From the NCBI GenBank assembly GCA_046331265.1, contig JAXLRE010000007.1, positions 21,092 through 85,091 of the forward strand: a DNA stretch of 64,000 nucleotides, in the 5' to 3' direction. The position numbers and the translations under genes are program-made. This document shows, piece by piece, positions 1 through 64,000 of this stretch. How positions within the stretch are numbered: position 1 is the first letter of the stretch; each line of letters opens with the position of its first letter. Source of the DNA: Acidimicrobiia bacterium. Lineage in GTDB: Bacteria; Actinomycetota; Acidimicrobiia; IMCC26256; JAGPDB01. The notes under the pieces were generated by a model, which saw only the letters and a program-made list of their open reading frames with translations, did no database searches and was not told the DNA's origin.

Positions 1-416
1 TGTTGTGCTCGCGATGCAATATTTTCTATATTTTTTTCAGCATCACATTTATTTAGTACTGCTATTACATTTTTCTTGTTTTCTAAGATTGAAGCAATAT
101 AGCTATCGCCTTTACCTATTTGCTTTGAACCATCAAAAACGCACACAATAGCTTCAACTTCATCTAACGAGTCATATGCATAGTCATTCATTTGTTCCGA
201 TAATTTACCCTTAGGTTTATGAATCCCAGGAGTATCAACATAAACAATTTGATGATCAGGTGTCGTTTCTATACTTCTTATCTGTCGACGAGTTGTATGC
301 GGATGACTTGAAGTAGCCATCCAATCTTGACCAGTTAGAGAATTAATTAAAGTTGATTTGCCAACATTAGGCCTACCAACAACAGAAATGATTCCTGATT
401 TAAAATTATCTTTCAC
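1..416 (-). CDS. era: GTPase Era, N-terminal part (gene runs off the left edge)
   Basis: Not in the ORF track because no stop lies in the window. Minus-strand translation from GTG at 416 gives VKDNFKSGIISVVGRPNVGKSTLINSLTGQDW...VDTPG...LNKCD, i.e. the G1/G3/G4 GTPase motifs. It lies downstream of ybeY-corC as in the conserved phoH-ybeY-corC-era cluster. Confidence 0.85.
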   Translation of the reverse strand, partial: MKDNFKSGIISVVGRPNVGKSTLINSLTGQDWMATSSHPHTTRRQIRSIETTPDHQIVYVDTPGIHKPKGKLSEQMNDYAYDSLDEVEAIVCVFDGSKQIGKGDSYIASILENKKNVIAVLNKCDAEKNIENIASRAQ

Positions 417-418
417 AA

Positions 419-1747
419 TTAATTTTCAGTTGAAGACGAATAGTCAGGTGAAGCATCAACTGATGAATTTGTTTCCACATCTTCTTGTTCATCTATAGGA
501 ATCGTTTTAGTGACACGCACAGAAACAATTCTTTGACCTTGAACGCGTTCAATATAAAACTCCAAATTGTCATAGACAACTCTTTCACCTTCATAAGGAA
601 CATGTTGACATACATTAAACACAAGACCAGAAACAGTGTCCCATTCCGTATCAGGAATTTCAACACCTAGTGTTTCACTTAAATCATCAACTGAAGTTCG
701 ACCTGGTACTCTCCATTTATTATCACCAAGCTGTTCGATTGTTGGCTCATGTGAATCATATTCGTCAGAGATGTCTCCAACGATTTCTTCAATTAAGTCT
801 TCTAAAGTTATTAACCCCGCAGTACCGCCATATTCATCGACAACAATAGCCATGTGAAACTGGCCTTGCTGCATATCTTTTAACAGCTCAGCTGTACGCT
901 TTTGTTCTGGGATGAATACCGCAGTACGTTTAAATGAAGAAACAGGTTTATCGCCATCACCTTTTCTTTCGATTTCAACAAGATCCTTCATGAAAACTAA
1001 ACCAACAACTGTATCGGCGTTTTCTCCATATATTGGTAGACGAGAAAAGCCAACTTCAATTGTTTTGTCCAGAGCTTCTTTTACTGTTGTTGCGGATTCA
1101 ACAGCAATTATATCTGTCCTAGGCGTCATTACTTCTCTAACTACAGTGTCAGTAAATTCAAAAATTGAGTGAATAAGTTCACGCTCTTCATGCTCAATAA
1201 CAGCTTCGCTCGCTGCAACGTCGGCCATAGTTTTTAGATCATGTTCTGTAACGAATGGGCCTTCTTTTAAACCTTTGCCAGGCAGAATTATATTTGAGAG
1301 CCCAATTAAAGCTTTAGCGATCCACGCCAAAGGAGCAAACTTAGTTATCACCCATAAAAAAGGAGCAACGCCTAATGCTGCACGTTCCGGATTTTGCACT
1401 GCAAAAGTTTTTGGAGCAACTTCACCAATTACGAAAAACAATGAAATCTGTATAACAATAGAAATCAATACGCCCCAAGTACCGTAAGCATCCTCAATCA
1501 CAATTGAAATTATTGAAGCTGTACCAAGTTGAGTAATCAACATTAATAAAAGTAAAACATTTATTGTTTTTTCAGGTTGTTCAAGCATTATACGAAGTCG
1601 ACGAGAACCCTTACGACCTTCGTCTTCTAATGCCATAGCTCGAATACGATTCATTTTTATAAAAGCAGTCTCCGACAAAGCGCAAAGAATAGAAAACATA
1701 AATAAAAAGAATGCGATTATAATAAGTATGACCTGAACTGGTTCCAT
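419..1747 (-). CDS. DUF21 / CBS-pair / CorC_HlyC membrane protein (TlyC/CorC-type putative divalent-cation efflux, hemolysin-like)
   Basis: 442-aa ORF with N-terminal TM helices, a central CBS-pair-like region (VREVMTPRTDI...) and a C-terminal CorC_HlyC-like tail. Its conserved position is between ybeY and era. Confidence 0.8.
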   Translation of the reverse strand: MEPVQVILIIIAFFLFMFSILCALSETAFIKMNRIRAMALEDEGRKGSRRLRIMLEQPEKTINVLLLLMLITQLGTASIISIVIEDAYGTWGVLISIVIQISLFFVIGEVAPKTFAVQNPERAALGVAPFLWVITKFAPLAWIAKALIGLSNIILPGKGLKEGPFVTEHDLKTMADVAASEAVIEHEERELIHSIFEFTDTVVREVMTPRTDIIAVESATTVKEALDKTIEVGFSRLPIYGENADTVVGLVFMKDLVEIERKGDGDKPVSSFKRTAVFIPEQKRTAELLKDMQQGQFHMAIVVDEYGGTAGLITLEDLIEEIVGDISDEYDSHEPTIEQLGDNKWRVPGRTSVDDLSETLGVEIPDTEWDTVSGLVFNVCQHVPYEGERVVYDNLEFYIERVQGQRIVSVRVTKTIPIDEQEDVETNSSVDASPDYSSSTEN

Positions 1748-1779
1748 AAGATATCTCTTTAATACTCTAGTGCATATAG

Positions 1780-2328
1780 CTACATATCTGCGTTTGGATA
1801 AAGTCTGAAAAACTCGTCCAAAATATCTTTTTCACGCGACTGCATCTGCTCACGCTCTTCTTCTTCATAGTGATCATAATTAAGCAAATGTAATGTTCCA
1901 TGCGTCACTAATAAAGCCAACTCTTGATCTAGAGAAACATTATGTTCTTCGCTTTGTTTTAATGCTATTTCGGGACACACGTAAACATCACCTATCAACA
2001 TTGGTACTTCATTATCTTCACTTGGAGTACCTGGGCCTCTACCACCATTATCAGGATTTCGGCCAGAACCTACAATGTCATCATCAACTGGAAATGCAAG
2101 CACATCGGTTGGACCTTGTGCCTCCATATATTGCTGATTTAGTTTTGAGATGGAATCTACATCACAAAAAATAAGTGACATTTCTGAAGTTCCGATAATT
2201 TTCTCTCGATCTAGTACTAGACGAGCTAAAAGGACATACCGAGAAACATTAACTTCAACATCTTTTTGTTCGTTGGAACCGAAAACTACTACCTTTTCAT
2301 CACCAATAATTTCTTCAGAATAATTCAC
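1780..2328 (-). CDS. ybeY: rRNA maturation endoribonuclease YbeY
   Basis: Zinc-binding His box HGTLHLLNYDH. GTG start overlaps the phoH stop (TAGTG). Synteny phoH-ybeY. Confidence 0.9.
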   Translation of the reverse strand: MNYSEEIIGDEKVVVFGSNEQKDVEVNVSRYVLLARLVLDREKIIGTSEMSLIFCDVDSISKLNQQYMEAQGPTDVLAFPVDDDIVGSGRNPDNGGRGPGTPSEDNEVPMLIGDVYVCPEIALKQSEEHNVSLDQELALLVTHGTLHLLNYDHYEEEEREQMQSREKDILDEFFRLYPNADM

Positions 2329-3329
2329 TATCTGTTATCACTCTCTTCGTACGGATGTGGATGATGCTTATCCCATTTATCGTAGGCGTCAACAATATCT
2401 TGCACAACCCTATGACGTACAACATCTTTTTTAGTGAAATCACAAAATGCAACAGAATCAATCCCTTCAAGAATGGATCTCACTATTCTTAAACCGGATT
2501 TTTTCTGAGAGGGTAAGTCGACTTGAGTCAAGTCACCCGTTACTACCATTTTTGAACCAAAACCAAGTCTTGTTAAAAACATTTTCATTTGTTCAGGAGA
2601 AGTATTTTGTGCTTCGTCGAGAATAACGAAAGAGTCGTTTAAAGTTCTACCTCTCATATAGGCAAGCGGTGCAACTTCAATTACACCACGTTCCTGAAAC
2701 CTAGAAAAAGAGTCAGTACCGACAATATCGAATATCGCATCATAAAGGGGACGAAGGTAAGGATCAACTTTTGCAAGTAAATCTCCTGGCAAAAATCCTA
2801 AATGTTCTCCTGCTTCTACAGCTGGTCTCGTCAAAATTATTCGTTGAATTTTCTTAGCTTGCAATTCTGCTACGGCACTAGCAACAGCTAAATAACTTTT
2901 ACCAGTACCTGCAGGACCAATACCAAAAGTTATTGTGTTGTTTTCAATCGCTTCAACATATTCTCTTTGACCTTGCGTCTTTGGATGAATTGATTTCTTT
3001 CCTTTTAGTACATCTCGATGTATTACTTCACTTACTGATTCGTTTGAATTAACCATATCTATAACTCTAAGTATGTCATGTGATGTTATCCCTTGACCTT
3101 TTTTCAAAATATTTTTTAAATCGTCAAAAAGTTTTACAACACTATTTGCAATTTTTTCATCTCGAGCAGTGACCGTAATTTCGTTTCCCCGAACAAGAAT
3201 GTTTACATCAAATGCTTCTTCGATTAGATCAAGATTTTCGTCGTTATTTCCTAAAAGCTCGTTCATCAACGAGTTGTCCTCCACAATATATGTAGAAGTA
3301 AATACTGAAATTGAAGAAGGTTTTTTCAT
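2328..3329 (-). CDS. phoH: PhoH-like ATPase
   Basis: Walker A GPAGTGKSYLA, Walker B-like FVILDEAQN, and the typical PhoH C-terminal region. Confidence 0.9.
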   Translation of the reverse strand: MKKPSSISVFTSTYIVEDNSLMNELLGNNDENLDLIEEAFDVNILVRGNEITVTARDEKIANSVVKLFDDLKNILKKGQGITSHDILRVIDMVNSNESVSEVIHRDVLKGKKSIHPKTQGQREYVEAIENNTITFGIGPAGTGKSYLAVASAVAELQAKKIQRIILTRPAVEAGEHLGFLPGDLLAKVDPYLRPLYDAIFDIVGTDSFSRFQERGVIEVAPLAYMRGRTLNDSFVILDEAQNTSPEQMKMFLTRLGFGSKMVVTGDLTQVDLPSQKKSGLRIVRSILEGIDSVAFCDFTKKDVVRHRVVQDIVDAYDKWDKHHPHPYEESDNR

Positions 3330-3371
3330 GTTCTATTTATACATCGACCACTATATAAACTAGCTTAAAAA

Positions 3372-3884
3372 TCAGTTTACTGAGGAAAGTTTTTCCTGGT
3401 CAGCCAAAAGATGGATTTCTGCCAAACGCTTTGTGAATTCCTCTATTGTTTTACCAAATACAGCTGAAAGGATTCTCATGTCATCGCTGCGAAGAGTGAG
3501 AAACCGACCTGATGAGCTTGATCTTTGTTGATGAACGCTCTGAGCGAACCTACCGATAACCATTGCTTCCGCATGGTTATTGTTTGCAACTTTAGAGAGA
3601 TCGATAACAATTTTTCTTGCTTTTCCTTCTTCTTCAACTAAATCTATTGTTGTTTCACTTGGAAGCACAGAATTAGGGGAAACATGATAATGCTCGCAAA
3701 GTCTCAAAAGTCGTGCAACAGAAATTGATCTCTCACCACGTTCATATGCACCTACAACTGATGCTTTAAATTCGTCTTTAGAGTTTTCTTCTACATCATG
3801 CAAAGACAGTCTTTGTTCTTTGCGGATCTGTCGAAGTTTTTCACCGACCGCTCTTGAAATTTCACTGTTGTCGATTTCTTCCAT
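3372..3884 (-). CDS. XRE-family helix-turn-helix transcriptional regulator
   Basis: N-terminal HTH_3-like segment GEKLRQIRKEQRLSLHDVE...VGAYERGERSISVARLLRLCEHYHV. The C-terminal ~90 aa have no recognisable motif. Confidence 0.6.
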   Translation of the reverse strand: MEEIDNSEISRAVGEKLRQIRKEQRLSLHDVEENSKDEFKASVVGAYERGERSISVARLLRLCEHYHVSPNSVLPSETTIDLVEEEGKARKIVIDLSKVANNNHAEAMVIGRFAQSVHQQRSSSSGRFLTLRSDDMRILSAVFGKTIEEFTKRLAEIHLLADQEKLSSVN

Positions 3885-3945
3885 TACTCCCCCGGCTCAC
3901 CACGATTCGTGACATTTAAGATTAGTAGGTTTTGCATAGGTAACG

Positions 3946-4647
3946 TTAAATCCGCTGATATTTAGCTATTGAGCACGCAACAGCCATTGCAGTATCTGCT
4001 CTTAATATGTATGGAGAAATATTCCAGGTTTTACCGTATTTTTTCAGCATTTCTAATTCTTCCTGGCTAAATCCGCCTTCAGGTCCTACAATAATTGCAC
4101 AGGGACTTGCGACAGAATTTACCTCTCCTTCTGGATCACAAATAAAAATAGGCAATAATTCATTACTCAACACTTCATCTATATCTTCAATAACTTCAAT
4201 TTCACAAAGCGAGGTACGCCGAGACTGCATAGAAGCTGATTTAATAATTTTTGGTGTCCTCCTGTGTAATTTTTCTATAAAAGATTCGTTTAAAGATTGT
4301 GAAGATCTACTTGTTTGAAAAATGGAAATCTTTGTCGCGCCAGCTTCAACAGACTTTTCTATACCTACTTCTAAACGATCTAATTTAAATGCAGAAATAT
4401 AAACGTGTAGTTCTGCATTATCGTCTTTTTGTACCTCACGTATTCTTTGTGCTCGTATTTCTGTTTTTGTTATTTCACTTATCTCGTATAGACAAAAGTT
4501 TCCATTATTTGCGCAGCTAATAATGTTTGAAGGTTTCAGCCTTAAAACATTGCTTAAATGATGAAAATCTTCATCTTTAATAGAAATATGATCGTCGAAA
4601 CTATCAATAAAGATATGTGCTTTGGAGTTCCGCAAGACATCAATCAT
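3946..4647 (-). CDS. rsmE: 16S rRNA (uracil1498-N3)-methyltransferase RsmE
   Basis: C-terminal SPOUT motif [13 protein letters not shown]. Length 233 aa. Position directly downstream of dnaJ as in other Actinobacteria. Confidence 0.8.
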
Positions 4648-5776
4648 GGAAATGTCGTTTTACTCTTTCAAATAATGATTGATGTTCGTTGTTCTCATTT
4701 ATTTCTTCACCGCTTAATTGGGCATAATTTTTCAATAGCTCTTTTTGTTCATCATTTAAATTTTTTGAAGATGGAATTTCAACATTCACGAAAATGAGCA
4801 GATCCCCTCGACCACGTCCACGAAGTTTACCCATTCCATGATTTTTTAGTTTAAATACTTCACCCGATTTAGTTCCGGGCGGAATACTTAGCATCTGCGG
4901 ACCATCTAAAGTTTCTATTTCTATTGATGTACCAAAAATTGCGTTAATAAAACTTATTTCTTTCACGCCAACAAGGTCATCGCCATGTCGTTCATAATTT
5001 TTGTCTGCTAAAACTTCGATCAAAACATATAGATCGCCAGGGTTAGAGTTTCTATAACCTGCTGGGCCTTGCCCTGGAAGTTTTAATCGAGATCCTGTTT
5101 CAACACCTGCAGGAATCGTTACTTCAAGATTTACATCTTCAACATTTACACCAGAACCATTACAAACATTGCAAGGATTTTGAATAATTGAACCATACCC
5201 TGAACATGTGGGACAAATAGATGAAACCATCATCTGTCCAAAGAAAGAGTTCCGTACTTCTTGTACTGCTCCAGCACCACCACAAGTTGAACATGTAATT
5301 GGAGCACTCCCTTGTTGCGCTCCACTACCAGAGCAAGTAGCGCATGTTCTTTCTAAATCAACGTTTAGAGTTTTAACAGTACCAAAAGCCGCTTCATGCA
5401 AAGTTATCTGCATGGGGGCTTGTACATCATTACTTGTTTGCGCATTTCTACTAAATCCATTTGAAAATCCACTACCACCAAAAAATGATTCAAATAAATC
5501 AGATAAGTTGAATTCGAAACCTCCACCAGCTTGACCATTGAATCCGCCGTTACCCCGAAGTCCATCTATACCAAATTGGTCATATCTAGCACGCTTTTCT
5601 GGATCACTTAGTACTTCATATGCCACAGAAATTGCTTTAAATTGCTCTTCAGCTTCAGGATCATTTTGATTTGCATCAGGATGATATTTTCTGGCTTGAG
5701 CTCTATATGCTTTTTTTATTTCGTTAGCATCAGCGTTTCTAGACACGCCTAATAATTCATAAAAATCTGTTTGCAT
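4640..5776 (-). CDS. dnaJ: Chaperone DnaJ
   Basis: J-domain DFYELLGV...YHPD, a G/F-rich linker, and four CxxCxGxG zinc-finger repeats ([32 protein letters not shown]). The ORF track begins at 5815. I prefer the ATG at 5776, which gives [11 protein letters not shown] and overlaps the hrcA stop as TAATG. Confidence 0.9.
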
Positions 5777-6786
5777 TATTTGTTTTCCATCGATTCTGAA
5801 ACCGCTTGTAGGCATAAGAGCACTTTGGCGTAGTCCATACGTGTGGGACCAATAACTCCAAGTACTCCTTCTACTCCTGGAGATGAATTAAAAGGTGAAA
5901 ATGCTACAGAGAAATTCACAAGTTCGCTGGCTGCATTCTCTTCACCGATTTTTACATTGACTTTTGAGCCTACATTTGATTTCAATATTTCGGCAAGTTT
6001 CATATGTTGTTCTAATAACGACAACAGTTGCTCAGATATTTCTTGTTGGTCTGCAATCTTTGCAACATTAGCAAAACCTGCAACATGAACTTGGACGTCA
6101 TCAGAAGTATTGTTTTTATCAACTTGAAACTGTTCCAGTATCCTGTTCAAAATTGGTTTGAATTTTTTGTTTAGATCATAACCATCGATATTTGATACTT
6201 GTGCGGAAGTTGAGTTAAGCAATAAAGACTTGATGGATAAATTTAACTCATCAATCGGAAAATCTGGTTCCAGGTTTAAGTCACCTACATTAACGACTAC
6301 TCTTTGAATATTTGAATCATCATAAAAAATTGCTAAGACCAAAACATCGTCATGAAGTCTTGACACATGGGCGTCTAATATTTTCGAGCTATTAACAATA
6401 TTGTTAACTAATACTGCTGTGTAATTTGTCAAAGATGATAAAACAAGAACAACATTTTCGAAATCATCATTGATTAGATCTATAGGTTTAGCTTTCGACT
6501 TTTCAAGTTTGTCTATTACATAGTGATCTACGAAGTACCTATACCCAAGATCAGTAGGAACACGACCAGACGAAGTATGAGGATGAGCTAGATATCCAGC
6601 TTTTTCTAAAGAATGCATATCGTTACGAATTGTTGAACTTGATATATCGAGTTGTATTGCTTCTTTAACTTTATTTGAGGCTACAGGCACTTTCTCCTCA
6701 ACATATGAATCGACAACAGCTTTAACGACCATGCCTTGACGCTCGTTTAATTCAGCTTTATTAACTTCACTGGCCTGCTTAACCAT
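5776..6786 (-). CDS. hrcA: Heat-inducible transcription repressor HrcA
   Basis: N-terminal winged-helix region ([17 protein letters not shown]...[30 protein letters not shown]) and the hrcA-dnaJ gene pair. Confidence 0.85.
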
Positions 6787-7930
6787 CTATACATTCTAGA
6801 GCTTCGAATAAATCCACTGTAATTGTGTGGGCTAAAAGTCGCCCACTAGCCGTTAAAGATATATTTGAATTATTTGGATTATAAACAATCATTCCTAGAT
6901 CAATATATTTATGTACTGTCTCAGGAATAGACTTATGTGGCCAGTCAATTCCATATTTAGTCCTTATTTTGAGTGCAAATTTTTCCTGTTTAGAACTTAG
7001 GTTTGAATAATCGTTGTGATATTTGAAACAACTTTCATTAATTAGATTTGTTGAGTTTGGTGAAAATCGATTTACATATGTTTCAAGGTTCCTAGGTGTT
7101 GACCATCTCTTATCTTTTGTAAACCCATGAGCGGCGCAACCTAAGGCAACGATATCTCCACCTAACCAATAAGATAAATTATGTTTAGATTCATATTGAG
7201 GTTTTGACCAATTAGAAATTTCATACCAGTTATAGCCATTGCGATTAAGTATTTCGTCGGCTATCTCATACTTGTTTGCTAAGTCATCTTCGTTAATGTT
7301 TTTCTTCTCACCTTTAATAATCGAAGAATATAACGGTGTTCCAGTCTCGACACCTAATGCATAAGCAGAAACATGTTTTAAATTTAAAGAATTAATATCG
7401 TTTAAAGTGTTTTCCCAATCTTGTAAAGATTCGACAGCGCTTCCGTATATCAAGTCGCCGCTAACGTTAGTGATCCCAGAGCTAAATATATGATCGATTG
7501 ACTCGTACACATTTTCTGGATCGTGTTCTCTTCCTAAGAACTTTAAAACATGATCGTTTGTACTTTGGATGCCCAACGAGATTCTATTTACACCCATTGA
7601 ATAATAATGACGCATCTGTTCTTTTGTTACATGATCCGGATTGCACTCAACGGTCACCTCTATATCTGGCGAAAATCCACAAACATTTCGCAAGCGTTCA
7701 AGTACCTTTTCAATTTTTAATGAAGGCACAAGGTTAGGCGTGCCGCCACCAAAGAATATGGTATCTATCTGACTGTCTAGTTCTCTATTGTTCTCATGAA
7801 ATTTAATTTGATTTGATATTGATTCGAAGTACGAATCTATTAAATCTTGCTTGTCTACCCATGTAGCGAAATCACAATAATCACATCGCCTAGAACAAAA
7901 TGGTATATGTATATAGACTCCTAAAGACAC
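6779..7930 (-). CDS. hemW: Radical SAM heme chaperone HemW (coproporphyrinogen III oxidase-like)
   Basis: N-terminal radical-SAM motif CSRRCDYCDF (CxxxCxxC), the GGGTP motif, and position between lepA and hrcA. Confidence 0.85.
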   Translation of the reverse strand: MSLGVYIHIPFCSRRCDYCDFATWVDKQDLIDSYFESISNQIKFHENNRELDSQIDTIFFGGGTPNLVPSLKIEKVLERLRNVCGFSPDIEVTVECNPDHVTKEQMRHYYSMGVNRISLGIQSTNDHVLKFLGREHDPENVYESIDHIFSSGITNVSGDLIYGSAVESLQDWENTLNDINSLNLKHVSAYALGVETGTPLYSSIIKGEKKNINEDDLANKYEIADEILNRNGYNWYEISNWSKPQYESKHNLSYWLGGDIVALGCAAHGFTKDKRWSTPRNLETYVNRFSPNSTNLINESCFKYHNDYSNLSSKQEKFALKIRTKYGIDWPHKSIPETVHKYIDLGMIVYNPNNSNISLTASGRLLAHTITVDLFEALECIDG

Positions 7931-8002
7931 AGGTCTATACTAGGAAAAACCACCACTCAACTCGCTAGTAATACCAGATCAGAGCCATTTATTACACTCA
8001 TT

Positions 8003-9112
8003 GTGAGATTTATGGGTCAATGCTTGCTAGAGTATATGGCTGTGTTTATTTCAAGTAAGCATCATTGGTCAACCAAACGAATATTCGTTTTCGTAACAGT
8101 ATTTGTTTTAATTGCAATCAGCGCCCAAAGTGCTTTTGCTAGCCCAATCGATGATAAAAGAAAAAAAGCTGCCCAATTAGCTCAAGAAATTGAAGCTAAC
8201 GGGGACAAGATCTCTGCTCTTGCAGAAAGCTACAACTATACCCAAATCAAGCTTTCAGACCTAAAAACATCAGTAAATGACGCTCAAGCACAACTAGATT
8301 CAGCACAGTCTCAAAACGATGAAGTTAAAGCAAGGGTTCAAAAACGAGCAGTTGAAATGTACTCTGGATCTAGCGATACAAATGCTGAAGTAGCTAATCC
8401 TGCAGATTCAATTCGAAAAAATTACTATGCGAATATCGCAACAGGTAATGACTCGTCAACTTTAACTCAGCTACAAATAACTAAAGAAACAGTTACTGAT
8501 AGAAAAGCAGAACTTGAAAAACAATTATCTTCAATTTCAGAACAAGAAAAAAGTTTGGCTGCTCAAAAGAAATCAATCGAAGATGCGAATAAAAAACAAC
8601 AAGATCTCTTAAATCAAACTAAAGGTGAGCTGGCAACGCTAATTGCACAAGAACAAGCTCGACAGGCAAGAGCGCGCGCAGCAACAGTTAGAGCGGCAAC
8701 ACCAAAGACAACAAAAAAGTCTGGGTCAAGCAACCAAACTTTGCCATCTAACTTACCGGCGCCTTCACCAAAAGCAGCAATTGCTATTGAATTTGCTAGA
8801 CAACAACTTGGAAAACCATATCGATATGCTGCAGCTGGTCCTGATTCATATGACTGTTCTGGTTTAACAATGCGGGCATACGGTGCTGCAGGTCTGAAAC
8901 TTCCTCACTATTCTGGTGCTCAATATGCGATGTTTCCAAAGGTTCCAATAGACCAATTACAACCTGGTGACCTCGTCTTTAGAGGACCTGGTGGTTCACA
9001 ACATGTTGCGTTATATATTGGAAACGGATTAATTATTACTGCACCACAAACTGGTGATGTAGTAAAAATAGCTTCAATAGGTCGCACTATTGGTGGAGTA
9101 AGACCAGGTTAA
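8003..9112 (+). CDS. Secreted NlpC/P60 peptidoglycan endopeptidase with N-terminal coiled coil (RipA-like)
   Basis: Signal-like segment IFVFVTVFVLIAISAQSAFA, a long Q/A/E/K-rich coiled-coil region, and a C-terminal NlpC/P60 core (YDCSGLTMRAY ... GGSQHVALYIGNG). The start is ambiguous (GTG 8003 or ATG 8036). Confidence 0.8.
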   Translation: MRFMGQCLLEYMAVFISSKHHWSTKRIFVFVTVFVLIAISAQSAFASPIDDKRKKAAQLAQEIEANGDKISALAESYNYTQIKLSDLKTSVNDAQAQLDSAQSQNDEVKARVQKRAVEMYSGSSDTNAEVANPADSIRKNYYANIATGNDSSTLTQLQITKETVTDRKAELEKQLSSISEQEKSLAAQKKSIEDANKKQQDLLNQTKGELATLIAQEQARQARARAATVRAATPKTTKKSGSSNQTLPSNLPAPSPKAAIAIEFARQQLGKPYRYAAAGPDSYDCSGLTMRAYGAAGLKLPHYSGAQYAMFPKVPIDQLQPGDLVFRGPGGSQHVALYIGNGLIITAPQTGDVVKIASIGRTIGGVRPG

Positions 9113-9115
9113 TTT

Positions 9116-10900
9116 TTAATCTTCAAGTTTTAGAGCCGCGACAAAAGCTTCAGGCGGAACCTCTACCCTACCAATAGATTTCATTTTCTTCTTACCTTCT
9201 TTTTGTTTCTCTAAAAGTTTGCGTTTACGAGTTATATCTCCACCGTAACATTTAGCCAAAACGTCCTTGCGTCTTGCTCTTACAGTTTCACGAGCAATAA
9301 TGCTTCCACCAATTGCAGCTTGAATAGGAACATCAAACAACTGCCTTGGAATAAGTTCTCTAAGTTTTTCAGTCATCTTTCTTCCATACTCAACAGACTT
9401 ATCTTTATGAACCACTGAAGAAAATGCATCAACAATTATTCCGTTTAACAAAATATCAACTTTGACTAATTTTGATTCTTTATATCCGCTCGGATCGTAA
9501 TCTAAAGACGCATAACCTTTCGTACGGGATTTCATTGCATCAAAATAGTCCATGATTATTTCAGCCAGAGGTAGCTCATATCTGAGTTCCACTCTTTCAG
9601 GAGATAGATATTCCATGTTTATCAATTCACCCCGACGCTCTTGTGAGAGATCCATCAAAGTTCCTACATAATCATTAGGGGTAAGCAATGTAACTTTTAC
9701 ATACGGCTCTTCTATATAGTCAATAGCATCAGGAGATGGCATTTGAGATGGAGACTCAATTTCAATTTTCTCACCATCTTTTTTCGTCACGTTATAAACA
9801 ACATTTGGTGCAGTCGCTACCAATGCAAGATTGTATTCTCGTTCTAAACGTTCACGGATAATCTCCATATGTAGTAGACCTAAAAAGCCACAGCGAAAAC
9901 CGAAACCTAACGCTCCCGATGTTTCAGGTTCAAATGTATAACTCGCATCATTAAGCTTCAGTTTTTCTAATGCTTCACGTAAATTCGAAAAGTCATCACC
10001 ATCGACTGGATATAGTCCGCAATAAACCATAGGAACAGGATCTTGGTACCCTTCTAATTCTTGTGCAGGATTCGAAGCTAAAGTTACAGTTTCTCCTGAA
10101 CGTGCTTGACCGACATCTTTAATACCAGCAATTAAATAGCCAACTTCACCAGGTCCTAATTCTTTAACAGGTTTAGGGTTTGGAGTACGAATACCAATTT
10201 CTTCAATTTCATGTTTTGAACCTTGTTGGACAAAAAGAATCTTTGATGAAGAATCGATTACTCCATTCATAACACGTATAGAAGAAATAACGCCACGGTA
10301 CTGATCATAATAAGAGTCGAACATTAACGCTTGTAGTTTCTCGTCACGATTTCCGATTGGTGCAGGAATTTTTTCAATAACAGCATCAAGTAATTCAGCT
10401 ACACCTTCACCTGTTTTTGCACTGATTCTTAAAACATCATTTGCATTTATTCCTAAAACTTTTTCAATCTCATTCGCAACACGATCTGGATCAGCTGCAG
10501 GCAGATCTATCTTGTTCATTGCAGCAATAATTTCTAAATTATTTTCTAATGCCAAATAACAGTTAGCTAATGTCTGTGCTTCAATTCCTTGGCTAGCGTC
10601 AACTAATAAGATCGCACCTTCACATGCAGCTAATGAACGAGATACTTCATAGCCAAAATCGACATGGCCAGGTGTATCTATAAGTTGTATATGATGATCC
10701 TTGTAATCCAACCGTACGTTTTGGGCTTTAATGGTGATACCCCGTTCTCTTTCAATATCCATCGAATCTAGATATTGAGAACGCATTTTTCGAGGGTCTA
10801 CAGCGCCTGTTAGCTCTAAAAACCTGTCTGCTAAAGTAGACTTTCCATGGTCAATATGCGCCACTATACAGACGTTTCTGAGCTTATTTTGATCAATCAT
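9116..10900 (-). CDS. lepA: Translation elongation factor 4 (LepA)
   Basis: G1 motif [25 protein letters not shown], and the LepA-specific C-terminal domain. Confidence 0.95.
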
Positions 10901-10984
10901 CGCCTATGTAATCTAGCTTCAACATGAGAAAAATTCCTTTATTCTGCTAGAATTTCTCTTCCATAATTTTTATCAGGAGAAGAT

Positions 10985-11239
10985 GTGGCAAATATTAAAA
11001 GTCAAAAGCAACGTGTTATAACAAATGAGAAAGCACGCCAAAAAAATGCAGCTACTAAATCTGCTTTAAAGACTTATATCAAAAATGCAGTTACATCTGT
11101 TGATGCTAAAGAAAAAGATGCTAAGGAAAAAGTAAGCACTGCTCAATCTAAACTTGCCAGTGCTGCTTCTAAAGGTCGAATCCACAAGCGTGCTGCTGCA
11201 AGAAAAACATCACGCTTGATGAAAAAAGCTTCAGCTTAA
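10985..11239 (+). CDS. rpsT: 30S ribosomal protein S20
   Basis: MANIKSQKQRV... basic 84-aa protein with GTG start and SD AGGAGA upstream. Divergent from lepA as usual. Confidence 0.9.
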   Translation: MANIKSQKQRVITNEKARQKNAATKSALKTYIKNAVTSVDAKEKDAKEKVSTAQSKLASAASKGRIHKRAAARKTSRLMKKASA

Positions 11240-11241
11240 AT

Positions 11242-12762
11242 TTAGCTAGGTAATGTCTCTCTTATAGTTGTAAATCTAAGGGGTTCACTATCCATTGGAT
11301 AGAAATTTCCGTACGCATCAGCTAATGCTTTTAAGGCAGGATCAAGTCTTCTCGATTTTGTTGGCGTAAATTCAGCACGTACGGTTATTTTCCAATCGGA
11401 AGGAAAACTTTGGCCCATACCTAATGTAGGTGTTCGACCTTCGATCAAAACACAATCTCCTGGTTGTCCGGCAGGGGCTAGTTCGCCACCATCTACAGCA
11501 CTAGGAATTAATGGATACCCTGGATCTCCAGCAGCAAAATTGCTGTACGAAAATCTAGGATTTTTTAGCGGTGCATTTGTTGTTAAATTACAAACTTTCA
11601 AAAATATTTTTGTACCCCCAGGAGCACCTTCATAAATATTTAGATTATTATTTGGACCTAAAGCGGCATCGGCATAATATTGAACGCTAATTTTAGGATA
11701 AACATATTCCCAATGGCATTCTTCGTCGGTATCTATAGAAGCGAGCACGGCATCTAAAACTTTTTGTAAATCTGAATCAAAGTTTTCTGCCAATAGCCAG
11801 CTATTTGAATCTGCTCCAAAAACTTGATTCATAGCGTTTACTGCATCATCATGAGAGGTACCCTCATCAGAGTTAATAAGCACTCCACGTACATCCATCG
11901 GTGGCCGAACACCTGCTTGACCTTGTCTTAGTTCGTTTACAGTATCAATAATGTAACTTCGGTTTGAATGGTCAGAGTCATTAACATCACTTGGTTGGAA
12001 AACTCGATCACTATCGTTATTCACATTGGGTTTTCCGTCTGTAAGCATAAGGGCTAAGTCGATATGCTTGCCTCGATCGAAACTTGAGAACATAGGGGAT
12101 GATCCAATGTTCTTTATATCTAATAATGCGTCATCCCAGTTTGTAGCTGAAAAATTAATGTTTGTAGATGTATAAGATCCAGCATTGTATCCTCGTGCAA
12201 TGTCATATGGGTCTGAAGGATCGCGTGACATTGTATATGGATCATTTCCGACTGCATGGTCTGCGAAATATATACGATCTACAGCTGATTTTAAAGAATT
12301 AAGTGAAGTGGAATCAGTAATCGCTATAGACAACTCGCCTGTTGAGCTCTTAGGATTTTGATTTACAGATCGTGAACCAAATGCATTTACAATAACGTTT
12401 ACTTTTCCGTGTCGCCTGTCCACAAGTTCATCATATAATTTTTGTAAGAATCTGTTTACACTGTCTTTGTACAAACCTGGTGCAGCAGGGTTGTCTTGTG
12501 TAACAGAACCTGAACGGTCAAGCGATAAAGCAATTGTAAAGATAGGATTTTCACAAAATAAAGTCGCAACAGGATTATTAGTGTCTGATGTTTCACTTAG
12601 TCTTACGGTTTGAGCTTTAACATGAGTGCTTTTTGTTTTGCTATCACGAAAAGTTATTGAAGCTAAAGCAACAGCGATCAATATCAGTGCTGACAGGAAG
12701 AAGAAAAGACTTTTGGCAATATTATTTTTCGCAAATGTTGCGTTCTCGTTCGAGGCGGTCAT
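11242..12762 (-). CDS. Membrane-anchored von Willebrand factor A (vWA) domain protein, paralogue 1
   Basis: N-terminal TM anchor (SLFFFLSALILIAVALASITF), MIDAS motif LSLDRSGSV (DxSxS) and LMLTDGKPN. Long identical or near-identical blocks are shared with 12904..14337. Confidence 0.7.
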   Translation of the reverse strand: MTASNENATFAKNNIAKSLFFFLSALILIAVALASITFRDSKTKSTHVKAQTVRLSETSDTNNPVATLFCENPIFTIALSLDRSGSVTQDNPAAPGLYKDSVNRFLQKLYDELVDRRHGKVNVIVNAFGSRSVNQNPKSSTGELSIAITDSTSLNSLKSAVDRIYFADHAVGNDPYTMSRDPSDPYDIARGYNAGSYTSTNINFSATNWDDALLDIKNIGSSPMFSSFDRGKHIDLALMLTDGKPNVNNDSDRVFQPSDVNDSDHSNRSYIIDTVNELRQGQAGVRPPMDVRGVLINSDEGTSHDDAVNAMNQVFGADSNSWLLAENFDSDLQKVLDAVLASIDTDEECHWEYVYPKISVQYYADAALGPNNNLNIYEGAPGGTKIFLKVCNLTTNAPLKNPRFSYSNFAAGDPGYPLIPSAVDGGELAPAGQPGDCVLIEGRTPTLGMGQSFPSDWKITVRAEFTPTKSRRLDPALKALADAYGNFYPMDSEPLRFTTIRETLPS

Positions 12763-12903
12763 TAATCTCTCCTTCGCTTGGGCAATAGCGAAAGCTCAAA
12801 TATGAGCTTAATGACGTAATTAAACCATTAATTCGCGAAAAATATAATCAGGTACTTTTTGTTATGGGTAAAGAGACCTAGTTATTTTTGTAATTAGATT
12901 CAT

Positions 12904-14337
12904 TTATGCTGGTAGAGCAAGCCTGTCAATTTCAACACGATAATAAGTTGAATTTGAATTTACTATGTATCTACCTAATCCATCCGTTGGTAAATTTAAG
13001 CCAGGCTTGATTTTGTACTTCTTAGGTGGTTCTCTAAAGTAGCCTTTTGCAAACACAACTGAATTTGGCGGATACATTCCACCTAGAGCAATATTAATTG
13101 AAATAGTAAATGTTCTTGTCTCACCAGCTCCAAGATCTCCGACAATAAATCGTTGTACACCGTTAACATAAATCGCTACATCTTCCAGAGGCAATTTGAC
13201 GCCATTAGTTGCAATAGTATCGTTACGAACTGTTACTTTGACGCTATCAGAAGATCCTTCGTCAACAACTATGTCTGTTTTATTTAGTGACACGTTTATT
13301 GCTGGCGTTACATATTCTATTTTGCAAATATCGTCTGTATCGATTGATTCTATGATGTCATCTAAAACCTTTTGTAAGTCTGATTCGAAGTTATCCGCAG
13401 TTGAATAATTAGCCGAACCTGCGCCAAAAACTTCATCCATTGCAGATGTTGCATCTGAATTTATCAAAACACCACGTACAACCATTGGAGGACGAGATCC
13501 TTCACCTTGACGTAATTTGCGTACTGTATCTGCTGAATAGATACGGCCTTGAGCCGCATCATAACTTGATACGTCACTAGGTTGAAAAACACGGTCTGAA
13601 CCGTTGTTAACATTTGGTTTTCCATCAGTAAGCATAAGGGTTAAATCTATGTGTTTACCTGGGGCAGAATCTGCATATGATGCTGATCCAACTTTGGCTA
13701 CTTCGTTAAACGCGTCATCCCAGTTTGTATATGTAAAAGGAACCGCTGTTGGGGTGCGTACACCAGCATTATATCCCCGTGCTACATCATTTGGATTTTC
13801 AGATGCATTCATCGTCGAATCATCATTTCCATATGCTGCTTTAGAGAAGAATATTTCGTTAACACTTTGTTTCATGACATCTAAACTTGTTGTGTCATTA
13901 ATTCTTGTTATCAGCTGATTAGATGCTGTCTTTTTATTTTGGCTAACGGTCCTTGAACCAAATGCATAAAGCAGAACGTTTGCCTCTCCCCCACGAGAAA
14001 TAAGAATATTACTTAAGCTAGAAAGAAATCTATTAACACTTTCTTTATAAAAATTAGGATTTGAATCGATCTCTGAGACAGAACCTGAACGGTCCAGCAC
14101 CAGAGCAAGCGTCAATACAGGCTTCTCACAATCGAGTTTTATCGGCGGATTAACAACATCATTATTTGCGCTTAACCGTACAGATTTTGTCTTAAGCAAG
14201 GGATTTGCGCCTGATTTAGTAGAACCAACGATAGTCAAGGCGCTTACTAATGCAACTGAAATAGCCAATGCAATAAGAGTTATATGGTACCGATTAATAC
14301 GGTGGGGCTTAACGGTCTCTTCCATGGAGGCGCTCAT
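12904..14337 (-). CDS. Membrane-anchored vWA domain protein, paralogue 2 (C-terminal CARDB/Ig-like domain)
   Basis: TM anchor (ITLIALAISVALVSALTIV), MIDAS LVLDRSGSV, and LMLTDGKPN. The C-terminal segment VSLNKTDIVVDEGSSDSVKVTVRNDT...GDLGAGETRTFTISI resembles CARDB-type Ig folds. Confidence 0.7.
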   Translation of the reverse strand: MSASMEETVKPHRINRYHITLIALAISVALVSALTIVGSTKSGANPLLKTKSVRLSANNDVVNPPIKLDCEKPVLTLALVLDRSGSVSEIDSNPNFYKESVNRFLSSLSNILISRGGEANVLLYAFGSRTVSQNKKTASNQLITRINDTTSLDVMKQSVNEIFFSKAAYGNDDSTMNASENPNDVARGYNAGVRTPTAVPFTYTNWDDAFNEVAKVGSASYADSAPGKHIDLTLMLTDGKPNVNNGSDRVFQPSDVSSYDAAQGRIYSADTVRKLRQGEGSRPPMVVRGVLINSDATSAMDEVFGAGSANYSTADNFESDLQKVLDDIIESIDTDDICKIEYVTPAINVSLNKTDIVVDEGSSDSVKVTVRNDTIATNGVKLPLEDVAIYVNGVQRFIVGDLGAGETRTFTISINIALGGMYPPNSVVFAKGYFREPPKKYKIKPGLNLPTDGLGRYIVNSNSTYYRVEIDRLALPA

Positions 14338-14448
14338 AGAAATCTCCCTTTACGTGAATGAAGCGTCTCCACGCGCATCTATGGGCTTATACGTATAATT
14401 TTAGTACTAAAGCGAATAAAGCGAAACTAGTATTTTTTGTAACGTGTT

Positions 14449-15507
14449 TTATACATATAGAGATTCGTTAAATTGGTCTCTAATCTTTTTTATTTCTTGT
14501 TGATCACTAGTAACACATATTTGACATAAAGAAGTAATGCATAATTCAATTGCGATTTCAGCATCTATTGCATTAGCTCCTTTTAAGATCGTATCTACAC
14601 ATCCTAAAATTTCTATGGAAGTTAATATTTTTCTTGTACCCAAACTGCGTGAGGCATCTAAAGTTTTTTTAGCAGCATACGGATTACCTTTTGAACCTAG
14701 AGCACTGTATGCATCATTTTGATTACGGATACTGCTGTCATCGAGTGTTGCTAACTTTCGAAAATGATTTGATAAAAGCGAAAGTATTTGCAATGGATGC
14801 ATTGGCTTAACATTTGCAGATGATGTTGAATGCATCATTCTTGAGACTACGTCTAAAGAAGTTTTTATATCACCATTTAAGATATCGTTCGAAAGTTCAT
14901 ATATAGCGACATTGCCCGCTTCACCCATAAAAGGCTTAACTTCTTCAAATCCGACTTGAGAATTTGTACCATACACCGATTCAAGCCTCGAAAATAAACC
15001 ACGTATTTTTGTCGAGTCTTGACCATAATGTTTAAGGATTAAATCGTTCAAACCTGGTTCTAATTTTATCTTATGTTCTTTTATAAGATTTTTAAGTACA
15101 TCATTTTCAGATTCTTTTACCTGTCCTCTTTGCTCAACGATATTCTTCCAAGCTTTTGTCAACGAAGCTGAAATTCTTCCTCCACCTTGAATAACAATCA
15201 AATAGGAAGTCTCTACAGGATTTTCAATATAACTAAGTAATGATGCAACATCTTCTGTGGATGCAGCACCAATATTCGAAATAATCACGATTCTAAATGG
15301 CGTCAAAAAAGGAGGACTTATCAGTGAACTGACTGCCGATTCTATTATCTTGGATTTTTCTTCATCTTCCCCAGCATTCGAAAGATCGAAACTTTCTACA
15401 CATAATGATTTATCTTGACCATTAAGCAATTCTGTTTCAAGCTTCGATAGTTCAGAATATTTTCCTTCTTCGTCATCGCCTGTTATATAGAATAGAGTTT
15501 TGGCCAT
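14449..15507 (-). CDS. holA: DNA polymerase III delta subunit (HolA)
   Basis: Called from the 352-aa size and the conserved position directly downstream of comEC and next to rpsT. The sequence alone gives no sharp motif, so this rests largely on synteny. Confidence 0.65.
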   Translation of the reverse strand: MAKTLFYITGDDEEGKYSELSKLETELLNGQDKSLCVESFDLSNAGEDEEKSKIIESAVSSLISPPFLTPFRIVIISNIGAASTEDVASLLSYIENPVETSYLIVIQGGGRISASLTKAWKNIVEQRGQVKESENDVLKNLIKEHKIKLEPGLNDLILKHYGQDSTKIRGLFSRLESVYGTNSQVGFEEVKPFMGEAGNVAIYELSNDILNGDIKTSLDVVSRMMHSTSSANVKPMHPLQILSLLSNHFRKLATLDDSSIRNQNDAYSALGSKGNPYAAKKTLDASRSLGTRKILTSIEILGCVDTILKGANAIDAEIAIELCITSLCQICVTSDQQEIKKIRDQFNESLYV

Positions 15508-16774
15508 TGGATTTACCTATAAGATTTTGCTTTCTTAACTTATAAGTGTAGGCGATTACACAAAGACCGGTCAGTGTCCACCCTATAAATTTTCCTTTCT
15601 CACTCGATCCAATAAATGCAATGAAATTTAGTGTTTTAATGCCAAAATCCATGGGCAAAATTAATAATGCCGTAACTATATTTTTTTGACCAACCAACCC
15701 TGATAGGCCAATAATAAACATTCCTATACTGCTCAATATTTCTGCAATAAAAACCCCGATAACCGAAGCCCACCATCTAATAGGAAAACTGTATCCAAAT
15801 ACCCTCCAAAGTACCGGTTGAACACAAATTGTTGCACTTATCGTATTTGAAAGTATTTGAGCTTTTAAATATTTATTGATTTTGGGCGAGACAACTATTA
15901 ATCCATATGTTGCTGAAGCGCTAAGCCAAAACCCTACCCTGTAAAACAAAAAGGGATCTAGGCATAATGATAAAAATATAGTCAAAATAAGTATTTTTAA
16001 TTGTGAAATTTTATATCCATTCATTGCAAATAAAGACGGTAAGAGAACCATTAAGCTAGCGCGCAATATTGAAGGTTCGAATCTGGTTGCAAAGCAGTAA
16101 AACAAAGATACGCTTATCATTAATAACATACGAAAATTTAAAGATTTATTTTTAGTTAGAGGCATTATAAATCCCAGCAAAAAAGCAATGTTTGCCCCTG
16201 ATGCAACCAATATATGCGTTAACTGCGATTTACGGTATTGATCGTATACTTTTTTATCTATTTTATTTTTTTCACCTATTAGCAAGCCCTGACAGACGCC
16301 AACAGAATCCTTAGATAAATTTAAACATCCAAACGTTACGATATCTCTAAACCGCTGAGAAGTAGCATAAAGAACATTGTTCGATTTGGTTATATTAAAT
16401 ATCTTTTCTATTTTAAATACAGCAATTACATGTTCTTTTAATCTATATTTTTGAAAGTTATTTAATGACAGTAAATATCCTTCGACTACAATTTCATCTC
16501 CAACTCTTAGTCCAGAAACCAAACTGTTATTTATAGAATCACTAATTGCTAAGACTCTGTGCTTAATATACTGATCAGATGCAACAAATGATTTGGAATA
16601 CAGTGTGCTTTCGATGTCATCTCTTACCATCAATTTTGTTTTATAAGATGTTTGACTATTAACTATTTCTTTTAATCGTGGACTTGCCATATTGCTGGTT
16701 TCTACATCTAATCTAAGTAGAAATACAATACTTAAACCTATAAGTGAGAATATAAATAATATTTTTGATGTCAT
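15473..16774 (-). CDS. comEC: ComEC/Rec2-family membrane channel protein (short form, no metallo-beta-lactamase domain)
   Basis: 433-aa polytopic membrane protein with an N-terminal OB-like soluble insert. It lies immediately downstream of comEA and overlaps it at the start/stop. Confidence 0.7.
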   Translation of the reverse strand: MTSKILFIFSLIGLSIVFLLRLDVETSNMASPRLKEIVNSQTSYKTKLMVRDDIESTLYSKSFVASDQYIKHRVLAISDSINNSLVSGLRVGDEIVVEGYLLSLNNFQKYRLKEHVIAVFKIEKIFNITKSNNVLYATSQRFRDIVTFGCLNLSKDSVGVCQGLLIGEKNKIDKKVYDQYRKSQLTHILVASGANIAFLLGFIMPLTKNKSLNFRMLLMISVSLFYCFATRFEPSILRASLMVLLPSLFAMNGYKISQLKILILTIFLSLCLDPFLFYRVGFWLSASATYGLIVVSPKINKYLKAQILSNTISATICVQPVLWRVFGYSFPIRWWASVIGVFIAEILSSIGMFIIGLSGLVGQKNIVTALLILPMDFGIKTLNFIAFIGSSEKGKFIGWTLTGLCVIAYTYKLRKQNLIGKSNGQNSILYNRR

Positions 16775-17484
16775 ATACTCACTAAATCTTTTAAGTCGCT
16801 AAAGCGTTTATCTCCAATACCTTTTACATTTCTTAAATCATTAATTGATTTATACCCTCGTGTTTTACGATATTGAATAATTGAAGAAGCTAATGATGGC
16901 CCAACACCAGGCAGTGTTTCTAATTCACTTTGTGATGCAGTATTTAAGTTGATTTTCGAATTAGTATTTTGAGTCTCTTGCGTAGAGCCTATTTCACCTT
17001 GGCCTATAGACGCGTTTAAGCATGTTAGATTCGATTCGTTCATTGATGGCACACGAATTGTTGAACCATCTTGCACAAACGCAGCTAAATCACAATGAGC
17101 TAGATTTGCTTCACTTTTCGGTCCCCCAGCTTTTTCAATTGCATCGATTACGCGAGATTTGGTATCTATTTCAACTACAGAAGGCTTATTTACTGCACCT
17201 GTCACATATACTTTCATGAGAACTTGTCTGGTCGTCGATGGCAATTGAGTATTAGAAGTTGGAATATTAATTTGTTCTGACTTAGTTGAGGTTTGTGATT
17301 TTTGTGTTAAAAAATAACCAAAAATTATAAATACTCCAACTGTTATTAAAACAATTTTTAAAAAGTTATTTTGAATATATTCTTTTATCTTCTCTATATT
17401 GGTGGGTTCAAAAGCAGGCCGAATTGGGGTTTTAACAATGTTTGTATTCTCTGCAATATTGCGAAACTCTGAAAATGATTCCAT
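16771..17484 (-). CDS. comEA: ComEA DNA receptor (TM anchor, SLBB-like domain, C-terminal helix-hairpin-helix)
   Basis: C-terminal HhH motif INLNTASQSELETLPGVGPSLASSIIQYRKTRGYKSINDLRNVKGIG, plus an N-terminal TM helix. Confidence 0.85.
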   Translation of the reverse strand: MESFSEFRNIAENTNIVKTPIRPAFEPTNIEKIKEYIQNNFLKIVLITVGVFIIFGYFLTQKSQTSTKSEQINIPTSNTQLPSTTRQVLMKVYVTGAVNKPSVVEIDTKSRVIDAIEKAGGPKSEANLAHCDLAAFVQDGSTIRVPSMNESNLTCLNASIGQGEIGSTQETQNTNSKINLNTASQSELETLPGVGPSLASSIIQYRKTRGYKSINDLRNVKGIGDKRFSDLKDLVSI

Positions 17485-17560
17485 GACTTCCCTTTTGAAA
17501 ATTTGAAGGGAAGAAAAGACAGTATATCGAAGCTATTCTGATCTGTAAAAGAAATCTTCG

Positions 17561-20365
17561 TTATTTAATGACAAAATTCACCATTCTGCCTGGGACCGCA
17601 ATCACCTTAATGGTTTCTTTGCCAGCTAGAAGCTCGGCAATTTTCTCATCAGCTCTTGCTGCTTCTTCTAGTTCGTTCGCATTTGCATCAGGAGAAACAT
17701 TTATACGAGATTTTACTTTACCTAAAATCTGTACAGGTATTTCAATCACATCATCGACTAAATACTCGCCTTGTGCTTTTGGAAATTCTTGATATACAAC
17801 GCTTTCGCTATTGCCTAATTTCTGCCATAGCTCTTCAGCAATATGTGGAGCTAAAGGTGCAACCATCAAGGTCATAGCTATAGCGATCTCCCGAGGACAT
17901 TTATTTCCTTTAGAAATGTGCTTTGTTACTTGATTATTTAATTCGTACATTTTTGCAATTGCAGTATTGAAACTTAAATTTTGATAATCATTCGTTACAG
18001 CATCAATTGTTTTATGCAAAGTCTTTTTCAAGTCTTCAGAGTAATCGTCATCAGAAACATCAATCTCACCTGTTTCTTCGTTAATGATACTGCGCCATAG
18101 ACGCTGTAAAAATCTATATACACCAGATACATCCGACGTTGACCAAGGACGCGACATTTCAAGTGGACCCATAAACATTTCGTACATACGCAAAGTATCT
18201 GCACCGTAATCTGTGCACATATCATCTGGAGAAATCATATTCTTCAGAGATTTCCCTATCTTTCCAAACTCTTGTTCTACTTCTTCGTTGTTATAGAAAT
18301 ATTTACCATCACGCTCAACCACTTCTTTAGCCTCAACATAGAAGCCACGCGAATCCTTATACGCACTACCTTGAATCATTCCCTGATTAATTAATCTTTG
18401 AAATGGTTCTTTCGTTGATACGTACCCACGGTCGTAAAGAACTTTATGCCAAAAACGGGCATAGAGTAAATGCAAAACTGCATGTTCTGCCCCTCCGACA
18501 TATAAATCAACAATTCCATATTGGCCTGTTTTGCCAGCCCAATATTTTTCAACTTCTTTATTGATCATTTCATTTTCATTTTTGGGATCAAGATACCTTA
18601 AGTAGTACCAACAAGAACCAGCCCAGTTTGGCATAGTATTTGTTTCACGACGATACGTTTTTAGGCCATCGCCTAAATCAAGTTCAACTTTAACCCAATC
18701 AGTTGCTCTACCCAATGGTGGTTTCGGTTCAGCATCGGGATCGTCCGAACTTTCTGGAGCAAAGTTATCTAAGTCAGGAAGAACTACAGGCAGCATAGAT
18801 TCTGGCAAGTCATATGCCAAACCATCTTCATCAAAAACTATCGGGAAAGGTTCACCCCAATATCGTTGACGAGAAAATAACCAATCACGTAAACGATATG
18901 TAATTGTGGATTCGGCTGCTCCGTTTGTTTCAAGCCAATCAGTAATTGCTTCTTTAGCTTCCTTAGATTTCATCCCTGTAAATTGTTCAGATTCAATCAA
19001 TATTCCTTCTTCAGTGAAGCTATATTCTTTCGCTAAAACTTTCTTAGCTTCATCTTGATCTTCCGGAATTACGGTCACTCGAGCATCAATTCCAAATTTC
19101 TTTAAAAATTCGAAGTCTCTTTCGTCATGTATATCGCCGAACACTGCCCCAGTTCCATATCCTGCTAATACGAAATCACCTACCCACACAGGTATTGCTT
19201 CACCGTTTGCTGGGTTTATTGCATAAGCTCCCGTAAATACACCTGTTTTCTCTTTATCCATTGATGTACGCTCTAGCTCTTTTTTAGATGCGGACTCTGC
19301 AACGTAATCTTTGACGGCTTGCATGTTTTCTTGCGTTGTGATTTCATTTACCAGCTGATGTTCTGGAGCCAATACAACAAATGCAGCAGAAAATATAGTG
19401 TCTGCTCGTGTTGTAAATACCTTAATTGGATCTCCAGCAAAACCAGAAACATCAAAAGCTATTGTTGCACCGCGTGACTTACCAATCCAATTTATTTGTT
19501 GTAACTTAATTGCATCAGACCAATCGAGACCATCTAGATCTTGCACTAAGCGATCAGCATATTTAGTAATACGCATCATCCACTGCTTCATAGGTCGTTT
19601 GAAAACATCAAAATTTCCGCGTTCAGATTTACCATCTGCTGTAACTTCTTCATTAGCTAAAACAGTTCCTAAGCCTGGACACCAATTCACCACAGAATCC
19701 GCAAGATATGCAAGACGATATGAATCAATAATGTGAGTCTGCTGTTTTTTATCTAGCAGTCTCCATGAAGATCCATCCTCAGGAATTCTTTTTCCTGATT
19801 CAAATTCTTCAATTAAGTCTTCAATTGGTCTTGCCTTATTTAGTTCTTCATCGAAATATGAATTATAAATTTGTAAAAATACCCATTGTGTCCACTTGTA
19901 ATAATCAGGATCAATAGTCGAGACAGATCTGCGTGGATCATAATCCATGCCTATTCTTTTTAATTGCTTTTGTATTATTGCAATATTTTTTTCTGTTGTA
20001 ATACGTGGATGCGTTCCTGTTTGTACAGCGTATTGTTCCGCAGGCAAGCCAAACGCATCAAAACCAAAGGAATGCATTACGTTATAGCCCATCATTCTTT
20101 TGAATCTGGCATATACATCAGTCGCTATATAGCCAAGCGGATGTCCAACATGTAATCCTGCACCAGAAGGATAAGGAAACATATCTAATATGTATATTTT
20201 TTCTTTACTTGCATCAAAATTTCTTGATAAATCGCCAATTGGATTAGGTGTGTAGTAAGTATGGTTTTGTTCCCAAATGTCTTGCCATTTGAGTTCTAGA
20301 GCATTAGCGAGCTTTGCGTCATATTTATATTGAGGTTCTCTAGATTGGCTTGTTGGATCTGACAT
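17561..20365 (-). CDS. leuS: Leucyl-tRNA synthetase
   Basis: 934 aa. HIGH-type motif GLHVGHPLGY, a KMSKS-type loop (KIGKSLKN), and class Ia editing-domain architecture. Confidence 0.95.
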   Translation of the reverse strand: MSDPTSQSREPQYKYDAKLANALELKWQDIWEQNHTYYTPNPIGDLSRNFDASKEKIYILDMFPYPSGAGLHVGHPLGYIATDVYARFKRMMGYNVMHSFGFDAFGLPAEQYAVQTGTHPRITTEKNIAIIQKQLKRIGMDYDPRRSVSTIDPDYYKWTQWVFLQIYNSYFDEELNKARPIEDLIEEFESGKRIPEDGSSWRLLDKKQQTHIIDSYRLAYLADSVVNWCPGLGTVLANEEVTADGKSERGNFDVFKRPMKQWMMRITKYADRLVQDLDGLDWSDAIKLQQINWIGKSRGATIAFDVSGFAGDPIKVFTTRADTIFSAAFVVLAPEHQLVNEITTQENMQAVKDYVAESASKKELERTSMDKEKTGVFTGAYAINPANGEAIPVWVGDFVLAGYGTGAVFGDIHDERDFEFLKKFGIDARVTVIPEDQDEAKKVLAKEYSFTEEGILIESEQFTGMKSKEAKEAITDWLETNGAAESTITYRLRDWLFSRQRYWGEPFPIVFDEDGLAYDLPESMLPVVLPDLDNFAPESSDDPDAEPKPPLGRATDWVKVELDLGDGLKTYRRETNTMPNWAGSCWYYLRYLDPKNENEMINKEVEKYWAGKTGQYGIVDLYVGGAEHAVLHLLYARFWHKVLYDRGYVSTKEPFQRLINQGMIQGSAYKDSRGFYVEAKEVVERDGKYFYNNEEVEQEFGKIGKSLKNMISPDDMCTDYGADTLRMYEMFMGPLEMSRPWSTSDVSGVYRFLQRLWRSIINEETGEIDVSDDDYSEDLKKTLHKTIDAVTNDYQNLSFNTAIAKMYELNNQVTKHISKGNKCPREIAIAMTLMVAPLAPHIAEELWQKLGNSESVVYQEFPKAQGEYLVDDVIEIPVQILGKVKSRINVSPDANANELEEAARADEKIAELLAGKETIKVIAVPGRMVNFVIK

Positions 20366-20409
20366 GAAGATTAATCTTAGTTGTGTTCAATCATTGTTCG
20401 CTTATTGAT

Positions 20410-20438
20410 TTGCACAAACCGGACAACTGAGCTATTAT
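20410..20438 (+). promoter_or_regulatory. Predicted sigma70-type promoter (TTGCAC - 17 nt - TATTAT)
   Basis: -35 TTGCAC at 20410..20415, a 17-nt spacer, and -10 TATTAT at 20433..20438. This is the only plausible promoter for the downstream + strand gene. Confidence 0.45.
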
Positions 20439-20472
20439 CTATTTAATGCTTAAATTTAATTCGTACGAAGTG

Positions 20473-20511
20473 ATGATGAGCCCCGCACGGGGCATTGATC
20501 GTCTTGCGTAA
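20473..20511 (+). promoter_or_regulatory. Candidate 12-codon leader peptide ORF (MMSPARGIDRLA*) inside the 5' leader
   Basis: ATG ATG AGC CCC GCA CGG GGC ATT GAT CGT CTT GCG TAA. It overlaps GC hairpin 1 (20480..20493). The SD is weak (GAAG), so translation is unproven. Confidence 0.3.
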
Positions 20512-20527
20512 TTAAGCACGACCGAAC

Positions 20528-20557
20528 AATCACCCCGCCGATGGGGTGATTTTTTTT
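20528..20557 (+). terminator. Rho-independent terminator / attenuator in the leader of the 20589 gene
   Basis: AATCACCCC-GCCGAT-GGGGTGATT stem-loop followed by T7. It lies only ~30 nt upstream of the ATG at 20589, and no gene precedes it on the + strand. Confidence 0.7.
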
Positions 20558-20588
20558 GCTCCATCAGCGGTTAACCAAGGAGCAAAAA

Positions 20589-21692
20589 ATGACTTACACG
20601 CCAGATCTAAGTGAAAAGGCATTTCAACCCCGTTATGCACTTCCAGAAAGAGCCAAACCACCTGTTCTAGGTTTCATAACGGACTGCACGGATGATTTAG
20701 CCCTAACCAAAGTTGAACTCGCAAAAATTGACGCATTCGGCGATGGCTGGAAACTCTTACCAACGATTGGGATACCTAAGTTTCAAACAGATGTTTTAGG
20801 AGTTCAAGGTGCCGTGTTAGCACGATATCTTGGCGAATATTCTCAAAAAAACGAAGTTCAATGCGCATTGATACTTAATAGCGCACCGAGAGTTCAAGGT
20901 GAAGGACTCATCGGTGGTGAAATACTAGTTATTGAATTAGATAACGGGGTTCCTGTTTTATTAACCAATGGACCTGGCGTGCTCGAGCCTTTCGAAGGTC
21001 GGATTGCTAATGCGTGGAAAATTCATACTGATGTAATGGTCCAAAACGAGACATTACAACCGACCCAATTCCGATCATTTAAATGGTTCTCTGATTTACT
21101 ATCAAAGTTTTTATATGCGGATAAAGATCTTGTTCACACACCAATTGAAGATATAAATACCTATTTTGTTCCAAGAGAAAACGAAGGTCCTTTTATTTGG
21201 CATATAGATAATTTCGGTAACGCAAAACTCACGATTACTGAATCATATTTAGAAGAACATGGAATCGAAGAAGGCGATGAACTAGTTTTACAAATAGCAG
21301 GGAAACAAATTGTTGCAACTGCACGCCAAAAATTATTTCCTTTACCTGAAGATGCAGATAAATTCCATATTGGACATTATAAAGGTAGTGATCAAAACGG
21401 CGACCAACATTATTGGGAGCTTGCTATTGCTTGGGAATCGTTTGCTGCTTTCGTCGAGAACGAAGCGGTTTCTATTGACTCAGACTCGACGCCTACAAAG
21501 TTGATACCTGGCGCACATGTAGAAGTTCTTGGTATAAGAAAAAGTGTTGACCGTGAGGAAAGAGACTACGACGAGCCTAATGGCGTTGTAAGCGGGTTGA
21601 GTGTTGTAACGATCGCATCTCCAGCGCATAGACAACACGGCACAGAAAAATCCGATACGACAAGAGCGGCGCCAACTTTAGATGATTTATAA
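20589..21692 (+). CDS. Distant SAM hydroxide adenosyltransferase (DUF62 / chlorinase-fluorinase fold)-like protein with ~100-aa C-terminal extension
   Basis: LGFITDCTDD (compare LLTDFG), ALILNSAPRVQGEG (compare VVDPGVGS), FRSFKWFSDLL (compare FHGRDIFAPVA), and IWHIDNFGNAKLTI (compare IDRFGNLITNI). The ATG at 20589 with SD AAGGAG is preferred over the track's TTG at 20556, which lies inside the terminator T-tract. Confidence 0.4.
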   Translation: MTYTPDLSEKAFQPRYALPERAKPPVLGFITDCTDDLALTKVELAKIDAFGDGWKLLPTIGIPKFQTDVLGVQGAVLARYLGEYSQKNEVQCALILNSAPRVQGEGLIGGEILVIELDNGVPVLLTNGPGVLEPFEGRIANAWKIHTDVMVQNETLQPTQFRSFKWFSDLLSKFLYADKDLVHTPIEDINTYFVPRENEGPFIWHIDNFGNAKLTITESYLEEHGIEEGDELVLQIAGKQIVATARQKLFPLPEDADKFHIGHYKGSDQNGDQHYWELAIAWESFAAFVENEAVSIDSDSTPTKLIPGAHVEVLGIRKSVDREERDYDEPNGVVSGLSVVTIASPAHRQHGTEKSDTTRAAPTLDDL

Positions 21693-21729
21693 TTATCAAA
21701 CATGATTAATTAGTATTATCTCTAATCTT

Positions 21730-21803
<74 letters not shown>

Positions 21804-21833
21804 CAATTGCTTGCTCAGACAACACTCATAAAA

Positions 21834-21865
21834 AAGAGGGTTTAGCACTAAAGCCAAACCCTCTT
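21834..21865 (-). terminator. Stem-loop terminator shared by the convergent tRNA-Ala and DUF378 gene
   Basis: AAGAGGGTTT (21834..21843) pairs with AAACCCTCTT (21856..21865). On the minus strand the stem is followed by TTTTTAT. Confidence 0.6.
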
Positions 21866-21883
21866 AGGTTTAGTTATTGTGGA

Positions 21884-22093
21884 CTAGTGATGATGAATCA
21901 TGTCGTCTGTTAAATGATACAAACCTATGAGGCCTGCTACACCAAAAACAATGTAGACAATGCCTGTTCCGGTTGTGCCGGCACCAAGCACTTTCTCGAT
22001 AGGGTTGAAATCAAACACTTGGCTAAGACCTAAAGTAAGGCCACCAAGGACCAACAACAATGGAACAATTTTGTCCAATAACATTGCTTTCAT
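21884..22093 (-). CDS. DUF378-family small membrane protein (C-terminal HHH)
   Basis: 69 aa with two TM helices. The pattern LDKIVPLLLVLGGLTLGL...IVYIVFGVAGLIGL resembles DUF378 (compare ...ALVLVIIGAINWGL...IIYGLVGIAGLINL). Confidence 0.55.
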   Translation of the reverse strand: MKAMLLDKIVPLLLVLGGLTLGLSQVFDFNPIEKVLGAGTTGTGIVYIVFGVAGLIGLYHLTDDMIHHH

Positions 22094-22113
22094 TTAATCC
22101 TCCTTAGGATTAA
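22094..22113 (-). promoter_or_regulatory. SD-sequestering hairpin immediately 5' of the DUF378 start codon
   Basis: The minus-strand RNA reads UUAAUCCU-AAGG-AGGAUUAA-AUG. This is a perfect 8-bp stem that buries the AAGGAGG Shine-Dalgarno. Confidence 0.5.
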
Positions 22114-22282
22114 ACCTTCGAAAAGCATTTGCCTTTCGCAAGGTATGCTTAATTATCGACACAACATAAATCGTTTAGCAATATATTCTTTGTATTCTGC
22201 TTACAAGAAAAAGCAACAAAAACTTTTAAAAAGGTATATGGTAGAAACTCTATTTTTTCTGCTTGTTACTAGTCAGTTAGAT

Positions 22283-22648
22283 TTAGACAGCATCCTCATT
22301 TAGTTCATGCCAATCAATAGATTCTGCGTCTTTAAATAGTCTTTCGATCTTATAGAAATCTCGAGACTCATTTAAAAAGACATGAACTATTACATCACCA
22401 AAGTCAACACATACCCATTCGAGTTCTCTCTCGCCTTCAATACCTATAGGCTTAATTGAAAGCTTTCGGGTTTGGCGGATAAGAGAATCAACGATAGCTT
22501 TCACTTGCCTATCGCTAGACCCCGAACAAATAACAAAATATTGTGCGATATTTAAAATATCACCGACGTCTAAAATTTTAATATCAATAGCTTTCTTAGA
22601 ATCACAAGCTTGAGCGCAAATTTCACTTATCTCAAGAGGACTCATCAT
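22283..22648 (-). CDS. rsfS: Ribosomal silencing factor RsfS (iojap-like)
   Basis: 121 aa with IKILDVGDILNIAQYFVICSGSSDRQVKAI, and the nadD-rsfS gene pair. Confidence 0.9.
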   Translation of the reverse strand: MMSPLEISEICAQACDSKKAIDIKILDVGDILNIAQYFVICSGSSDRQVKAIVDSLIRQTRKLSIKPIGIEGERELEWVCVDFGDVIVHVFLNESRDFYKIERLFKDAESIDWHELNEDAV

Positions 22649-22686
22649 TTGTTTATTCGCCGAAATATTAACTCCTTAATTAATCA

Positions 22687-23208
22687 TTAATTATATAGCT
22701 TTTTCTCTATAATCTCAGCCTCTATCACTTTAGGGACTAAACCAGTAATGGACATATGCTGTTTTGCTAAATCTCTTATTTGAGTTGAAGATACAACAAA
22801 AGTATCTCTATTTACAACAAAAAGTTCACAATATTGCTCAATTAGCTGAGCGTCTTTCCACGTAGAAATATTGTCATAAGTATCTTGACCTAAAATCAAA
22901 ACTAAATCATCATTCTTATATTCATCCTTATATTGCTTTAAGGTTTCAATAGTATAGGTAGGTCCCGAGCGAACTATTTCTCTATCGTCGATAAAAACAT
23001 TATTTTCTGTTTCAAAAAACTCTTCAACAGAGTTTTTTACCCATTTAAGTCGAATAGATGCATCAGTAACCTCACCCTTTTGATATGGATCCCCAGCTAC
23101 AACAATGTGTAAAAAATCTAAATTAGCCTGCTCAAGGCAGTAACCCATTACATATATATGTCCAAAATGTATAGGGTCGAAAGTCCCACCAAAAATACCT
23201 CTACGCAT
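22687..23208 (-). CDS. nadD: Nicotinate-nucleotide adenylyltransferase
   Basis: N-terminal GGTFDPIHFGH (HxGH nucleotidyltransferase motif). The C-terminal ISSTQIR motif appears as VSSTQIR. Confidence 0.9.
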   Translation of the reverse strand: MRRGIFGGTFDPIHFGHIYVMGYCLEQANLDFLHIVVAGDPYQKGEVTDASIRLKWVKNSVEEFFETENNVFIDDREIVRSGPTYTIETLKQYKDEYKNDDLVLILGQDTYDNISTWKDAQLIEQYCELFVVNRDTFVVSSTQIRDLAKQHMSITGLVPKVIEAEIIEKKLYN

Positions 23209-23259
23209 TACATAAGTTTATAGGTATTTAGCCACATTGTATCTATACTTTATAAACTA

Positions 23260-24642
23260 ATGACCAATAATCGTGTTCTTGTCATATTTACTCGGGACCT
23301 CAGAGTTAATGATAATCCTGCGTTGTCTTACGCTGCATCAAATTTTGATGAAGTATTTCCATTATTTGTTATTGATGAAAAATATTTTGAGAACATAACG
23401 TATTCAAATAATAGAAGAGCATACTTATATGAATGTTTAAATGATCTAAAAAATACTCTTCAAAAACTGGGGTCTGATTTAATTATAAAAAAAGGTGATT
23501 GGCACAGTGAAGTAACTGATTTTGTAAATAAAAACAAAATAACTTATGTCACTTGGGCAAAAGATGTTAGCGAGATTAACCAAGTCAGAGACAAAGAACT
23601 ATCAGCTCATTTACGAAAAATGAAAATTGGCTTTCATCAAACTAACTCGCATTTCGCTGTAGCACCTGGCGTTATAACTCCACAAAATAAAAATAGCGAA
23701 TATAAAGTATTTACTCCTTACTACAACAAATGGAGAGAACAACCTTTCCATTCAATCGAATCAAAAATTACTTCATTGCCCAAACTTGAAAAATATTTTC
23801 CATCAAAAAATATAGGTGTAGTTCCAAAACTAACAAATGCGCAGAAAAAATCTTGTTCAGCAAATCGACAAATTGGTGGAGAGACTCTCATCAGGAAACA
23901 TTTAAACAAGTGGATAAAAAATGGTCTTGAAAAATATGATCTACTTCGGGATTTCCCCAGATACGAGAATTCAAACTTAAGTTCTGCATTACATTTTGGA
24001 ACTATTTCAGCAAATGAAATAGTTTTTAAATTAAAAAAGATGCCTAAATCTGATCCTTTTTTACGACAAATATGTTGGAGGGATTTTTATGGTCAAATTC
24101 TTTTCTTTAATCCACAAAGTTCATACAAGAATTACTTAGATAAAAAATATGGCTGGAACGACGACGAAGAAGCTTTTGACAAATGGTGTTACGGAAAAAC
24201 AGGTTATCCAATAGTAGATGCAGCTATGAAACAGTTGATGCATGAAGGCTATATGCATAACCGTTGCAGGATGATCGTTGCTTCATTCTTAACAAAAGAT
24301 TTATTTATCGATTGGCAAAAAGGTGCGTGGTGGTTTTCTCAATGGTTAACCGATGCAGATGCAGCTAACAACAGTTTGGGATGGCAATGGGTAGCCGGAA
24401 CAGGCACAGATACAAATCCACATCGAATATTTAACCCAATAAGACAAAGTGAAAGATTTGATGAACATGGAGAATACATAAAAAAGTATTTACCTGAACT
24501 CAAAGATGTTCCAGAAAAATATATTCATTTCCCATGTGAAATGAATCAAAGTTTATTCGAATCGACAGATTCTTTGGACTATCCCCTACCAATGATTGAC
24601 CATAAAATTGCTATTGAGTTTTATAAGCAACAAATTAGTTAA
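23260..24642 (+). CDS. phr: Deoxyribodipyrimidine photolyase / cryptochrome family flavoprotein
   Basis: FAD-binding region TGYPIVDAAMKQL...GYMHNRCRMIVASFLTKDL...WQWVAGTGTDTNPHRIFNP...DEHGEYIKKYLPEL. Confidence 0.9.
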   Translation: MTNNRVLVIFTRDLRVNDNPALSYAASNFDEVFPLFVIDEKYFENITYSNNRRAYLYECLNDLKNTLQKLGSDLIIKKGDWHSEVTDFVNKNKITYVTWAKDVSEINQVRDKELSAHLRKMKIGFHQTNSHFAVAPGVITPQNKNSEYKVFTPYYNKWREQPFHSIESKITSLPKLEKYFPSKNIGVVPKLTNAQKKSCSANRQIGGETLIRKHLNKWIKNGLEKYDLLRDFPRYENSNLSSALHFGTISANEIVFKLKKMPKSDPFLRQICWRDFYGQILFFNPQSSYKNYLDKKYGWNDDEEAFDKWCYGKTGYPIVDAAMKQLMHEGYMHNRCRMIVASFLTKDLFIDWQKGAWWFSQWLTDADAANNSLGWQWVAGTGTDTNPHRIFNPIRQSERFDEHGEYIKKYLPELKDVPEKYIHFPCEMNQSLFESTDSLDYPLPMIDHKIAIEFYKQQIS

Positions 24643-25879
24643 CTGTTGCTCCACTTGAAGTCACTCGATATTGATATGTCGTTAACTCCCTCAATGCCAT
24701 AGGTCCTCTCGCATGTAAACGTTGAGTTGATATACCAATTTCTGCACCGAACCCAAATCGTTCTCCATCAGTAAATCTTGTGGAAGTATTGTGCATAACA
24801 ACAGCAGACAGAATTCCATTTACAAATTTATTTTTAGATTCAGGATTATCTGTGATAATTGATTCTGTATGACCAGAAGAATACTTATTAATCCACTTAA
24901 TTGCATCGTCAAGAGAATCTACAACTGCTATTGATATCTTTTTATCTAAATATTCACAGCCAAAATCTTCTTCATTCGCCTCTGGAACAGAGCTATCAAT
25001 ATCTATAACGTTTTTGTCACCAACAATATCGACATCTTTATTCTTAAGTGCTTTAATGATTCTTGGTACAAATTCTCTAGCAACGCTAGTGTGAACAACT
25101 AAAGATTCTGCTGCATTACAAACCGAAGTTCTCTGAGTTTTTGAATTGACAACAAGTTTTTCTGCCATGTCTAAATCTGCATCTTTATCAACATATACGT
25201 GACAATTTCCAGAACCATCAATAATTGTTGGAACTTTGGCATTTTCTTGCACTGATTCAATCAGGGAACTACCCCCTCTTGGAATCAGCACATCAATATA
25301 GTCTCGTGCCTGCATAACTTTTAGTGCACCTTCTCGCGATTCATCTTCTACAAAAGTTACAAGTGATTCTGGAAGTTCTGTTTTTCGCAATGCAGTGTGT
25401 ATACATTCAACAATTGTCCTATTTGTATTAAGTGCTGAAGATGATCCTCTAAGAACGCAAACATTTGAACTCTTTAAGCAAATACACGCCGAATCTAATG
25501 TCACATTTGGTCGATTTTCATATATAACTGCTACTACACCGATTGGTACAGAAATTTTTTCGATTGTTATCCCTGAATCTCTAACAATTGTTTCTAATAC
25601 TGCACCGACTGGCTCGGATAAAGAGGCGACGTTTCTTGCACTTTCAATCATTGCATCAATTCGAGCCTGATTTAATATAAGCCGATCAATTTGTGATTCG
25701 TTTAAGCCATTTGATTTTGCGTTTTCAACTTCAACAGCATTTACTTCAAGTATTCGATCTTTGTTATTATAAATTTCATCAGCGATCAAATTTAATAAAG
25801 TATTTTTTGTTTCTTCAGTTAGACTACGTGCAATAATTTCAGATTCTTTTGCATTTTTTAATTGATCGACTACAGACAT
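24635..25879 (-). CDS. proA: Gamma-glutamyl phosphate reductase
   Basis: Aldehyde-dehydrogenase fold with catalytic Cys context TSVCNAAESLVVH. 414 aa. Its 3' end overlaps the convergent phr 3' end by 8 nt. Confidence 0.9.
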   Translation of the reverse strand: MSVVDQLKNAKESEIIARSLTEETKNTLLNLIADEIYNNKDRILEVNAVEVENAKSNGLNESQIDRLILNQARIDAMIESARNVASLSEPVGAVLETIVRDSGITIEKISVPIGVVAVIYENRPNVTLDSACICLKSSNVCVLRGSSSALNTNRTIVECIHTALRKTELPESLVTFVEDESREGALKVMQARDYIDVLIPRGGSSLIESVQENAKVPTIIDGSGNCHVYVDKDADLDMAEKLVVNSKTQRTSVCNAAESLVVHTSVAREFVPRIIKALKNKDVDIVGDKNVIDIDSSVPEANEEDFGCEYLDKKISIAVVDSLDDAIKWINKYSSGHTESIITDNPESKNKFVNGILSAVVMHNTSTRFTDGERFGFGAEIGISTQRLHARGPMALRELTTYQYRVTSSGATVN

Positions 25880-25919
25880 GCATAATATCTTTACATATCT
25901 GAGTTAAATTTAAAAATAT

Positions 25920-26471
25920 TTAATGCTTAACAGTTTGTGGTGTTTCTGAAACTGATATTTTTGCTCTTGAAGCTTTGTCTTCACCCTGCATAGAGCCAAC
26001 GGCACGAGATACCAGCTCAGCAGCTGTTTCACAGTGGTCCCAAACTGCTATTCCCGCGGCTAAAGAGGCCGTAGGAGGCAAAGACTCTTGCAGTCTTTCT
26101 ACAGCTTCATAACCTTCGTCTAAACCTGATTCAGGAAACAGGACAAAGAATTCCCCGTCTTCATTTCTTGCGATTAGATCTGAGCCTCTTACCGCTAGAG
26201 CAAAATCTTTTTCTATTTTTGCATATGCTTGTGGATCAGATTTTTTTTCAGAAGTATTAATAGTCATAACCGCTATACATACATCACGTGCATCACGATG
26301 TGATCGAACGATCTCTCTTTGTAAAGATGAATTCCATTCACGTAAACCTGTAAATGTTGAGTCAACAGCTTGAGCAGCAACACGGTCATTACTTTTCCTT
26401 AAGTAGTATGCAATTCCTGCAGCAAGTGCAGCAATAGACGAAACAAAAAGGACAGACTTAAATTTCTTCAT
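25920..26471 (-). CDS. Membrane-anchored degenerate GGDEF-like domain protein (EDGEF in place of GGDEF, RxxD I-site retained)
   Basis: One TM helix, then DSTFTGLREWN (compare D.LTGL.NRR) ... RGSD-LIARN-EDGEF-FVLFPESGLDEGYEAVERLQESL ... AAGIAVW. The FKxxND/GH/GD block is not recognisable. The ATG at 26471 (SD AGGAG 5 nt upstream) is preferred over the TTG at 26486. Confidence 0.5.
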   Translation of the reverse strand: MKKFKSVLFVSSIAALAAGIAYYLRKSNDRVAAQAVDSTFTGLREWNSSLQREIVRSHRDARDVCIAVMTINTSEKKSDPQAYAKIEKDFALAVRGSDLIARNEDGEFFVLFPESGLDEGYEAVERLQESLPPTASLAAGIAVWDHCETAAELVSRAVGSMQGEDKASRAKISVSETPQTVKH

Positions 26472-26593
26472 AACATCTCCTAACAAAACTATTATCGCCT
26501 AAAAAAACTAGCTACGTAAAGGAAAATGTTAAATATTCTTAAAAGTCTAAATCAATCCAGCGAATTTAATGCACTGACGCGAAATGATGACTC

Positions 26594-26842
26594 TTAGTCC
26601 ATACTTTCGCCAGCTAATTCAGCTTCTTTGAGCAACTTAATTATTGCATCGCTAGGATATCGACGGTGACCACCTGGAGTTCTAACTGAAGGAATTCGTC
26701 CTCTACGTGCCCATTCAGCAACTGTTCTTTCTGAGACCTGAAACAATAATGCAATGTCACTTGTACGAAGTAAACGTTTAACAGCTGAAGGTGAAGAAGA
26801 AGTTAGATCTTTTAATAAAGTAGTGCGATCATATTTTGGCAT
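26594..26842 (-). CDS. BldC-like small MerR/excisionase-family HTH DNA-binding protein
   Basis: 82 aa. TSDIALLFQVSERTVAEWARRGRIPSVRTPGGHRRYPSDAI matches the BldC/HTH_17 pattern (...V..WA..G.L...RT.GGHRRY). Confidence 0.65.
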   Translation of the reverse strand: MPKYDRTTLLKDLTSSSPSAVKRLLRTSDIALLFQVSERTVAEWARRGRIPSVRTPGGHRRYPSDAIIKLLKEAELAGESMD

Positions 26843-26935
26843 TTAGAACTCCTGAAAAAATTCGATAAAGAATCCTGCCTCACTTCTGAGGCAATTGCAA
26901 GCATTTAAGAAAAAACTTCTCTAGGTCTGGTGAAA

Positions 26936-27856
26936 TTAATTTCTGAAATCTTGCACATAGCGTTCAACCGAGAAAAATGGGTTATCTCTCGGAGCGCTTT
27001 GTTCTTGAACAATTTTACCTGCTGTATATATTGACATATTATTTTCATCTCGGACTTTGAAACGCGTGCACTTAGTTCTTCCTTCAACAATGTCTACCAA
27101 AGATGCAGCGTTGTCGATATGCGAGATCGAAGTTTGTATGCCGCTGTATCGACAAAGATCGCCAATAAAAAGTTTTGAATTAACGCCACCTGATCCTGCA
27201 GCGCTTTTTTCTTGCGAATCATCGAACATTTCAGGAGTTAGTCCATCAATGACTTCAAGCAAATAAGCGTTAGGATCTCGATTAGGGTTAGCAGACATAA
27301 TTCCGTCTTGAACGGTAAATATAGATAGGTACTGGGCATCACATAAGATTCCAATTAATCCAGCAATAATGTCATTATCCCCAAAGCGCATTTCTGCATA
27401 CGAAGTAAAGTCATTTTCATTTATGATTGGAACAACTCCAAGAGATAATAAATCTAAAAGAGTTTCTTTCATATGTTTATTTACGACTTCATGTTGAAAG
27501 TCAGTTTGAGAAGGAAGTCCTTGAGCAATGTGTATTTTTAATTTAGAGAATTCTTTTTCATAAACTGCCATCAATTGAGATTGACCTATAGCTGCGAGCG
27601 AGCTTAATCTTATCGCTTCACCGATCCCAGGTCTTTTCGTAAAATTTTCTACATACATCCCACTTGCAACAGCACCTGATGTCACTAATATAACTTGATA
27701 TCCATGTTCTCTAGCATTAGAGATACCCTTTGCGATCCTCGCAATTTTTTCTTGATCTACACATTGAGTCGAATCTTCTAAAGTTGTTGTAATGGCATTA
27801 GATCCGACTTTAGCTATAACAATAGGTTGTGATCGGTTTGCGACAGTATCGCTCAT
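26936..27856 (-). CDS. proB: Glutamate 5-kinase (no PUA domain)
   Basis: AA-kinase motifs KVGSNAIT and VILVTSGAVASG. 306 aa. Directly downstream of obg. Confidence 0.85.
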   Translation of the reverse strand: MSDTVANRSQPIVIAKVGSNAITTTLEDSTQCVDQEKIARIAKGISNAREHGYQVILVTSGAVASGMYVENFTKRPGIGEAIRLSSLAAIGQSQLMAVYEKEFSKLKIHIAQGLPSQTDFQHEVVNKHMKETLLDLLSLGVVPIINENDFTSYAEMRFGDNDIIAGLIGILCDAQYLSIFTVQDGIMSANPNRDPNAYLLEVIDGLTPEMFDDSQEKSAAGSGGVNSKLFIGDLCRYSGIQTSISHIDNAASLVDIVEGRTKCTRFKVRDENNMSIYTAGKIVQEQSAPRDNPFFSVERYVQDFRN

Positions 27857-27861
27857 TCTCG

Positions 27862-29097
27862 TTAAAATCCTTCGTCTTTATATTCAAATTCCAGCTCACC
27901 GATATGCACAATATCACCGTCTAATATTCCAAATTTTTTCATAGCTTTTTCTACACCCATGCGATTCATTTTTTGATGAACATAATCTAAAGCATCTTCA
28001 TTGGTTATATCGGTCATTGCTACAACTCGCTCTATTGTTTTTCCTGATATGCGATAAGATCCATCATCTTCCCGCGAAATTGAGAATCCACTAGGAGCGG
28101 GCATATGAACGATATAGCTTTCACTTTGTTCATTTTCAGCTTTAGCTTTATTGACCATTGAACCTAATTGTCCAACAAATTCATCTAGTCCAGTTCTGGT
28201 CACCGCGGATATTTTTATGCCATCAAAGTCTTGAGTGGCAACATCAGCTTTTGAACCAACAACCATTCGTGGTCTTTCTAAAAGTTCTGGATTGTATTGG
28301 CCTAGTTCATAGATAAGTTTCTCTTCTTGTTCTTTCGGAGAAATATCATCACTAGGAGCTAAGTCAACCAAAATTACTAAAACCATCGCTCGTTCAATAT
28401 GCTTTAGAAACTGAAAACCTAAACCTTTGCCTTGGCTAGCACCTTCAATTAGCCCAGGTATATCAGCTAAAACAAATTCATGTTCATCAAGTCTAACAAC
28501 ACCTAAGTTTGGCACCAATGTAGTAAATGGGTAGTCTGCAATTTTTGCTTTAACAGAACTTATTGATGATATTAAAGTCGATTTACCTGCATTCGGAAAA
28601 CCAACCAATGCAGCATCAGCCATTAATCTAACTTCTAATGAAATCCAGAATTCTTCGCCTGGTTCACCTTTCTCGGCAAAAGATGGTGCACGCCTTTGAT
28701 TAGATAAAAATCGGGCATTTCCCCTACCTGATCTACCCCCAAGAGCTACTAAAACTTTATCTCCATCGTTTACCAGGTCAGCAATAATCTCACCGTCTTT
28801 ATATGAAACAATAGTTCCTTCAGGTACACGTACAACTTTGTCTTCACCTTTTTTACCGTGCATTTTTTTGCCAGCACCATGGGTACCATTCGAAGCTTTA
28901 ATATGCGGGTGATCACGGTATGCGTAAAGGCTTACGATATTGCGGTCGGCCTGGATCCAGATGCTGCCGCCTTTCCCGCCGTCACCACCATCAGGTCCTC
29001 CTTGAGGGACATGAGCTTCACGACGAAAAGACATTGCTCCATTACCACCGGAGCCTGCTTTGACATTTATATATACACTGTCAACAAATTCACTCAT
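27862..29097 (-). CDS. obg: GTPase Obg/CgtA
   Basis: Glycine-rich Obg fold (GGNGAMSFRRE...GGDGGKGG), G1 GFPNAGKST, DIPGLIEGA, and a C-terminal OCT-like domain. Confidence 0.95.
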   Translation of the reverse strand: MSEFVDSVYINVKAGSGGNGAMSFRREAHVPQGGPDGGDGGKGGSIWIQADRNIVSLYAYRDHPHIKASNGTHGAGKKMHGKKGEDKVVRVPEGTIVSYKDGEIIADLVNDGDKVLVALGGRSGRGNARFLSNQRRAPSFAEKGEPGEEFWISLEVRLMADAALVGFPNAGKSTLISSISSVKAKIADYPFTTLVPNLGVVRLDEHEFVLADIPGLIEGASQGKGLGFQFLKHIERAMVLVILVDLAPSDDISPKEQEEKLIYELGQYNPELLERPRMVVGSKADVATQDFDGIKISAVTRTGLDEFVGQLGSMVNKAKAENEQSESYIVHMPAPSGFSISREDDGSYRISGKTIERVVAMTDITNEDALDYVHQKMNRMGVEKAMKKFGILDGDIVHIGELEFEYKDEGF

Positions 29098-29150
29098 ATT
29101 TACCTCAGGTCAGTGTAAATATGTTTTTAAATTCAAAAAAAGAAATTAAA

Positions 29151-29408
29151 TTAACCTTCAACTGGTACTACGTCTACAGTTTTTTTGTCTTTACGTTCTG
29201 TAAATTGAACTAAACCTTCTTTAAGAGCAAAGAGGGTATCGTCTTTACCAATACCTACGTTACGGCCTGGATGAAACTTAGTTCCACGTTGTCTAACAAT
29301 AATTGCTCCTGGAACAGCAAGCATGCCGCCAAAAAGTTTTACACCTAGTCGCTGTGCATTTGAATCGCGACCATTCTTAACGGAACCTGCACCTTTTTTC
29401 TTTGACAT
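29151..29408 (-). CDS. rpmA: 50S ribosomal protein L27
   Basis: [23 protein letters not shown]...[13 protein letters not shown]. Confidence 0.95.
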
Positions 29409-29417
29409 TATTTTTCC

Positions 29418-29717
29418 TTACAAAGCGATCTTATCGATAGAAATTACATGGTACTTTTGTCGGTGACCATATCGTTTCCTGTTGTTGGATTTATTTTTAT
29501 ATGTAAATCCATCAATTTTTTTACCTTTTGTATCACCGACAATAGAAACAGAAACTGTAGCTTTCGCTAAGTCAGCCTTACTAGAGATTACGTTGTCTCC
29601 GTCAACAATCATTATTGGTTTTACAGTTGGATTTTCTTCATCCAAAAGCTCAACAGTAATACTGTCACCTGTCTCTACTTTATATTGTTTCGAACCATCA
29701 GAAACGATTGCATACAT
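29418..29717 (-). CDS. rplU: 50S ribosomal protein L21
   Basis: MYAIVSDGSKQYKV..., 99 aa, and the rplU-rpmA-obg operon order. Confidence 0.95.
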   Translation of the reverse strand: MYAIVSDGSKQYKVETGDSITVELLDEENPTVKPIMIVDGDNVISSKADLAKATVSVSIVGDTKGKKIDGFTYKNKSNNRKRYGHRQKYHVISIDKIAL

Positions 29718-29784
29718 GACTAAATCTCCTCAAATTGACCTATAAATACTAATGGAAATTAGAAGATGTATCCAAATCTTAGGC

Positions 29785-32700
29785 TTATATTGTCTTTGTC
29801 TTATAAAAAAGCTTTCTTCTTACTATCAAAATGCTAATAATCACGATAAATAAACTGAGAGAAAGGATTAATAGTACATATCTAACTAACAATAAATCTC
29901 CGTGTAGAGAACGAGGATTTATATGGTCAATACCGTTCTTATCTGTATTTTCAATATGCTTTGTCCCAGGCACAAGAGATAATTGGATAGTCCTACCTCC
30001 TTCTAGCTTTAATGAATAATCCCCAACATTGATATCTTCGAATGAAAATTTTCCATCTTTATTTGTAGAAGTTTGTCCGATTCGAAGTTTATCTGAGTAC
30101 AGAAACACCTTTGTATCTGGTTCATCTTTACCAACAAGTGATGCGCTACCTACTAAAGGTAACGAAGTAATAGTCACACTCGAATTATTCACCAGCGTAA
30201 CTGCTTTGTCTGTCTTGCCCACTACTCCATCGATAACTTTTTGTTTATTAGATAGTGGAAGAACAAATCCATTCGGTATTGATTTGGATTTTACACCAAC
30301 AAAGTATCTCGCTGGCTTCACTTTACGAAATTCGTAATTACCTGATTTATTTGTAAATGTTGAAGCTACTTGGTTACCAAATAAATCAATAAGAACCACT
30401 TCGAGTCCTGAAACACCTGGTTCAATAGATTCTTTAATATTATTCCTGTTGAAATCTGCCCAGTAACTGCCGTTTATATTCGATCCTCGAAGTTTGTACA
30501 CCAATCGTACTTTATTTAAATTGTTCCCAGGAATAAATGACGTTTTGAAGTCGCCATTAGAAGAAGATTTGATTCGTATAAAACTATCGTTTATAAATTC
30601 GAAACCAGTAGATATATTTCCTTCTAGTGAATAATATGTGGGCGCGATAGAGTCTTTAACAAGATTAAAATCTATTTTTGATTCAACAATCTTTGAAACG
30701 TTGACAGGTTCAGATGCAAGTTCTTGGCTATCAATTTTTTTATTTTCATTAAAATCTACCCATCGAATTAAACGAATATCACCTGTATCCAGTTTTGGAT
30801 CTTCTTTATTATCTGATTTTGATTTAATAGCAATTGAATAACTCCTCTGCTCATTGTCAAGCGGCAAGTTATTACCAAACGACACTTGATTTCGTGATAA
30901 TTGAAACCATTTTGTAACAACAGCCTTTGAGTCTAGATTCGATATTTCAGAATTATTACCAAAAACAAAATCACCACTAGAAACTTTTTTATTTCCTATA
31001 TTTGTATAGACCAATGCGTATGAGGCATCAGGTGTTAAATTTTGGAAACTCGTTTTTCCTTTTGATACACCAAAGTATCCTTCGCTATCAGTTACATCTT
31101 TTGCAATTTCAGGAGTTTCTCCTGGATCCTTAATTCCATCTCCATTGATATCTTTAAATTGCACGAGAGATACTGATACAGAACTAATTGGATATTCACC
31201 ATCATCTTTTATACCATTTGAATTTTGGTCGAAGAAGACCTGCCCACCTATAGAACTTGATTGACCAACTGGGACAATTAATTTTGATATGTCATTATTG
31301 GATAGTTGAACATCATTTCTTTCGTTTATATCTCCATCTGCTTTCACAAAGCTCGATGAAATCATTCGACTAAGTGAAGTAGAAGTCGTAGAAATATTTG
31401 ATATAACAGAAAACTCAATTTGTTTGGTTTCACCTGGATTTAGATCTTTCCTAGATGAACATTTCATTGATTCTTTTATGAACCCACAAGGCGTAAAATC
31501 TCCAGTCGACGTCATTAAGGCACTTTTATAATCAAAGTCTTTACCTAGCTTAGAAGTAATTTGATATCCAGATTTTATAGACACTTGGCTATTGTTTCTA
31601 AGTGATATTTTTACATTAATACTGTCGCCAGGAACGTAACCATTTGATGGTACGTTTGTAAGTTCTTGGGATAGGCCAACATCATATTTTTTAATAAACC
31701 CTATATCTAGATTATTTATTTTACCGTTATTTGCTTCACTTGCGTTAAATATCTCTGTTCGAAATCCATCTGTAGTTTTGACAGATTTATTTGCCTTTTT
31801 TGAAGCTTCTGAAATATCGAATGAAGGATCAATGTTAAATATTCTCGCGTAATATTTTCCAGGTTTTATTAACCTAATAGATATTTGCCCGGATGAATCG
31901 GATTCAGTATCATCACCATTATCATCTTGCGTTCCTAATACTCCATCTTTACCAATATTGATTTGTTTATCATTTGAATCAAATAGTTTAAGTTTTGCTC
32001 CATTAATTCCTAATTCGTTTATATCCTTTACTCCATTACTATTACTGTCTTCATATAAAGATGAAGTAACACTAACTGCGCCAGAATCCGATTTATTTGA
32101 TGAGTTTGTATCAATTGAATTATTTGAATAGCTTAAGTACTCTGTTTTTATCGCAGCACTATTGAGAGACTTATTAGATGTCTTGTCATGTGTGATATTT
32201 GTTAATTTAAGCATGGAAGAACAAATAAGAAGCAAAATAACACTAAACGAAATAAGATTTACCGACCTTGTTAAGAAATCTCGCTGTTTAAATGCTCCAG
32301 CTGATTTAATTACATTGTCATAAGATAAGTTTTCTTCTAATTCAATGTTTCTTGCTTGATGATACGGATAAAGAACTGAACAATAAGTTATTAGATCGTC
32401 CATAGCCTCTTGTGAAAGTTCTTTGAATGCAACACCTATTTGGTATTTATCTCCACGGGCTGCAGAATAAGTCACTTTTCCTACCACTGTTATAAGCGAA
32501 TCGCCATGGATTGTAGGAATTCTGAAAACAATAGGTGTTTCATCTCCGACTTGAAGTTTCGTATCAGATAGATACGCGGCGCCTCGATGGGTGAGATCGA
32601 TTATCCACATAGATTCATAACTAGATGAACCCGTTATGGATACTTGACGCCGCGCGAACGCACGTTGTCGAGCTGACATATACCTCTTTGCTGAATAATA

Positions 32701-34035
32701 AATTATTAGAGCCAAAGGCAGTGTCATGAACAACGAAAAAATTGTTACATTAATCGGTATTAATTTTGAAATGTTTTTATTTTTCACAAAGAAACTATTA
32801 AGTATCAAAGCTATAAATGTGATTAATAAAAAGGCAGGAATTATTTTTACTTTATGATTTGTTAAAAGGTTTTTATGCTTTCTGTTCGAAAAACTTATGC
32901 TTAAAAATGCCTCTAGATCAAGTACTCGATCGCGAATACGTTCGAATAACCCCCTCCTGTCCAACCCTATTTTGGTTGAAAAATACCCAAGAGTGGAAAC
33001 ACCTAAAAGTAAAACAAGATTGATAAATATTTCTTGATTGACTATTTGAGGTCTGATTGATACAGAAAGAAAAGCTACAGCATACAAACACGTAGAAACG
33101 GCTTTAACCCAAAAGAACCGCATGTAAAGCCATCCAAGATATCTACGAATAATGCCCATTGCAGTATCTACATATTCTGGATGTTTACGTAAATTTCGTG
33201 ATACATATATACGCGACAATCTGGTTGTTATATTATGATCGACTTCATTGAAAGACATACATTCACAACATGGATGTGAAGTAATTGTCCCACCCGATCT
33301 TGTAGAAATTATTTTTGCAATAAATTTCTCAAAATTTAAAGTTAGAATTTCTTTTAATATTTCACCCAAACCTGCAATTGTCCCATCAGCTAAAATCGGT
33401 CCACCCGTATAAATAGGAACGTTATAACTTCCTGCTTTTTCTGCAAGCAAAGTATCAATAGATAGATCGTTCCTCGACCTACGGACACCTAAAGCATGCG
33501 AAGAATAGTTACTATGGTTCAGTTCAACAAATGATATCTGTTTTGCAAAGCGTCTTTCCGCTACTAGAACTGAATCAGGATACAAAATCGTATGGCCATT
33601 AGTAACTAAAAATCTCGTATCTTTTACTTCACTATTTAATTCCGAGTTATTGTATTTAAAATTAAATTCACTACATAAAGATTCAATATCTTTTCTATCA
33701 TCTTGTGCAAATACAAAAACTTCTGGTTTGCCTCTCAAGTTCTTAATCGAGAGAAATGAAATTCTTACCGTTTCGTAATCTTCATCACCAACAAAAATTA
33801 AAACACAAGTATTTTTGTCAGCAATCTTCTCGAACGAAACGATGCGTACCCGGCGTAATAAATAAACCTCTATTGAGTGCAGAAAAAATCCAAGTGTAAA
33901 CGATATGAGAATTAGTAACTCAAAAAAGTTTCTAGATTTTACAAAACAATAAATTAAATAGGACATGAAAGCTAATGCACACAATTTGTGCGTCAGCAGC
34001 AAAATAAACTTAGTAAATTTTCTAAGCATTCTCAC
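29785..34035 (-). CDS. Giant membrane protein: BcsA-like core (2 TM / GT-A-like / TM block / partly degenerate PilZ / TM) fused to a ~770-aa extracellular SdrD-B/Cna-B + DUF11 stalk and a C-terminal TM anchor
   Basis: - 1416 aa.
- PilZ region at aa ~455-560 (RRQVSI ... DLTHRG).
- SdrD-B-like signatures: GGQVFFDQNSNGIKDDGEYPISSVSVSLV, SLYEDSNSNGVKDINELGINGAKLKLFD, GSYWADFNRNNIKESIEPGVSGLEVVLIDLFGN.
- DUF11-like block: GDSINVKISLRNNS...DLNPGETKQIEFSV.
- C-terminal end: LLILSLSLFIVIISILIVRRK.
- The start may be GTG 34035 or ATG 34029. Confidence 0.65.
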   Translation of the reverse strand: MRMLRKFTKFILLLTHKLCALAFMSYLIYCFVKSRNFFELLILISFTLGFFLHSIEVYLLRRVRIVSFEKIADKNTCVLIFVGDEDYETVRISFLSIKNLRGKPEVFVFAQDDRKDIESLCSEFNFKYNNSELNSEVKDTRFLVTNGHTILYPDSVLVAERRFAKQISFVELNHSNYSSHALGVRRSRNDLSIDTLLAEKAGSYNVPIYTGGPILADGTIAGLGEILKEILTLNFEKFIAKIISTRSGGTITSHPCCECMSFNEVDHNITTRLSRIYVSRNLRKHPEYVDTAMGIIRRYLGWLYMRFFWVKAVSTCLYAVAFLSVSIRPQIVNQEIFINLVLLLGVSTLGYFSTKIGLDRRGLFERIRDRVLDLEAFLSISFSNRKHKNLLTNHKVKIIPAFLLITFIALILNSFFVKNKNISKLIPINVTIFSLFMTLPLALIIYYSAKRYMSARQRAFARRQVSITGSSSYESMWIIDLTHRGAAYLSDTKLQVGDETPIVFRIPTIHGDSLITVVGKVTYSAARGDKYQIGVAFKELSQEAMDDLITYCSVLYPYHQARNIELEENLSYDNVIKSAGAFKQRDFLTRSVNLISFSVILLLICSSMLKLTNITHDKTSNKSLNSAAIKTEYLSYSNNSIDTNSSNKSDSGAVSVTSSLYEDSNSNGVKDINELGINGAKLKLFDSNDKQINIGKDGVLGTQDDNGDDTESDSSGQISIRLIKPGKYYARIFNIDPSFDISEASKKANKSVKTTDGFRTEIFNASEANNGKINNLDIGFIKKYDVGLSQELTNVPSNGYVPGDSINVKISLRNNSQVSIKSGYQITSKLGKDFDYKSALMTSTGDFTPCGFIKESMKCSSRKDLNPGETKQIEFSVISNISTTSTSLSRMISSSFVKADGDINERNDVQLSNNDISKLIVPVGQSSSIGGQVFFDQNSNGIKDDGEYPISSVSVSLVQFKDINGDGIKDPGETPEIAKDVTDSEGYFGVSKGKTSFQNLTPDASYALVYTNIGNKKVSSGDFVFGNNSEISNLDSKAVVTKWFQLSRNQVSFGNNLPLDNEQRSYSIAIKSKSDNKEDPKLDTGDIRLIRWVDFNENKKIDSQELASEPVNVSKIVESKIDFNLVKDSIAPTYYSLEGNISTGFEFINDSFIRIKSSSNGDFKTSFIPGNNLNKVRLVYKLRGSNINGSYWADFNRNNIKESIEPGVSGLEVVLIDLFGNQVASTFTNKSGNYEFRKVKPARYFVGVKSKSIPNGFVLPLSNKQKVIDGVVGKTDKAVTLVNNSSVTITSLPLVGSASLVGKDEPDTKVFLYSDKLRIGQTSTNKDGKFSFEDINVGDYSLKLEGGRTIQLSLVPGTKHIENTDKNGIDHINPRSLHGDLLLVRYVLLILSLSLFIVIISILIVRRKLFYKTKTI

Positions 34036-34115
34036 CCCATGCCTATTAACCTTGTCTTTAATATCGGCAGGAATTACTTAAAGCTAGAGCTATATCGTTT
34101 TACCTGGTAAAAGGC

Positions 34116-36053
34116 TTATCTTAGGTTTGATAAGTTAGAAAAAATGATTGCAGCTAATGCTGTAAAAGATGCCGCATATGATAAAAACCTTTTTTCTGGT
34201 TTACCATTAAATTTTCTAGATACTTGTTCAGTTTTAACACCGGTTTTAGCTTCACGCGCTTGTTCGAAAGGATAGATAATAGAGCAATATTTTTCAAGTG
34301 TATCTATTTGACTCTGTTTTAAATCAATAAACTCAATCCCTAATCTATATGAATCGTTCCAAGCTACACATGATTTGATGTAAGCGTTACAAGAAAATTT
34401 TTCATTAGTTGAGTTCTTTGTAGGAAGTGAAGATTCAAATATGATCTCTCTACCTTCTTCATATGGCTCTACAGATACACAACCTGCTCCACCAGCTGAA
34501 AGATCAATCATCGATATCGGCTTAGAATCAATATTCGCTCCACGTGACACTTCACGTCTCATTGCGCTTCTTGATTGACGAATAATTACCATTCCTAATC
34601 CAATTAGTAACGTAACCAATAATGCATAGCCAGCAAATAACGATCCATATTTAAGTAAACGTGGAACTAACAATTCTGGAACATTTTTATGCTGTATATA
34701 GGCCCGGTAAATCAAAACTACGTCGGTGACTATTAGAAGAAAACTAACACTAGGAAGCTTCTTTACAATTGATTTTGTACTCGATCTCTTTTCAGGAGAC
34801 ATAAAAACCTTATAAATGTTATACATTACCGCTTCAACATCAAAATAATACTCACGAACGCGAGCTAGAGGTCCCCTTTTATCTCCAGCTAAAACGCTGC
34901 CTAAAAATACAGTCAATATAGTTGCCAAAGCAGCTGAAATATATGTTTGGTTTACGAAAGAAAAGTTCGATGGATACAGCACAAATCCTAGAACAAGAGC
35001 AATCATTCCAACACGTCGAATTAGTGAAGCATTAATCATTAAAGACCAAGTCTTTACTCCTAGCCCAATAATTCGCTTCCCTTTAGGATACGAATTACGC
35101 CAAGCACCAGAAGAATATAGGAAATCTAATCCACGCCATTGAACCTCAGAAATTGTTTGTTCATACGAAATTTCTTCACTAACGACCTCTTCAGTTATTG
35201 TTCCATGTATGTTATTTCGTTCGCAAGATCTTAAGAAAGATGCGGAACTTGTTGCATAAGAAGAATTGTTAAGAGCTGATGCATTAACTAAAACAGGTCC
35301 AGTTGACCAAGTCGATAAGGAACGTGACGCCAATGCTTCTCTAATCATTTGCCTTTTATCGCTAACCTCAATAATGCCATTTACACCTAAAGCTCGTTCA
35401 TCACTATATACACTTCGCAATTCTAAAAATGTTGATTCGTCTACTTTGTAGTTTTTAGCAACTGCAAATGCATCTGGATACATGATGTCAGTCCCACGAC
35501 AAATTAAAACTTGATCTGTTGTCGCTGCGATGTTGTGAAAACTCTCTGCGACATGAAAACTAAAATCCTTTGTTAATATTTCTCGCTCTGGTGAAAGAGA
35601 ATTATCGATTACATAAACATTTGCAGCATTATCGAGCATTTCGATTGAAAGAAAACATCTACGTAACTGATCAATAGTTGCTTCTTCAGCAAAAATTACA
35701 ACATCTATCGGAGCAATACCATATTCACCACTCGCAACAATTTGCTCAGTTTCTACTTTAATTGTATTTGTTCCAGCATTTTGTTCTGCATTGGCTGCTT
35801 TTGAATATAGAACTTTTTTTGCAGATTCTATAAGTACATTTTCATCTTGGACACGGTTATTTGTTGATACTTTTGTAGCCATTAATGATGCTTCGACACA
35901 TACCAACGCCAAAAGTGTGAATTCACAAGTAGCGGTTAAAACATTTATATCACTGTAATTATTAATTAGCGTGGTAAGCCTGTAAATTCCATAGGCAATA
36001 GAAGCGATTGCAACAATTGCAGCACCAATCTTCCTCTGATAAGAATTCTTCAC
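34116..36053 (-). CDS. BcsA-like membrane protein: 2 TM / GT2-like cytoplasmic domain / TM block / canonical PilZ domain / C-terminal TM
   Basis: 645 aa, GTG start with SD AGGAG. PilZ motifs are RREVSR (RRxxxR) and DLSAGG (DxSxxG). The GT2-like pattern is IDVVIFAEEATIDQL...VYVIDNS...ICRGTDIMYPD. It is a paralogue of the first ~610 aa of the downstream 1416-aa gene. Confidence 0.65.
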   Translation of the reverse strand: MKNSYQRKIGAAIVAIASIAYGIYRLTTLINNYSDINVLTATCEFTLLALVCVEASLMATKVSTNNRVQDENVLIESAKKVLYSKAANAEQNAGTNTIKVETEQIVASGEYGIAPIDVVIFAEEATIDQLRRCFLSIEMLDNAANVYVIDNSLSPEREILTKDFSFHVAESFHNIAATTDQVLICRGTDIMYPDAFAVAKNYKVDESTFLELRSVYSDERALGVNGIIEVSDKRQMIREALASRSLSTWSTGPVLVNASALNNSSYATSSASFLRSCERNNIHGTITEEVVSEEISYEQTISEVQWRGLDFLYSSGAWRNSYPKGKRIIGLGVKTWSLMINASLIRRVGMIALVLGFVLYPSNFSFVNQTYISAALATILTVFLGSVLAGDKRGPLARVREYYFDVEAVMYNIYKVFMSPEKRSSTKSIVKKLPSVSFLLIVTDVVLIYRAYIQHKNVPELLVPRLLKYGSLFAGYALLVTLLIGLGMVIIRQSRSAMRREVSRGANIDSKPISMIDLSAGGAGCVSVEPYEEGREIIFESSLPTKNSTNEKFSCNAYIKSCVAWNDSYRLGIEFIDLKQSQIDTLEKYCSIIYPFEQAREAKTGVKTEQVSRKFNGKPEKRFLSYAASFTALAAIIFSNLSNLR

Positions 36054-36140
36054 TTTGGCTCCTAATCTATTTCTAAATATATCGAACCAAAATTGCTTTA
36101 ACTCAAGCTTAAATACCCAATAATTTGTTACAAAATAGTA

Positions 36141-37970
36141 TCAATTCGGACTTATTTCGCCTTCAGAAGCTCTGACATTTGGGGCAAAACCACCGACCAT
36201 TTCATGATCGATTACGAAGCCTCGACCTTCACAAGTACTACACACTTCAGCAAAACTCTCGACCATACCTTCAGACAATCGTTTTCTCGTCATTTGAACT
36301 AATCCTAGTTCTGTGACTTCGAAAACCTGGGTGCGTGTTTTGTCTCGAGCCAAAGCTTCTCTAAGTTTTTGAGTCAACTTATATCGATTTTCTTCTGTTT
36401 CCATATCGATAAAGTCAATAACGATGATTCCACCAATGTCTCTGAGTCTAAGTTGTCTAGCAATTTCGTCAGCTGCTTCTAAGTTGTTGTGAAAAACAGT
36501 TTCTTCTAAATTAGACGTACCGACATTCTTTCCGGTGTTAACGTCAATAACAGTTAATGCTTCTGTACGTTCAATAATTAAAGAGCCACCGCTAGGTAAC
36601 CAAACTTTTTTCTCTAAAGCTTTAGTTAGTTGTTCAGTAATGTGATAGCGCTCATAAATATCAAGCTCATCGTCATGCTCATAATACTGAACTCGGCTAG
36701 ATAATTCTGGAGCAATTGCATCAACATATGATTTTATTTGATCATATAGTTCTTTATTATCTACAACAATTGATCGAAATTCTTTGTTGAACTCTTCTCT
36801 AATCATACGCATGACTAATGAAGGTTCTTTGTAAAGCAATGTAGCTGTTTTGGAGCTTTCGGCTTTAGCTGCTACTTGTTTGATTTGGCTCCATTGTTCT
36901 GTTAAACGAATCATGTCACGTCTTAATTCATCGTCTGTCGCACCTTCAGCAGCTGTTCGAACTATTAGACCAGCATCATCTGGACGTATCTCATCTAAAA
37001 TTCTCCTCAGACGTCTTCGTTCTTCATCTGGAAGCCGTTTTGATATTCCATATGTATCACTTTGATTAGGAATTAACACAACGAAACGACCTGCTAACGA
37101 AACTTCTTGAGTTAAGCGTGCCCCCTTATGCGCTATTGGGTTTTTTGTAACTTGGACAAGAACCATTTGTCCATTACTTAGCGACTCTTCTATGCGAGGT
37201 GTTTGGTTTGGATATTTTGTTTTGTCATAAGCAACATCTGCTCGATACAAAACCGCATTCTTAGGTGTAGCAATATCGATAAAAGCTGCTTCCATTCCTG
37301 GGAGAACATTTTGCACGCGGCCTAAATAGATATTTCCGTCAATAGATGTTGTTTCGTCTAAATCGGATCTAGAGACATAATGCTCAGTTAAAATACGGCC
37401 TTCTGTAATTGCTAGCTGTGTATTTCCCCTTTTATCAACATGGATATATATCGAATAACGGCCTGTTGCTTTACCCTTACCCAGCTTTTTCAAGCGTTTT
37501 TTAAGAGTTTTCTTATCTAATTCAAAATCTTCGTCTACTCCCAAGTTAGCTACTACATGTTCTAGCGTCTCATCAGTAGCGGCTGGAGCTTTATCTTTTT
37601 TGCTTCTTTTTCGTTTCTCTTTAGTCTCTTTTTTGTCGATTTTATTTAAGGCGTCTACAGAAATCGTTGAACCGATCTTAGGTTTAGCTTCTTCAGCTGA
37701 ACTTTCTACACGCTTTCTACGTCTAGCTTTAGGCTGAACAACACTTGGCGTTTCTTCTGCATCAATCGCTTCAGACTTTGCATCGTCGAGGATATCTTCG
37801 TTAGTAAAAACACGATCGTTATCTACATCTGGCTCTGAAGGGGTTAAAACCTTTCTTCTTCTCCTAGTTGTAGTTTGCGAAATCTCTATTTCATTTTCAC
37901 TTGATTCTATGTTGTTAATAATTGTGTTATCTGCTTGATTTTCAGCAGTATCGGATTGTAATTCTGACAT
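36141..37970 (-). CDS. rne: Ribonuclease E/G
   Basis: Acidic/basic low-complexity N-terminus, S1 domain GNIYLGRVQNVLPGMEAAFIDI, catalytic VIDVNTGKNVG and DFIDM, and Zn-link CSTCEGRG. Confidence 0.9.
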   Translation of the reverse strand: MSELQSDTAENQADNTIINNIESSENEIEISQTTTRRRRKVLTPSEPDVDNDRVFTNEDILDDAKSEAIDAEETPSVVQPKARRRKRVESSAEEAKPKIGSTISVDALNKIDKKETKEKRKRSKKDKAPAATDETLEHVVANLGVDEDFELDKKTLKKRLKKLGKGKATGRYSIYIHVDKRGNTQLAITEGRILTEHYVSRSDLDETTSIDGNIYLGRVQNVLPGMEAAFIDIATPKNAVLYRADVAYDKTKYPNQTPRIEESLSNGQMVLVQVTKNPIAHKGARLTQEVSLAGRFVVLIPNQSDTYGISKRLPDEERRRLRRILDEIRPDDAGLIVRTAAEGATDDELRRDMIRLTEQWSQIKQVAAKAESSKTATLLYKEPSLVMRMIREEFNKEFRSIVVDNKELYDQIKSYVDAIAPELSSRVQYYEHDDELDIYERYHITEQLTKALEKKVWLPSGGSLIIERTEALTVIDVNTGKNVGTSNLEETVFHNNLEAADEIARQLRLRDIGGIIVIDFIDMETEENRYKLTQKLREALARDKTRTQVFEVTELGLVQMTRKRLSEGMVESFAEVCSTCEGRGFVIDHEMVGGFAPNVRASEGEISPN

Positions 37971-38198
37971 TGTAAACCTTTATTTTGATGTACCCAAAAG
38001 ATGCGCCTAGATAATTGCTTAGGCTGATCTAATGATATAAAAACTAATTTGTTTCTTAAGCTTTTCACTTAGTTTCCTTTTAGTTCGACATTTAATAAAT
38101 AACATTTTCGATATCAATATCGAAATAACGAACTATGTATATATTACTCGACTTTTAATAAATATATCTTAATTACTATTTAAGACAATAAGTCCTAG

Positions 38199-38921
38199 TC
38201 ACAAGGATTTTTCTGTAATCATGTCGAGAAAGTTATTAAATAATACGTTCGAAGTTCTATCATATGATTCTTTATATGATGCGTACTCTTTTCGTAATTG
38301 AGCATGATCGTATATCCGTAAATCATCATCGAGCACAATAACTTCTTCAAATAATTCTTCTGTTAACTCAACATGTGCTTGAATTCCGTATGCACAGTCA
38401 CCTACTTTTATAATTTGGTTTTTACACCACTTTCCTGTTCCTAATATATGTACAGAATCATTTTCAATTATTGTTTCACCATGTAATTGAAAAACATCGA
38501 ATTGTTTGGCTAAACCAGAAAATAATGGATCTATAAGACCATGTTCATTGAGTTCAATTTTAAAACTTTCGTTTTTTTGGTCCATAAATCCAATTTCCTT
38601 AATATCTGCCTTAACTACTTGAGCACCGGCTGCGGCAGCAAGGAGCTGCATACCTAAACAAATTCCAAAATATGGTTTCGATTGTTCAATTGCATCTTTT
38701 ATTAGCTGTATTTCAAGATTTATTTTCTCAGAATCATCATTAGCACTGTCAGGACCACCACAAATCACTACCCCACAATAATTATCTAGATCTAGCGGCT
38801 TCTCTCCTGCATTAAGATCGACTACATCAATTGCGAAACCCCTGTTACGTGCATGTTGCAAAAACGAACCAGGCCCTTCGTGTGTAATATTCTTTAATAT
38901 AAGTATTGGAGATTTAACCAT
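38199..38921 (-). CDS. Class I glutamine amidotransferase-like protein
   Basis: ILILKNITHEGPGSF..., nucleophile elbow FGICLGMQLL, and a C-terminal IQAHVE (His-Glu) motif. Confidence 0.75.
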   Translation of the reverse strand: MVKSPILILKNITHEGPGSFLQHARNRGFAIDVVDLNAGEKPLDLDNYCGVVICGGPDSANDDSEKINLEIQLIKDAIEQSKPYFGICLGMQLLAAAAGAQVVKADIKEIGFMDQKNESFKIELNEHGLIDPLFSGLAKQFDVFQLHGETIIENDSVHILGTGKWCKNQIIKVGDCAYGIQAHVELTEELFEEVIVLDDDLRIYDHAQLRKEYASYKESYDRTSNVLFNNFLDMITEKSL

Positions 38922-39521
38922 ATGTTAAGACTACAGGAAAATTTAGTTAACTACTTTAATGATTCAATTCAACACAGAAATATACATAAATGCGGGAGTT
39001 ATCCATACGCAGATGGACTGTTTTTAAACGAATTTGTCAGACAATTCAAAATAAAATCTGTTTTAGAAATCGGTACAGGTATTGGATATTCTTCTACATG
39101 TTTGGCATTAGATAATGATGTAAAAGTTACGACCATTGAAATGATTGAGGATCATATAGAAATTGCAAAAAAATATTGGAATAATTTTTCGACAGAAAAT
39201 ATATATCCAATTATGGGAAAATCTCTAGAAGTGCTACCAGACCTTACTGATAAATTTGAAATGATATTTTTCGATGCTTTTGCACCTAACCCACAAGAAG
39301 CAGAATTGTATTTAAACTTAATAGACAGCAAAGGAATAATTGTTACTACAAATATTTCTTGGAACGATACTACTCAACCATATTTAAAAGTTTTTAATGA
39401 TGCAGGTCTTTTCACCATTGTCAACGATGACACCGCTTTTAGTTCATTTAACGAAACTTTTACAGAACAAAGCTCCAGCTTTTATTTATCTAAAAACTGG
39501 AGCTTCGCTGAGACTAGTTAA
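38922..39521 (+). CDS. Class I SAM-dependent methyltransferase (O-MT / MnmC-methyltransferase-like)
   Basis: SAM motif I VLEIGTGIGYSS. FFDAFAPNPQEAELY resembles the D.F.P..NP..W motif of MnmC-type methyltransferases. Confidence 0.6.
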   Translation: MLRLQENLVNYFNDSIQHRNIHKCGSYPYADGLFLNEFVRQFKIKSVLEIGTGIGYSSTCLALDNDVKVTTIEMIEDHIEIAKKYWNNFSTENIYPIMGKSLEVLPDLTDKFEMIFFDAFAPNPQEAELYLNLIDSKGIIVTTNISWNDTTQPYLKVFNDAGLFTIVNDDTAFSSFNETFTEQSSSFYLSKNWSFAETS

Positions 39522-40480
39522 CTATTTCTGAGTGCTTTTATTCTTCTACGATTAGCAAATATCAAAATAGCTGCCATGATGCCGCTCATATTTACCAATA
39601 TAAATGAGAAGTCTAAAATATTGCTTTTTGTAAACGACCAACTACCTAGCAACAAATGATTTGGATTTAGCACTGATTTAGCAACTTCTGGAATTTCTGA
39701 CATTAAGCCAGAAATAGTCCCTATTGAAGGAGTTAATGTTGTAGCTCCACTTGTTGATGAATTCGTAAGTGCTGTCAAAGAGTTACCAGAATGAGATCCA
39801 GTTGTTCCTGTACTAACACCGCTGTTGCTTGAACCTTCGCTAGTTGAGTTCGAATCTGTCGCCGCATACCTAACAACATTTTCGCCAAGAACGGAAGCCC
39901 CATTTTGTATAGCTGAATAGTCGCTAACTGAAGCTTGACCTAAGCGGACACGTAGAGTTCCGCCTGCGGTCATACCATTTATTCGTATAGTCCATTCTGT
40001 AGATGAATTCTGCACGAAACTATATACATTTCCGCCACCATCCAAGATTAGATCGCTTTGGTCAAATGATGGAGCCCAAATTGGTTTAGAAAATTCGACG
40101 TTGAAACAAGCATCGTCTACATTTATTTCTTCACCAGTTCCAGGACAACGATTTATGGTCACTTGTAGTTCATTATTGTCATAAACCAAGTGCATAATGT
40201 TATTGGAGTAAAGCGCGAAACCATCACGGCCCATTTGGAATTCGTAAGCGAATTCGTAGCTATCTGGTTCACTTAGATTTCCTGCTAGTACTACTCCATA
40301 AACTTCAGTTTGATTAGAGGTGAAACCTTGACCAGTTTGAATGTTGATCTGTAGTGGAAAACTAGCACCTGATGGCACAATCCCTAATGAACTTACGAAT
40401 AAGCATTGAATGACTTCTCCAGTATATAGAGTGGAATGCTGGTCCAAGATCTTGAATCTGTCCAATGCTTGTACAACCAA
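39518..40480 (-). CDS. C-terminal fragment of a disrupted surface protein (Ig-like adhesin domains, S/T-rich stalk, C-terminal TM + RRRIK tail)
   Basis: It has no signal peptide and only a TTG 'start'. Its reading frame is the same as that of the upstream 40514..40714 fragment. It ends ...GIMAAILIFANRRRIKALRNS. Confidence 0.5.
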   Translation of the reverse strand: MVVQALDRFKILDQHSTLYTGEVIQCLFVSSLGIVPSGASFPLQINIQTGQGFTSNQTEVYGVVLAGNLSEPDSYEFAYEFQMGRDGFALYSNNIMHLVYDNNELQVTINRCPGTGEEINVDDACFNVEFSKPIWAPSFDQSDLILDGGGNVYSFVQNSSTEWTIRINGMTAGGTLRVRLGQASVSDYSAIQNGASVLGENVVRYAATDSNSTSEGSSNSGVSTGTTGSHSGNSLTALTNSSTSGATTLTPSIGTISGLMSEIPEVAKSVLNPNHLLLGSWSFTKSNILDFSFILVNMSGIMAAILIFANRRRIKALRNS

Positions 40481-40513
40481 TGCGAAAGAATACGGATCGC
40501 TTAGGATCTAGTA

Positions 40514-40714
40514 TCAACAACACCTAGCAGATCTGCTCCTGCAGGAAAGTAAGTAATACAATCCGACTTGGTCTGAATAGATATCACCTGCGCCGATATT
40601 AGAAACATTCACTTCATAACTTACATCTGATCCTTCTGAAATATCTCCTGAAGTTAATAATCGAGTTTGAATTGCAAGATCACCAGGTTCTCCAACAGGT
40701 GCAGATACAGCCAT
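40514..40714 (-). pseudogene. Middle fragment (DUF11-like domain) of the same disrupted surface-protein gene
   Basis: EPGDLAIQTRLLTSGDISEGSDVSYEVNVSNIGAGD is DUF11-like. The frame continues upstream across an in-frame TAA (40748..40750) and downstream after TGA/TAG (40508..40516). Confidence 0.5.
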
Positions 40715-40788
40715 TGTTTGGTTGTTCTGATTCGAATCTGGGTTTGGTTATCTCCACCAACTAATTTCGACACTAACAATGGTTACAG

Positions 40789-42063
40789 CTAAAGATACTG
40801 TATCTCCAATAGGTGCTGTGATATTGTCCTTCTTGAAGGATTCAATACTAAACATTGACCAGCCCTTACATTCAATCCTGTCCAAACACTTTCAGGTGTA
40901 ACCGAACCAGGATCTGTAGCACTATTTCCTTGGTCTGTTTGTTTTTGTGAATCGATTTTTGTCATTGTCCAACCTTGAACATCAAAGTCGAAAGTAATTT
41001 CTTCTACAGCTCCAAAACCTGATGTGCAAATATGCACCCATGAATTTGAATATAAACCATTTACTGGAAATACAACATTGTTATTGCCTACATACATATT
41101 TAGATCTACATCAAGAACGATCTCAACAATGTCTTGGATCAGATCTGGTTGACCACCATTGTTTAATGAACCTGGATTATCAGATCCATCTCCTAACTTG
41201 CTTGAAAGTAAATTCAAGTTCCATGAAGCTTGTTGACCAATTTCTCCACTAACTGTGCCCTGTCCACCAAAACTTACACACTGACCTGCTTGCATAAGAC
41301 CTGTCCAATGGCCGTTAGCGTCAATAGTTCCTTTATCTAGAACATCTTGATTGCTCCATTGATTATCTTGGACACTATAAGTAACGTTTGACCAATTTGA
41401 AGTTTGCACATCTAAATCAAATTCTGAAACTGAACCATATCCAGAAGCACAAACGTTAAACCAGTTTTGGTATGTTTGATCTGGATAGACAGTTGTTTGA
41501 TTATTGCCCATACCAATATAGGTTTGTAAATCAACTTGATATACAGGTGTCACAATAGGATAAGAAATTGTTGGTGAAGAATTTTCTTGAATAACTCCTT
41601 GATTCGGTGTGTCGTCGACGAGAGTGCTTGAAGTAACAGATACTGTTTCAGTTAATGTGTCTCCCACATTTCCTGTTACAGTTCCCCAAGGGAAAAGTGT
41701 AAAACATTGATTGTCTTCTATTAAACCATTCCAAACACCGTTTAGATCAACACTTCCTAAATCAGTTGCTGTATTCCACTCGTTTCTTTCTTGAACAGAA
41801 AGTTGTGTCATGTTCCAGTTGGTTGCTTGAATATCAAAATCAATTGTTTTGATTGAACCTGCACCATAAGAACAAACTTGAATCCAGTTATTGTCGTAAA
41901 ATGCTCCAGGCATATATTCAGTTTTAGAACTTCCAACATATATGAAGAAATCTGCGTTATTACCATCTGCTGCAAACGCACTAGATACATTCACGACTTG
42001 AGTAGTCCCAAGCATAAACATCAACATTGTGGAGATCAATATGGCTTTTAGTTTCTTGCCCAT
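40789..42063 (-). CDS. N-terminal fragment of the disrupted surface protein: signal peptide plus three ~140-aa tandem repeats of an unrecognised Cys-containing domain
   Basis: ATG 42063 with SD AGAGGTG gives MGKKLKAILISTMLMFMLGTTQVVNVSSAFA|ADG. The repeats begin near aa 52, 192 and 334 (track numbering). The third repeat is cut by a frameshift near 40845. Confidence 0.6.
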   Translation of the reverse strand: MGKKLKAILISTMLMFMLGTTQVVNVSSAFAADGNNADFFIYVGSSKTEYMPGAFYDNNWIQVCSYGAGSIKTIDFDIQATNWNMTQLSVQERNEWNTATDLGSVDLNGVWNGLIEDNQCFTLFPWGTVTGNVGDTLTETVSVTSSTLVDDTPNQGVIQENSSPTISYPIVTPVYQVDLQTYIGMGNNQTTVYPDQTYQNWFNVCASGYGSVSEFDLDVQTSNWSNVTYSVQDNQWSNQDVLDKGTIDANGHWTGLMQAGQCVSFGGQGTVSGEIGQQASWNLNLLSSKLGDGSDNPGSLNNGGQPDLIQDIVEIVLDVDLNMYVGNNNVVFPVNGLYSNSWVHICTSGFGAVEEITFDFDVQGWTMTKIDSQKQTDQGNSATDPGSVTPESVWTGLNVRAGQCLVLNPSRRTISQHLLEIQYL

Positions 42064-42172
42064 TTTTACACCTCTGCTGTCCCGACTTATGTATTTATAT
42101 CGTCGCAAAAGAGGGATTTAAGAATAGGTCTAAAGAACTGTTTATTCGCAGATTGTTAAATATTTAACGCAG

Positions 42173-43318
42173 CTATTCAAAGCGATGCATATATATGTTG
42201 TTTATTAGCCCTATGGACATAAACATCAAAATAACAGCTGATCCACCATATGAAACAAAAGGTAAAGGTATGCCCGTAATTGGCATGATTCCCATGGTCA
42301 TACCCACATTTTCGAAAACATGAAATACGAACATTGAAACTGTGCCTATACAAATTAGTATTCCTGTCGAATCTGGAGCAGCTCTAGATATGCGCCATAT
42401 CCTCCAGGTAATCACTCCAAACAAACCTAGTACTGTTACCGAGCCTAAAAATCCAAGTTCTTCACCTATAGCTGTGAAAATAAAGTCAGTATGTTGCTCT
42501 GGAACATAATTTAGATTTGTTTGTTCACCCCTAAACAATCCTTTACCGGTTAACCCACCATTACCTATTGCAGTTTTACTTTGATCAAGATTATATGCGG
42601 AACCACCTTTATCGGCGTTTTGATTAACAAAAACAGTTAAACGATTAATCTGATATTGTTTTAAAACACCAAGTTGCAATACTCCAATTACTCCAACAAT
42701 CGCAATTGCTACTAGCGCTAAAAGATATCTACCTTTTGTACCTGCAACACTAAGCATACCGATTGTTATGGCACCTAGAACCATGGCTGTACCTAAGTCT
42801 GGCTGCAATAGAACAAGTGCCATAGGGATAACAGCAACAATTAATGTTCTCGTTAATGCTTTCAGATGGAACTGTTCGTTTTGTGAAATATAACTAGCTA
42901 AAACAATTATCAAAAAGAATTTGGAAAACTCACTTGGCTGTAGTTGAAAACCACCAGGCAGAACGAACCAACCTTGAGTACCATTTACCGTTGAACCCAA
43001 TGGAGACAAAACTAAAACTAATAATGAGATGACGCCTATATAAAGTAAAGGTGAGATATCTCTTAACTTGCGATAATCGACAGACATTACAACGATCATT
43101 GCAATAAACCCAACAATTATGAATCCTACTTGCCTTTCTAGATAATAAGTTTGAGATAAGCCGAAGCTTTTGAGTCGCGACCTTGACGCAGAATAGATCA
43201 TCAAACAACCCAGCATGCTCAACGCCATTACTGAGCCAAATAGAACTAAATCAACTTGTCGCCACGGCTTAGCTGATAAACGTTTTTTAGCTACAGTTAA
43301 TGATTTTGTAAATGCCAT
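42173..43318 (-). CDS. rodA: SEDS-family peptidoglycan glycosyltransferase RodA
   Basis: 381-aa FtsW/RodA/SpoVE polytopic protein (...PEQHTDFIFTAIGEELGF...) immediately downstream of PBP2. Confidence 0.9.
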   Translation of the reverse strand: MAFTKSLTVAKKRLSAKPWRQVDLVLFGSVMALSMLGCLMIYSASRSRLKSFGLSQTYYLERQVGFIIVGFIAMIVVMSVDYRKLRDISPLLYIGVISLLVLVLSPLGSTVNGTQGWFVLPGGFQLQPSEFSKFFLIIVLASYISQNEQFHLKALTRTLIVAVIPMALVLLQPDLGTAMVLGAITIGMLSVAGTKGRYLLALVAIAIVGVIGVLQLGVLKQYQINRLTVFVNQNADKGGSAYNLDQSKTAIGNGGLTGKGLFRGEQTNLNYVPEQHTDFIFTAIGEELGFLGSVTVLGLFGVITWRIWRISRAAPDSTGILICIGTVSMFVFHVFENVGMTMGIMPITGIPLPFVSYGGSAVILMFMSIGLINNIYMHRFE

Positions 43319-45261
43319 TAGTCTGCACCTCCTGGTGGTGCAGCAAATGCAACATCAGATGACCCCAAACCATATGCAGCTTCAAAACTTCTTCTTATAA
43401 TTGGTGCTGCGGTTCCTGCACCCCATCCCGCTTCTTCAACAACTGCTACCCCGACATAATTAGGTTTATCTACAGGAGAAAAACCAACAAATAAAGATGT
43501 ATCTTGTTTGCCAGTTACTTCAGCGGTACCGGTTTTTCCACCAACTGAAATGTTAGAAGGAAAAGACAAAAACGCACCATGAGCTGTTCCGTCTACGTTA
43601 GTAATAACTGATTGGAAGCCTTGCTTCATAACATTGATCGTTTCGCTATTTAACTTTATATCTCTTTTTAATATTGGTTTTATTTTTCTGATTACAGTTT
43701 TAGAATTGGCTTTGCGAATTTCAGAGACTAACTGCGGTTCGTATAATTTTCCGTCGTTCGTAAATGCACTATAGGCCATCGCAATTTGTATAGGTGTAAC
43801 CAAAGTATCACCTTGACCTACGGAAGTATTAACGTTATCTCCTGGTAACCATTGTGCGTATGGAAATGCTTGAGGATTTTCTTCGTGCACCTTTTTCTTC
43901 CAGTTTTCATCAGGTATTCGACCTTTGCTCTCGTTACCTATTGGAATACCTGTTACTTCTCCAAAACCAAACTCTTGCGCAGTATTTTGTATCTCATCTC
44001 CAGCGCTCTTACCTTTATACTGCAAAGACCATAGCTTTGATCCAATATTATAAAAATACGTGTCAGATGAAACTTCTAGTGCTTTTGCTAATGAAAGCAA
44101 CCCATTAACTTTTTTACCGGCATTTGAAAATGTTACGTCTGAAACCTTTAAAGAACCAGTGTCATTAAAAGTTGAATAAGGAGTTATTATTCCTGCACGT
44201 TGACCAGCAATTGCTGTAACCATTTTAAATGTTGAACCAGGAGCATATAAACCCTGCACTGCTCTGTTATTTAATGGGTATGCATTTTTCGGATCGTTAA
44301 GTTCTTTCCATATCGGCGTTGGGATGCCATCAACAAAAGATGATGGGTCGAAAGTTGGAAAACTAGCAAGAGCTCTAACGAATCCATTATTGGGATCAAC
44401 AACTGTTACTGAACCACCAGGTGCTTTAAAAAGCGAGAATTTCGTTTTATCAGCAATATCTCTTTGTGAACGTGTAACTTCAATCTGAGACTTTAAAGCT
44501 TCTTCGCTTTGCTTTTGCAGGTTTAAGTCAATTGATAAGACTACATCGTGTCCTGGAACTGCAGGCTCAAAACTAACCTGACGAAGCACCCGTCCTTTGG
44601 CGTCTATCTCAACTTTTTTAACAGATGGCTTACCTCTTAAATCTTTTTCGTATGCCAGTTCAACCCCGGACTTACCTATTGATTCACCAAGTTGATAGTT
44701 ACCTTTGCGCTGTTTTAATTCTTCGTCATTAATTTCGCCTACATATCCAACAAGATGAGCGCCTACAGTTCCGTTTGGATATCTACGTACAGCTAAAGGC
44801 ACTGCATCAACACCTGGAAATTCATTTTGTCTTTCTTTTATGTATTGAATACGATCGAGAGGAACATCAATTGCTACAGGCACAGGTTTATAAGGCGAAA
44901 TTCTTTGGTCCAATATCTTTTCGTTTATTTTTTCTTTGGAAATTCCTAAAACCTTAGAAAGTTTTTCTATTACAAATTCTTTCTTTTTAGGAGTATCCAG
45001 TTGTTGCCTATCAACAACGATTGATCTTGCAATTCTGTTATCAACAATAACATTTGAATTGATATCTAATATTCTCCCCCGTGGTGCTTGTTCCTGGATT
45101 ACACGTATACGATTTTGTGTAGCTGCCGCAGCCAATTGAGATCCGTTAGCTATTTGTAAATACCACAATCGAGTAATCAAAGTTAAAAAAATAGCTATAA
45201 TGACAACGCCAACGATACCTATTCTTTTTTCACGTATTTGATCGCTCATCGATTCTTCCAT
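43318..45261 (-). CDS. mrdA: Penicillin-binding protein 2 (elongation transpeptidase)
   Basis: N-terminal TM and PBP dimerisation domain. Transpeptidase motifs GSTFK (SxxK) and KTGTAE (KTG). Confidence 0.9.
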   Translation of the reverse strand: MEESMSDQIREKRIGIVGVVIIAIFLTLITRLWYLQIANGSQLAAAATQNRIRVIQEQAPRGRILDINSNVIVDNRIARSIVVDRQQLDTPKKKEFVIEKLSKVLGISKEKINEKILDQRISPYKPVPVAIDVPLDRIQYIKERQNEFPGVDAVPLAVRRYPNGTVGAHLVGYVGEINDEELKQRKGNYQLGESIGKSGVELAYEKDLRGKPSVKKVEIDAKGRVLRQVSFEPAVPGHDVVLSIDLNLQKQSEEALKSQIEVTRSQRDIADKTKFSLFKAPGGSVTVVDPNNGFVRALASFPTFDPSSFVDGIPTPIWKELNDPKNAYPLNNRAVQGLYAPGSTFKMVTAIAGQRAGIITPYSTFNDTGSLKVSDVTFSNAGKKVNGLLSLAKALEVSSDTYFYNIGSKLWSLQYKGKSAGDEIQNTAQEFGFGEVTGIPIGNESKGRIPDENWKKKVHEENPQAFPYAQWLPGDNVNTSVGQGDTLVTPIQIAMAYSAFTNDGKLYEPQLVSEIRKANSKTVIRKIKPILKRDIKLNSETINVMKQGFQSVITNVDGTAHGAFLSFPSNISVGGKTGTAEVTGKQDTSLFVGFSPVDKPNYVGVAVVEEAGWGAGTAAPIIRRSFEAAYGLGSSDVAFAAPPGGAD

Positions 45262-45833
45262 GCGGGAGCTCCAATCAATGATTTAACCATTGCAAAAATA
45301 AATGGCGATGCGATCATGTTTATAAGTGAAGTTAAGAAAATCAAAGCAATCGAATGTAGACTAAATAGGCTTTCAAATCCTACAATGATAGAAACTAAAA
45401 CATAAATAGAATTACCAATAAAACTTAAAACAAACCCCAAAAGAGGTACAGCAAAAGGAGTTGGCCTTATCATTCCAGTCTGCATTATCCCAACAACTAG
45501 GCCACAGGCCATCATTGAAATAGCAGTTACACCAACAGGAGTTGAATAAAAGAAGTCCAATCCGACACCTGCAAAAAAACCAAAGATAAGTGCAGTATTT
45601 GCACCAGCATAATATGCAACAGCAGCAACAGCTACATAACCAAATGATGGTGATGCGCCAAAGAAACGCAAAGATGAAAAAATCGTTGTTTCAAAAAGCA
45701 GACCGATTAAAACCATTAAAGCAATAGCACTCCAACGTATTATCGGCGAACGATCGCTGTCATCTCTTACAGCTAGAGGATCTAGAGAAAGTCGATGTCG
45801 AGCGTGCGATCCTGATTTCATCATTTCTCTCAT
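45246..45833 (-). CDS. mreD: Rod shape-determining protein MreD
   Basis: 195-aa multi-TM protein between mreC and mrdA. Called mostly from position. Confidence 0.7.
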   Translation of the reverse strand: MREMMKSGSHARHRLSLDPLAVRDDSDRSPIIRWSAIALMVLIGLLFETTIFSSLRFFGASPSFGYVAVAAVAYYAGANTALIFGFFAGVGLDFFYSTPVGVTAISMMACGLVVGIMQTGMIRPTPFAVPLLGFVLSFIGNSIYVLVSIIVGFESLFSLHSIALIFLTSLINMIASPFIFAMVKSLIGAPAWKNR

Positions 45834-46642
45834 TTGTTTGTATGTAAAATCGAAACGACTGAAATTTCATCTATATTGACAATAGGCTTAAGCACAACAA
45901 TTTTGGTTAAGCCGCTCTGATCATTCTTTACACTTTTCACAGTTGCAACCGGTATATTTGCAGGAAATCTGCCATCTTGAAGACCAGAAGTCACTACTGT
46001 ATCTCCTTTTTTGATGTCTGCATCAGGGTCGACAAACTGCATAGCTAAATCTTTTTCTCCAGAACTTCCTTGAGCTATCCCCACTATTTGACTACGAGAA
46101 TCACGTACGCCTACACCTGATGTTGAATCTGTAATTAGAAGTACAGTTGACCTTGTAGAAGATACTTCAATTACTCTTCCCACAAGTCCATCACCAACAA
46201 CGACAGGATCGCCTACTTTTACGTTAGAAGTCGATCCTTTATTCACTTGAACAGTAGTTTCAAAGTTAGAAGGTGCACCGGTTATGACTCGTCCGGTTGT
46301 GTATTTACTTCCAATATCGTCAACCAAATTTAAAAGTTTTTTCAGATCATCGTTTTCCTGAACAGCAGCCTCATAAGTTTTATTTTTTGTTTTCTCATCT
46401 ATTACTTGTTTTTTAAGTTTTTTATTTTCATTTTTTAAATCAGAAGCATTAAATATTCCATCAAAAAAATTGCCAATTGGATCCGTAACCGCATTAACTC
46501 CTTTTTGTAATGGAGAAAATGCTTCTCTAACACCGGATCGTAAAGTTCCTATTGGACCTGAGGAACCACCGCGAACATCTATTGTTATAAGTGTTATAGC
46601 AGTAACACATAAGAGTATTACTACTCTTTTTTTAATATTCAC
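45830..46642 (-). CDS. mreC: Rod shape-determining protein MreC
   Basis: N-terminal TM, a coiled-coil (LKNENKKLKKQVIDEK...), and beta-rich repeats GDPVVVGDGLVGRVIEV / GDTVVTSGL. Confidence 0.85.
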   Translation of the reverse strand: MNIKKRVVILLCVTAITLITIDVRGGSSGPIGTLRSGVREAFSPLQKGVNAVTDPIGNFFDGIFNASDLKNENKKLKKQVIDEKTKNKTYEAAVQENDDLKKLLNLVDDIGSKYTTGRVITGAPSNFETTVQVNKGSTSNVKVGDPVVVGDGLVGRVIEVSSTRSTVLLITDSTSGVGVRDSRSQIVGIAQGSSGEKDLAMQFVDPDADIKKGDTVVTSGLQDGRFPANIPVATVKSVKNDQSGLTKIVVLKPIVNIDEISVVSILHTNK

Positions 46643-46656
46643 ATACGAGCTTTCTT

Positions 46657-47694
46657 TTAGTGAAGATTAGATGAAATCAAAACTGATTTGAGAACATCAA
46701 ACTCTTCAAGGCATTGGCCAGATCCAACCACAACACTAAATAAAGGATTTTTAGCAATGATAATTGGCATTCCAGTTTCGTCTGCGAGTCGTCTATCCAA
46801 TCCATGCAACAACGCGCCGCCACCTGTTACAACAATTCCTTTTTCCATAATATCCGCAGCCAATTCTGGTGGTGTTGTATCTAAAGTAACTTTTACTGCA
46901 TCAACAATTGCACTCACTGGTTCGTCGATTGCTTCACGAATTTCAACAGTGGATACAACAATTGTTTTAGGCAGACCGGTGACCAGATCGCGACCACGAA
47001 TTTCAGCCATTTGTTCTTCTGCTAATGGAGATGCTGAAGCTAAGCGCATTTTGATTTCTTCAGCTGTGCGTTCTCCAATTGCCAACGAGTACTCTTTTTT
47101 AATAAAAGTCATTATTGATTCATCTAGTTCATCTCCACCAATACGAACAGATTCACTTGCAACAATTCCACCTAAAGAGATGACTGCAACTTCGGTTGTT
47201 CCTCCACCAATGTCTACAACCATATTTCCTGTTGGCTCATGAACTGGTAAGCCTGCACCGATTGCGGCTGCCATTGGTTCTTCAATTATGTAAGCAGGTT
47301 TTCTAGCACCTGCATATTCTGCAGCTTCTTGAACTGCGCGCTGTTCAACACCTGTAATTCCACTTGGCACACAAATTACCATTCGAGGTTTTGCCCATCT
47401 GCGTTGGTGTACACGCTGAATAAAGTATCGAAGCATTTTTTCACATACATCGAAATCTGCAATCACGCCATCTTTTAAAGGTCGAATAGCTTTGATGTGT
47501 CCTGGCGTACGGCCAATCATTCTCTTTGCTTCTGATCCAACAGCTAATGGCCGGCCATCGCGAGTATTGACAGCAACAACACTTGGCTCGTTAAGTACGA
47601 TGCCTCGACCGCGTACATATACAAGCGTATTTGCCGTACCTAAATCGACAGCCATATCGCGACCAACAATGGTAGAAAGTATTGAATCAGACAA
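46657..47694 (-). CDS. mreB: Actin-like rod shape-determining protein MreB
   Basis: DLGTANTLVY, VVDIGGGTTEVAVISLGG, and VVTGGGALL. The start is TTG 47694 (SD GGAGG) or ATG 47655. Confidence 0.95.
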   Translation of the reverse strand: MSDSILSTIVGRDMAVDLGTANTLVYVRGRGIVLNEPSVVAVNTRDGRPLAVGSEAKRMIGRTPGHIKAIRPLKDGVIADFDVCEKMLRYFIQRVHQRRWAKPRMVICVPSGITGVEQRAVQEAAEYAGARKPAYIIEEPMAAAIGAGLPVHEPTGNMVVDIGGGTTEVAVISLGGIVASESVRIGGDELDESIMTFIKKEYSLAIGERTAEEIKMRLASASPLAEEQMAEIRGRDLVTGLPKTIVVSTVEIREAIDEPVSAIVDAVKVTLDTTPPELAADIMEKGIVVTGGGALLHGLDRRLADETGMPIIIAKNPLFSVVVGSGQCLEEFDVLKSVLISSNLH

Positions 47695-47779
47695 GAAAAT
47701 CGGCCTCCATTAGATACAAGGCTAGGCCAAAATAGGCAACTACGTCCAAAAGAGGACAGATTTCTATTGAGAGAACTGA

Positions 47780-48181
47780 TTAGCTAAAAAAGATATCGAT
47801 TTCTCTAGCTGCTGATTCTGTTGAGTCTGAACCGTGAATGAGATTTTCTGTGAAAAGTATTCCAAAATCACCGCGGATAGTTCCAGGTGCAGCTGTTGCT
47901 GGATCAGTAGAACCCATAAGATTCCTCATTACCATTTGCGCATCTCGGCCTTGGACTTCCATTACAACAACTGGTCCAGATTTCATAAAGTCACATAGTT
48001 CTTGATAAAAACCTTTGTCTTTATGCTCTTCGTAATGTTTATCAAGCACATTCTGGTCTAGTGTCCGTAAGTCCATACGAGTAATAGTTAAATTTTTTCG
48101 TTCTATACGAGAAATAACTTCACCGATAAGTTTTCTTTTAACAGTATCTGGTTTAAGAATAATAAGTGTTGTATCAAGCAT
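47780..48181 (-). CDS. ndk: Nucleoside diphosphate kinase
   Basis: TLIILKPD... and the active-site NLIHGSDS. Confidence 0.95.
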   Translation of the reverse strand: MLDTTLIILKPDTVKRKLIGEVISRIERKNLTITRMDLRTLDQNVLDKHYEEHKDKGFYQELCDFMKSGPVVVMEVQGRDAQMVMRNLMGSTDPATAAPGTIRGDFGILFTENLIHGSDSTESAAREIDIFFS

Positions 48182-48224
48182 GCTTAAATTTTAAGTCAGT
48201 CAATTCTAGAAATACGATTTGTAG

Positions 48225-48752
48225 TTAATTTAAACGTTCAATTCCAAGCGTTCTGTCGATGATAAGCGGTTTTTGTAATCCCGGAACCGTTATTTCGACA
48301 AGGCCCGCATCAATTAAATTCTGTATCGGTGAACCAAACTCAGCATTACGGTCTGCATGGGCAACTGCATGCGTATCAATTTTTTCACGCAGTTTTAATA
48401 TATCTTTTTCAGTTATCAATCCGGCTTCTTGTAAGACAAGTATGGCATATGATCCGATTACTGTATTTGGATCAATTCGATCAATAATTGGGGCAATCTC
48501 GACCCCATTAAAGTCAAACTCTAAATCAGGATCTAAAAATGCCATTAATATTGTTACATGATTTTTTTCGTTAGGATTTATCCGCTGTAATAAACTAACT
48601 ACTGTTTCTCTAGGCAATGAATAGCTAAATAAAAACTCTCTTAATCCAGATTCTGACCCTAAACTATCTATATCAATTTCTTCTAAAAATTGTATGACAG
48701 GGTCGTCCTGTCCAGGTATATTTCTATCCATAGAACTCAACATTCTACACAA
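48225..48752 (-). CDS. Hypothetical acidic soluble protein
   Basis: 175-aa ORF (shorter if it starts at an internal Met) tightly packed between folC and ndk. No motif recognised. Confidence 0.4.
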   Translation of the reverse strand: MCRMLSSMDRNIPGQDDPVIQFLEEIDIDSLGSESGLREFLFSYSLPRETVVSLLQRINPNEKNHVTILMAFLDPDLEFDFNGVEIAPIIDRIDPNTVIGSYAILVLQEAGLITEKDILKLREKIDTHAVAHADRNAEFGSPIQNLIDAGLVEITVPGLQKPLIIDRTLGIERLN

Positions 48753-48774
48753 TTAGTACATTTTATACAAATCG

Positions 48775-50085
48775 CTAGACCAGGTGTGAGCGCACTTCCC
48801 CAACAACATAAAGGCTGCCAGTAACTATTATTTGATCGTCATCTAAAGCAATAGATTTTGCATATTCAATAGCATCTTTTGAACTCGGTATCTCGAAAAC
48901 CGAATCGATTCCTTCTTCATTTAGATATTTAGCTAAATCTGAAACTTCCATTGCACGTTTTGAATCTGCTGCAGTTGCAATTACTACATCATCAACATCT
49001 ATCTGAAGAGCATTGATCATTGCATATGCATCTTTTTCTTTTGTTAAACCTAAAACATAGATTTTGCGCATAGGTGCAAAATCACTTTCTAATGTTCTAG
49101 CAAGTGCTTGCGCTCCAGCAACATTATGTGCACCATCAATAATTATTAGTGGATTTCGTTCCAGTACTTCTAAGCGTCCAGGAGATGATGCTTGACCAAA
49201 ACCAATTTCAATGATTTCGTCTCCTAGTGGTCCACCTAAAAATTCTTCACATGCAACAACAGCAGTTAAAGCATTCATGCCTTGGTGCTCTCCAAGCAGT
49301 GGCAAAAACTTATCTTCATAAGTATTGAATAGCGTTTGAAAACTTAGCAGTCTTCCACCAACGGCTGGTTCATTAGATAATAATTTAAAGTCTTCATTAA
49401 TAATAACCGGACGCGCATTAACTTTCTGAGCTTGTTCAATAAATATTTGAGATATCGAATGATCTTGTTCAGATATAACAACACTATTATTCTCTTTAAT
49501 AATTCCGCTTTTTTCTATAGCAATTTTTTCTCTAGTGTCTCCCAGATACGCCATATGGTCTAGTTCGACGTTAGTGATAACACTTACTTGAGAATTACAA
49601 ACATTGGTTGCATCATAAAGTCCACCCATGCCAACTTCGATCAAAGCTATGTCAGTCGCAACTTTATTCATTATTTCAAATCCACTAGCTACGAAAATTT
49701 CGAAATATGAAGGCAAGTCTTTTGATACTTCTTCAAATGATTCTTCTACATTTTTTATAAAACGCAAAGATTCTTCTAGCTCATAGTCAGAACAAGGAAT
49801 TGAATCCAAACAAACACGTTCATTCATATACGCCAAATGCGGAGATGAAATAGTTCCTGTGTAAAAACCTTTTGCTCGCATTAAAGATTCGCTAATTCGT
49901 GTCGTAGAAGTTTTACCGTTAGTACCAGTGATATGAATGGCTTTAATATTTTCTTGTGGGTCACCCATGTGTTTACATAGGGTTTTCATCCTTTCTAACG
50001 TAGGTCTAGTTGCACGACGCGAAAGCTTCCCGTTTTCAAAATTGTCGTGACTGTTTAGCCAGTCTTCAAGTTCGTGACTAATCAT
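48775..50085 (-). CDS. folC: Folylpolyglutamate synthase / dihydrofolate synthase
   Basis: Mur-ligase P-loop ITGTNGKTST. valS-folC adjacency with overlapping stop/start. Confidence 0.9.
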   Translation of the reverse strand: MISHELEDWLNSHDNFENGKLSRRATRPTLERMKTLCKHMGDPQENIKAIHITGTNGKTSTTRISESLMRAKGFYTGTISSPHLAYMNERVCLDSIPCSDYELEESLRFIKNVEESFEEVSKDLPSYFEIFVASGFEIMNKVATDIALIEVGMGGLYDATNVCNSQVSVITNVELDHMAYLGDTREKIAIEKSGIIKENNSVVISEQDHSISQIFIEQAQKVNARPVIINEDFKLLSNEPAVGGRLLSFQTLFNTYEDKFLPLLGEHQGMNALTAVVACEEFLGGPLGDEIIEIGFGQASSPGRLEVLERNPLIIIDGAHNVAGAQALARTLESDFAPMRKIYVLGLTKEKDAYAMINALQIDVDDVVIATAADSKRAMEVSDLAKYLNEEGIDSVFEIPSSKDAIEYAKSIALDDDQIIVTGSLYVVGEVRSHLV

Positions 50086-52696
50086 TTTTTAAAGCAAACT
50101 TTACTTGTGAAGTATCCCAAAATACATTTGAGTCTGTTTTAATAACATTACCTATAGAAAAATCAGGATCTGTAATATTGCATGATGATCGAATATCACT
50201 TAAGACAGCATCATCTAGCCAAGTTCCATTCAACCAATTAGCACCCATCATTTTTGCATTAGTGACTTCAGTCTTCATTGAAATCTTTGCTTCAGATTTA
50301 AGTGTTCTCATTTGTGTAACGACTTCTTTAGTCGTTGCATAAACATCGTGAGAAGTATCAAATGGCAGGTCTCCAGATTGTGGCCATTTTGCATGATGAA
50401 TACTTCCCTCTTGCCACCATGACCAGACTTCTTCAGTAACGAATGGCATTATCGGAGCAAAGAGACGTTGGAAAATACTCAAAGCTATTCGTAACGTTGT
50501 TTGAGCGCTCAGCTTCGCGGCATCACCCTGACTTCCATATGCTCGGCTCTTAACTATTTCTAAATAGTTATCGCAGAAGTCCCAAAAACGTGTTTCGGCT
50601 ATTTGCAATGACCTCGAATAGTCAAAATCATTGAATGCTTTTTGACAATCTTCACAATCTTTCTTCAAAATTGCTAGAAATGATTTGTCTATATTTTCTG
50701 TAACATTCTCAGATTGAACATCTTCAAAATCAGAGGCAACTGTCAAAACAAACTTGCTAGCATTTAATAATTTTGTAGAAAGCCTCCGGCCAATTTTCAT
50801 AATTCCTTCATCGTAAGCAGTATCAACTCCAGGTCGACCATTTGCCGCCCAATATCTAACTGCATCAGAACCATATTGTTCTAGAAGTCCCATTGGCGTT
50901 ACGACATTTCCTTTAGATTTACTCATCTTTTTTCTATCTGGATCTAAAATCCAACCAGAGATCAATGCATTGTAAAAAGGAATGCTGTTATGTTCATAGT
51001 GTGATCGTACAACAGTTGAGAAAAGCCAAGTTCTAATAATCTCATGTGCCTGTGGACGTAGATCCATTGGGAAAACTTTTTCAAAAAGTTCATCATCAAC
51101 ACTCCACTGCCCTGCAATCTGTGGGGTAAGTGAAGAAGTAGCCCATGTATCAAAAATGTCTGGGTCAGCCATGAATCCATTAGGTTGGTTTCTTTGAGAT
51201 TCGTCATAACCGTTTGGAACATCAATAGATGGATCAACTGGAAGTTGTTTTGAATCAGGAACTAAAACTTCCTCGTAATTTGGCTCACCATTTTCATCTA
51301 AGTGATACCAGATTGGGATTGGAACACCAAAGTACCTCTGGCGAGAGATTAGCCAATCCCCATTTAATCCATCTACCCAGTTTTGATATCGCGATTCCAT
51401 AAATTTTGGATGCCAATGTATTTGAGATCCTCTGTCTTTTAGCCCAGCTGCTACTTGTCTATCTCTACCACCATTTTTTATATACCACTGCCTCGAAGCA
51501 ACTACCTCTAAAGGCCTATCGCCCTTCTCATAAAATTTCACGGGTCGCATAATTTCTTTTGGTTCGTCTAAAAGAGATCCTGATTCACGCAGCATTTCTT
51601 CCATGACTTTTTTTGCCTGATTAGGATAAAGACCTGCAATTTTACTGAAAGCATTCTTTGCTGCTTCAGGATCTATTGGACCCCAACTTGATATCGAATC
51701 GGATAGATCAATTATTTTTCCATCTCGACCGATAATGGAACGCACAGGAAGATCTAATTCTCTCCACATTTGCACGTCGCTAATATCACCCCAAGTCGAG
51801 ATCATTACAACACCTGATCCTTTTTCAGGATCAGCTATCTCATGATGAAATATTTCTAAAGGAACTCCAAATACTGGAGATAAAACTTTCTTACCTACTA
51901 AATGAGTGAAACGTTCATCTTTTGGATTAACAGCTACACCTACATCTGCGGCTATCAATTCAGGTCTAGTAGTTTCGATAATTAAATATTCATCTGATGC
52001 TGAATTTTTAGCTTCGTCATAAAAAGGAAAAGCCAATTTATAAAATTTACCGCCTTTTTCTCTGTCTTCAATTTCAGCCTGCGCAACCGCAGTTTTAAAA
52101 TCAACGTCCCAAAGAGTTGGAGCATCCGAATTATATGCTTCTCCCCTTTGAACCATCTTTAAGAATGCACGCTGTGAAATCTCTTGGGCAGTTTTGCCAA
52201 CTGTCGTATATGTCATTTTCCAATCAACGGAAAGCCCGAGATGTTTCCAAAGTTCTTCAAACTTTTCTTCATCGATAGAAACTAATGTTGAACAAAGCTC
52301 AGTAAAGTTTCTACGCGAAATTGGTTGCGGTGGGTCAAGCGGTTCTTCAGGAGCAGTAAAATTTGGATCATATTCGACGCTTGGATCACATGTAACTCCA
52401 TAATAATTTTGAACTCTGCGTTCAGTAGGTAAACCATTATCATCCCATCCCATTGGATAAAAAGGATGCTTGCCAGACATACGTTGAAAACGAACAATGG
52501 TATCAGTATGCGTATAACTAAAAACATGTCCTAAATGTAAAGAACCAGAAACGGTAGGAGGAGGTGTATCAACAGCAAAAATCTCTTCGCGAGTATATTT
52601 TCTATCGAATGCATAAATGTCTTTATCTTGCCAAACTTTTGACCACTTGTCTTCAAGACCATCAGCTGTAACATTTTCTGGAATTTTGGCGTTCAT
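50078..52696 (-). CDS. valS: Valyl-tRNA synthetase
   Basis: PPTVSGSLHLGHVFSY (HIGH) and KMSKSKGN (KMSKS). 872 aa. Confidence 0.95.
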   Translation of the reverse strand: MNAKIPENVTADGLEDKWSKVWQDKDIYAFDRKYTREEIFAVDTPPPTVSGSLHLGHVFSYTHTDTIVRFQRMSGKHPFYPMGWDDNGLPTERRVQNYYGVTCDPSVEYDPNFTAPEEPLDPPQPISRRNFTELCSTLVSIDEEKFEELWKHLGLSVDWKMTYTTVGKTAQEISQRAFLKMVQRGEAYNSDAPTLWDVDFKTAVAQAEIEDREKGGKFYKLAFPFYDEAKNSASDEYLIIETTRPELIAADVGVAVNPKDERFTHLVGKKVLSPVFGVPLEIFHHEIADPEKGSGVVMISTWGDISDVQMWRELDLPVRSIIGRDGKIIDLSDSISSWGPIDPEAAKNAFSKIAGLYPNQAKKVMEEMLRESGSLLDEPKEIMRPVKFYEKGDRPLEVVASRQWYIKNGGRDRQVAAGLKDRGSQIHWHPKFMESRYQNWVDGLNGDWLISRQRYFGVPIPIWYHLDENGEPNYEEVLVPDSKQLPVDPSIDVPNGYDESQRNQPNGFMADPDIFDTWATSSLTPQIAGQWSVDDELFEKVFPMDLRPQAHEIIRTWLFSTVVRSHYEHNSIPFYNALISGWILDPDRKKMSKSKGNVVTPMGLLEQYGSDAVRYWAANGRPGVDTAYDEGIMKIGRRLSTKLLNASKFVLTVASDFEDVQSENVTENIDKSFLAILKKDCEDCQKAFNDFDYSRSLQIAETRFWDFCDNYLEIVKSRAYGSQGDAAKLSAQTTLRIALSIFQRLFAPIMPFVTEEVWSWWQEGSIHHAKWPQSGDLPFDTSHDVYATTKEVVTQMRTLKSEAKISMKTEVTNAKMMGANWLNGTWLDDAVLSDIRSSCNITDPDFSIGNVIKTDSNVFWDTSQVKFALKND

Positions 52697-52717
52697 AAGA
52701 TGAGATATTCTAGGCGA

Positions 52718-53221
52718 TCACTGGACCTCTTCGCTCATAGAATTACCCAATACTAAACATAAAACACTTTGATTTTCTTGTCTCATGGCTTCAAATATTA
52801 TGTCTTTATCTACAAATGTCGTTTTGGCTTCGTCAACATCCACAAATCGATATTCGTCATGTTCGTGGGAAAGGATTACATCCATAATTTTATCTAGATC
52901 AAATTTAAGAACTATGCGCAGTGCTGTACGCGTAGGGTGAACCATAACTTCGCCTGTAGGAAATTCTGGAAGTGAAATGCCTGTTTCTTCAAGTACTTCA
53001 CGCCGTAAAGCTTGAACTACAGATTCTCCTATTTCATCGACACCGCCACCAGGAAATTCCCATAATCCAGGGTAAGTGTCTTCTTTAGCCCTACGTACAA
53101 CCAATACTTTATCTTCAGCACAAATCACAGCCGAGACAACAAGACGATTTTTTCCTAAACGTGAAGCATGCGAAATGTAATCATCGTTTAGCTGATCCCA
53201 ATAATTTTCTAAATCTTCCAC
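52718..53221 (-). CDS. NUDIX hydrolase (MutT-like)
   Basis: Nudix box GLWEFPGGGVDEIGESVVQALRREVLEETG. Confidence 0.85.
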   Translation of the reverse strand: MEDLENYWDQLNDDYISHASRLGKNRLVVSAVICAEDKVLVVRRAKEDTYPGLWEFPGGGVDEIGESVVQALRREVLEETGISLPEFPTGEVMVHPTRTALRIVLKFDLDKIMDVILSHEHDEYRFVDVDEAKTTFVDKDIIFEAMRQENQSVLCLVLGNSMSEEVQ

Positions 53222-53278
53222 GACGGTATCCTAGACCTAACAACCAATATGCTTATGTTATTTATTACCCGTTATGAT

Positions 53279-55753
53279 CTAACTAGAGATAACTGGTCCA
53301 TTTGGAATACTATTCGCCATAGTATTGCTTATGAATGTAGGGGTTGATGACCCACCTCCATTAGACAAGAAAGCACTGTAACTAGTAAACCCTTTTTTAA
53401 CTCCATTTTCGGCTAAATAAATACTGCCACTATTAACAATATATTTTGAAAGATCATTTTGGCTAAAGTTGAATCTGTTACAGATTTCACCACCATCTAA
53501 AAAGCTAGATAAGGTATACCCGAAATTTGAATAAAGTGTAGAATCAACTCTGTAAAGGACGCCATTTGTTCCAACGTACGTATTTGATCCACACTTTATA
53601 GTTGTACGGAGATTCGATCCGATACTGTATTTAGAAAACTCACTAGGACTTATAGTTCTTACCGATGTGCCCAAACCTAAATCAACAGTATTAGCAAAAC
53701 TGGTAACAGGGAAAAGAGATGGAGATCCAGACCAATTATTTACCACGTAGACACTTGCCGAATTCGAAACTTTAACTAACGAACCTCCACCCAACATAGT
53801 GTCACCTGTTGCTATTGAATTCAAAAATAAGTCTGAGAAACGATGGATTGCTATTGGATATCCAAGGCTCACTAAATCTGGCCAACTAGCGATTGGCCTC
53901 TTATAACCGTTATCTATGAAATAGACAGTAGCGTCGGTTACGCTACGGAAATAGACAGTCACTGCAGGGCCATTTACAAAACGATTTAATGTATCAGGTG
54001 AAAACAAAATCAGATTTGAACATGAGTATCCAAAATCTACAACTAGGTCACAAGAAGGAAACAAAAGTTTGATTCCAGCAATTATCAAATATACATTTGA
54101 GTCGGCAGTTGAGCCTATGACTCTACTTAAATTGCTTCCCGTAGGGATACTGTCAAGATAACTTTTCTCAACGAATCGCACTGGTCCTAAAGTACTGAAG
54201 TCATTGAAAACTCCGATATTTGTTATGGGATATTTTGTATCACCATTTATCAAATACACTGAAGAATTTGAAACAGTTCTTACTAGCTCTGCATTAGTTG
54301 GAGAAGCCATTTGTATTGCCTGGATAATAGATGGTCTCTTTCTTGTAATGCCGTTACGTGAATCTTTAATATCGAGTCCACTAGATTTAAGTCTTGTCAA
54401 AATTTGAATAGAACTTTCATTAGGATACGCTTGACGCAAAAGTGCTACAGCACCAGAAATCATCGGTGTGGCCATTGAGGTACCGCTTTTAATTTCATAT
54501 CCATCTACTGTTCCATCATTTATATCTAATGATGAAGGTACAGAAGATTTTATTGATGAACCTGGTGCCCATAGACTCAACATAGAATTCGAATTTGAAT
54601 AATTTGCTACTACATCTGATTTTGTCGTTGCACCAACTGCAACAGCTTTAGAAATACATGCAGGCCAAGAAATGTTAGATGAACTCCCATCGTTACCTGA
54701 AGCCACAACTGTTAGAATCCCATAGCTTCTAAGTTGTGATATAGCATCTGCTTCATCTGGACTGTCTGCATCACAATTCGTTGAATACGCTCCACCGCCT
54801 AACGACATATTGACTGAAACTACGCCTGTCCTGTGAGATAACACATAATTGAGAGCACTTAAAACATCGCTATCACTAGTTAAAATACAAGGACTTGCTG
54901 CACCAACTGATGAACATATGGGATTTCCTTGCGAATCCAAATTGGCATTTGTGTATGTAGAAAAAACTTGTATCGCCATTATGGTGGCACTAGGTGCGAT
55001 TCCTCCTGTTGGAGCACCAGAAACACTGCGCCGTCCTGCAGCTATACCGGCTACATGAGTTCCATGTCCACATCCACTCGTTGTTGCACATGGCGCTCCA
55101 GCTCCGGAACCTGTTTGTGAGTCTAAATTATTAGGACAAGATCCTGACCCACCTATTCCATCTGGACCTTGAGCAAAACAAGCTTCAGTTGTTACAGCAC
55201 CTGATAAAAATGGATGAGACGATTGAACTCCAGTATCGATGATTGCAATTTTGCTACCCACACCTGTATATGAAGTTGAGTTATTCCATGCACTATCCGC
55301 TCCTAATATCGAGACTGCTTGAGTTAAAGATGGGCGAATTAAATCTGATGACGGTGTATAGAAATTTTGAAGTTTAATAGTTTCAACATTTGGATTTTGT
55401 TTTAGTTGTTCAAGTTGATTCAAATCTACGTTTGTCGCCATCGAAGGTATCCGTGAATACTTAACAGTTTCACTCTTGTTTAAATCAGCATCATCAACAA
55501 TTTCATTTTGATCACTAGAAAGTTCACTTCGTTTTGTCGTTGAATTTAAATCATTAGTTGTGTAATTTTTTAAGCTAACAATTACATCTACTGAGCCTTG
55601 TGAATTTATTGCATCGATAATTCCACTGTCTACGCTTACGTCGCTCGCTTGAGTCTTTACTGAAGAGGCATAACTTGGCAATGCGAAACTCGTAATTGAT
55701 ACAGCAATAGTTAGAGCTATCACGCAGAATTTATTTGCCCTCACTCGCCTCAC
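53279..55753 (-). CDS. Secreted subtilisin-like (S8) serine protease with six C-terminal ~55-aa repeats
   Basis: Signal peptide ...SFALPSYA|SS. Catalytic triad contexts AIIDTGV (Asp), HGTHVAG (His), GTSMATP (Ser). The C-terminal repeats have the core (S/T)VY-h-h-x-x-G-x-K/R. Confidence 0.85.
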   Translation of the reverse strand: MRRVRANKFCVIALTIAVSITSFALPSYASSVKTQASDVSVDSGIIDAINSQGSVDVIVSLKNYTTNDLNSTTKRSELSSDQNEIVDDADLNKSETVKYSRIPSMATNVDLNQLEQLKQNPNVETIKLQNFYTPSSDLIRPSLTQAVSILGADSAWNNSTSYTGVGSKIAIIDTGVQSSHPFLSGAVTTEACFAQGPDGIGGSGSCPNNLDSQTGSGAGAPCATTSGCGHGTHVAGIAAGRRSVSGAPTGGIAPSATIMAIQVFSTYTNANLDSQGNPICSSVGAASPCILTSDSDVLSALNYVLSHRTGVVSVNMSLGGGAYSTNCDADSPDEADAISQLRSYGILTVVASGNDGSSSNISWPACISKAVAVGATTKSDVVANYSNSNSMLSLWAPGSSIKSSVPSSLDINDGTVDGYEIKSGTSMATPMISGAVALLRQAYPNESSIQILTRLKSSGLDIKDSRNGITRKRPSIIQAIQMASPTNAELVRTVSNSSVYLINGDTKYPITNIGVFNDFSTLGPVRFVEKSYLDSIPTGSNLSRVIGSTADSNVYLIIAGIKLLFPSCDLVVDFGYSCSNLILFSPDTLNRFVNGPAVTVYFRSVTDATVYFIDNGYKRPIASWPDLVSLGYPIAIHRFSDLFLNSIATGDTMLGGGSLVKVSNSASVYVVNNWSGSPSLFPVTSFANTVDLGLGTSVRTISPSEFSKYSIGSNLRTTIKCGSNTYVGTNGVLYRVDSTLYSNFGYTLSSFLDGGEICNRFNFSQNDLSKYIVNSGSIYLAENGVKKGFTSYSAFLSNGGGSSTPTFISNTMANSIPNGPVISS

Positions 55754-55828
55754 ATATATTTATTCGGCATAAAGGTACATAGATCTAAAGTAAAAAATTA
55801 TGCGAATTTAAATGAATGTAGCGAAGTC

Positions 55829-57088
55829 TTATGCAGACTTTTTGCCACCTTCAAATATAAGCTTAGGAGTAGAGCGATTCAGTACTACTTGCTCGTCAAC
55901 TACACACTTTTTAACATCACTTCGAGAAGGCAATTCATACATGGTCTCGAGCAAAACTTCTTCCATAATTGCACGTAAACCTCTAGCTCCTGTTTGGCGG
56001 GTTAATGCTTCTTGAGCAATTGCTTTTAGAGCTTCTTCTGTAAATTCGAGTTCGACATTGTCGTATTGGAAAAACTTTTCGTATTGTTTAATTAGCGCAT
56101 TCTTTGGTTCTGTAAGAATAGATATCAAAGCAGCTTCATCTAAATGATTAACAGCAGAAACAACAGGAAGTCGACCAATAAATTCTGGAATCAAACCGTA
56201 TTGCATTAAATCTTCTGGCAAAATTTTACCAAGTATTTGGACTAGATCTTTTTCTTCTGCACGTTTTGAATCAGAAATGAAACCTAAAGTTTTTCCGCCA
56301 AGACGTGATTCAACAATTTCTTCTAAACCAGGAAATGCTCCACCACAAATAAATAGAACATTAGCTGTATCGAGTTGCAAGAATTCTTGATGAGGATGTT
56401 TACGTCCACCTTGAGGAGGAACAGAAGCAACTGTACCTTCAAGAATTTTCAGCAATGCTTGCTGAACACCTTCACCAGAGACGTCTCTTGTAATAGAAGG
56501 ATTTTCAGCTTTACGTGCGATCTTGTCTATTTCATCAATATAGATAATTCCAGTTTCTGCTTTTTTAACGTCGTAGTCCGCAGCTTGAATAAGTTTCAAT
56601 AAGATGTTTTCTACGTCTTCACCAACATAACCAGCTTCAGTTAAAGCTGTAGCATCAGCTATTGCAAAAGGAACATTCAGCATTCGAGCAAGAGTTTGAG
56701 CTAATAATGTTTTACCACAACCAGTAGGACCTAAGAGCAAAATATTAGATTTTTGTAATTCAACTTCACTGTCACCATAACCACCGAGACGAACACGTTT
56801 GTAGTGATTATATACGGCAACAGAAAGAATTTTCTTTGCTTGATCTTGTCCAACAATATATCCGTTTAGATAATCAAAAATTTCTTGAGGCTTTGGTAAT
56901 TCTTCAAGTGAAGTTTGTTGCGCTGGTTCAAGTGAATTTAATTCTTCTTCAATTATTTCGTTACAAAGCTCTATACATTCATCACAAATGTATACGCCTG
57001 GACCAGCAATTAATTTTTTTACTTGCTTTTGACTTTTACCGCAGAAAGAACACTTTAGTAAATCGCCACTGTCACCAAACTTCGCCAC
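55829..57088 (-). CDS. clpX: ATP-dependent Clp protease ATPase subunit ClpX
   Basis: Zinc finger CSFCGKSQ...CDECIELC, Walker A GPTGCGKT, and the IGF-like loop LGFIS. Confidence 0.95.
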
Positions 57089-57220
57089 GAAATATTACCT
57101 TTCGATTTTTGTTATCTTGTCGACAAAAAATATGTGTGTCCTTGAGCGTATCACGTTTTTGACTGTGAATGTAAGCACAATTTTTATATCTACATATAAA
57201 AATGATTATTTATTTGTCAA

Positions 57221-57856
57221 CTAGTTTGAGCTTGTTGATGAAAGCGAAGCAGCTGCTAAATCACTGCTCGACAATACTGCGTCAACCATTCCATATTCTT
57301 TCGCCTCTTCAGCGCTCATAATATAGTCACGGTCTGTATCAGCATGGATTCTTTCAATGCTTTGGCCTGTGTGGCTTGCTAGCAATTCATCGAGAGCTTC
57401 ACGCATACGCAAAATTTCTTTTGCTTGAATCTGGATATCTGCTGCTTGACCTTGCGCACCACCTAAAGGTTGGTGAATCAAAATTCTTGCATTTGGAAGA
57501 GCGAAACGCTTACCTTTTGCACCAGCTGCTAAAAGAACAGCTGCAGCTGAAGCACATTGACCAATACAAATTGTTTGAACATCAGGTTTAATGAACTGCA
57601 TTGTGTCGTACATTGCAAAAAGACCTGTGATTTCTCCACCAGGAGAGTTAATGTACAAAGAGATATCTTTGTCTGGGTCTTCACTTGCTAAGTGTAAAAG
57701 TTGTGCAATAACCATGTTTGCTACAGAGTCATTAATTGGAGTACCTAAATAAATAATTCTTTCTTGCAAAAGACGTGACCATACATCCATTGCTACTTCT
57801 TGGCCGCGGTTGTTTTTGTAAACAACTGATGGGTTAGGAATATAAAATTCGCTCAC
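57221..57856 (-). CDS. clpP: ATP-dependent Clp protease proteolytic subunit ClpP (single copy here)
   Basis: Ser-His-Asp contexts [12 protein letters not shown] and DTDRD. tig-clpP-clpX order. Confidence 0.95.
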
Positions 57857-57918
57857 TTAAGTTCTCCTTGATTGTTTTAGCTTTGTCAGTCTAGAGCAAT
57901 TTTGATTGCTTGTTGGTT

Positions 57919-59349
57919 TTAGTGCTTGTGGTCGTGGTCATGTTCGTGATCATGCTGATGATCGTGGTCATGATCATGATCGTGATCTTGTACGGCACTA
58001 AGCGCGCTAAGGATATCTTCGCCATCTTGATTAGGTATCTGAAGAGCAATTTCGTTTCCTTGAGCGTCTTTACCAACTGCATTATCCATTACAAGCTTTA
58101 AGGCTTTAGATTTAGCAATATCTAGTCTTACTTGTTTCTCAACACCAGGTTTTTTAACTCTATTCCTTATTTTGTTTATTTTTTCTTTCGATGTAGCTGC
58201 GAATTTCTCTATTTCTTCTTCGAGCTCTTCGTCTGTAGCATCAAGCTTTTCAGCTTCGATGATTGCCCGAACTGCTAAATCGGATTTAATGGCAGCAATC
58301 GCATCTTTCTCGACATTTTCTTCAAATTCGCTTCGAGCTGTTTCGTCGAGTGAATCGAGATATGCTTCGAGTTGAGCAACATCAACTCCGCTTTGATGAG
58401 CAATTGATTCTTTACGTGAAGCAATTTCACGATCCAAAAATGCTTTTGGAACATCTTCACCAACAAGTTCAGCTAATGCTTCCATAACTTTTTGTTGCGC
58501 CTGCATTTGGGCTTGCAACACTTGCAAATTACCCATTCGCTTTTTAGTGTCTTCTTTCCACTCATCTAATGTCGCAAAATCAGTATTTTCTTTTATCCAT
58601 TCATCTGTTGCTTCAGGAAGAACTTTGTTTTGAACATTTTTAATTTCAATTTCAAACTCAACTTCTTTACCAGCATTCTCACCGAACTGATCAGAAAGAA
58701 CATCTGTAAATGTTGCCGTGTCCCCTACTTTTTTACCAATCAATTGTTTATCAAGTTCTTCGCCAATAATTCCAGAACCAACACTATATAAATAGTCATT
58801 AGCAGTTAAGCCAGGAACAGCTTCACCCTCGATTGAACCAGAAATATCAATGGTTGCATAACTTCCATCTGCAATAGCGTCTTCGCTGTCTTTAAGTTCT
58901 CCATGACGTTCACGTAAAGAGTCGAGTTGTTTATTAATCGATTCATCGTCAATTGCTTCAACATCTACTTGAACTTCGAGCTTGTCATATCCAGTAATTT
59001 TTACAACAGGTCGAACTGCAACTGTTGCTTCAAAAACTACATCGCCTTCCTCTTCACCAGAATTGACTTTAAGTTCTGGATAGTCAACTGGATCAATATC
59101 ATTTTCGTCAACTGCATCGATATAATATTTTGGCAACGAATCGTTAATCGCCTGTGCTCGCCCAGCTTCGTAACCTATCTGTTTTTCTAAAAGTTTTCTA
59201 GGAGCTTTACCTGGCCTAAACCCTGGAAGGCGAACTTGAGTTGCAAGCTTCTTAAATGCTTCATCAATTGATTTCTCAAATTCCTGCTCAGGTACAGTAA
59301 TCGTAAGGCGGATATTATTGTCTGCTAGATGTTCAATCTCTGTATTCAT
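57919..59349 (-). CDS. tig: Trigger factor with C-terminal (His-Asp)n tail
   Basis: N-terminal ribosome-binding GFRPGKAPRKLLEK, an FKBP-like middle domain, and a C-terminal tail DHDHDHDHDHQHDHEHDHDHKH. Confidence 0.9.
   Translation of the reverse strand: MNTEIEHLADNNIRLTITVPEQEFEKSIDEAFKKLATQVRLPGFRPGKAPRKLLEKQIGYEAGRAQAINDSLPKYYIDAVDENDIDPVDYPELKVNSGEEEGDVVFEATVAVRPVVKITGYDKLEVQVDVEAIDDESINKQLDSLRERHGELKDSEDAIADGSYATIDISGSIEGEAVPGLTANDYLYSVGSGIIGEELDKQLIGKKVGDTATFTDVLSDQFGENAGKEVEFEIEIKNVQNKVLPEATDEWIKENTDFATLDEWKEDTKKRMGNLQVLQAQMQAQQKVMEALAELVGEDVPKAFLDREIASRKESIAHQSGVDVAQLEAYLDSLDETARSEFEENVEKDAIAAIKSDLAVRAIIEAEKLDATDEELEEEIEKFAATSKEKINKIRNRVKKPGVEKQVRLDIAKSKALKLVMDNAVGKDAQGNEIALQIPNQDGEDILSALSAVQDHDHDHDHDHQHDHEHDHDHKH
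57922..57987 (-). repeat. Hexanucleotide-type coding repeat (GAYCAY)n encoding the His/Asp tail of trigger factor
   Basis: Hand translation of 57922..57987 gives 22 residues, 11 His alternating with mostly Asp. The DNA is made of near-identical gatcat/gatcac/gaccac units. Confidence 0.85.
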
Positions 59350-59438
59350 AAGGTTTTATAGTCTAGAAGAAGCTACAAATAAGTACATATTGTAAGAGAG
59401 ATTTAATTAATTAGGTGTAAGACAAATAGAATACGAGC

Positions 59439-60164
59439 ATGTCTAGCATCACAAGTCACCGTAAACATCGAGTTCACAGCGAAGGTCATAAACTCGGCCG
59501 ACATAACTGGATTCGCGCAGGAGTTTTAGGAGCCAGCGATGGCGTTGTGTCTATTACTGCTTTGCTTCTTGGAGTACTTAGCGCTAAAGCAAGTCTTAAT
59601 ACTTTGTGGCTTACAGGCTTGAGCGCAATTGTTGCTGGTGCATTTTCTATGGCAATTGGTGAATATGTTTCTGTTGCATCACAAAAAGATATTGAAAATG
59701 CAAACATCGCAAAAGAAACCTGGGAACTAGAGACCGAAGCCGACGACGAACTTATTGAACTTAAAAATATTTATAAAGCTAGAGGTCTAGATGATGCTTT
59801 AGCTCTTGATGTTGCTAAAGCAATGACACAACACAATGCCCTTGAAGCGCATTTACGTGATGAACTCGGAATGTCAGATATTGAAGCTACTAATCCTTTT
59901 CAAGCTGCATATGTTTCCTTTATTGCATTTTCTCTAGGCGGCTCAGCGCCCTTTGCTTTGTCACTATTTTCAAGAAACGTTTATGACAGTATTACAGCAA
60001 GAGTTATTCCTGTTGTAATAATTGGAGTAATTGCTCTAGCAATTTTGGGTTATACAAGCGCAAGACTTGGCGGTGCACCTGTTAAACGTGCATTAATTAG
60101 AATAATGACAGGTGGTATTGCTGCTTTTGTGATTTCAGTAGCTCTTGGTGCAAGTATTGGCTAA
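59439..60164 (+). CDS. VIT1/CCC1-family iron/manganese transporter
   Basis: GASDGVVS...AGAFSMAIGEYVSVASQKD signature with a C-terminal TM bundle. Confidence 0.8.
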   Translation: MSSITSHRKHRVHSEGHKLGRHNWIRAGVLGASDGVVSITALLLGVLSAKASLNTLWLTGLSAIVAGAFSMAIGEYVSVASQKDIENANIAKETWELETEADDELIELKNIYKARGLDDALALDVAKAMTQHNALEAHLRDELGMSDIEATNPFQAAYVSFIAFSLGGSAPFALSLFSRNVYDSITARVIPVVIIGVIALAILGYTSARLGGAPVKRALIRIMTGGIAAFVISVALGASIG

Positions 60165-60167
60165 AAA

Positions 60168-61094
60168 TTAATGCGCAATAAATATTGTCGTATACAAAAT
60201 ATAAACAATATATATAGCAACTAGTACATATCCTTTAGAACGATTTAAAACATTTGATTTAAGTGGGATCAAAAGAACCATACTTATGAGGCTTAACAAA
60301 ACTGGCGCAGTTATGTCTGCTGAGCTAACTTTTATTGGATAGATAATTGCCGCTATTGCAACTATTAAAAGCATATTAAAAATATTGCTTCCAATAACAG
60401 TTCCAACACCTATGTCGTCATGACCTCTCATCCTTGAAATAATTGTTGTTGCTAATTCAGGTGTTGAAGTTCCGAGCGCGACAAAAGTTGCACCAACAAT
60501 AAAAGTATCCCAACCCAATAGATCTCCGATTGCTTTTGCGCCGTCAACAATTAGATAACCAGCTGATACCAATAAAATTAATCCTGCTAATAAAAATATG
60601 ACGGACTTGTTTATTTTCTTTTCTCCCAAAACTTCGCTCGTTTCTGAACGCGCTTTAATTGTTTGAATAAGACCAAGCATTAGCCAGACAGTAAAAAATA
60701 AAATCATGACGATGCCGTCTATATAGTTAATTTTTTTATCGATTGATAAAACTAAAACTAAAACAGGTGCAATAATTGCAAAAGGTAAATCTCTTTTTAA
60801 CTCCCTTTTAGAAACTTTAAGTGGTTTAAGTATTAATGCAATGCCTAGAACCAAGCAAATGTTAGTTAGGTTTGATCCAATTGCATCTCCTAAAGCCAGT
60901 TCTGATTTTTTGTTGGTGGCAGAAATTATAGAAACACTAAGTTCTGGTGACGAGGTTGCGAACGCAGCGATAGTTGCACCAATAATTCCAGCAGGGATCT
61001 TTGCCCATGAAGCAACCCCAACTGCTCCTTTAACAAATAGTTCACCGCCTAAACCTGCAAAGATAATGCCAATCACTAATAACAAAAAAACCAT
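60168..61094 (-). CDS. Ca2+/Na+ (CaCA / YrbG-type) antiporter
   Basis: Two alpha-repeat motifs, GDAIGSNLTN and GTVIGSNIFN, in a 308-aa protein with ~10 TM helices. Confidence 0.8.
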   Translation of the reverse strand: MVFLLLVIGIIFAGLGGELFVKGAVGVASWAKIPAGIIGATIAAFATSSPELSVSIISATNKKSELALGDAIGSNLTNICLVLGIALILKPLKVSKRELKRDLPFAIIAPVLVLVLSIDKKINYIDGIVMILFFTVWLMLGLIQTIKARSETSEVLGEKKINKSVIFLLAGLILLVSAGYLIVDGAKAIGDLLGWDTFIVGATFVALGTSTPELATTIISRMRGHDDIGVGTVIGSNIFNMLLIVAIAAIIYPIKVSSADITAPVLLSLISMVLLIPLKSNVLNRSKGYVLVAIYIVYILYTTIFIAH

Positions 61095-61182
61095 TGGATG
61101 ACAATCTAGAGGAAATAAAGAATTTTTTCTTCCATATAAACTTTGAGAATAAATATCGTATAGACTTTCCGTTCTACAGTCA

Positions 61183-61260
61183 CGGGATGTGGCGCAGCTT
61201 GGTTAGCGCGCCTGCTTTGGGAGCAGGAGGTCCAGGGTTCGAATCCCTGCATCCCGACCA
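61183..61260 (+). tRNA. tRNA-Pro (anticodon UGG), CCA encoded
   Basis: Hand-folded: acceptor CGGGATG/CATCCCG, D arm GCGC/GCGC, anticodon arm CCTGC-TTTGGGA-GCAGG, T arm CAGGG-TTCGAAT-CCCTG, then ACCA. Confidence 0.95.
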
Positions 61261-61365
61261 CAATTTAACTATTAATAAATAGCTCTTTCGTATCCTTTTA
61301 TTGTTTGTAATCCCACATTTTCAAGATTTAAAGAAATAACATATTCGAAACCGAAAGAGGTAAAT

Positions 61366-61590
61366 ATGGAACAATCAAAAACATCATTCGAAAAACTTCG
61401 TGACTTTGCGCAGTACTTCACAGCAGGCGCAGCAATCCTTGCAGGAATCTGTTGGGTTCTTTCAGATGTAATAGCAAAGGATTCAACACTTTTTGACAAG
61501 CTTGCAAACATAACTATTGGAGCGACTATGGTCGGCGGTGTTGTCATGGGAGTTTTATATTTAATTCATCTTACAAAAAAAGAAAAATAA
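61366..61590 (+). CDS. Hypothetical small membrane protein (2 TM)
   Basis: 74 aa. SD AAAGAGG 6 nt before the ATG. Two hydrophobic helices. Lies between two tRNA genes. Preferred over the overlapping antisense ORF 61272..61547. Confidence 0.45.
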   Translation: MEQSKTSFEKLRDFAQYFTAGAAILAGICWVLSDVIAKDSTLFDKLANITIGATMVGGVVMGVLYLIHLTKKEK

Positions 61591-61644
61591 TCAGGATCGA
61601 GTGTTCTTCTATCGGACATGTCTGATAGCATCTAGATCTCATAT

Positions 61645-61659
61645 CGCGGGTGTAGCTCA
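61645..61659 (+). repeat. 15-nt direct repeat of the tRNA-Gly 5' end (CGCGGGTGTAGCTCA), 50 nt upstream of the real copy at 61695..61709
   Basis: Exact match read directly from the sequence. The upstream copy is not followed by the rest of a tRNA. Confidence 0.8.
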
Positions 61660-61695
61660 CAGGCATCACAAACTATAAACTGTGAACCACCTTAC

Positions 61696-61770
61696 GCGGG
61701 TGTAGCTCAATGGCTAGAGCCCCAGCCTTCCAAGCTGGTTATGCGGGTTCGATTCCCGTCACCCGCTCCA
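61696..61770 (+). tRNA. tRNA-Gly (anticodon UCC), CCA encoded
   Basis: Hand-folded: acceptor GCGGGTG/CACCCGC, D arm GCTC-AATGGCTA-GAGC, anticodon arm CCAGC-CTTCCAA-GCTGG, T arm GCGGG-TTCGATT-CCCGT, then TCCA. Confidence 0.95.
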
Positions 61771-61806
61771 TATAAAACTAAAGTGCGACTAAAAAGCGAT
61801 TAGCAT

Positions 61807-63531
61807 TTGTTCATGTCTTCAAACGATAACGAAACGCTTAAACATGAAATTTCTGAAAAAATCGAAGAGCTTCCTTCGCATTTAAAATTTGATCCCCTTG
61901 TAGGGCACCCTAAACGTAAATCAATTTTGGCTGTGATGTGCCTTTCGCTCGTCGTAATTGTTTTAGATAACTCAATTTTAAACGTTGCGATACCGACTAT
62001 CAGTCAAACATTACGTGCCAGCGATCAACAGCTTTTATGGATCATCGATGCTTATACATTAATTTTTGCTGGACTCCTACTAACCGCAGGCACATTAGGT
62101 GACCGCTTCGGAAGACGATCGTTACTACAAATTGGGCTAACAATTTTTGGTTTGGCATCCTTAATATCTGCATTTTCTCATTCACCTACTCAGTTAATCA
62201 TCGGTCGAGGCCTAATGGGTATTGGTGGTGCAGCAATAATGCCATCGACATTGTCGATCATTACAAATGTGTTTCCTCCAAAAGAACGCGCAAAAGCAAT
62301 TGGAATTTGGGCTGCATTTGCTGGAATTGGTGTAGCTATTGGTCCACTAACTGGTGGTTTTCTTATTGAACATTTCTGGTGGGGCTCGGTATTTCTAGTA
62401 AATATTCCTGTTGTAATTTTTGGTGTGTTAGCAAACGCAGTTTTGGTTCCAGAATCAAAAGCAGAGTATTCAGAAAAAATCGATATCATCGGAGCAATAC
62501 TTTCAATCATTGGTCTATCAACTTTGCTCTATGCAATTATTTTTGGTGCTGATGATGGATTCTTAAAACCAGGTGTATTAACTGCTGGAGCAATTGCATT
62601 TATATCTCTTGTCGGCTTTTTCACTTGGGAATCAAAGACTGCATCTCCGATGTTGCAATTGAAATTCTTTAAAGATAAACGATTTTCTGCTGGCGCGATT
62701 TCAATTACTCTGACATTCTTTGCAATGTTTGGTATGAGCTTTTTACTTTCACAATATCTACAAAGTGTTCTTGGTTTCACACCTCTACAAAGCGGTGTAA
62801 GGTTTATTCCTTTTGCTTTTGCAATGATTGTCACTGCTCCCCTAAGCGCTAAAGCATCTGCAAAATTTGGAACTAAACAAACCGTTGTTACAGGTTTAAC
62901 TCTTGTATTAATTGCGCTTTTAGCAATGTCTACTCTGCAAGTTAACGACAGCTATGCGAATGTAATTTGGATGATGATGTTAATGGCATGCGGTATGGGC
63001 CTTACGATGGCTCCTGCAACTTCATCTGTTATGAACTCATTGCCGCGTGAAAAAGCAGGTGTTGGTTCTGCAATGAATGACACAACACGAATGGTTGGTG
63101 GCGCTTTAGGACTAGCAGTCAGCGGTTCTGTTTTTGCATCTATTTATAGAGACAAGTTAAAAAACTTTCCAGCAATAAAGGACTTGTTAGCTGCCATGGA
63201 ATCGCTTGGCGTAAGCAAGAACAAACAGCAAGAACTTTTAACTAATCTTTCTGACTCATTAGGTAAAGCTATTGGAATAGCTAAAGGCGTTAGAGACCCT
63301 TCGACTATCCCTGATCCAACTTTAAAGTCGCAAGTTAGTTCTTTACCAGCCCCAGTACGCGAGCGTGTAAGCAATTCGATTGTCAATGGAGCACAATATT
63401 CTTTCGTTAAAGGTATGCATGTTGGTATGTACGTGAGCGCTATTGCAGTTGTTATTGCAATTACTGTTGCTCTTATTTGGTTGCCTAAACATTCAATGTC
63501 TAAAGAACAAGCTGAGGGTACGACTATATGA
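61807..63531 (+). CDS. MFS transporter, DHA2/EmrB-like (14-TM type)
   Basis: Motif A-like GTLGDRFGRR, many TM helices, 574 aa. The start is TTG 61807 or ATG 61813. Confidence 0.85.
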   Translation: MFMSSNDNETLKHEISEKIEELPSHLKFDPLVGHPKRKSILAVMCLSLVVIVLDNSILNVAIPTISQTLRASDQQLLWIIDAYTLIFAGLLLTAGTLGDRFGRRSLLQIGLTIFGLASLISAFSHSPTQLIIGRGLMGIGGAAIMPSTLSIITNVFPPKERAKAIGIWAAFAGIGVAIGPLTGGFLIEHFWWGSVFLVNIPVVIFGVLANAVLVPESKAEYSEKIDIIGAILSIIGLSTLLYAIIFGADDGFLKPGVLTAGAIAFISLVGFFTWESKTASPMLQLKFFKDKRFSAGAISITLTFFAMFGMSFLLSQYLQSVLGFTPLQSGVRFIPFAFAMIVTAPLSAKASAKFGTKQTVVTGLTLVLIALLAMSTLQVNDSYANVIWMMMLMACGMGLTMAPATSSVMNSLPREKAGVGSAMNDTTRMVGGALGLAVSGSVFASIYRDKLKNFPAIKDLLAAMESLGVSKNKQQELLTNLSDSLGKAIGIAKGVRDPSTIPDPTLKSQVSSLPAPVRERVSNSIVNGAQYSFVKGMHVGMYVSAIAVVIAITVALIWLPKHSMSKEQAEGTTI

Positions 63532-64000
63532 AAAAAGCACTTGTAATTCTACTGTTAGTTCTAACAGTAGTTTTGTCTGCATGTGCTGAGAAAAAAGCTA
63601 AACCAGAAAAAGTTGTTCCCACTTCAACTTCAAGCTCGACTACAACAACTGTTTCAAAAGTTGAACCGACATTGACAACTAAAGTCATGTTAGATGGTTT
63701 GACCAACCCGTGGGATATTGCATTTAGTTCAAATGGAACAATGTTTTTTACGCAACGAAATGGCAAACTCAACGCTTTAGTCGGTACAGAAAATCGAGTT
63801 TTAATAGATAATCCTGATGTTAAAGCAGACGGCGAAGGCGGACTTTTAGGTTTAGCATTAGATAAGACTTTCAATAAAAACCGATACTTGTACGCATGCT
63901 ACAACTCAAAGACTGCATTAGATATAAGGGTTGTTAGATTTTCAGTAAGTAAAGATGTAAGAACAGTTTCGGATCCTAAAGCAATCATTACAGGCATTCC
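63528..64000 (+). CDS. Lipoprotein, PQQ-dependent soluble sugar dehydrogenase-like beta-propeller (N-terminal part; runs off the right edge)
   Basis: Not in the ORF track because no stop lies in the window. The ATG overlaps the MFS stop (ATGA). Lipobox LLVLTVVLSAC, a T/S-rich linker, then LDGLTNPWDIAFSSNGTMFFTQRNGKL...GEGGLLGLALD. Confidence 0.7.
   Translation, partial: MKKALVILLLVLTVVLSACAEKKAKPEKVVPTSTSSSTTTTVSKVEPTLTTKVMLDGLTNPWDIAFSSNGTMFFTQRNGKLNALVGTENRVLIDNPDVKADGEGGLLGLALDKTFNKNRYLYACYNSKTALDIRVVRFSVSKDVRTVSDPKAIITGI

Follow-up and report, generated by a model that had tools for sequence, protein, structure and literature searches.

The locus raises the question of what two long, BcsA-like genes are doing between rne and rplU in the 64,000-nucleotide stretch of DNA analysed here (the window), which comes from a marine-type actinobacterium of the Acidimicrobiia with a small genome, and whether their products make a polysaccharide under the control of cyclic diguanylate (c-di-GMP) or serve another purpose. 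The two same-strand open reading frames (ORFs) have exactly the coordinates and lengths given in the preliminary description (Table 1), the peptide strings quoted there are all found in the translations, and its flanking genes rne, rplU, rpmA and obg, together with proB, were confirmed by NCBIfam profiles. The small paralogue (MFN8016097.1, named at NCBI simply a PilZ domain-containing protein) has a GTG start with an AGGAG ribosome-binding site 8 nt ahead of it. For the large paralogue (MFN8016096.1, SdrD B-like domain-containing protein), the NCBI model has a later start and 1393 amino acids, which would cut away the first transmembrane (TM) helix; the ATG at 34029, giving 1414 amino acids, is the more likely start because homologues begin with MLRR or MLRK and a purine-rich stretch precedes this ATG. 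The small paralogue follows rne after 87 bp, and rplU begins 67 bp past the large one. The genes mreB-mreC-mreD-PBP2-rodA lie upstream, in the same strand block as both paralogues and rne.

Table 1. Features of the rne-rplU locus (positions in the window)
Feature	Position	Strand	Basis
rne (RNase E/G family), upstream flank	36141..37970	-	NCBIfam TIGR00757, 471.7 bits
Small paralogue, 645 aa	34116..36053	-	ORF; BcsA-derived pseudo-glycosyltransferase and PilZ domain
Small, degenerate GT-A-like cytosolic domain, aa 116-320	35094..35708	-	Motif tables against E. coli and R. sphaeroides BcsA; hhalign
Small, four TM helices and amphipathic loop, aa 321-492	34578..35093	-	Hydropathy, model secondary structure, alignments
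Small, PilZ domain, aa 493-600	34254..34577	-	Pfam, alignments
Small, C-terminal TM helix, aa 616-645	34119..34208	-	Hydropathy, AF2 model
Large paralogue, 1416 aa in the ORF list, more likely 1414 aa	29785..34035	-	ORF; BcsA-like pseudo-synthase/PilZ module and extracellular stalk
Large, degenerate GT-A-like domain, about aa 70-280	33190..33822	-	Motif tables, AF2 model
Large, PilZ domain, about aa 455-560	32350..32667	-	Pfam (26.8 bits), motif table, regex position
Large, extracellular array, about aa 613-1383	29881..32193	-	SdrD_B, CarboxypepD_reg and SpaA profiles
Large, C-terminal TM anchor and basic RRKLFYKTKTI tail	29821..29877	-	Hydropathy, homologue alignment
rplU-rpmA-obg, downstream flank	27862..29717	-	NCBIfam L21, L27, Obg
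HTH_17/MerR-type DNA-binding protein, 82 aa, possibly associated	26594..26842	-	Pfam HTH_17, 45.9 bits
Membrane-anchored degenerate GGDEF-like protein, 188 aa, possibly associated	25920..26486	-	Pfam, NCBIfam, profile-to-PDB, orthologues

The two proteins are paralogous, as had been proposed: residues 118-638 of the small protein match residues 78-602 of the large one (BLASTP, E=3e-28, 23% identity over 542 aligned positions). A hydropathy scan gave both of them two TM helices, a cytosolic domain of ~280 amino acids, four TM helices, a PilZ domain and one further TM helix, with one extra C-terminal TM helix in the large paralogue; the predicted topology is self-consistent, with PilZ in the cytosol and the stalk of the large paralogue outside. 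The helix after PilZ, which is the most conserved segment of the small paralogue (mean majority frequency 0.86), places the C-terminus of that protein outside the cell. The previously reported layout is not only real but homologous to that of BcsA according to both Foldseek and hhalign. BcsA ranked first in the structural search proposed by the preliminary description, both for the AF2 model of the small paralogue (pLDDT 75.6, pTM 0.73; best match 4p00_A, E=1.2e-13, TMq 0.57) and for that of the N-terminal 618 amino acids of the large one (pLDDT 77.7, pTM 0.77; best match E. coli BcsA 9fp0_A, E=1.2e-15); across both models, which are of moderate confidence (pLDDT 76-78) with TM-scores to BcsA of 0.5-0.57, the top matches were 4p00, 9b8v and 9fp0 (E=1e-13 to 1e-15). 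A small-plus-large profile aligned by hhalign with true BcsA over 540 collinear columns (99.6% probability, E=6.7e-25), and with a profile built from just 16 close orthologues the PilZ domain alone matched. Searches by jackhmmer seeded with BcsA fragments of E. coli or R. sphaeroides reach both proteins as single collinear domains. Intermediate relatives have Pfam GT2 and PilZ domains and match NCBIfam CelA, one of them (P0041) matching E. coli BcsA at 2.8e-35; Pfam GT2 matches were also obtained in the distant relatives P0036, P0038, P0041, P0111 and P0129. Judged by these profiles and predicted models, which agree on both homology and fold, the two proteins are descendants of a BcsA-type processive GT2 synthase.

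The catalytic part of the BcsA inheritance was not recovered. Neither protein matched Glycos_transf_2 (PF00535), the profile suggested earlier, or any other Pfam GT2 family at E<=1, nor any NCBIfam GT2 family, and by each of three alignment methods the six BcsA signature elements DDG, HAKAGN, DxD, TED, QxxRW and FxVTxK were missing or deleted from the two paralogues and every orthologue; neither result supports the exopolymer reading of the preliminary description. Residues aligned to BcsA catalytic positions are non-acidic or deleted in both paralogues, calls that come from alignments at 10-20% identity and moderate-confidence AF2 models. The large paralogue has NGH at the DxD position and lacks TED, QxxRW and HAKAGN, and the FxVTxK position is gapped or unrelated (KR, KHKNLL) in the window proteins, compared with FRVTPK in the relative P0087. 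This relative keeps all of the BcsA catalytic motifs, so the alignment method is able to detect them, and degeneration of the motifs is graded across the wider clade. Both proteins are thus most likely pseudo-synthases, in which the glycosyl-transfer motifs appear to have been lost altogether. What remains is well conserved: among 16 small-type orthologues, invariant columns make up 27% of the GT-like domain, 35% of PilZ and 30% of the C-terminal TM helix, and all domains are evidently under purifying selection. Residues 321-492 of the small paralogue correspond to BcsA TM5-8 and IF3 minus the FxVTxK gating loop, with a conserved amphipathic loop (GDxRG..RxRExYFDxEA, SIVKKLP). The invariant charged residues kept in its GT-like domain (D189, D194, E211, E293, E294 and R307) might make up an active or ligand site of an unconventional kind.

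The PilZ domains have fared differently from the catalytic motifs. In the PF07238 search that had been called for, both proteins scored above the gathering cut-off of 22.5 bits (25.2 bits small, 26.8 bits large), and the PilZ region reached 97% in hhalign. With the small PilZ domain alone, Foldseek matched Alg44 4rt0 (TMt 0.67) and MotI; over both paralogues the PilZ-fold matches were Alg44, PA PilZ and MotI (TMt 0.60-0.67). The motifs read RSAMRR and DLSxGG in the small paralogue, where R495xxxR499 and S519xxG522 are invariant and D517 is replaced by N in one orthologue, and RAFARR and DLTHRG in the large paralogue, where the hexamer DLTHRG is identical in 10/10 large-type sequences and Thr replaces the Ser of DxS/TxxG, as it does in 69/178 superfamily matches. 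Some distant relatives have degenerate PilZ motifs (RxxxQ in P0035; G to D in P0039, P0040 and P0048). The PilZ domains of both window proteins carry RxxxR and DxS/TxxG intact, and these motifs are predicted to bind c-di-GMP.

The stalk and C-terminal anchor of the large paralogue were overlooked in the preliminary description. The stalk, of ~770 residues, consists of SdrD-B-type calcium-binding Ig-like/beta-sandwich domains: SdrD_B matched in four stretches (97.2 bits), CarboxypepD_reg and SpaA matched as well, and five calcium-loop motifs of the (F/W/Y)xDxNxNGxxDxxE type were found at positions 661, 934, 960, 1092 and 1192. LPXTG is absent from the C-terminus of the large paralogue and its close homologues, which end instead in a TM helix and RRKL tail; LP(I/F)TG followed by a TM helix and basic tail was seen only in the distant relatives P0033, P0035, P0040 and P0048, the distant relatives being giant LPXTG proteins of 1.9-2.8 kaa. 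A BcsB-like partner gene with a C-terminal TM anchor is absent from the scanned ORFs of the window, in line with what had been noted earlier, and the stalk and anchor alter the meaning of that absence.

Five genomes have the pair between rne and rplU, retained at identities of 50-64% across them. In a sister clade there is just one copy at this site, corresponding to the tail-less small type, and in more distant Acidimicrobiia (L016, L017) rne directly adjoins rplU, so the paralogue genes were inserted at some point. The preliminary description had read the locus as an insertion and proposed a comparison of the rne-rplU spacer. An ancestral gene order without the pair is upheld by the distant Acidimicrobiia; a recent event is not, given the five genomes, the sister clade and the GC content of the pair, which is in line with that of the flanks. 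Occurrence of the pair at the same site in the clade relatives therefore refutes the insertion reading within the clade, by the earlier description's own reasoning. To judge from this distribution the insertion is ancient, not recent, and the position between rne and rplU is fixed across the whole of a narrow, low-GC clade of Acidimicrobiia.

The window was also examined for other components of c-di-GMP signalling. No canonical GG[DE]EF or real EAL motif was found by regular expression in any window ORF of at least 120 amino acids, and no diguanylate cyclase was found within the window. The 188-aa membrane-anchored protein has EDGEF at the GGDEF position, lacks the metal-binding Asp, and has an invariant RGSD motif, spaced as an RxxD inhibitory site would be; its Pfam GGDEF and GGDEF_2 matches are sub-threshold, SiaD matched at 3e-6, its profile matched GGDEF structures in the PDB (E=0.002), and mean column identity in its orthologue alignment is 77%. 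Among the genomes compared, its gene occurs only in those with the PilZ genes. The 82-aa HTH gene, located between proB and the GGDEF-like gene, has the same phyletic pattern and is absent from one distant Acidimicrobiia locus without the PilZ pair. The degenerate GGDEF protein with its RxxD site may be part of the same circuit as the paralogues. The remaining scanned ORFs of the window (profile scans covering all but ~18 ORFs at its two ends) are housekeeping genes.

The explanation that we prefer, to which we give about an even chance of being correct on sequence and model evidence, is that both paralogues are non-catalytic BcsA descendants acting as membrane c-di-GMP receptors, not polysaccharide makers. 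They would have kept from their ancestor the membrane scaffold, a GT-A-like domain that is strongly conserved though non-catalytic, and a canonical PilZ domain. The ligand c-di-GMP would occupy the RxxxR linker and the PilZ barrel, which follow immediately on the final TM helix of the bundle, as they do in BcsA; rather than open a catalytic site, its binding would induce a conformational change in the pseudo-GT domain and the TM bundle. The corresponding module of the large paralogue would be connected via TM7 to the calcium-stiffened stalk, the far end of which would be re-anchored by the C-terminal TM helix, or by sortase to the wall in distant relatives. Most plausibly, the signal would run from the inside out and alter a surface structure or a tether that spans the envelope, with the tail-less small paralogue as a partner or regulatory subunit. 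The lineage may make no c-di-GMP at all.

Other explanations were weighed against the same evidence. That the large paralogue is a surface protein or adhesin, its BcsA-like module a mere polytopic anchor, its PilZ domain vestigial or turned to another ligand, and the small paralogue a tail-less remnant or chaperone, appears unlikely. MSCRAMM-type B repeats do make up most of its length, NCBI names it for the SdrD B-like domain only, and the giant LPXTG relatives, some with degenerate PilZ, and the lack of a cyclase in the window fit such a protein; against this, neither paralogue shows more than slight variation in RxxxR and DxS/TxxG within the window's clade, few regions of the protein are as well conserved as PilZ, and the sister clade keeps the small paralogue alone, which makes an anchor-only module hard to explain.

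It is quite improbable that the pair still works as a processive glycosyltransferase gated by c-di-GMP, two BcsA-like exopolysaccharide synthases with catalytic residues diverged beyond recognition. Retention of the whole BcsA-like fold with its TM bundle, the strongly conserved GT-like domain with invariant acidic residues, the BcsB-like topology of the beta-sandwich array and C-terminal anchor, and the existence of genuine GT2-PilZ synthases in related Acidimicrobiales (L010) speak for activity, yet all six signature elements are gone, even a permissive GT2 match is lacking, the motifs decay by degrees across the wider clade but are retained in P0087, and ORF profile scans found no sugar-nucleotide or export genes near the pair. 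Those scans found no candidate synthase nearby either, which bears on a further proposal, that the proteins form a non-catalytic, c-di-GMP-gated translocation channel or scaffold that exports or organises a polymer made by other enzymes, or partners cell-wall machinery such as MreBCD-PBP2-RodA. The conserved TM bundle and IF3-like amphipathic helix would suit a channel, as would the shared strand block with the mre-rodA genes and rne, in which no terminator-like sites were found in the spacers, including that between rne and the small paralogue; however, QxxRW, the acceptor/channel-entry motif, and the gating loop have disappeared, and the closeness to mre and rodA, which dates back to the ancestral gene order (L016, L017), lends no specific support, so that this proposal is very doubtful.

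Compared with known systems, the window proteins share with BcsA (PDB 4HG6/4P00; E. coli 9FP0/9B8V) the order of TM helices, cytosolic GT-A domain, TM bundle with interface helices, and C-terminal PilZ joined via an RxxxR linker. They differ from it in lacking the catalytic motifs and gating loop, in having two N-terminal TM helices instead of four, in the true TM helix that follows PilZ and brings the C-terminus outside, and in being encoded by tandem paralogues, one of them extended by an extracellular Ig-like stalk of ~800 aa, with no BcsB, BcsC or BcsZ genes nearby. The large stalk and C-terminal TM helix recall BcsB, an analogy of topology only. The GT2-PilZ synthases of Actinobacteria and Acidimicrobiales (P0087; L010 ORF 2434-4515, with GT2, Cellulose_synt and PilZ by Pfam) belong to the same superfamily and phylum and are plausibly the ancestral state; unlike the window proteins, they retain both the catalytic motifs and the gating loop, lack a stalk and are encoded elsewhere than between rne and rplU. 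SdrD/MSCRAMM B-repeat surface proteins of Gram-positives have SdrD_B domains and DxNxNG-type calcium loops in common with the large paralogue, which has neither an N-terminal signal peptide nor an A domain and begins instead with a seven-TM BcsA-like/PilZ module. PelD, LapD and FimX are c-di-GMP receptors with degenerate GGDEF/EAL domains, LapD being an earlier example of a cell-surface protein that c-di-GMP controls from the inside out. These receptors have no sequence relationship to the window proteins, and in them the dead domain itself binds c-di-GMP, whereas in the window proteins PilZ is intact and the output GT2 domain is dead; the likeness lies in an enzyme fold without catalysis that is kept as a signalling module.

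Two paralogous reverse-strand genes occupy the interval between rne and the rplU-rpmA-obg-proB block, the flanking genes on both sides being named by NCBIfam; the features of the locus and of related contigs are collected in the table. The NCBI names of the two products are only 'PilZ domain-containing' and 'SdrD B-like'. The peptides that the preliminary description quoted as common to the two proteins were found in both, and a BLASTP alignment of residues 118-638 of the small paralogue with residues 78-602 of the large (E=3e-28, 23% identity over 542 positions) confirmed that they are paralogues. The GTG start of the small gene is preceded by an AGGAG site. The large gene probably begins at an ATG two codons downstream of the start in the ORF list, because its homologues start with MLRR or MLRK; the NCBI model of 1393 aa cuts off the first transmembrane (TM) helix. 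The source is an Acidimicrobiia MAG, with a GC content of about 35%, which may belong to an Actinomarinales-like lineage, and the GC of the pair (0.32-0.37) is inside the range of the window. The spacers at the locus (87, 80 and 67 bp) are free of terminator-like hairpins, so that co-transcription is possible; a promoter and terminator scan of the three spacers found no informative sites, and an Rfam search for leaders and riboswitches in the surroundings of the locus and the whole window returned three tRNAs only.

Coordinates of features in the window and on contigs of relatives (L0xx)
Feature	Contig	Coordinates	Strand	Remarks
Small paralogue	window	34116..36053	(-)	ORF, 645 aa
Large paralogue	window	29785..34035	(-)	ORF, 1416 aa as listed
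Start options of large gene	window	33967..34035	(-)	GTG 34035 (ORF list); ATG 34029 (homologues); NCBI model 23 codons later
rne	window	36141..37970		NCBIfam
Degenerate GGDEF-like protein	window	25920..26486	(-)	188 aa, N-terminally membrane-anchored
HTH_17/MerR-type protein	window	26594..26842	(-)	82 aa, DNA-binding domain only, between proB and GGDEF-like gene
GATase, O-methyltransferase, two Pfam-less ORFs	window	38199..42108		Pfam-less ORFs of 320 and 439 aa
Pfam-less ORF (E<=1e-6)	window	11242..12762		506 aa
Pfam-less ORF (E<=1e-6)	window	12904..14337		477 aa
Pfam-less ORF (E<=1e-6)	window	20556..21692		378 aa
Pfam-less ORF (E<=1e-6)	window	48225..48752		175 aa
Guanylate_cyc + AAA_16 protein	L016	11648..14941	(-)	1097 aa, between rpmA and obg, opposite strand
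YajQ-family gene (PF04461)	L011	2080..2568	(-)	convergent, after P0036
Giant relative P0033	L013	547..8691		LP(I/F)TG C-terminus

In a hydropathy scan both proteins begin with a pair of TM helices, which a cytosolic domain (~280 aa) separates from a set of four; a PilZ domain and one more TM helix come next, and the large protein has an additional TM helix at its extreme C-terminus. The Pfam PilZ profile scores 25.2 bits against the small and 26.8 bits against the large protein (gathering score 22.5). AlphaFold2 models of the small protein (pLDDT 75.6, pTM 0.73) and of residues 1-618 of the large (pLDDT 77.7, pTM 0.77) were compared with the PDB, in which BcsA, the c-di-GMP-gated cellulose synthase, fills the top eight or nine matches for both (small model against 4p00_A, E=1.2e-13; large model against 9fp0_A, E=1.2e-15), with full-length TM-scores of 0.50-0.58, followed by hyaluronan synthase and plant CesA; PilZ-only matches to Alg44 and MotI were obtained too. 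Searches with jackhmmer from fragments of E. coli or R. sphaeroides BcsA recover both proteins as single collinear domains. With hhalign, 16 close orthologues aligned with four true BcsA sequences over the PilZ domain alone, and homology of the glycosyltransferase (GT) domain emerged only when both paralogue families were pooled (99.6% probability, E=6.7e-25, 540 columns against true BcsA); the small-plus-large alignment, used as a sequence profile against the PDB, gave no BcsA and only a marginal match to the PilZ domain of MotI. The Foldseek, jackhmmer and hhalign matches, together with hydropathy and the Pfam PilZ model, indicate that the TM/GT-A-like/TM/PilZ layout and the BcsA kinship first read from the sequence are correct. 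The pair descends from BcsA and, judged by sequence and predicted structure, is a variant within the BcsA/GT2-PilZ superfamily.

Neither protein is recognisable, by profile or motif, as a glycosyltransferase. Pfam GT2 families gave no match to either, even at E<=1, nor did NCBIfam GT2 models. Three independent alignments, two with jackhmmer (on BcsA of E. coli and of R. sphaeroides) and one with hhalign, agree on the fate of the BcsA motifs. DDG is replaced by IDNS in the small protein and falls in a gapped or unaligned stretch lacking DDG in the large; HAKAGN is deleted from both; DxD (FDADH) corresponds to CRGTD and TNGHT, respectively; TED is TSS in the small protein and has no acidic equivalent in the large; QxxRW has become QWRG, with the R-W pair deleted, and TTRLSR; and the FxVTxK gating loop is absent from both. 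Every orthologue of either paralogue shares its set of substitutions. All the motifs (DD, HAKAGN, DAD, AED, QRSRW and FRVTPK) are kept in the relative P0087, which shows that the alignment method is able to detect them and that the wider clade varies in its degree of degeneration. Among 16 orthologues of 50-64% identity, 27% of columns are invariant in the GT-like domain, compared with 35% in PilZ; thus the former shows no decay, is under purifying selection and is a conserved non-catalytic, or at least unconventional, domain. Decaying pseudogenes were rejected as an explanation, the ORFs being intact and kept throughout the clade. The exopolymer option among those raised in the preliminary description is not supported, as the GT2 profile match is absent and the catalytic and gating motifs are gone in both paralogues.

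The PilZ domains, from their motifs, look functional. In the small paralogue, R495xxxR499R500 and D517-L-S519-x-G-G522 are invariant between orthologues apart from N in place of D517 in one; the large paralogue carries R-AFA-RR together with D-L-T-H-R-G, a hexamer identical in 10 of 10 large-type sequences examined. The two forms DxTxxG and DxSxxG are about equally common (69 and 68) among 178 aligned PilZ domains of the superfamily. As in BcsA, the RxxxR motif lies on the linker by which the chain exits the final TM helix of the bundle.

Residues ~613-1383 of the large paralogue comprise beta-sandwich domains of SdrD_B (97 bits, four stretches), SpaA and CarboxypepD_reg type with five calcium-loop motifs of the form (F/W/Y)xDxNxNGxxDxxE, followed by a TM helix and an RRKLFYKTKTI tail. 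The predicted topology is self-consistent, with PilZ cytosolic, TM7 leading outward, the stalk extracellular and the last helix re-entering the membrane. Close homologues of the large paralogue all end in a TM helix and an RRKL-type tail, without LPXTG. Four giant relatives of 2.5-2.8 kaa (P0033, P0035, P0040 and P0048) join the BcsA-like/PilZ N-terminal module to many SdrD_B repeats and end in LP(I/F)TG, a hydrophobic segment and a basic tail, the classical sortase signal; one end of these proteins would be polytopic in the membrane and the other is predicted to be wall-linked. Tail-bearing proteins are successive outgroups to both paralogues in a rough neighbour-joining tree, so that the small paralogue probably lost its tail.

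When 1.84 billion representatives were searched exhaustively with a profile, only 18 proteins reached E<=1e-30 and 394 reached E<=1e-3, and a scan of the contigs of species representatives yielded no more than 6 loci; close relatives are thus rare, and few species representatives carry the family. Distant full-length matches carry Pfam GT2 and PilZ and cover most of the length of the NCBIfam CelA model, and one of them, P0041, reaches E=2.8e-35 against E. coli BcsA. The distant relatives P0036, P0111, P0033 and P0037 are on short contigs, at locations other than rne-rplU. After P0036, a degenerate GT2-PilZ relative, comes a convergent YajQ-family gene; some members of that family bind c-di-GMP.

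The order rne, small, large, rplU, rpmA, obg, proB, 82-aa HTH gene, GGDEF-like gene of about 184 aa, proA is shared by the window and four other genomes (L001, L003, L004 and L005), with identity of the small protein down to 50%. The next clade out (L015), with an RNase E 61% identical to that of the window, has one small-type PilZ gene of 643 aa in the same place. Among more distant Acidimicrobiia, rne directly adjoins rplU in L016 and L017, and the gap in a third (L018) holds three unrelated genes; originally, therefore, the site was an rne-rplU junction. This comparison places the arrival of a BcsA-like gene at the junction in an ancestor of the window's clade, the two-gene state being fixed in the focal clade. 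The insertion proposed in the preliminary description is thus real but ancient: the same pair is at the same site across the genomes of the clade, the outcome that the description itself had named as counting against insertion. Recent horizontal insertion was likewise rejected, given the deep synteny and the match in GC to the flanks. Three MAG records with the locus (L005, L006 and L008) are titled 'uncultured Burkholderiales bacterium', and the locus is of actinobacterial type (rne, PilZ pair, rplU, obg, proB), so that the titles look like taxonomic mislabels. The Guanylate_cyc + AAA_16 gene of L016 is another insertion of a signalling gene into the same housekeeping block. Upstream of rne, L016-L018 have a Radical_SAM_N2 and DUF2344 gene pair; in the window, as in its clade, a GATase, an O-methyltransferase and two Pfam-less ORFs take the place of that pair.

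Canonical GG[DE]EF and real EAL motifs are absent from window ORFs of at least 120 aa (regular-expression search), as the preliminary description had it. The profile-scanned genes of the window are all housekeeping (valS, folC-like, ndk, mreBC, PBP2, rodA, leuS, comEA/EC, holA, lepA, nadD and rsfS), and four Pfam-less ORFs are found amid the housekeeping block. The 188-aa GGDEF-like protein has EDGEF at the GGDEF position, lacks the metal-binding Asp and has an invariant RGSD five residues upstream, the spacing of the RxxD inhibitory site; its mean column identity is 77% in 5 genomes. The 82-aa HTH protein resembles small BldC-type regulators. Both genes are present in 6 of 6 genomes with PilZ genes; they are missing from the proB-proA interval of L017, and a counterpart of neither was seen in L016. 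This co-occurrence is suggestive of association and is confounded by shared ancestry.

We favour the view that the two proteins are membrane c-di-GMP receptors. Binding of c-di-GMP at the TM6-PilZ linker would reshape the pseudo-GT/TM module; in the large paralogue, the change would be passed to the doubly anchored, calcium-stiffened stalk, and a tether of the envelope or a structure at the surface would thereby come under inside-out control. The role of a partner subunit would fall to the small paralogue, in which conservation peaks at the C-terminal TM helix. Taken whole, this proposal could equally well stand or fall. The BcsA-like fold and the conserved GT-like domain might instead belong to a cryptically active synthase, a reading that faces the missing catalytic and gating motifs and is rather improbable. 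The stalk would also suit a surface protein for which the module is merely an anchor and PilZ is vestigial; set beside the near-invariant PilZ motifs, this is unlikely, if less so than an active synthase. The proteins might also serve other machinery as a channel or scaffold that lacks catalysis, which we consider as improbable as the synthase.

A broader and doubtful extension would be an undescribed class of c-di-GMP effector, in which a catalysis-stripped cellulose-synthase scaffold has become a PilZ-controlled, envelope-spanning tether, with a polytopic module at one end and a calcium-stiffened Ig-like stalk re-anchored in the membrane, or in the wall by sortase, at the other. Such a class would provide inside-out second-messenger control of the envelope or surface in Actinobacteria, and the paralogues, possibly with the GGDEF/RxxD and HTH proteins, would form a self-contained circuit kept even in highly streamlined planktonic genomes. 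The fusion to a doubly anchored Ig-like stalk, and the upkeep of ~2060 codons within the rne-rplU core of a genome that is small and low in GC, argue for an important envelope function.

A limited search of the literature on c-di-GMP or PilZ in Actinomarinales, and on degenerate or inactive GTs combined with PilZ, turned up neither a BcsA-PilZ family devoid of the motifs nor a fusion of BcsA-PilZ to SdrD-B/LPXTG stalks; PilZ, c-di-GMP and cellulose go unmentioned in the Actinomarinales genome paper. To our knowledge, PilZ effectors are essentially uncharacterised in Actinobacteria, and we know of no BcsA homologue that retains PilZ but lacks every catalytic motif. Inference of cellulose or EPS synthesis from architecture would mislead here; the obvious functional reading is overturned, and the pair points towards a kind of actinobacterial c-di-GMP effector that has gone unstudied. 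BldD, RsiG and GlgX, the c-di-GMP receptors known from Actinobacteria, belong to other kinds. The pseudo-enzyme principle is well known from degenerate GGDEF and EAL receptors, whereas here, if the proposal is right, it would reach the output side of a c-di-GMP effector.

Follow-up and report, generated by a model that had tools for sequence, protein, structure and literature searches.

A predicted BcsA-like core, a PilZ domain and an external Ig-like stalk in one actinobacterial polypeptide

LapD, which controls a periplasmic protease, senses c-di-GMP by means of a HAMP relay and an EAL domain that is degenerate. BcsA and BcsB can be encoded as a single polypeptide with a tail-anchored BcsB, and Alg44 combines PilZ, a transmembrane (TM) helix and a periplasmic domain in one polypeptide (PMC8892547). 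A previous sequence-only reading of the locus described here overlooked both precedents when it held that known systems use separate proteins. It also knew of no described protein in which PilZ is fused with an adhesin-type stalk, and our literature search agrees: no earlier description of this fusion was found.

Gene, topology and external stalk

The DNA analyzed (the window) is a stretch of 64,000 nucleotides, and all features given below with coordinates lie on its minus strand. An open reading frame of 1416 aa (29785..34035, stop codon included) was confirmed; its product has a PilZ domain, an external part made of six domains and, by prediction, eight TM helices. The true start of this gene, henceforth the long form, is probably the ATG at 34029 (MLRKF...), which would yield a protein of 1414 aa. 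This start is favored because the 'MLRK' N-termini of orthologs match and a Shine-Dalgarno-like run, GGGGTGAG, is found just upstream. The NCBI gene call (P0001) has 1393 aa, and TM1 is lost under that start.

Kyte-Doolittle analysis detected hydrophobic segments at aa 10-29, 37-60, 307-327, 331-354, 393-419, 425-449, 586-615 and 1380-1405 (TM1 to TM7 and a terminal helix), and the distribution of charges around them is positive-inside. The predicted topology places PilZ inside and the stalk outside, tethered at both ends, as the sequence-only reading had proposed. The external portion comprises ~760 residues between TM7 and the terminal helix.

TM7 (32191..32280) takes the chain outside and is followed by a Ser/Asn-rich spacer (aa 616-653; 32077..32190). 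In the AF2 model, the ectodomain is made of six beta-sandwich domains (pLDDT 75.8). Their best Foldseek matches are SdrD, TIE and Gram-positive pilins, and no fold likeness to BcsB was detected by Foldseek. The coordinates and domain types initially assigned are right, the Ig-like folds anticipated are present, and the peptide strings quoted were all found.

Three stalk domains pass the SdrD_B gathering score of 29.7 bits: D1 (aa 654-782; 31690..32076; 30.3 bits), which is found only in 4/9 homologs; D3 (aa 916-1050; 30886..31290; 35.4 bits), the best-conserved stalk domain (42%), which bears an extra DINGDGxxDPGE loop; and D5 (aa 1185-1290; 30166..30483; 51.2 bits). D2 (aa 786-897; 31345..31680) is a DUF11/arrestin-C-like beta sandwich. 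Its previous designation as DUF11-like is compatible with a precomputed PF01345 match in ortholog P0002; however, the DUF11 match of D2 itself is sub-threshold (20.0 vs 24.6), and an Arrestin_C-like match is above the cut-off (28.9 bits; cut-off 27.7). D4 (aa 1057-1182; 30490..30867) is a beta sandwich with a WVDFNENKKIDSQE loop and has no Pfam match. D6 (aa 1292-1354; 29974..30162), present in 4/9 homologs, had been described as a final Cna-B/CarboxypepD_reg-like unit; prealbumin/CarboxypepD_reg matches do exist, but every one is sub-threshold. Whole stalk domains are gained or lost between orthologs. A ligand-binding A-type domain was not detected by Pfam in the stalk, which contains spacer-type B/Ig domains only. 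Five Ca-loop motifs of the DxNxNGxxDxxE type are located at aa 663, 936, 962, 1094 and 1194, and the only ectodomain cysteines are C850 and C859 in D2, both invariant. The external location of the stalk is supported by these two features.

The protein ends with a hydrophobic helix and an RRKLFYKTKTI tail (aa 1380-1416; 29788..29898), and eight orthologs likewise have a terminal helix with an RRK(L/I/F) tail. The window protein lacks an LPXTG motif and does not match the LPXTG anchor model TIGR01167. Because two distant cousins, P0032 and P0044 (2,538 and 2,714 aa), bear LPITG and LPFTG signals at the anchor position, and P0032 passes the TIGR01167 cut-off, the terminal anchor of the window protein resembles a Gram-positive sorting signal minus the sortase motif.

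The BcsA-like core and its PilZ domain

The main point absent from the sequence-only reading concerns the N-terminal module: in the structural model, residues 1-615 have the fold of cellulose synthase BcsA. PilZ, originally taken for a module that stands alone in the cytoplasm, belongs to a complete BcsA-like core. For aa 1-625, the AF2 model (pLDDT 78, pTM 0.79) retrieved BcsA as the best Foldseek match in the PDB (9b8v_E, 2e-16; 4p00_A, 1e-14; TM-score ~0.55), with hyaluronan synthase and CesA ranking after it. The family profile A5 matches BcsA of E. coli at 5.7e-16 and BcsA of R. sphaeroides at 1e-14.

In the core, a pair of TM helices comes before the cytoplasmic GT-A-like domain, which is followed by four TM helices along with an interface helix, then by PilZ and one more TM helix. 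TM1 and TM2 (33856..34008) align with the helices ahead of the GT domain in BcsA, and E56 of TM2 is conserved. TM3-TM6 (32689..33117) include a cytoplasmic amphipathic helix (aa 358-383) with the pattern GDxR...D..EA, in which D359, R361, E375 and A376 are invariant across both paralog families. The GT-A-like domain (aa 61-306; 33118..33855) has degenerate motifs: in alignments with BcsA at about 10-20% identity, A109-Q110 are found at the DD(G) position, N146-G-H148 at DxD, F235-E-K237 at TED and T271-R272-L-S-R at QRxRW. These positions and that of FxVTxK are substituted and vary among orthologs; for instance, at the third position of TED the window protein has K and its orthologs have D, E, L, N or A. 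It is therefore unlikely that the long form performs canonical processive glycosyl transfer, and catalysis by the core is doubtful. No GT2 Pfam match was obtained for either window protein, the long form or its short paralog (see below).

The GT-like domain is nevertheless under clear constraint. It shows 41% identity among orthologs, compared with 20% conservation in the TM core, and has invariant residues of its own, many of them polar: N146, P153-D154, E171-L-N-H-S175, H254-P-C-C-E-C259, E264 and R272. In addition, H174 aligns with the His of the BcsA 'QTPH' motif. On account of this constraint and this alignment, the domain may have a non-canonical activity.

PilZ and its linker (aa 456-561; 32353..32670) constitute the most conserved segment, with 73% mean identity to orthologs vs about 20-41% elsewhere. 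PF07238 matches aa 468-552 with 26.8 bits (cut-off 22.5). The c-di-GMP motif RxxxR (R458-R462) is located in the TM6-PilZ linker, and DxTxxG (D480-L-T-H-R-G485) has Thr where the canonical Ser stands. Both motifs are invariant across orthologs of only 33-41% overall identity. Since the motifs are kept, in a segment far better conserved than any other, the domain probably still binds c-di-GMP. The two segments that flank TM7, the PilZ-TM7 linker (aa 562-585) and the post-TM7 spacer, are predicted to be disordered (pLDDT below 50 in AF2) and are poorly conserved (16-21%, with 16% in the spacer). These traits argue against rigid inside-out coupling and weaken the mechanism that the sequence-only reading had put first.

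Orthologs, paralog and neighborhood

Eight more full-length orthologs (33-41% identity) carry the fusion, and the ENA, JGI, NCBI and Logan assemblies in which they occur are independent. All of them share a collinear architecture, including both anchors, and the same synteny. In one ortholog the stalk is frameshifted and the N-terminal module is intact.

A short paralog of 645 aa (34116..36053) adjoins the long form directly upstream in every related locus with enough flank, and the gene order rne / short / long / rplU is conserved. It contains the GT-like domain, the TM helices, PilZ and an equivalent of TM7, right behind which it terminates without a stalk. Identity to the long form is 23% over 542 aa (E 2e-28). 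Its PilZ domain has RxxxR, along with DLSxGG in the canonical form; DDG, DxD, TED, QxxRW and FxVTxK have no equivalents here either, and a profile of the short form alone did not retrieve BcsA from the PDB. The two genes are surrounded by housekeeping genes. No other polysaccharide genes were seen near the long form, and the intergenic gaps contain no site called as terminator-like. A scan of the 64-kb window revealed no diguanylate cyclase, phosphodiesterase or sortase, and no GGDEF, EAL or HD-GYP motif.

Proposed role and relationship to known systems

We propose, with moderate confidence, that the long form is a c-di-GMP-responsive member of an envelope module derived from BcsA. Together with the stalk-less paralog, it would constitute a conserved two-gene module descended from a BcsA-type, c-di-GMP-regulated polysaccharide synthase, and both proteins probably act jointly. 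c-di-GMP would act locally on the BcsA-like core, as in BcsA. Beyond TM7, four to six Ca2+-loop Ig-like domains of SdrD-B type would stand outside before the chain returns to the membrane via the helix and its RRK tail. The stalk would be an external partner on flexible tethers, placed where BcsA-BcsB fusions have their tail-anchored BcsB. Its role would be that of a spacer or scaffold in the wall zone, and not that of an adhesin under rigid actuation. Points against this proposal are the constraint on the GT-like domain, the lack of fold likeness between the stalk and BcsB, and the failure to find a diguanylate cyclase, phosphodiesterase or sortase in the 64-kb window.

A possible though less probable interpretation is that the module is an active, non-canonical synthase of exopolysaccharide or wall glycan: either protein by itself, or both as a heteromer, would polymerize and export a glycan under c-di-GMP control, with the stalk as a built-in co-polymerase similar to BcsB or as a guide across the wall. 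The sequence-only reading had raised, as its secondary option, a synthase that carries its own product-binding or wall-spanning domain, and this option is structurally closer than the main idea of that reading because PilZ is part of a complete BcsA-like core. The retention of fold, TM-core layout and PilZ, the conservation of the GT-like domain above TM core and stalk, and the invariant polar residues N146, H174 and R272 at or near cleft-equivalent positions speak for activity, as do the high-GC relatives P0035 and P0038, which keep DGD and pass Pfam GT2 cut-offs. BcsA-BcsB fusions provide a precedent, and flexible tethers around TM7 suit an accessory subunit. However, the five catalytic motifs are missing in both paralogs, the catalytic-base position varies, GT2 matches are lacking, the short-form profile fails to retrieve BcsA, the TM core is poorly conserved and polysaccharide genes were not seen nearby. 

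A one-component inside-out device, in which c-di-GMP bound to PilZ would act through TM7 to change how the surface stalk is presented or how well it adheres, seems unlikely. PilZ does directly follow TM6 and precede TM7, the c-di-GMP motifs lie in the linker from TM6 to PilZ, the stalk is outside and resembles adhesins, the LPXTG cousins would tie the membrane module to the wall, and degenerate catalytic motifs are expected of a signaling pseudoenzyme. Yet the disordered segments around TM7 would be poor transmitters of force or conformation, the stalk has no A-type domain, and entire stalk domains come and go across orthologs, one of which has a frameshifted stalk, and the short paralog has the same core and no stalk at all. 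More improbable is a constitutive structural protein whose PilZ, in a streamlined lineage without diguanylate cyclases, has become a structural plug that no longer senses c-di-GMP. The Thr substitution, the housekeeping surroundings, the gaps without terminator-like sites and the window without GGDEF, EAL or HD-GYP motifs would fit, and GGDEF counts per actinobacterial genome vary between 0 and 80 (PMC10746217). The invariant RxxxR and DxTxxG motifs in the most conserved segment are, however, the pattern of a maintained ligand site, and the short paralog has the canonical motif. Finally, a chimera that mis-joins a PilZ membrane protein and an unrelated adhesin is barely credible, and was rejected given the shared architecture and synteny of the eight orthologs; no support for it was found, although the GC content (0.33-0.34) is slightly below that of the flanks.

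Compared with BcsA, the long form shares the domain order (TM, GT-A, TM with interface helix, C-terminal PilZ) and RxxxR in the TM-PilZ linker. It differs in its non-conserved catalytic motifs, in having two instead of four TM helices before the GT domain, in a real TM helix after PilZ where BcsA has a long C-terminal helix, in its actinobacterial monoderm host and in its pairing with a stalk-less paralog without a bcs operon. BcsA-BcsB fusions likewise have a large extracytoplasmic part after PilZ and a C-terminal TM anchor (PMC8892547), but the external part of the long form consists of SdrD-B/Ig-like domains instead of a BcsB fold. Alg44, which is non-catalytic, resembles it in that a PilZ domain in the cytoplasm, one TM helix and an extracytoplasmic domain make up a single chain; however, Alg44 lacks a GT-like or polytopic core and a second anchor, its periplasmic domain is of another type, and it partners a separate active synthase, Alg8, whereas no active synthase is evident here. 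The likeness to LapD/LapG/LapA is one of concept, with a c-di-GMP receptor in the cytoplasm and an adhesin-like protein at the surface in one pathway: none of the LapD domains is found in the long form by Pfam, and its junctions look flexible. With SdrD, other Sdr MSCRAMMs and Gram-positive pilins, the long form shares SdrD_B Ca2+-loop sandwiches (three over the Pfam cut-off, with SdrD as best PDB match) and an ending of hydrophobic helix and basic tail, with LPXTG in the cousins P0032 and P0044; unlike them, it has a ~615-aa polytopic module in place of an N-terminal signal peptide, and neither a ligand-binding A domain nor LPXTG. 

Homology throughout the N-terminal module (hhalign vs short form: probability 99.6%, E 1.2e-23) extends to the actinobacterial GT2-PilZ proteins P0035, P0038 and P0043, which are annotated as 'glycosyltransferase' and have about 600-640 aa, and to P0040 and P0042, which are related to them and extended by Ig domains. 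The group shares with the long form the 'DLT..G' variant of PilZ. Its members come from high-GC genomes; their scores remain above the Pfam GT2 cut-offs, and DGD is kept in some. P0042, whose neighborhood was the only one examined in the group, has neither a tandem paralog nor the rne-rplU context. Like the long form, it has Ig-like repeats in its last part, and after them a TM helix and a basic tail.

Gene model and N-terminal module

The long form, an open reading frame of 1416 aa on the minus strand (29785-34035), is not a chance ORF: NCBI contains an identical protein (P0001, 100% match, from an Acidimicrobiia MAG), and nine further homologs share 32-41% identity with it. Translation is likely to start at ATG 34029 rather than GTG 34035, since orthologs start 'MLRK...' and a GGGGTGAG run sits ahead of that ATG. 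The public model (MFN8016096.1, 1393 aa) is 23 codons shorter at the N-terminus and probably truncates TM1. It is named 'SdrD B-like domain-containing protein'; as a practical correction, this annotation overlooks the BcsA-like core described below.

A sequence-only reading had described this protein as a PilZ module coupled to an external stalk. All the features that it listed were found: PilZ (by Pfam), SdrD_B stretches, TM segments, a basic tail and external Ig-like domains. Its architecture stands; the label 'PilZ module' is too simple, as a BcsA core was overlooked. In the AF2 model of aa 1-625 (28 aligned sequences, pLDDT 78.4, pTM 0.79), the best Foldseek matches were BcsA structures (9b8v_E, 2e-16; 4p00_A, 1e-14; TM-score about 0.55), and hyaluronan synthases and plant CesA ranked next. 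The overall fold is that of BcsA-type processive GT2 synthases, with a GT-A domain embedded in a core of TM and interface helices. From sequence alone, profile A5 matched the BcsA proteins of E. coli (5.7e-16, over profile positions 1-477) and R. sphaeroides (1e-14). This N-terminal-only profile, which links the family with actinobacterial relatives further afield, was required to reach BcsA: against PDB, the family profile A2 yielded SdrD-type matches only, drawn by its stalk columns (SdrD at 2.8e-14), and the short-form profile alone yielded nothing relevant. On the basis of the fold match and the A5 matches, the N-terminal 615 residues are assigned as BcsA-derived.

Eight hydrophobic segments were detected in the long form by the Kyte-Doolittle method. 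The N-terminal order is TM1-2, the GT-A-like domain, TM3-6 with an amphipathic helix, PilZ and a seventh TM helix. The positive-inside rule predicts an N-in topology in which aa 61-306 and PilZ are cytoplasmic, aa 616-1376 are outside, as had been proposed for the stalk, and the RRKLFYKTKTI tail is inside. Between TM4 and TM5 lies a helix with the pattern GDxR...D..EA, invariant in both the long form and its stalk-less paralog (the short form); an admittedly speculative idea is that it might serve as a docking surface for the PilZ linker.

Catalytic motifs and the PilZ domain

The hallmarks of BcsA were mapped by HMM alignment to BcsA, by multiple alignments and by hhalign of the short form against the GT2-PilZ group (99.6%), so that the motif equivalences given here derive from low-identity sequence and profile alignments only. 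The long form lacks DDG and DxD (involved in nucleotide-sugar and metal binding), the TED base, QxxRW and FxVTxK. The DD(G) position is occupied by A109-Q110, and some short forms retain one Asp. DxD reads N146-G-H148, and R-G-T followed by an invariant D189 in the short form. TED reads F235-E236-K237, with D, E, K, L, N or A at the third position across the ten long forms. QRxRW is replaced by T-R272-L-S-R, which has no Trp, and just the Arg is kept in the short form and orthologs. The FxVTxK gating loop (aa 385-394, pLDDT below 50) is unconserved in the long form, the short form and orthologs. No GT2 Pfam family match was obtained for either paralog (E up to 1). These observations weaken the proposal, also made in the sequence-only reading, that the protein is an active synthase.

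The GT-like domain is nonetheless 41% conserved, compared with 20% for the TM core, and harbors an invariant polar set: N146, P153-D154, E171-L-N-H-S175, H254-P-C-C-E-C259, E264 and R272. This pattern suggests that canonical processive glycosyl transfer has been lost and that the domain has kept a different role, involving a ligand, a metal or structure. If catalysis is truly lost, a protein with the BcsA fold and PilZ would have been maintained for a purpose other than canonical glycan synthesis; no comparable non-catalytic BcsA with PilZ is described in the full-text literature searched.

PilZ was detected with Pfam PF07238 (cut-off 22.5) in the long form (aa 468-552, 26.8 bits) and in the short form (25.2 bits). 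A PilZ beta-barrel is modeled at aa 467-537, and Foldseek also matches the PilZ protein MotI (5vx6). PilZ ligand motifs are RxxxR and [D/N]hSxxG (Galperin and Chou, 10.1101/814665). In the long form, R458xxxR462 is invariant, and all ten sequences have D-L-T-H-R-G (480-485), with Thr replacing Ser, unchanged; the Thr variant is common to the wider actinobacterial group. The short form has R-x-x-x-R and a canonical D-L-S-x-G-G. PilZ and its linker make up the most conserved segment of the long form (73% identity vs 16-42% elsewhere). Together with the motif pattern of both paralogs, this conservation suggests that a putative c-di-GMP site is maintained.

To our knowledge, c-di-GMP biology is essentially unexplored in the low-GC Acidimicrobiia lineage. 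A motif scan of the 64-kb window detected, apart from the two PilZ proteins, no GGDEF, EAL, HD-GYP, sortase TLxTC or LPXTG motif. The number of GGDEF proteins per actinobacterial genome ranges from 0 to 80 (PMC10746217). Between proB and proA lies a 188-aa ORF (25920-26486, minus strand) whose position is kept in the related loci L001, L003 and L010 (183-184 aa, no Pfam family). Its sole match is GGDEF_2-like (E 7e-4, 20.3 bits vs a cut-off of 24.5), and it is probably not a diguanylate cyclase.

Stalk, relatives and gene neighborhood

The predicted ectodomain, 761 aa long, follows TM7 outward and ends with TM8 and the basic tail. The AF2 model of aa 600-1416 (pLDDT 75.8) contains six beta-sandwich domains, D1 to D6, and a terminal helix. 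The modeled folds are Ig-like, as expected from the sequence; in PDB, they most closely resemble SdrD, TIE of B. anthracis and Gram-positive pilins. A Pfam scan of the long form found four SdrD_B stretches. When domains were scanned one by one (SdrD_B cut-off 29.7), D1, D3 and D5 scored 30.3, 35.4 and 51.2 bits, respectively; D2 was arrestin-C/DUF11-like, D4 had no family and D6 was prealbumin-like, below threshold. Five DxNxNGxxDxxE-type loops are found in the ectodomain, and its sole two cysteines (C850, C859) are invariant. A cytoplasmic stalk is rejected on the strength of the predicted topology, the Ca-loops, the Cys pair and the SdrD-type folds.

The architecture is conserved in eight further full-length homologs, which end with the same C-terminal helix and RRK tail, ruling out that the ORF is an assembly chimera; a ninth, P0008, is incomplete and lacks the C-terminal anchor. 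D1 and D6 are each present in just 4 of 9 homologs. The family is rare, since aa 1-625, compared exhaustively by phmmer with 1.84 billion cluster representatives, had 24 matches only. A word-indexed homology search with A5 found no members beyond those known, and metagenome scans gave no match for the N-terminus of P0032, a distant relative, and no contig beyond one already known for profile A1. A scan of genome contigs yielded three species representatives, two of them labeled 'Burkholderiales'. In GTDB, L005 (CAZFAO010000001.1) and L006 (CAZLQP010000003.1) are contigs with the actinobacterial-type rne-short-long-rplU module but titled 'uncultured Burkholderiales bacterium'; these MAGs have probably been assigned to the wrong taxon. 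At L010 (7971-11713; JGI Ga0558717_00414), the stalk is frameshifted into at least three ORFs (725, 243 and 155 aa; the third closes with ...LLRRRKLFR), and the N-terminal module, short paralog, rne, rplU and rpmA are intact. This split admits two explanations, either a decaying stalk or a local assembly error.

Two distant cousins, P0032 (L008:547-8691, 2714 aa) and P0044 (2538 aa), carry the same degenerate BcsA-like/PilZ module at the N-terminus, with 8-10 SdrD_B stretches. Near their ends stand LPITG and LPFTG, respectively, and behind each of these motifs come a hydrophobic segment and a basic tail. With the LPXTG-anchor model TIGR01167 (cut-off 15.9), P0032 scores above threshold (18.7) and P0044 below (13.1). 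These polytopic membrane proteins would thus be predicted sortase substrates. At their C-termini, neither the window protein nor its orthologs carry an LPXTG/LAXTG motif or match TIGR01167. As they retain the helix and RRK tail only, and the cousins end in LPXTG, the second anchor looks like a sorting signal that may have lost its sortase motif. Among high-GC relatives, P0040 and P0042 combine Pfam-detectable GT2 and PilZ with Ig-like C-terminal extensions, P0042 ending with a TM helix and a basic tail. P0035, P0038, P0039 and P0043 (annotated 'glycosyltransferase') are stalk-less GT2-PilZ proteins. The gene neighborhoods of P0042 and P0032 gave no informative context.

The short form (34116-36053, minus strand, 645 aa) adjoins the long form upstream. 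The two are 23% identical over 542 aa (E 2e-28) and share the same core, the short form ending immediately past the equivalent of TM7. Its orthologs are 50-64% identical, a conservation above that of the long form. Its invariant charged residues form a set of their own (RGTD, LELRSVYSDE, ITEEIVSEEIS), and it is publicly annotated just as 'PilZ domain-containing protein'. The short form lies directly upstream of the long form at every locus with enough flank, and the gene order rne, short, long, rplU, rpmA, obg, proB is constant. In the window, this block comes after the mreBCD-pbp2-rodA cluster. A promoter/terminator scan placed no terminator-like site in the gaps among rne, short, long and rplU, which is weak evidence that the four genes are co-transcribed. 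A conserved pair of this kind, apparently embedded among housekeeping genes between rne and rplU, has an unexpected host in a low-GC Acidimicrobiia lineage.

The interval from rodA to the methyltransferase/GATase genes holds two ORFs (39518-40480, 320 aa; 40789-42108, 439 aa; both on the minus strand), neither of which has a Pfam family (E up to 0.001). At the same position, after FtsW/RodA, L001 encodes an 869-aa protein without a family. Further sizeable ORFs without a Pfam family are found at 12904-14337 (minus strand, 477 aa) and 20556-21692 (plus strand, 378 aa).

Possible mode of action and comparison with known systems

In BcsA, the GT domain is under the control of PilZ and the RxxxR linker (PMC8892547). 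By analogy, c-di-GMP would bind PilZ in the long form and act on the core. What the stalk contributes admits more than one explanation. One, raised in the sequence-only reading, is an inside-out device in which second-messenger binding in the cytoplasm changes the presentation of the stalk. Against a rigid lever from PilZ to the stalk, two segments are predicted to be disordered (pLDDT below 50) and are barely conserved (16-21%): the PilZ-TM7 linker (562-585) and, behind TM7, a spacer rich in Ser and Asn (616-653). Moreover, orthologs gain and lose stalk domains, and at L010 the stalk is frameshifted next to an intact N-terminal module; all these observations also favor the alternative that the stalk is a tethered accessory or spacer.

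A more ambitious reading, which we regard as unlikely, is that these proteins form a class of BcsA-derived pseudo-synthases in which a Ca2+-stiffened Ig stalk couples a cytoplasmic c-di-GMP sensor to the envelope. The stalk would return to the membrane in the window lineage, and would be bound covalently to peptidoglycan by sortase in P0032 and P0044. Were this so, a membrane-to-wall tether or surface display would be governed by second-messenger levels, a case of inside-out signaling in a monoderm, and a sortase substrate would be a polytopic membrane protein.

The tethered accessory or spacer remains our preferred reading, and known systems can be compared with it. A LapD-like mechanism is rejected, as Pfam and NCBIfam scans found no HAMP, degenerate GGDEF-EAL sensor or periplasmic protease-binding domain in the long form. 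Sdr/MSCRAMM LPXTG adhesins share SdrD_B repeat domains with it; however, the long form has a polytopic BcsA-like module in place of an N-terminal signal peptide, no ligand-binding A-domain family was detected in Pfam scans, and LPXTG is absent, so that membership of this group is also rejected. From active BcsA-type synthases it differs by its catalytic motifs. In single-polypeptide BcsA-BcsB synthases, BcsB is tail-anchored (PMC8892547), and the long form is likewise predicted to have a tail-anchored extracytoplasmic part behind BcsA-PilZ in one chain. The stalk would take the place of BcsB, although it lacks the BcsB fold (carbohydrate-binding and flavodoxin-like domains), and BcsB is absent from its best 50 PDB matches. 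By analogy, the nearest parallels to the way the long form works may be BcsA-BcsB fusions and PilZ-TM-ectodomain receptors of the Alg44 type. As the sequence-only reading had supposed, no PilZ or BcsA-like protein fused to an SdrD-B/Ig stalk or LPXTG is described in the full-text literature searched, PilZ surveys included. Altogether, the long form has an unusual, rare and conserved architecture, with a function that we infer from these likenesses, and it adds adhesin-type SdrD-B stalks to BcsB as parts that can follow a synthase-type PilZ in one chain; the cousins further add LPXTG wall anchoring.
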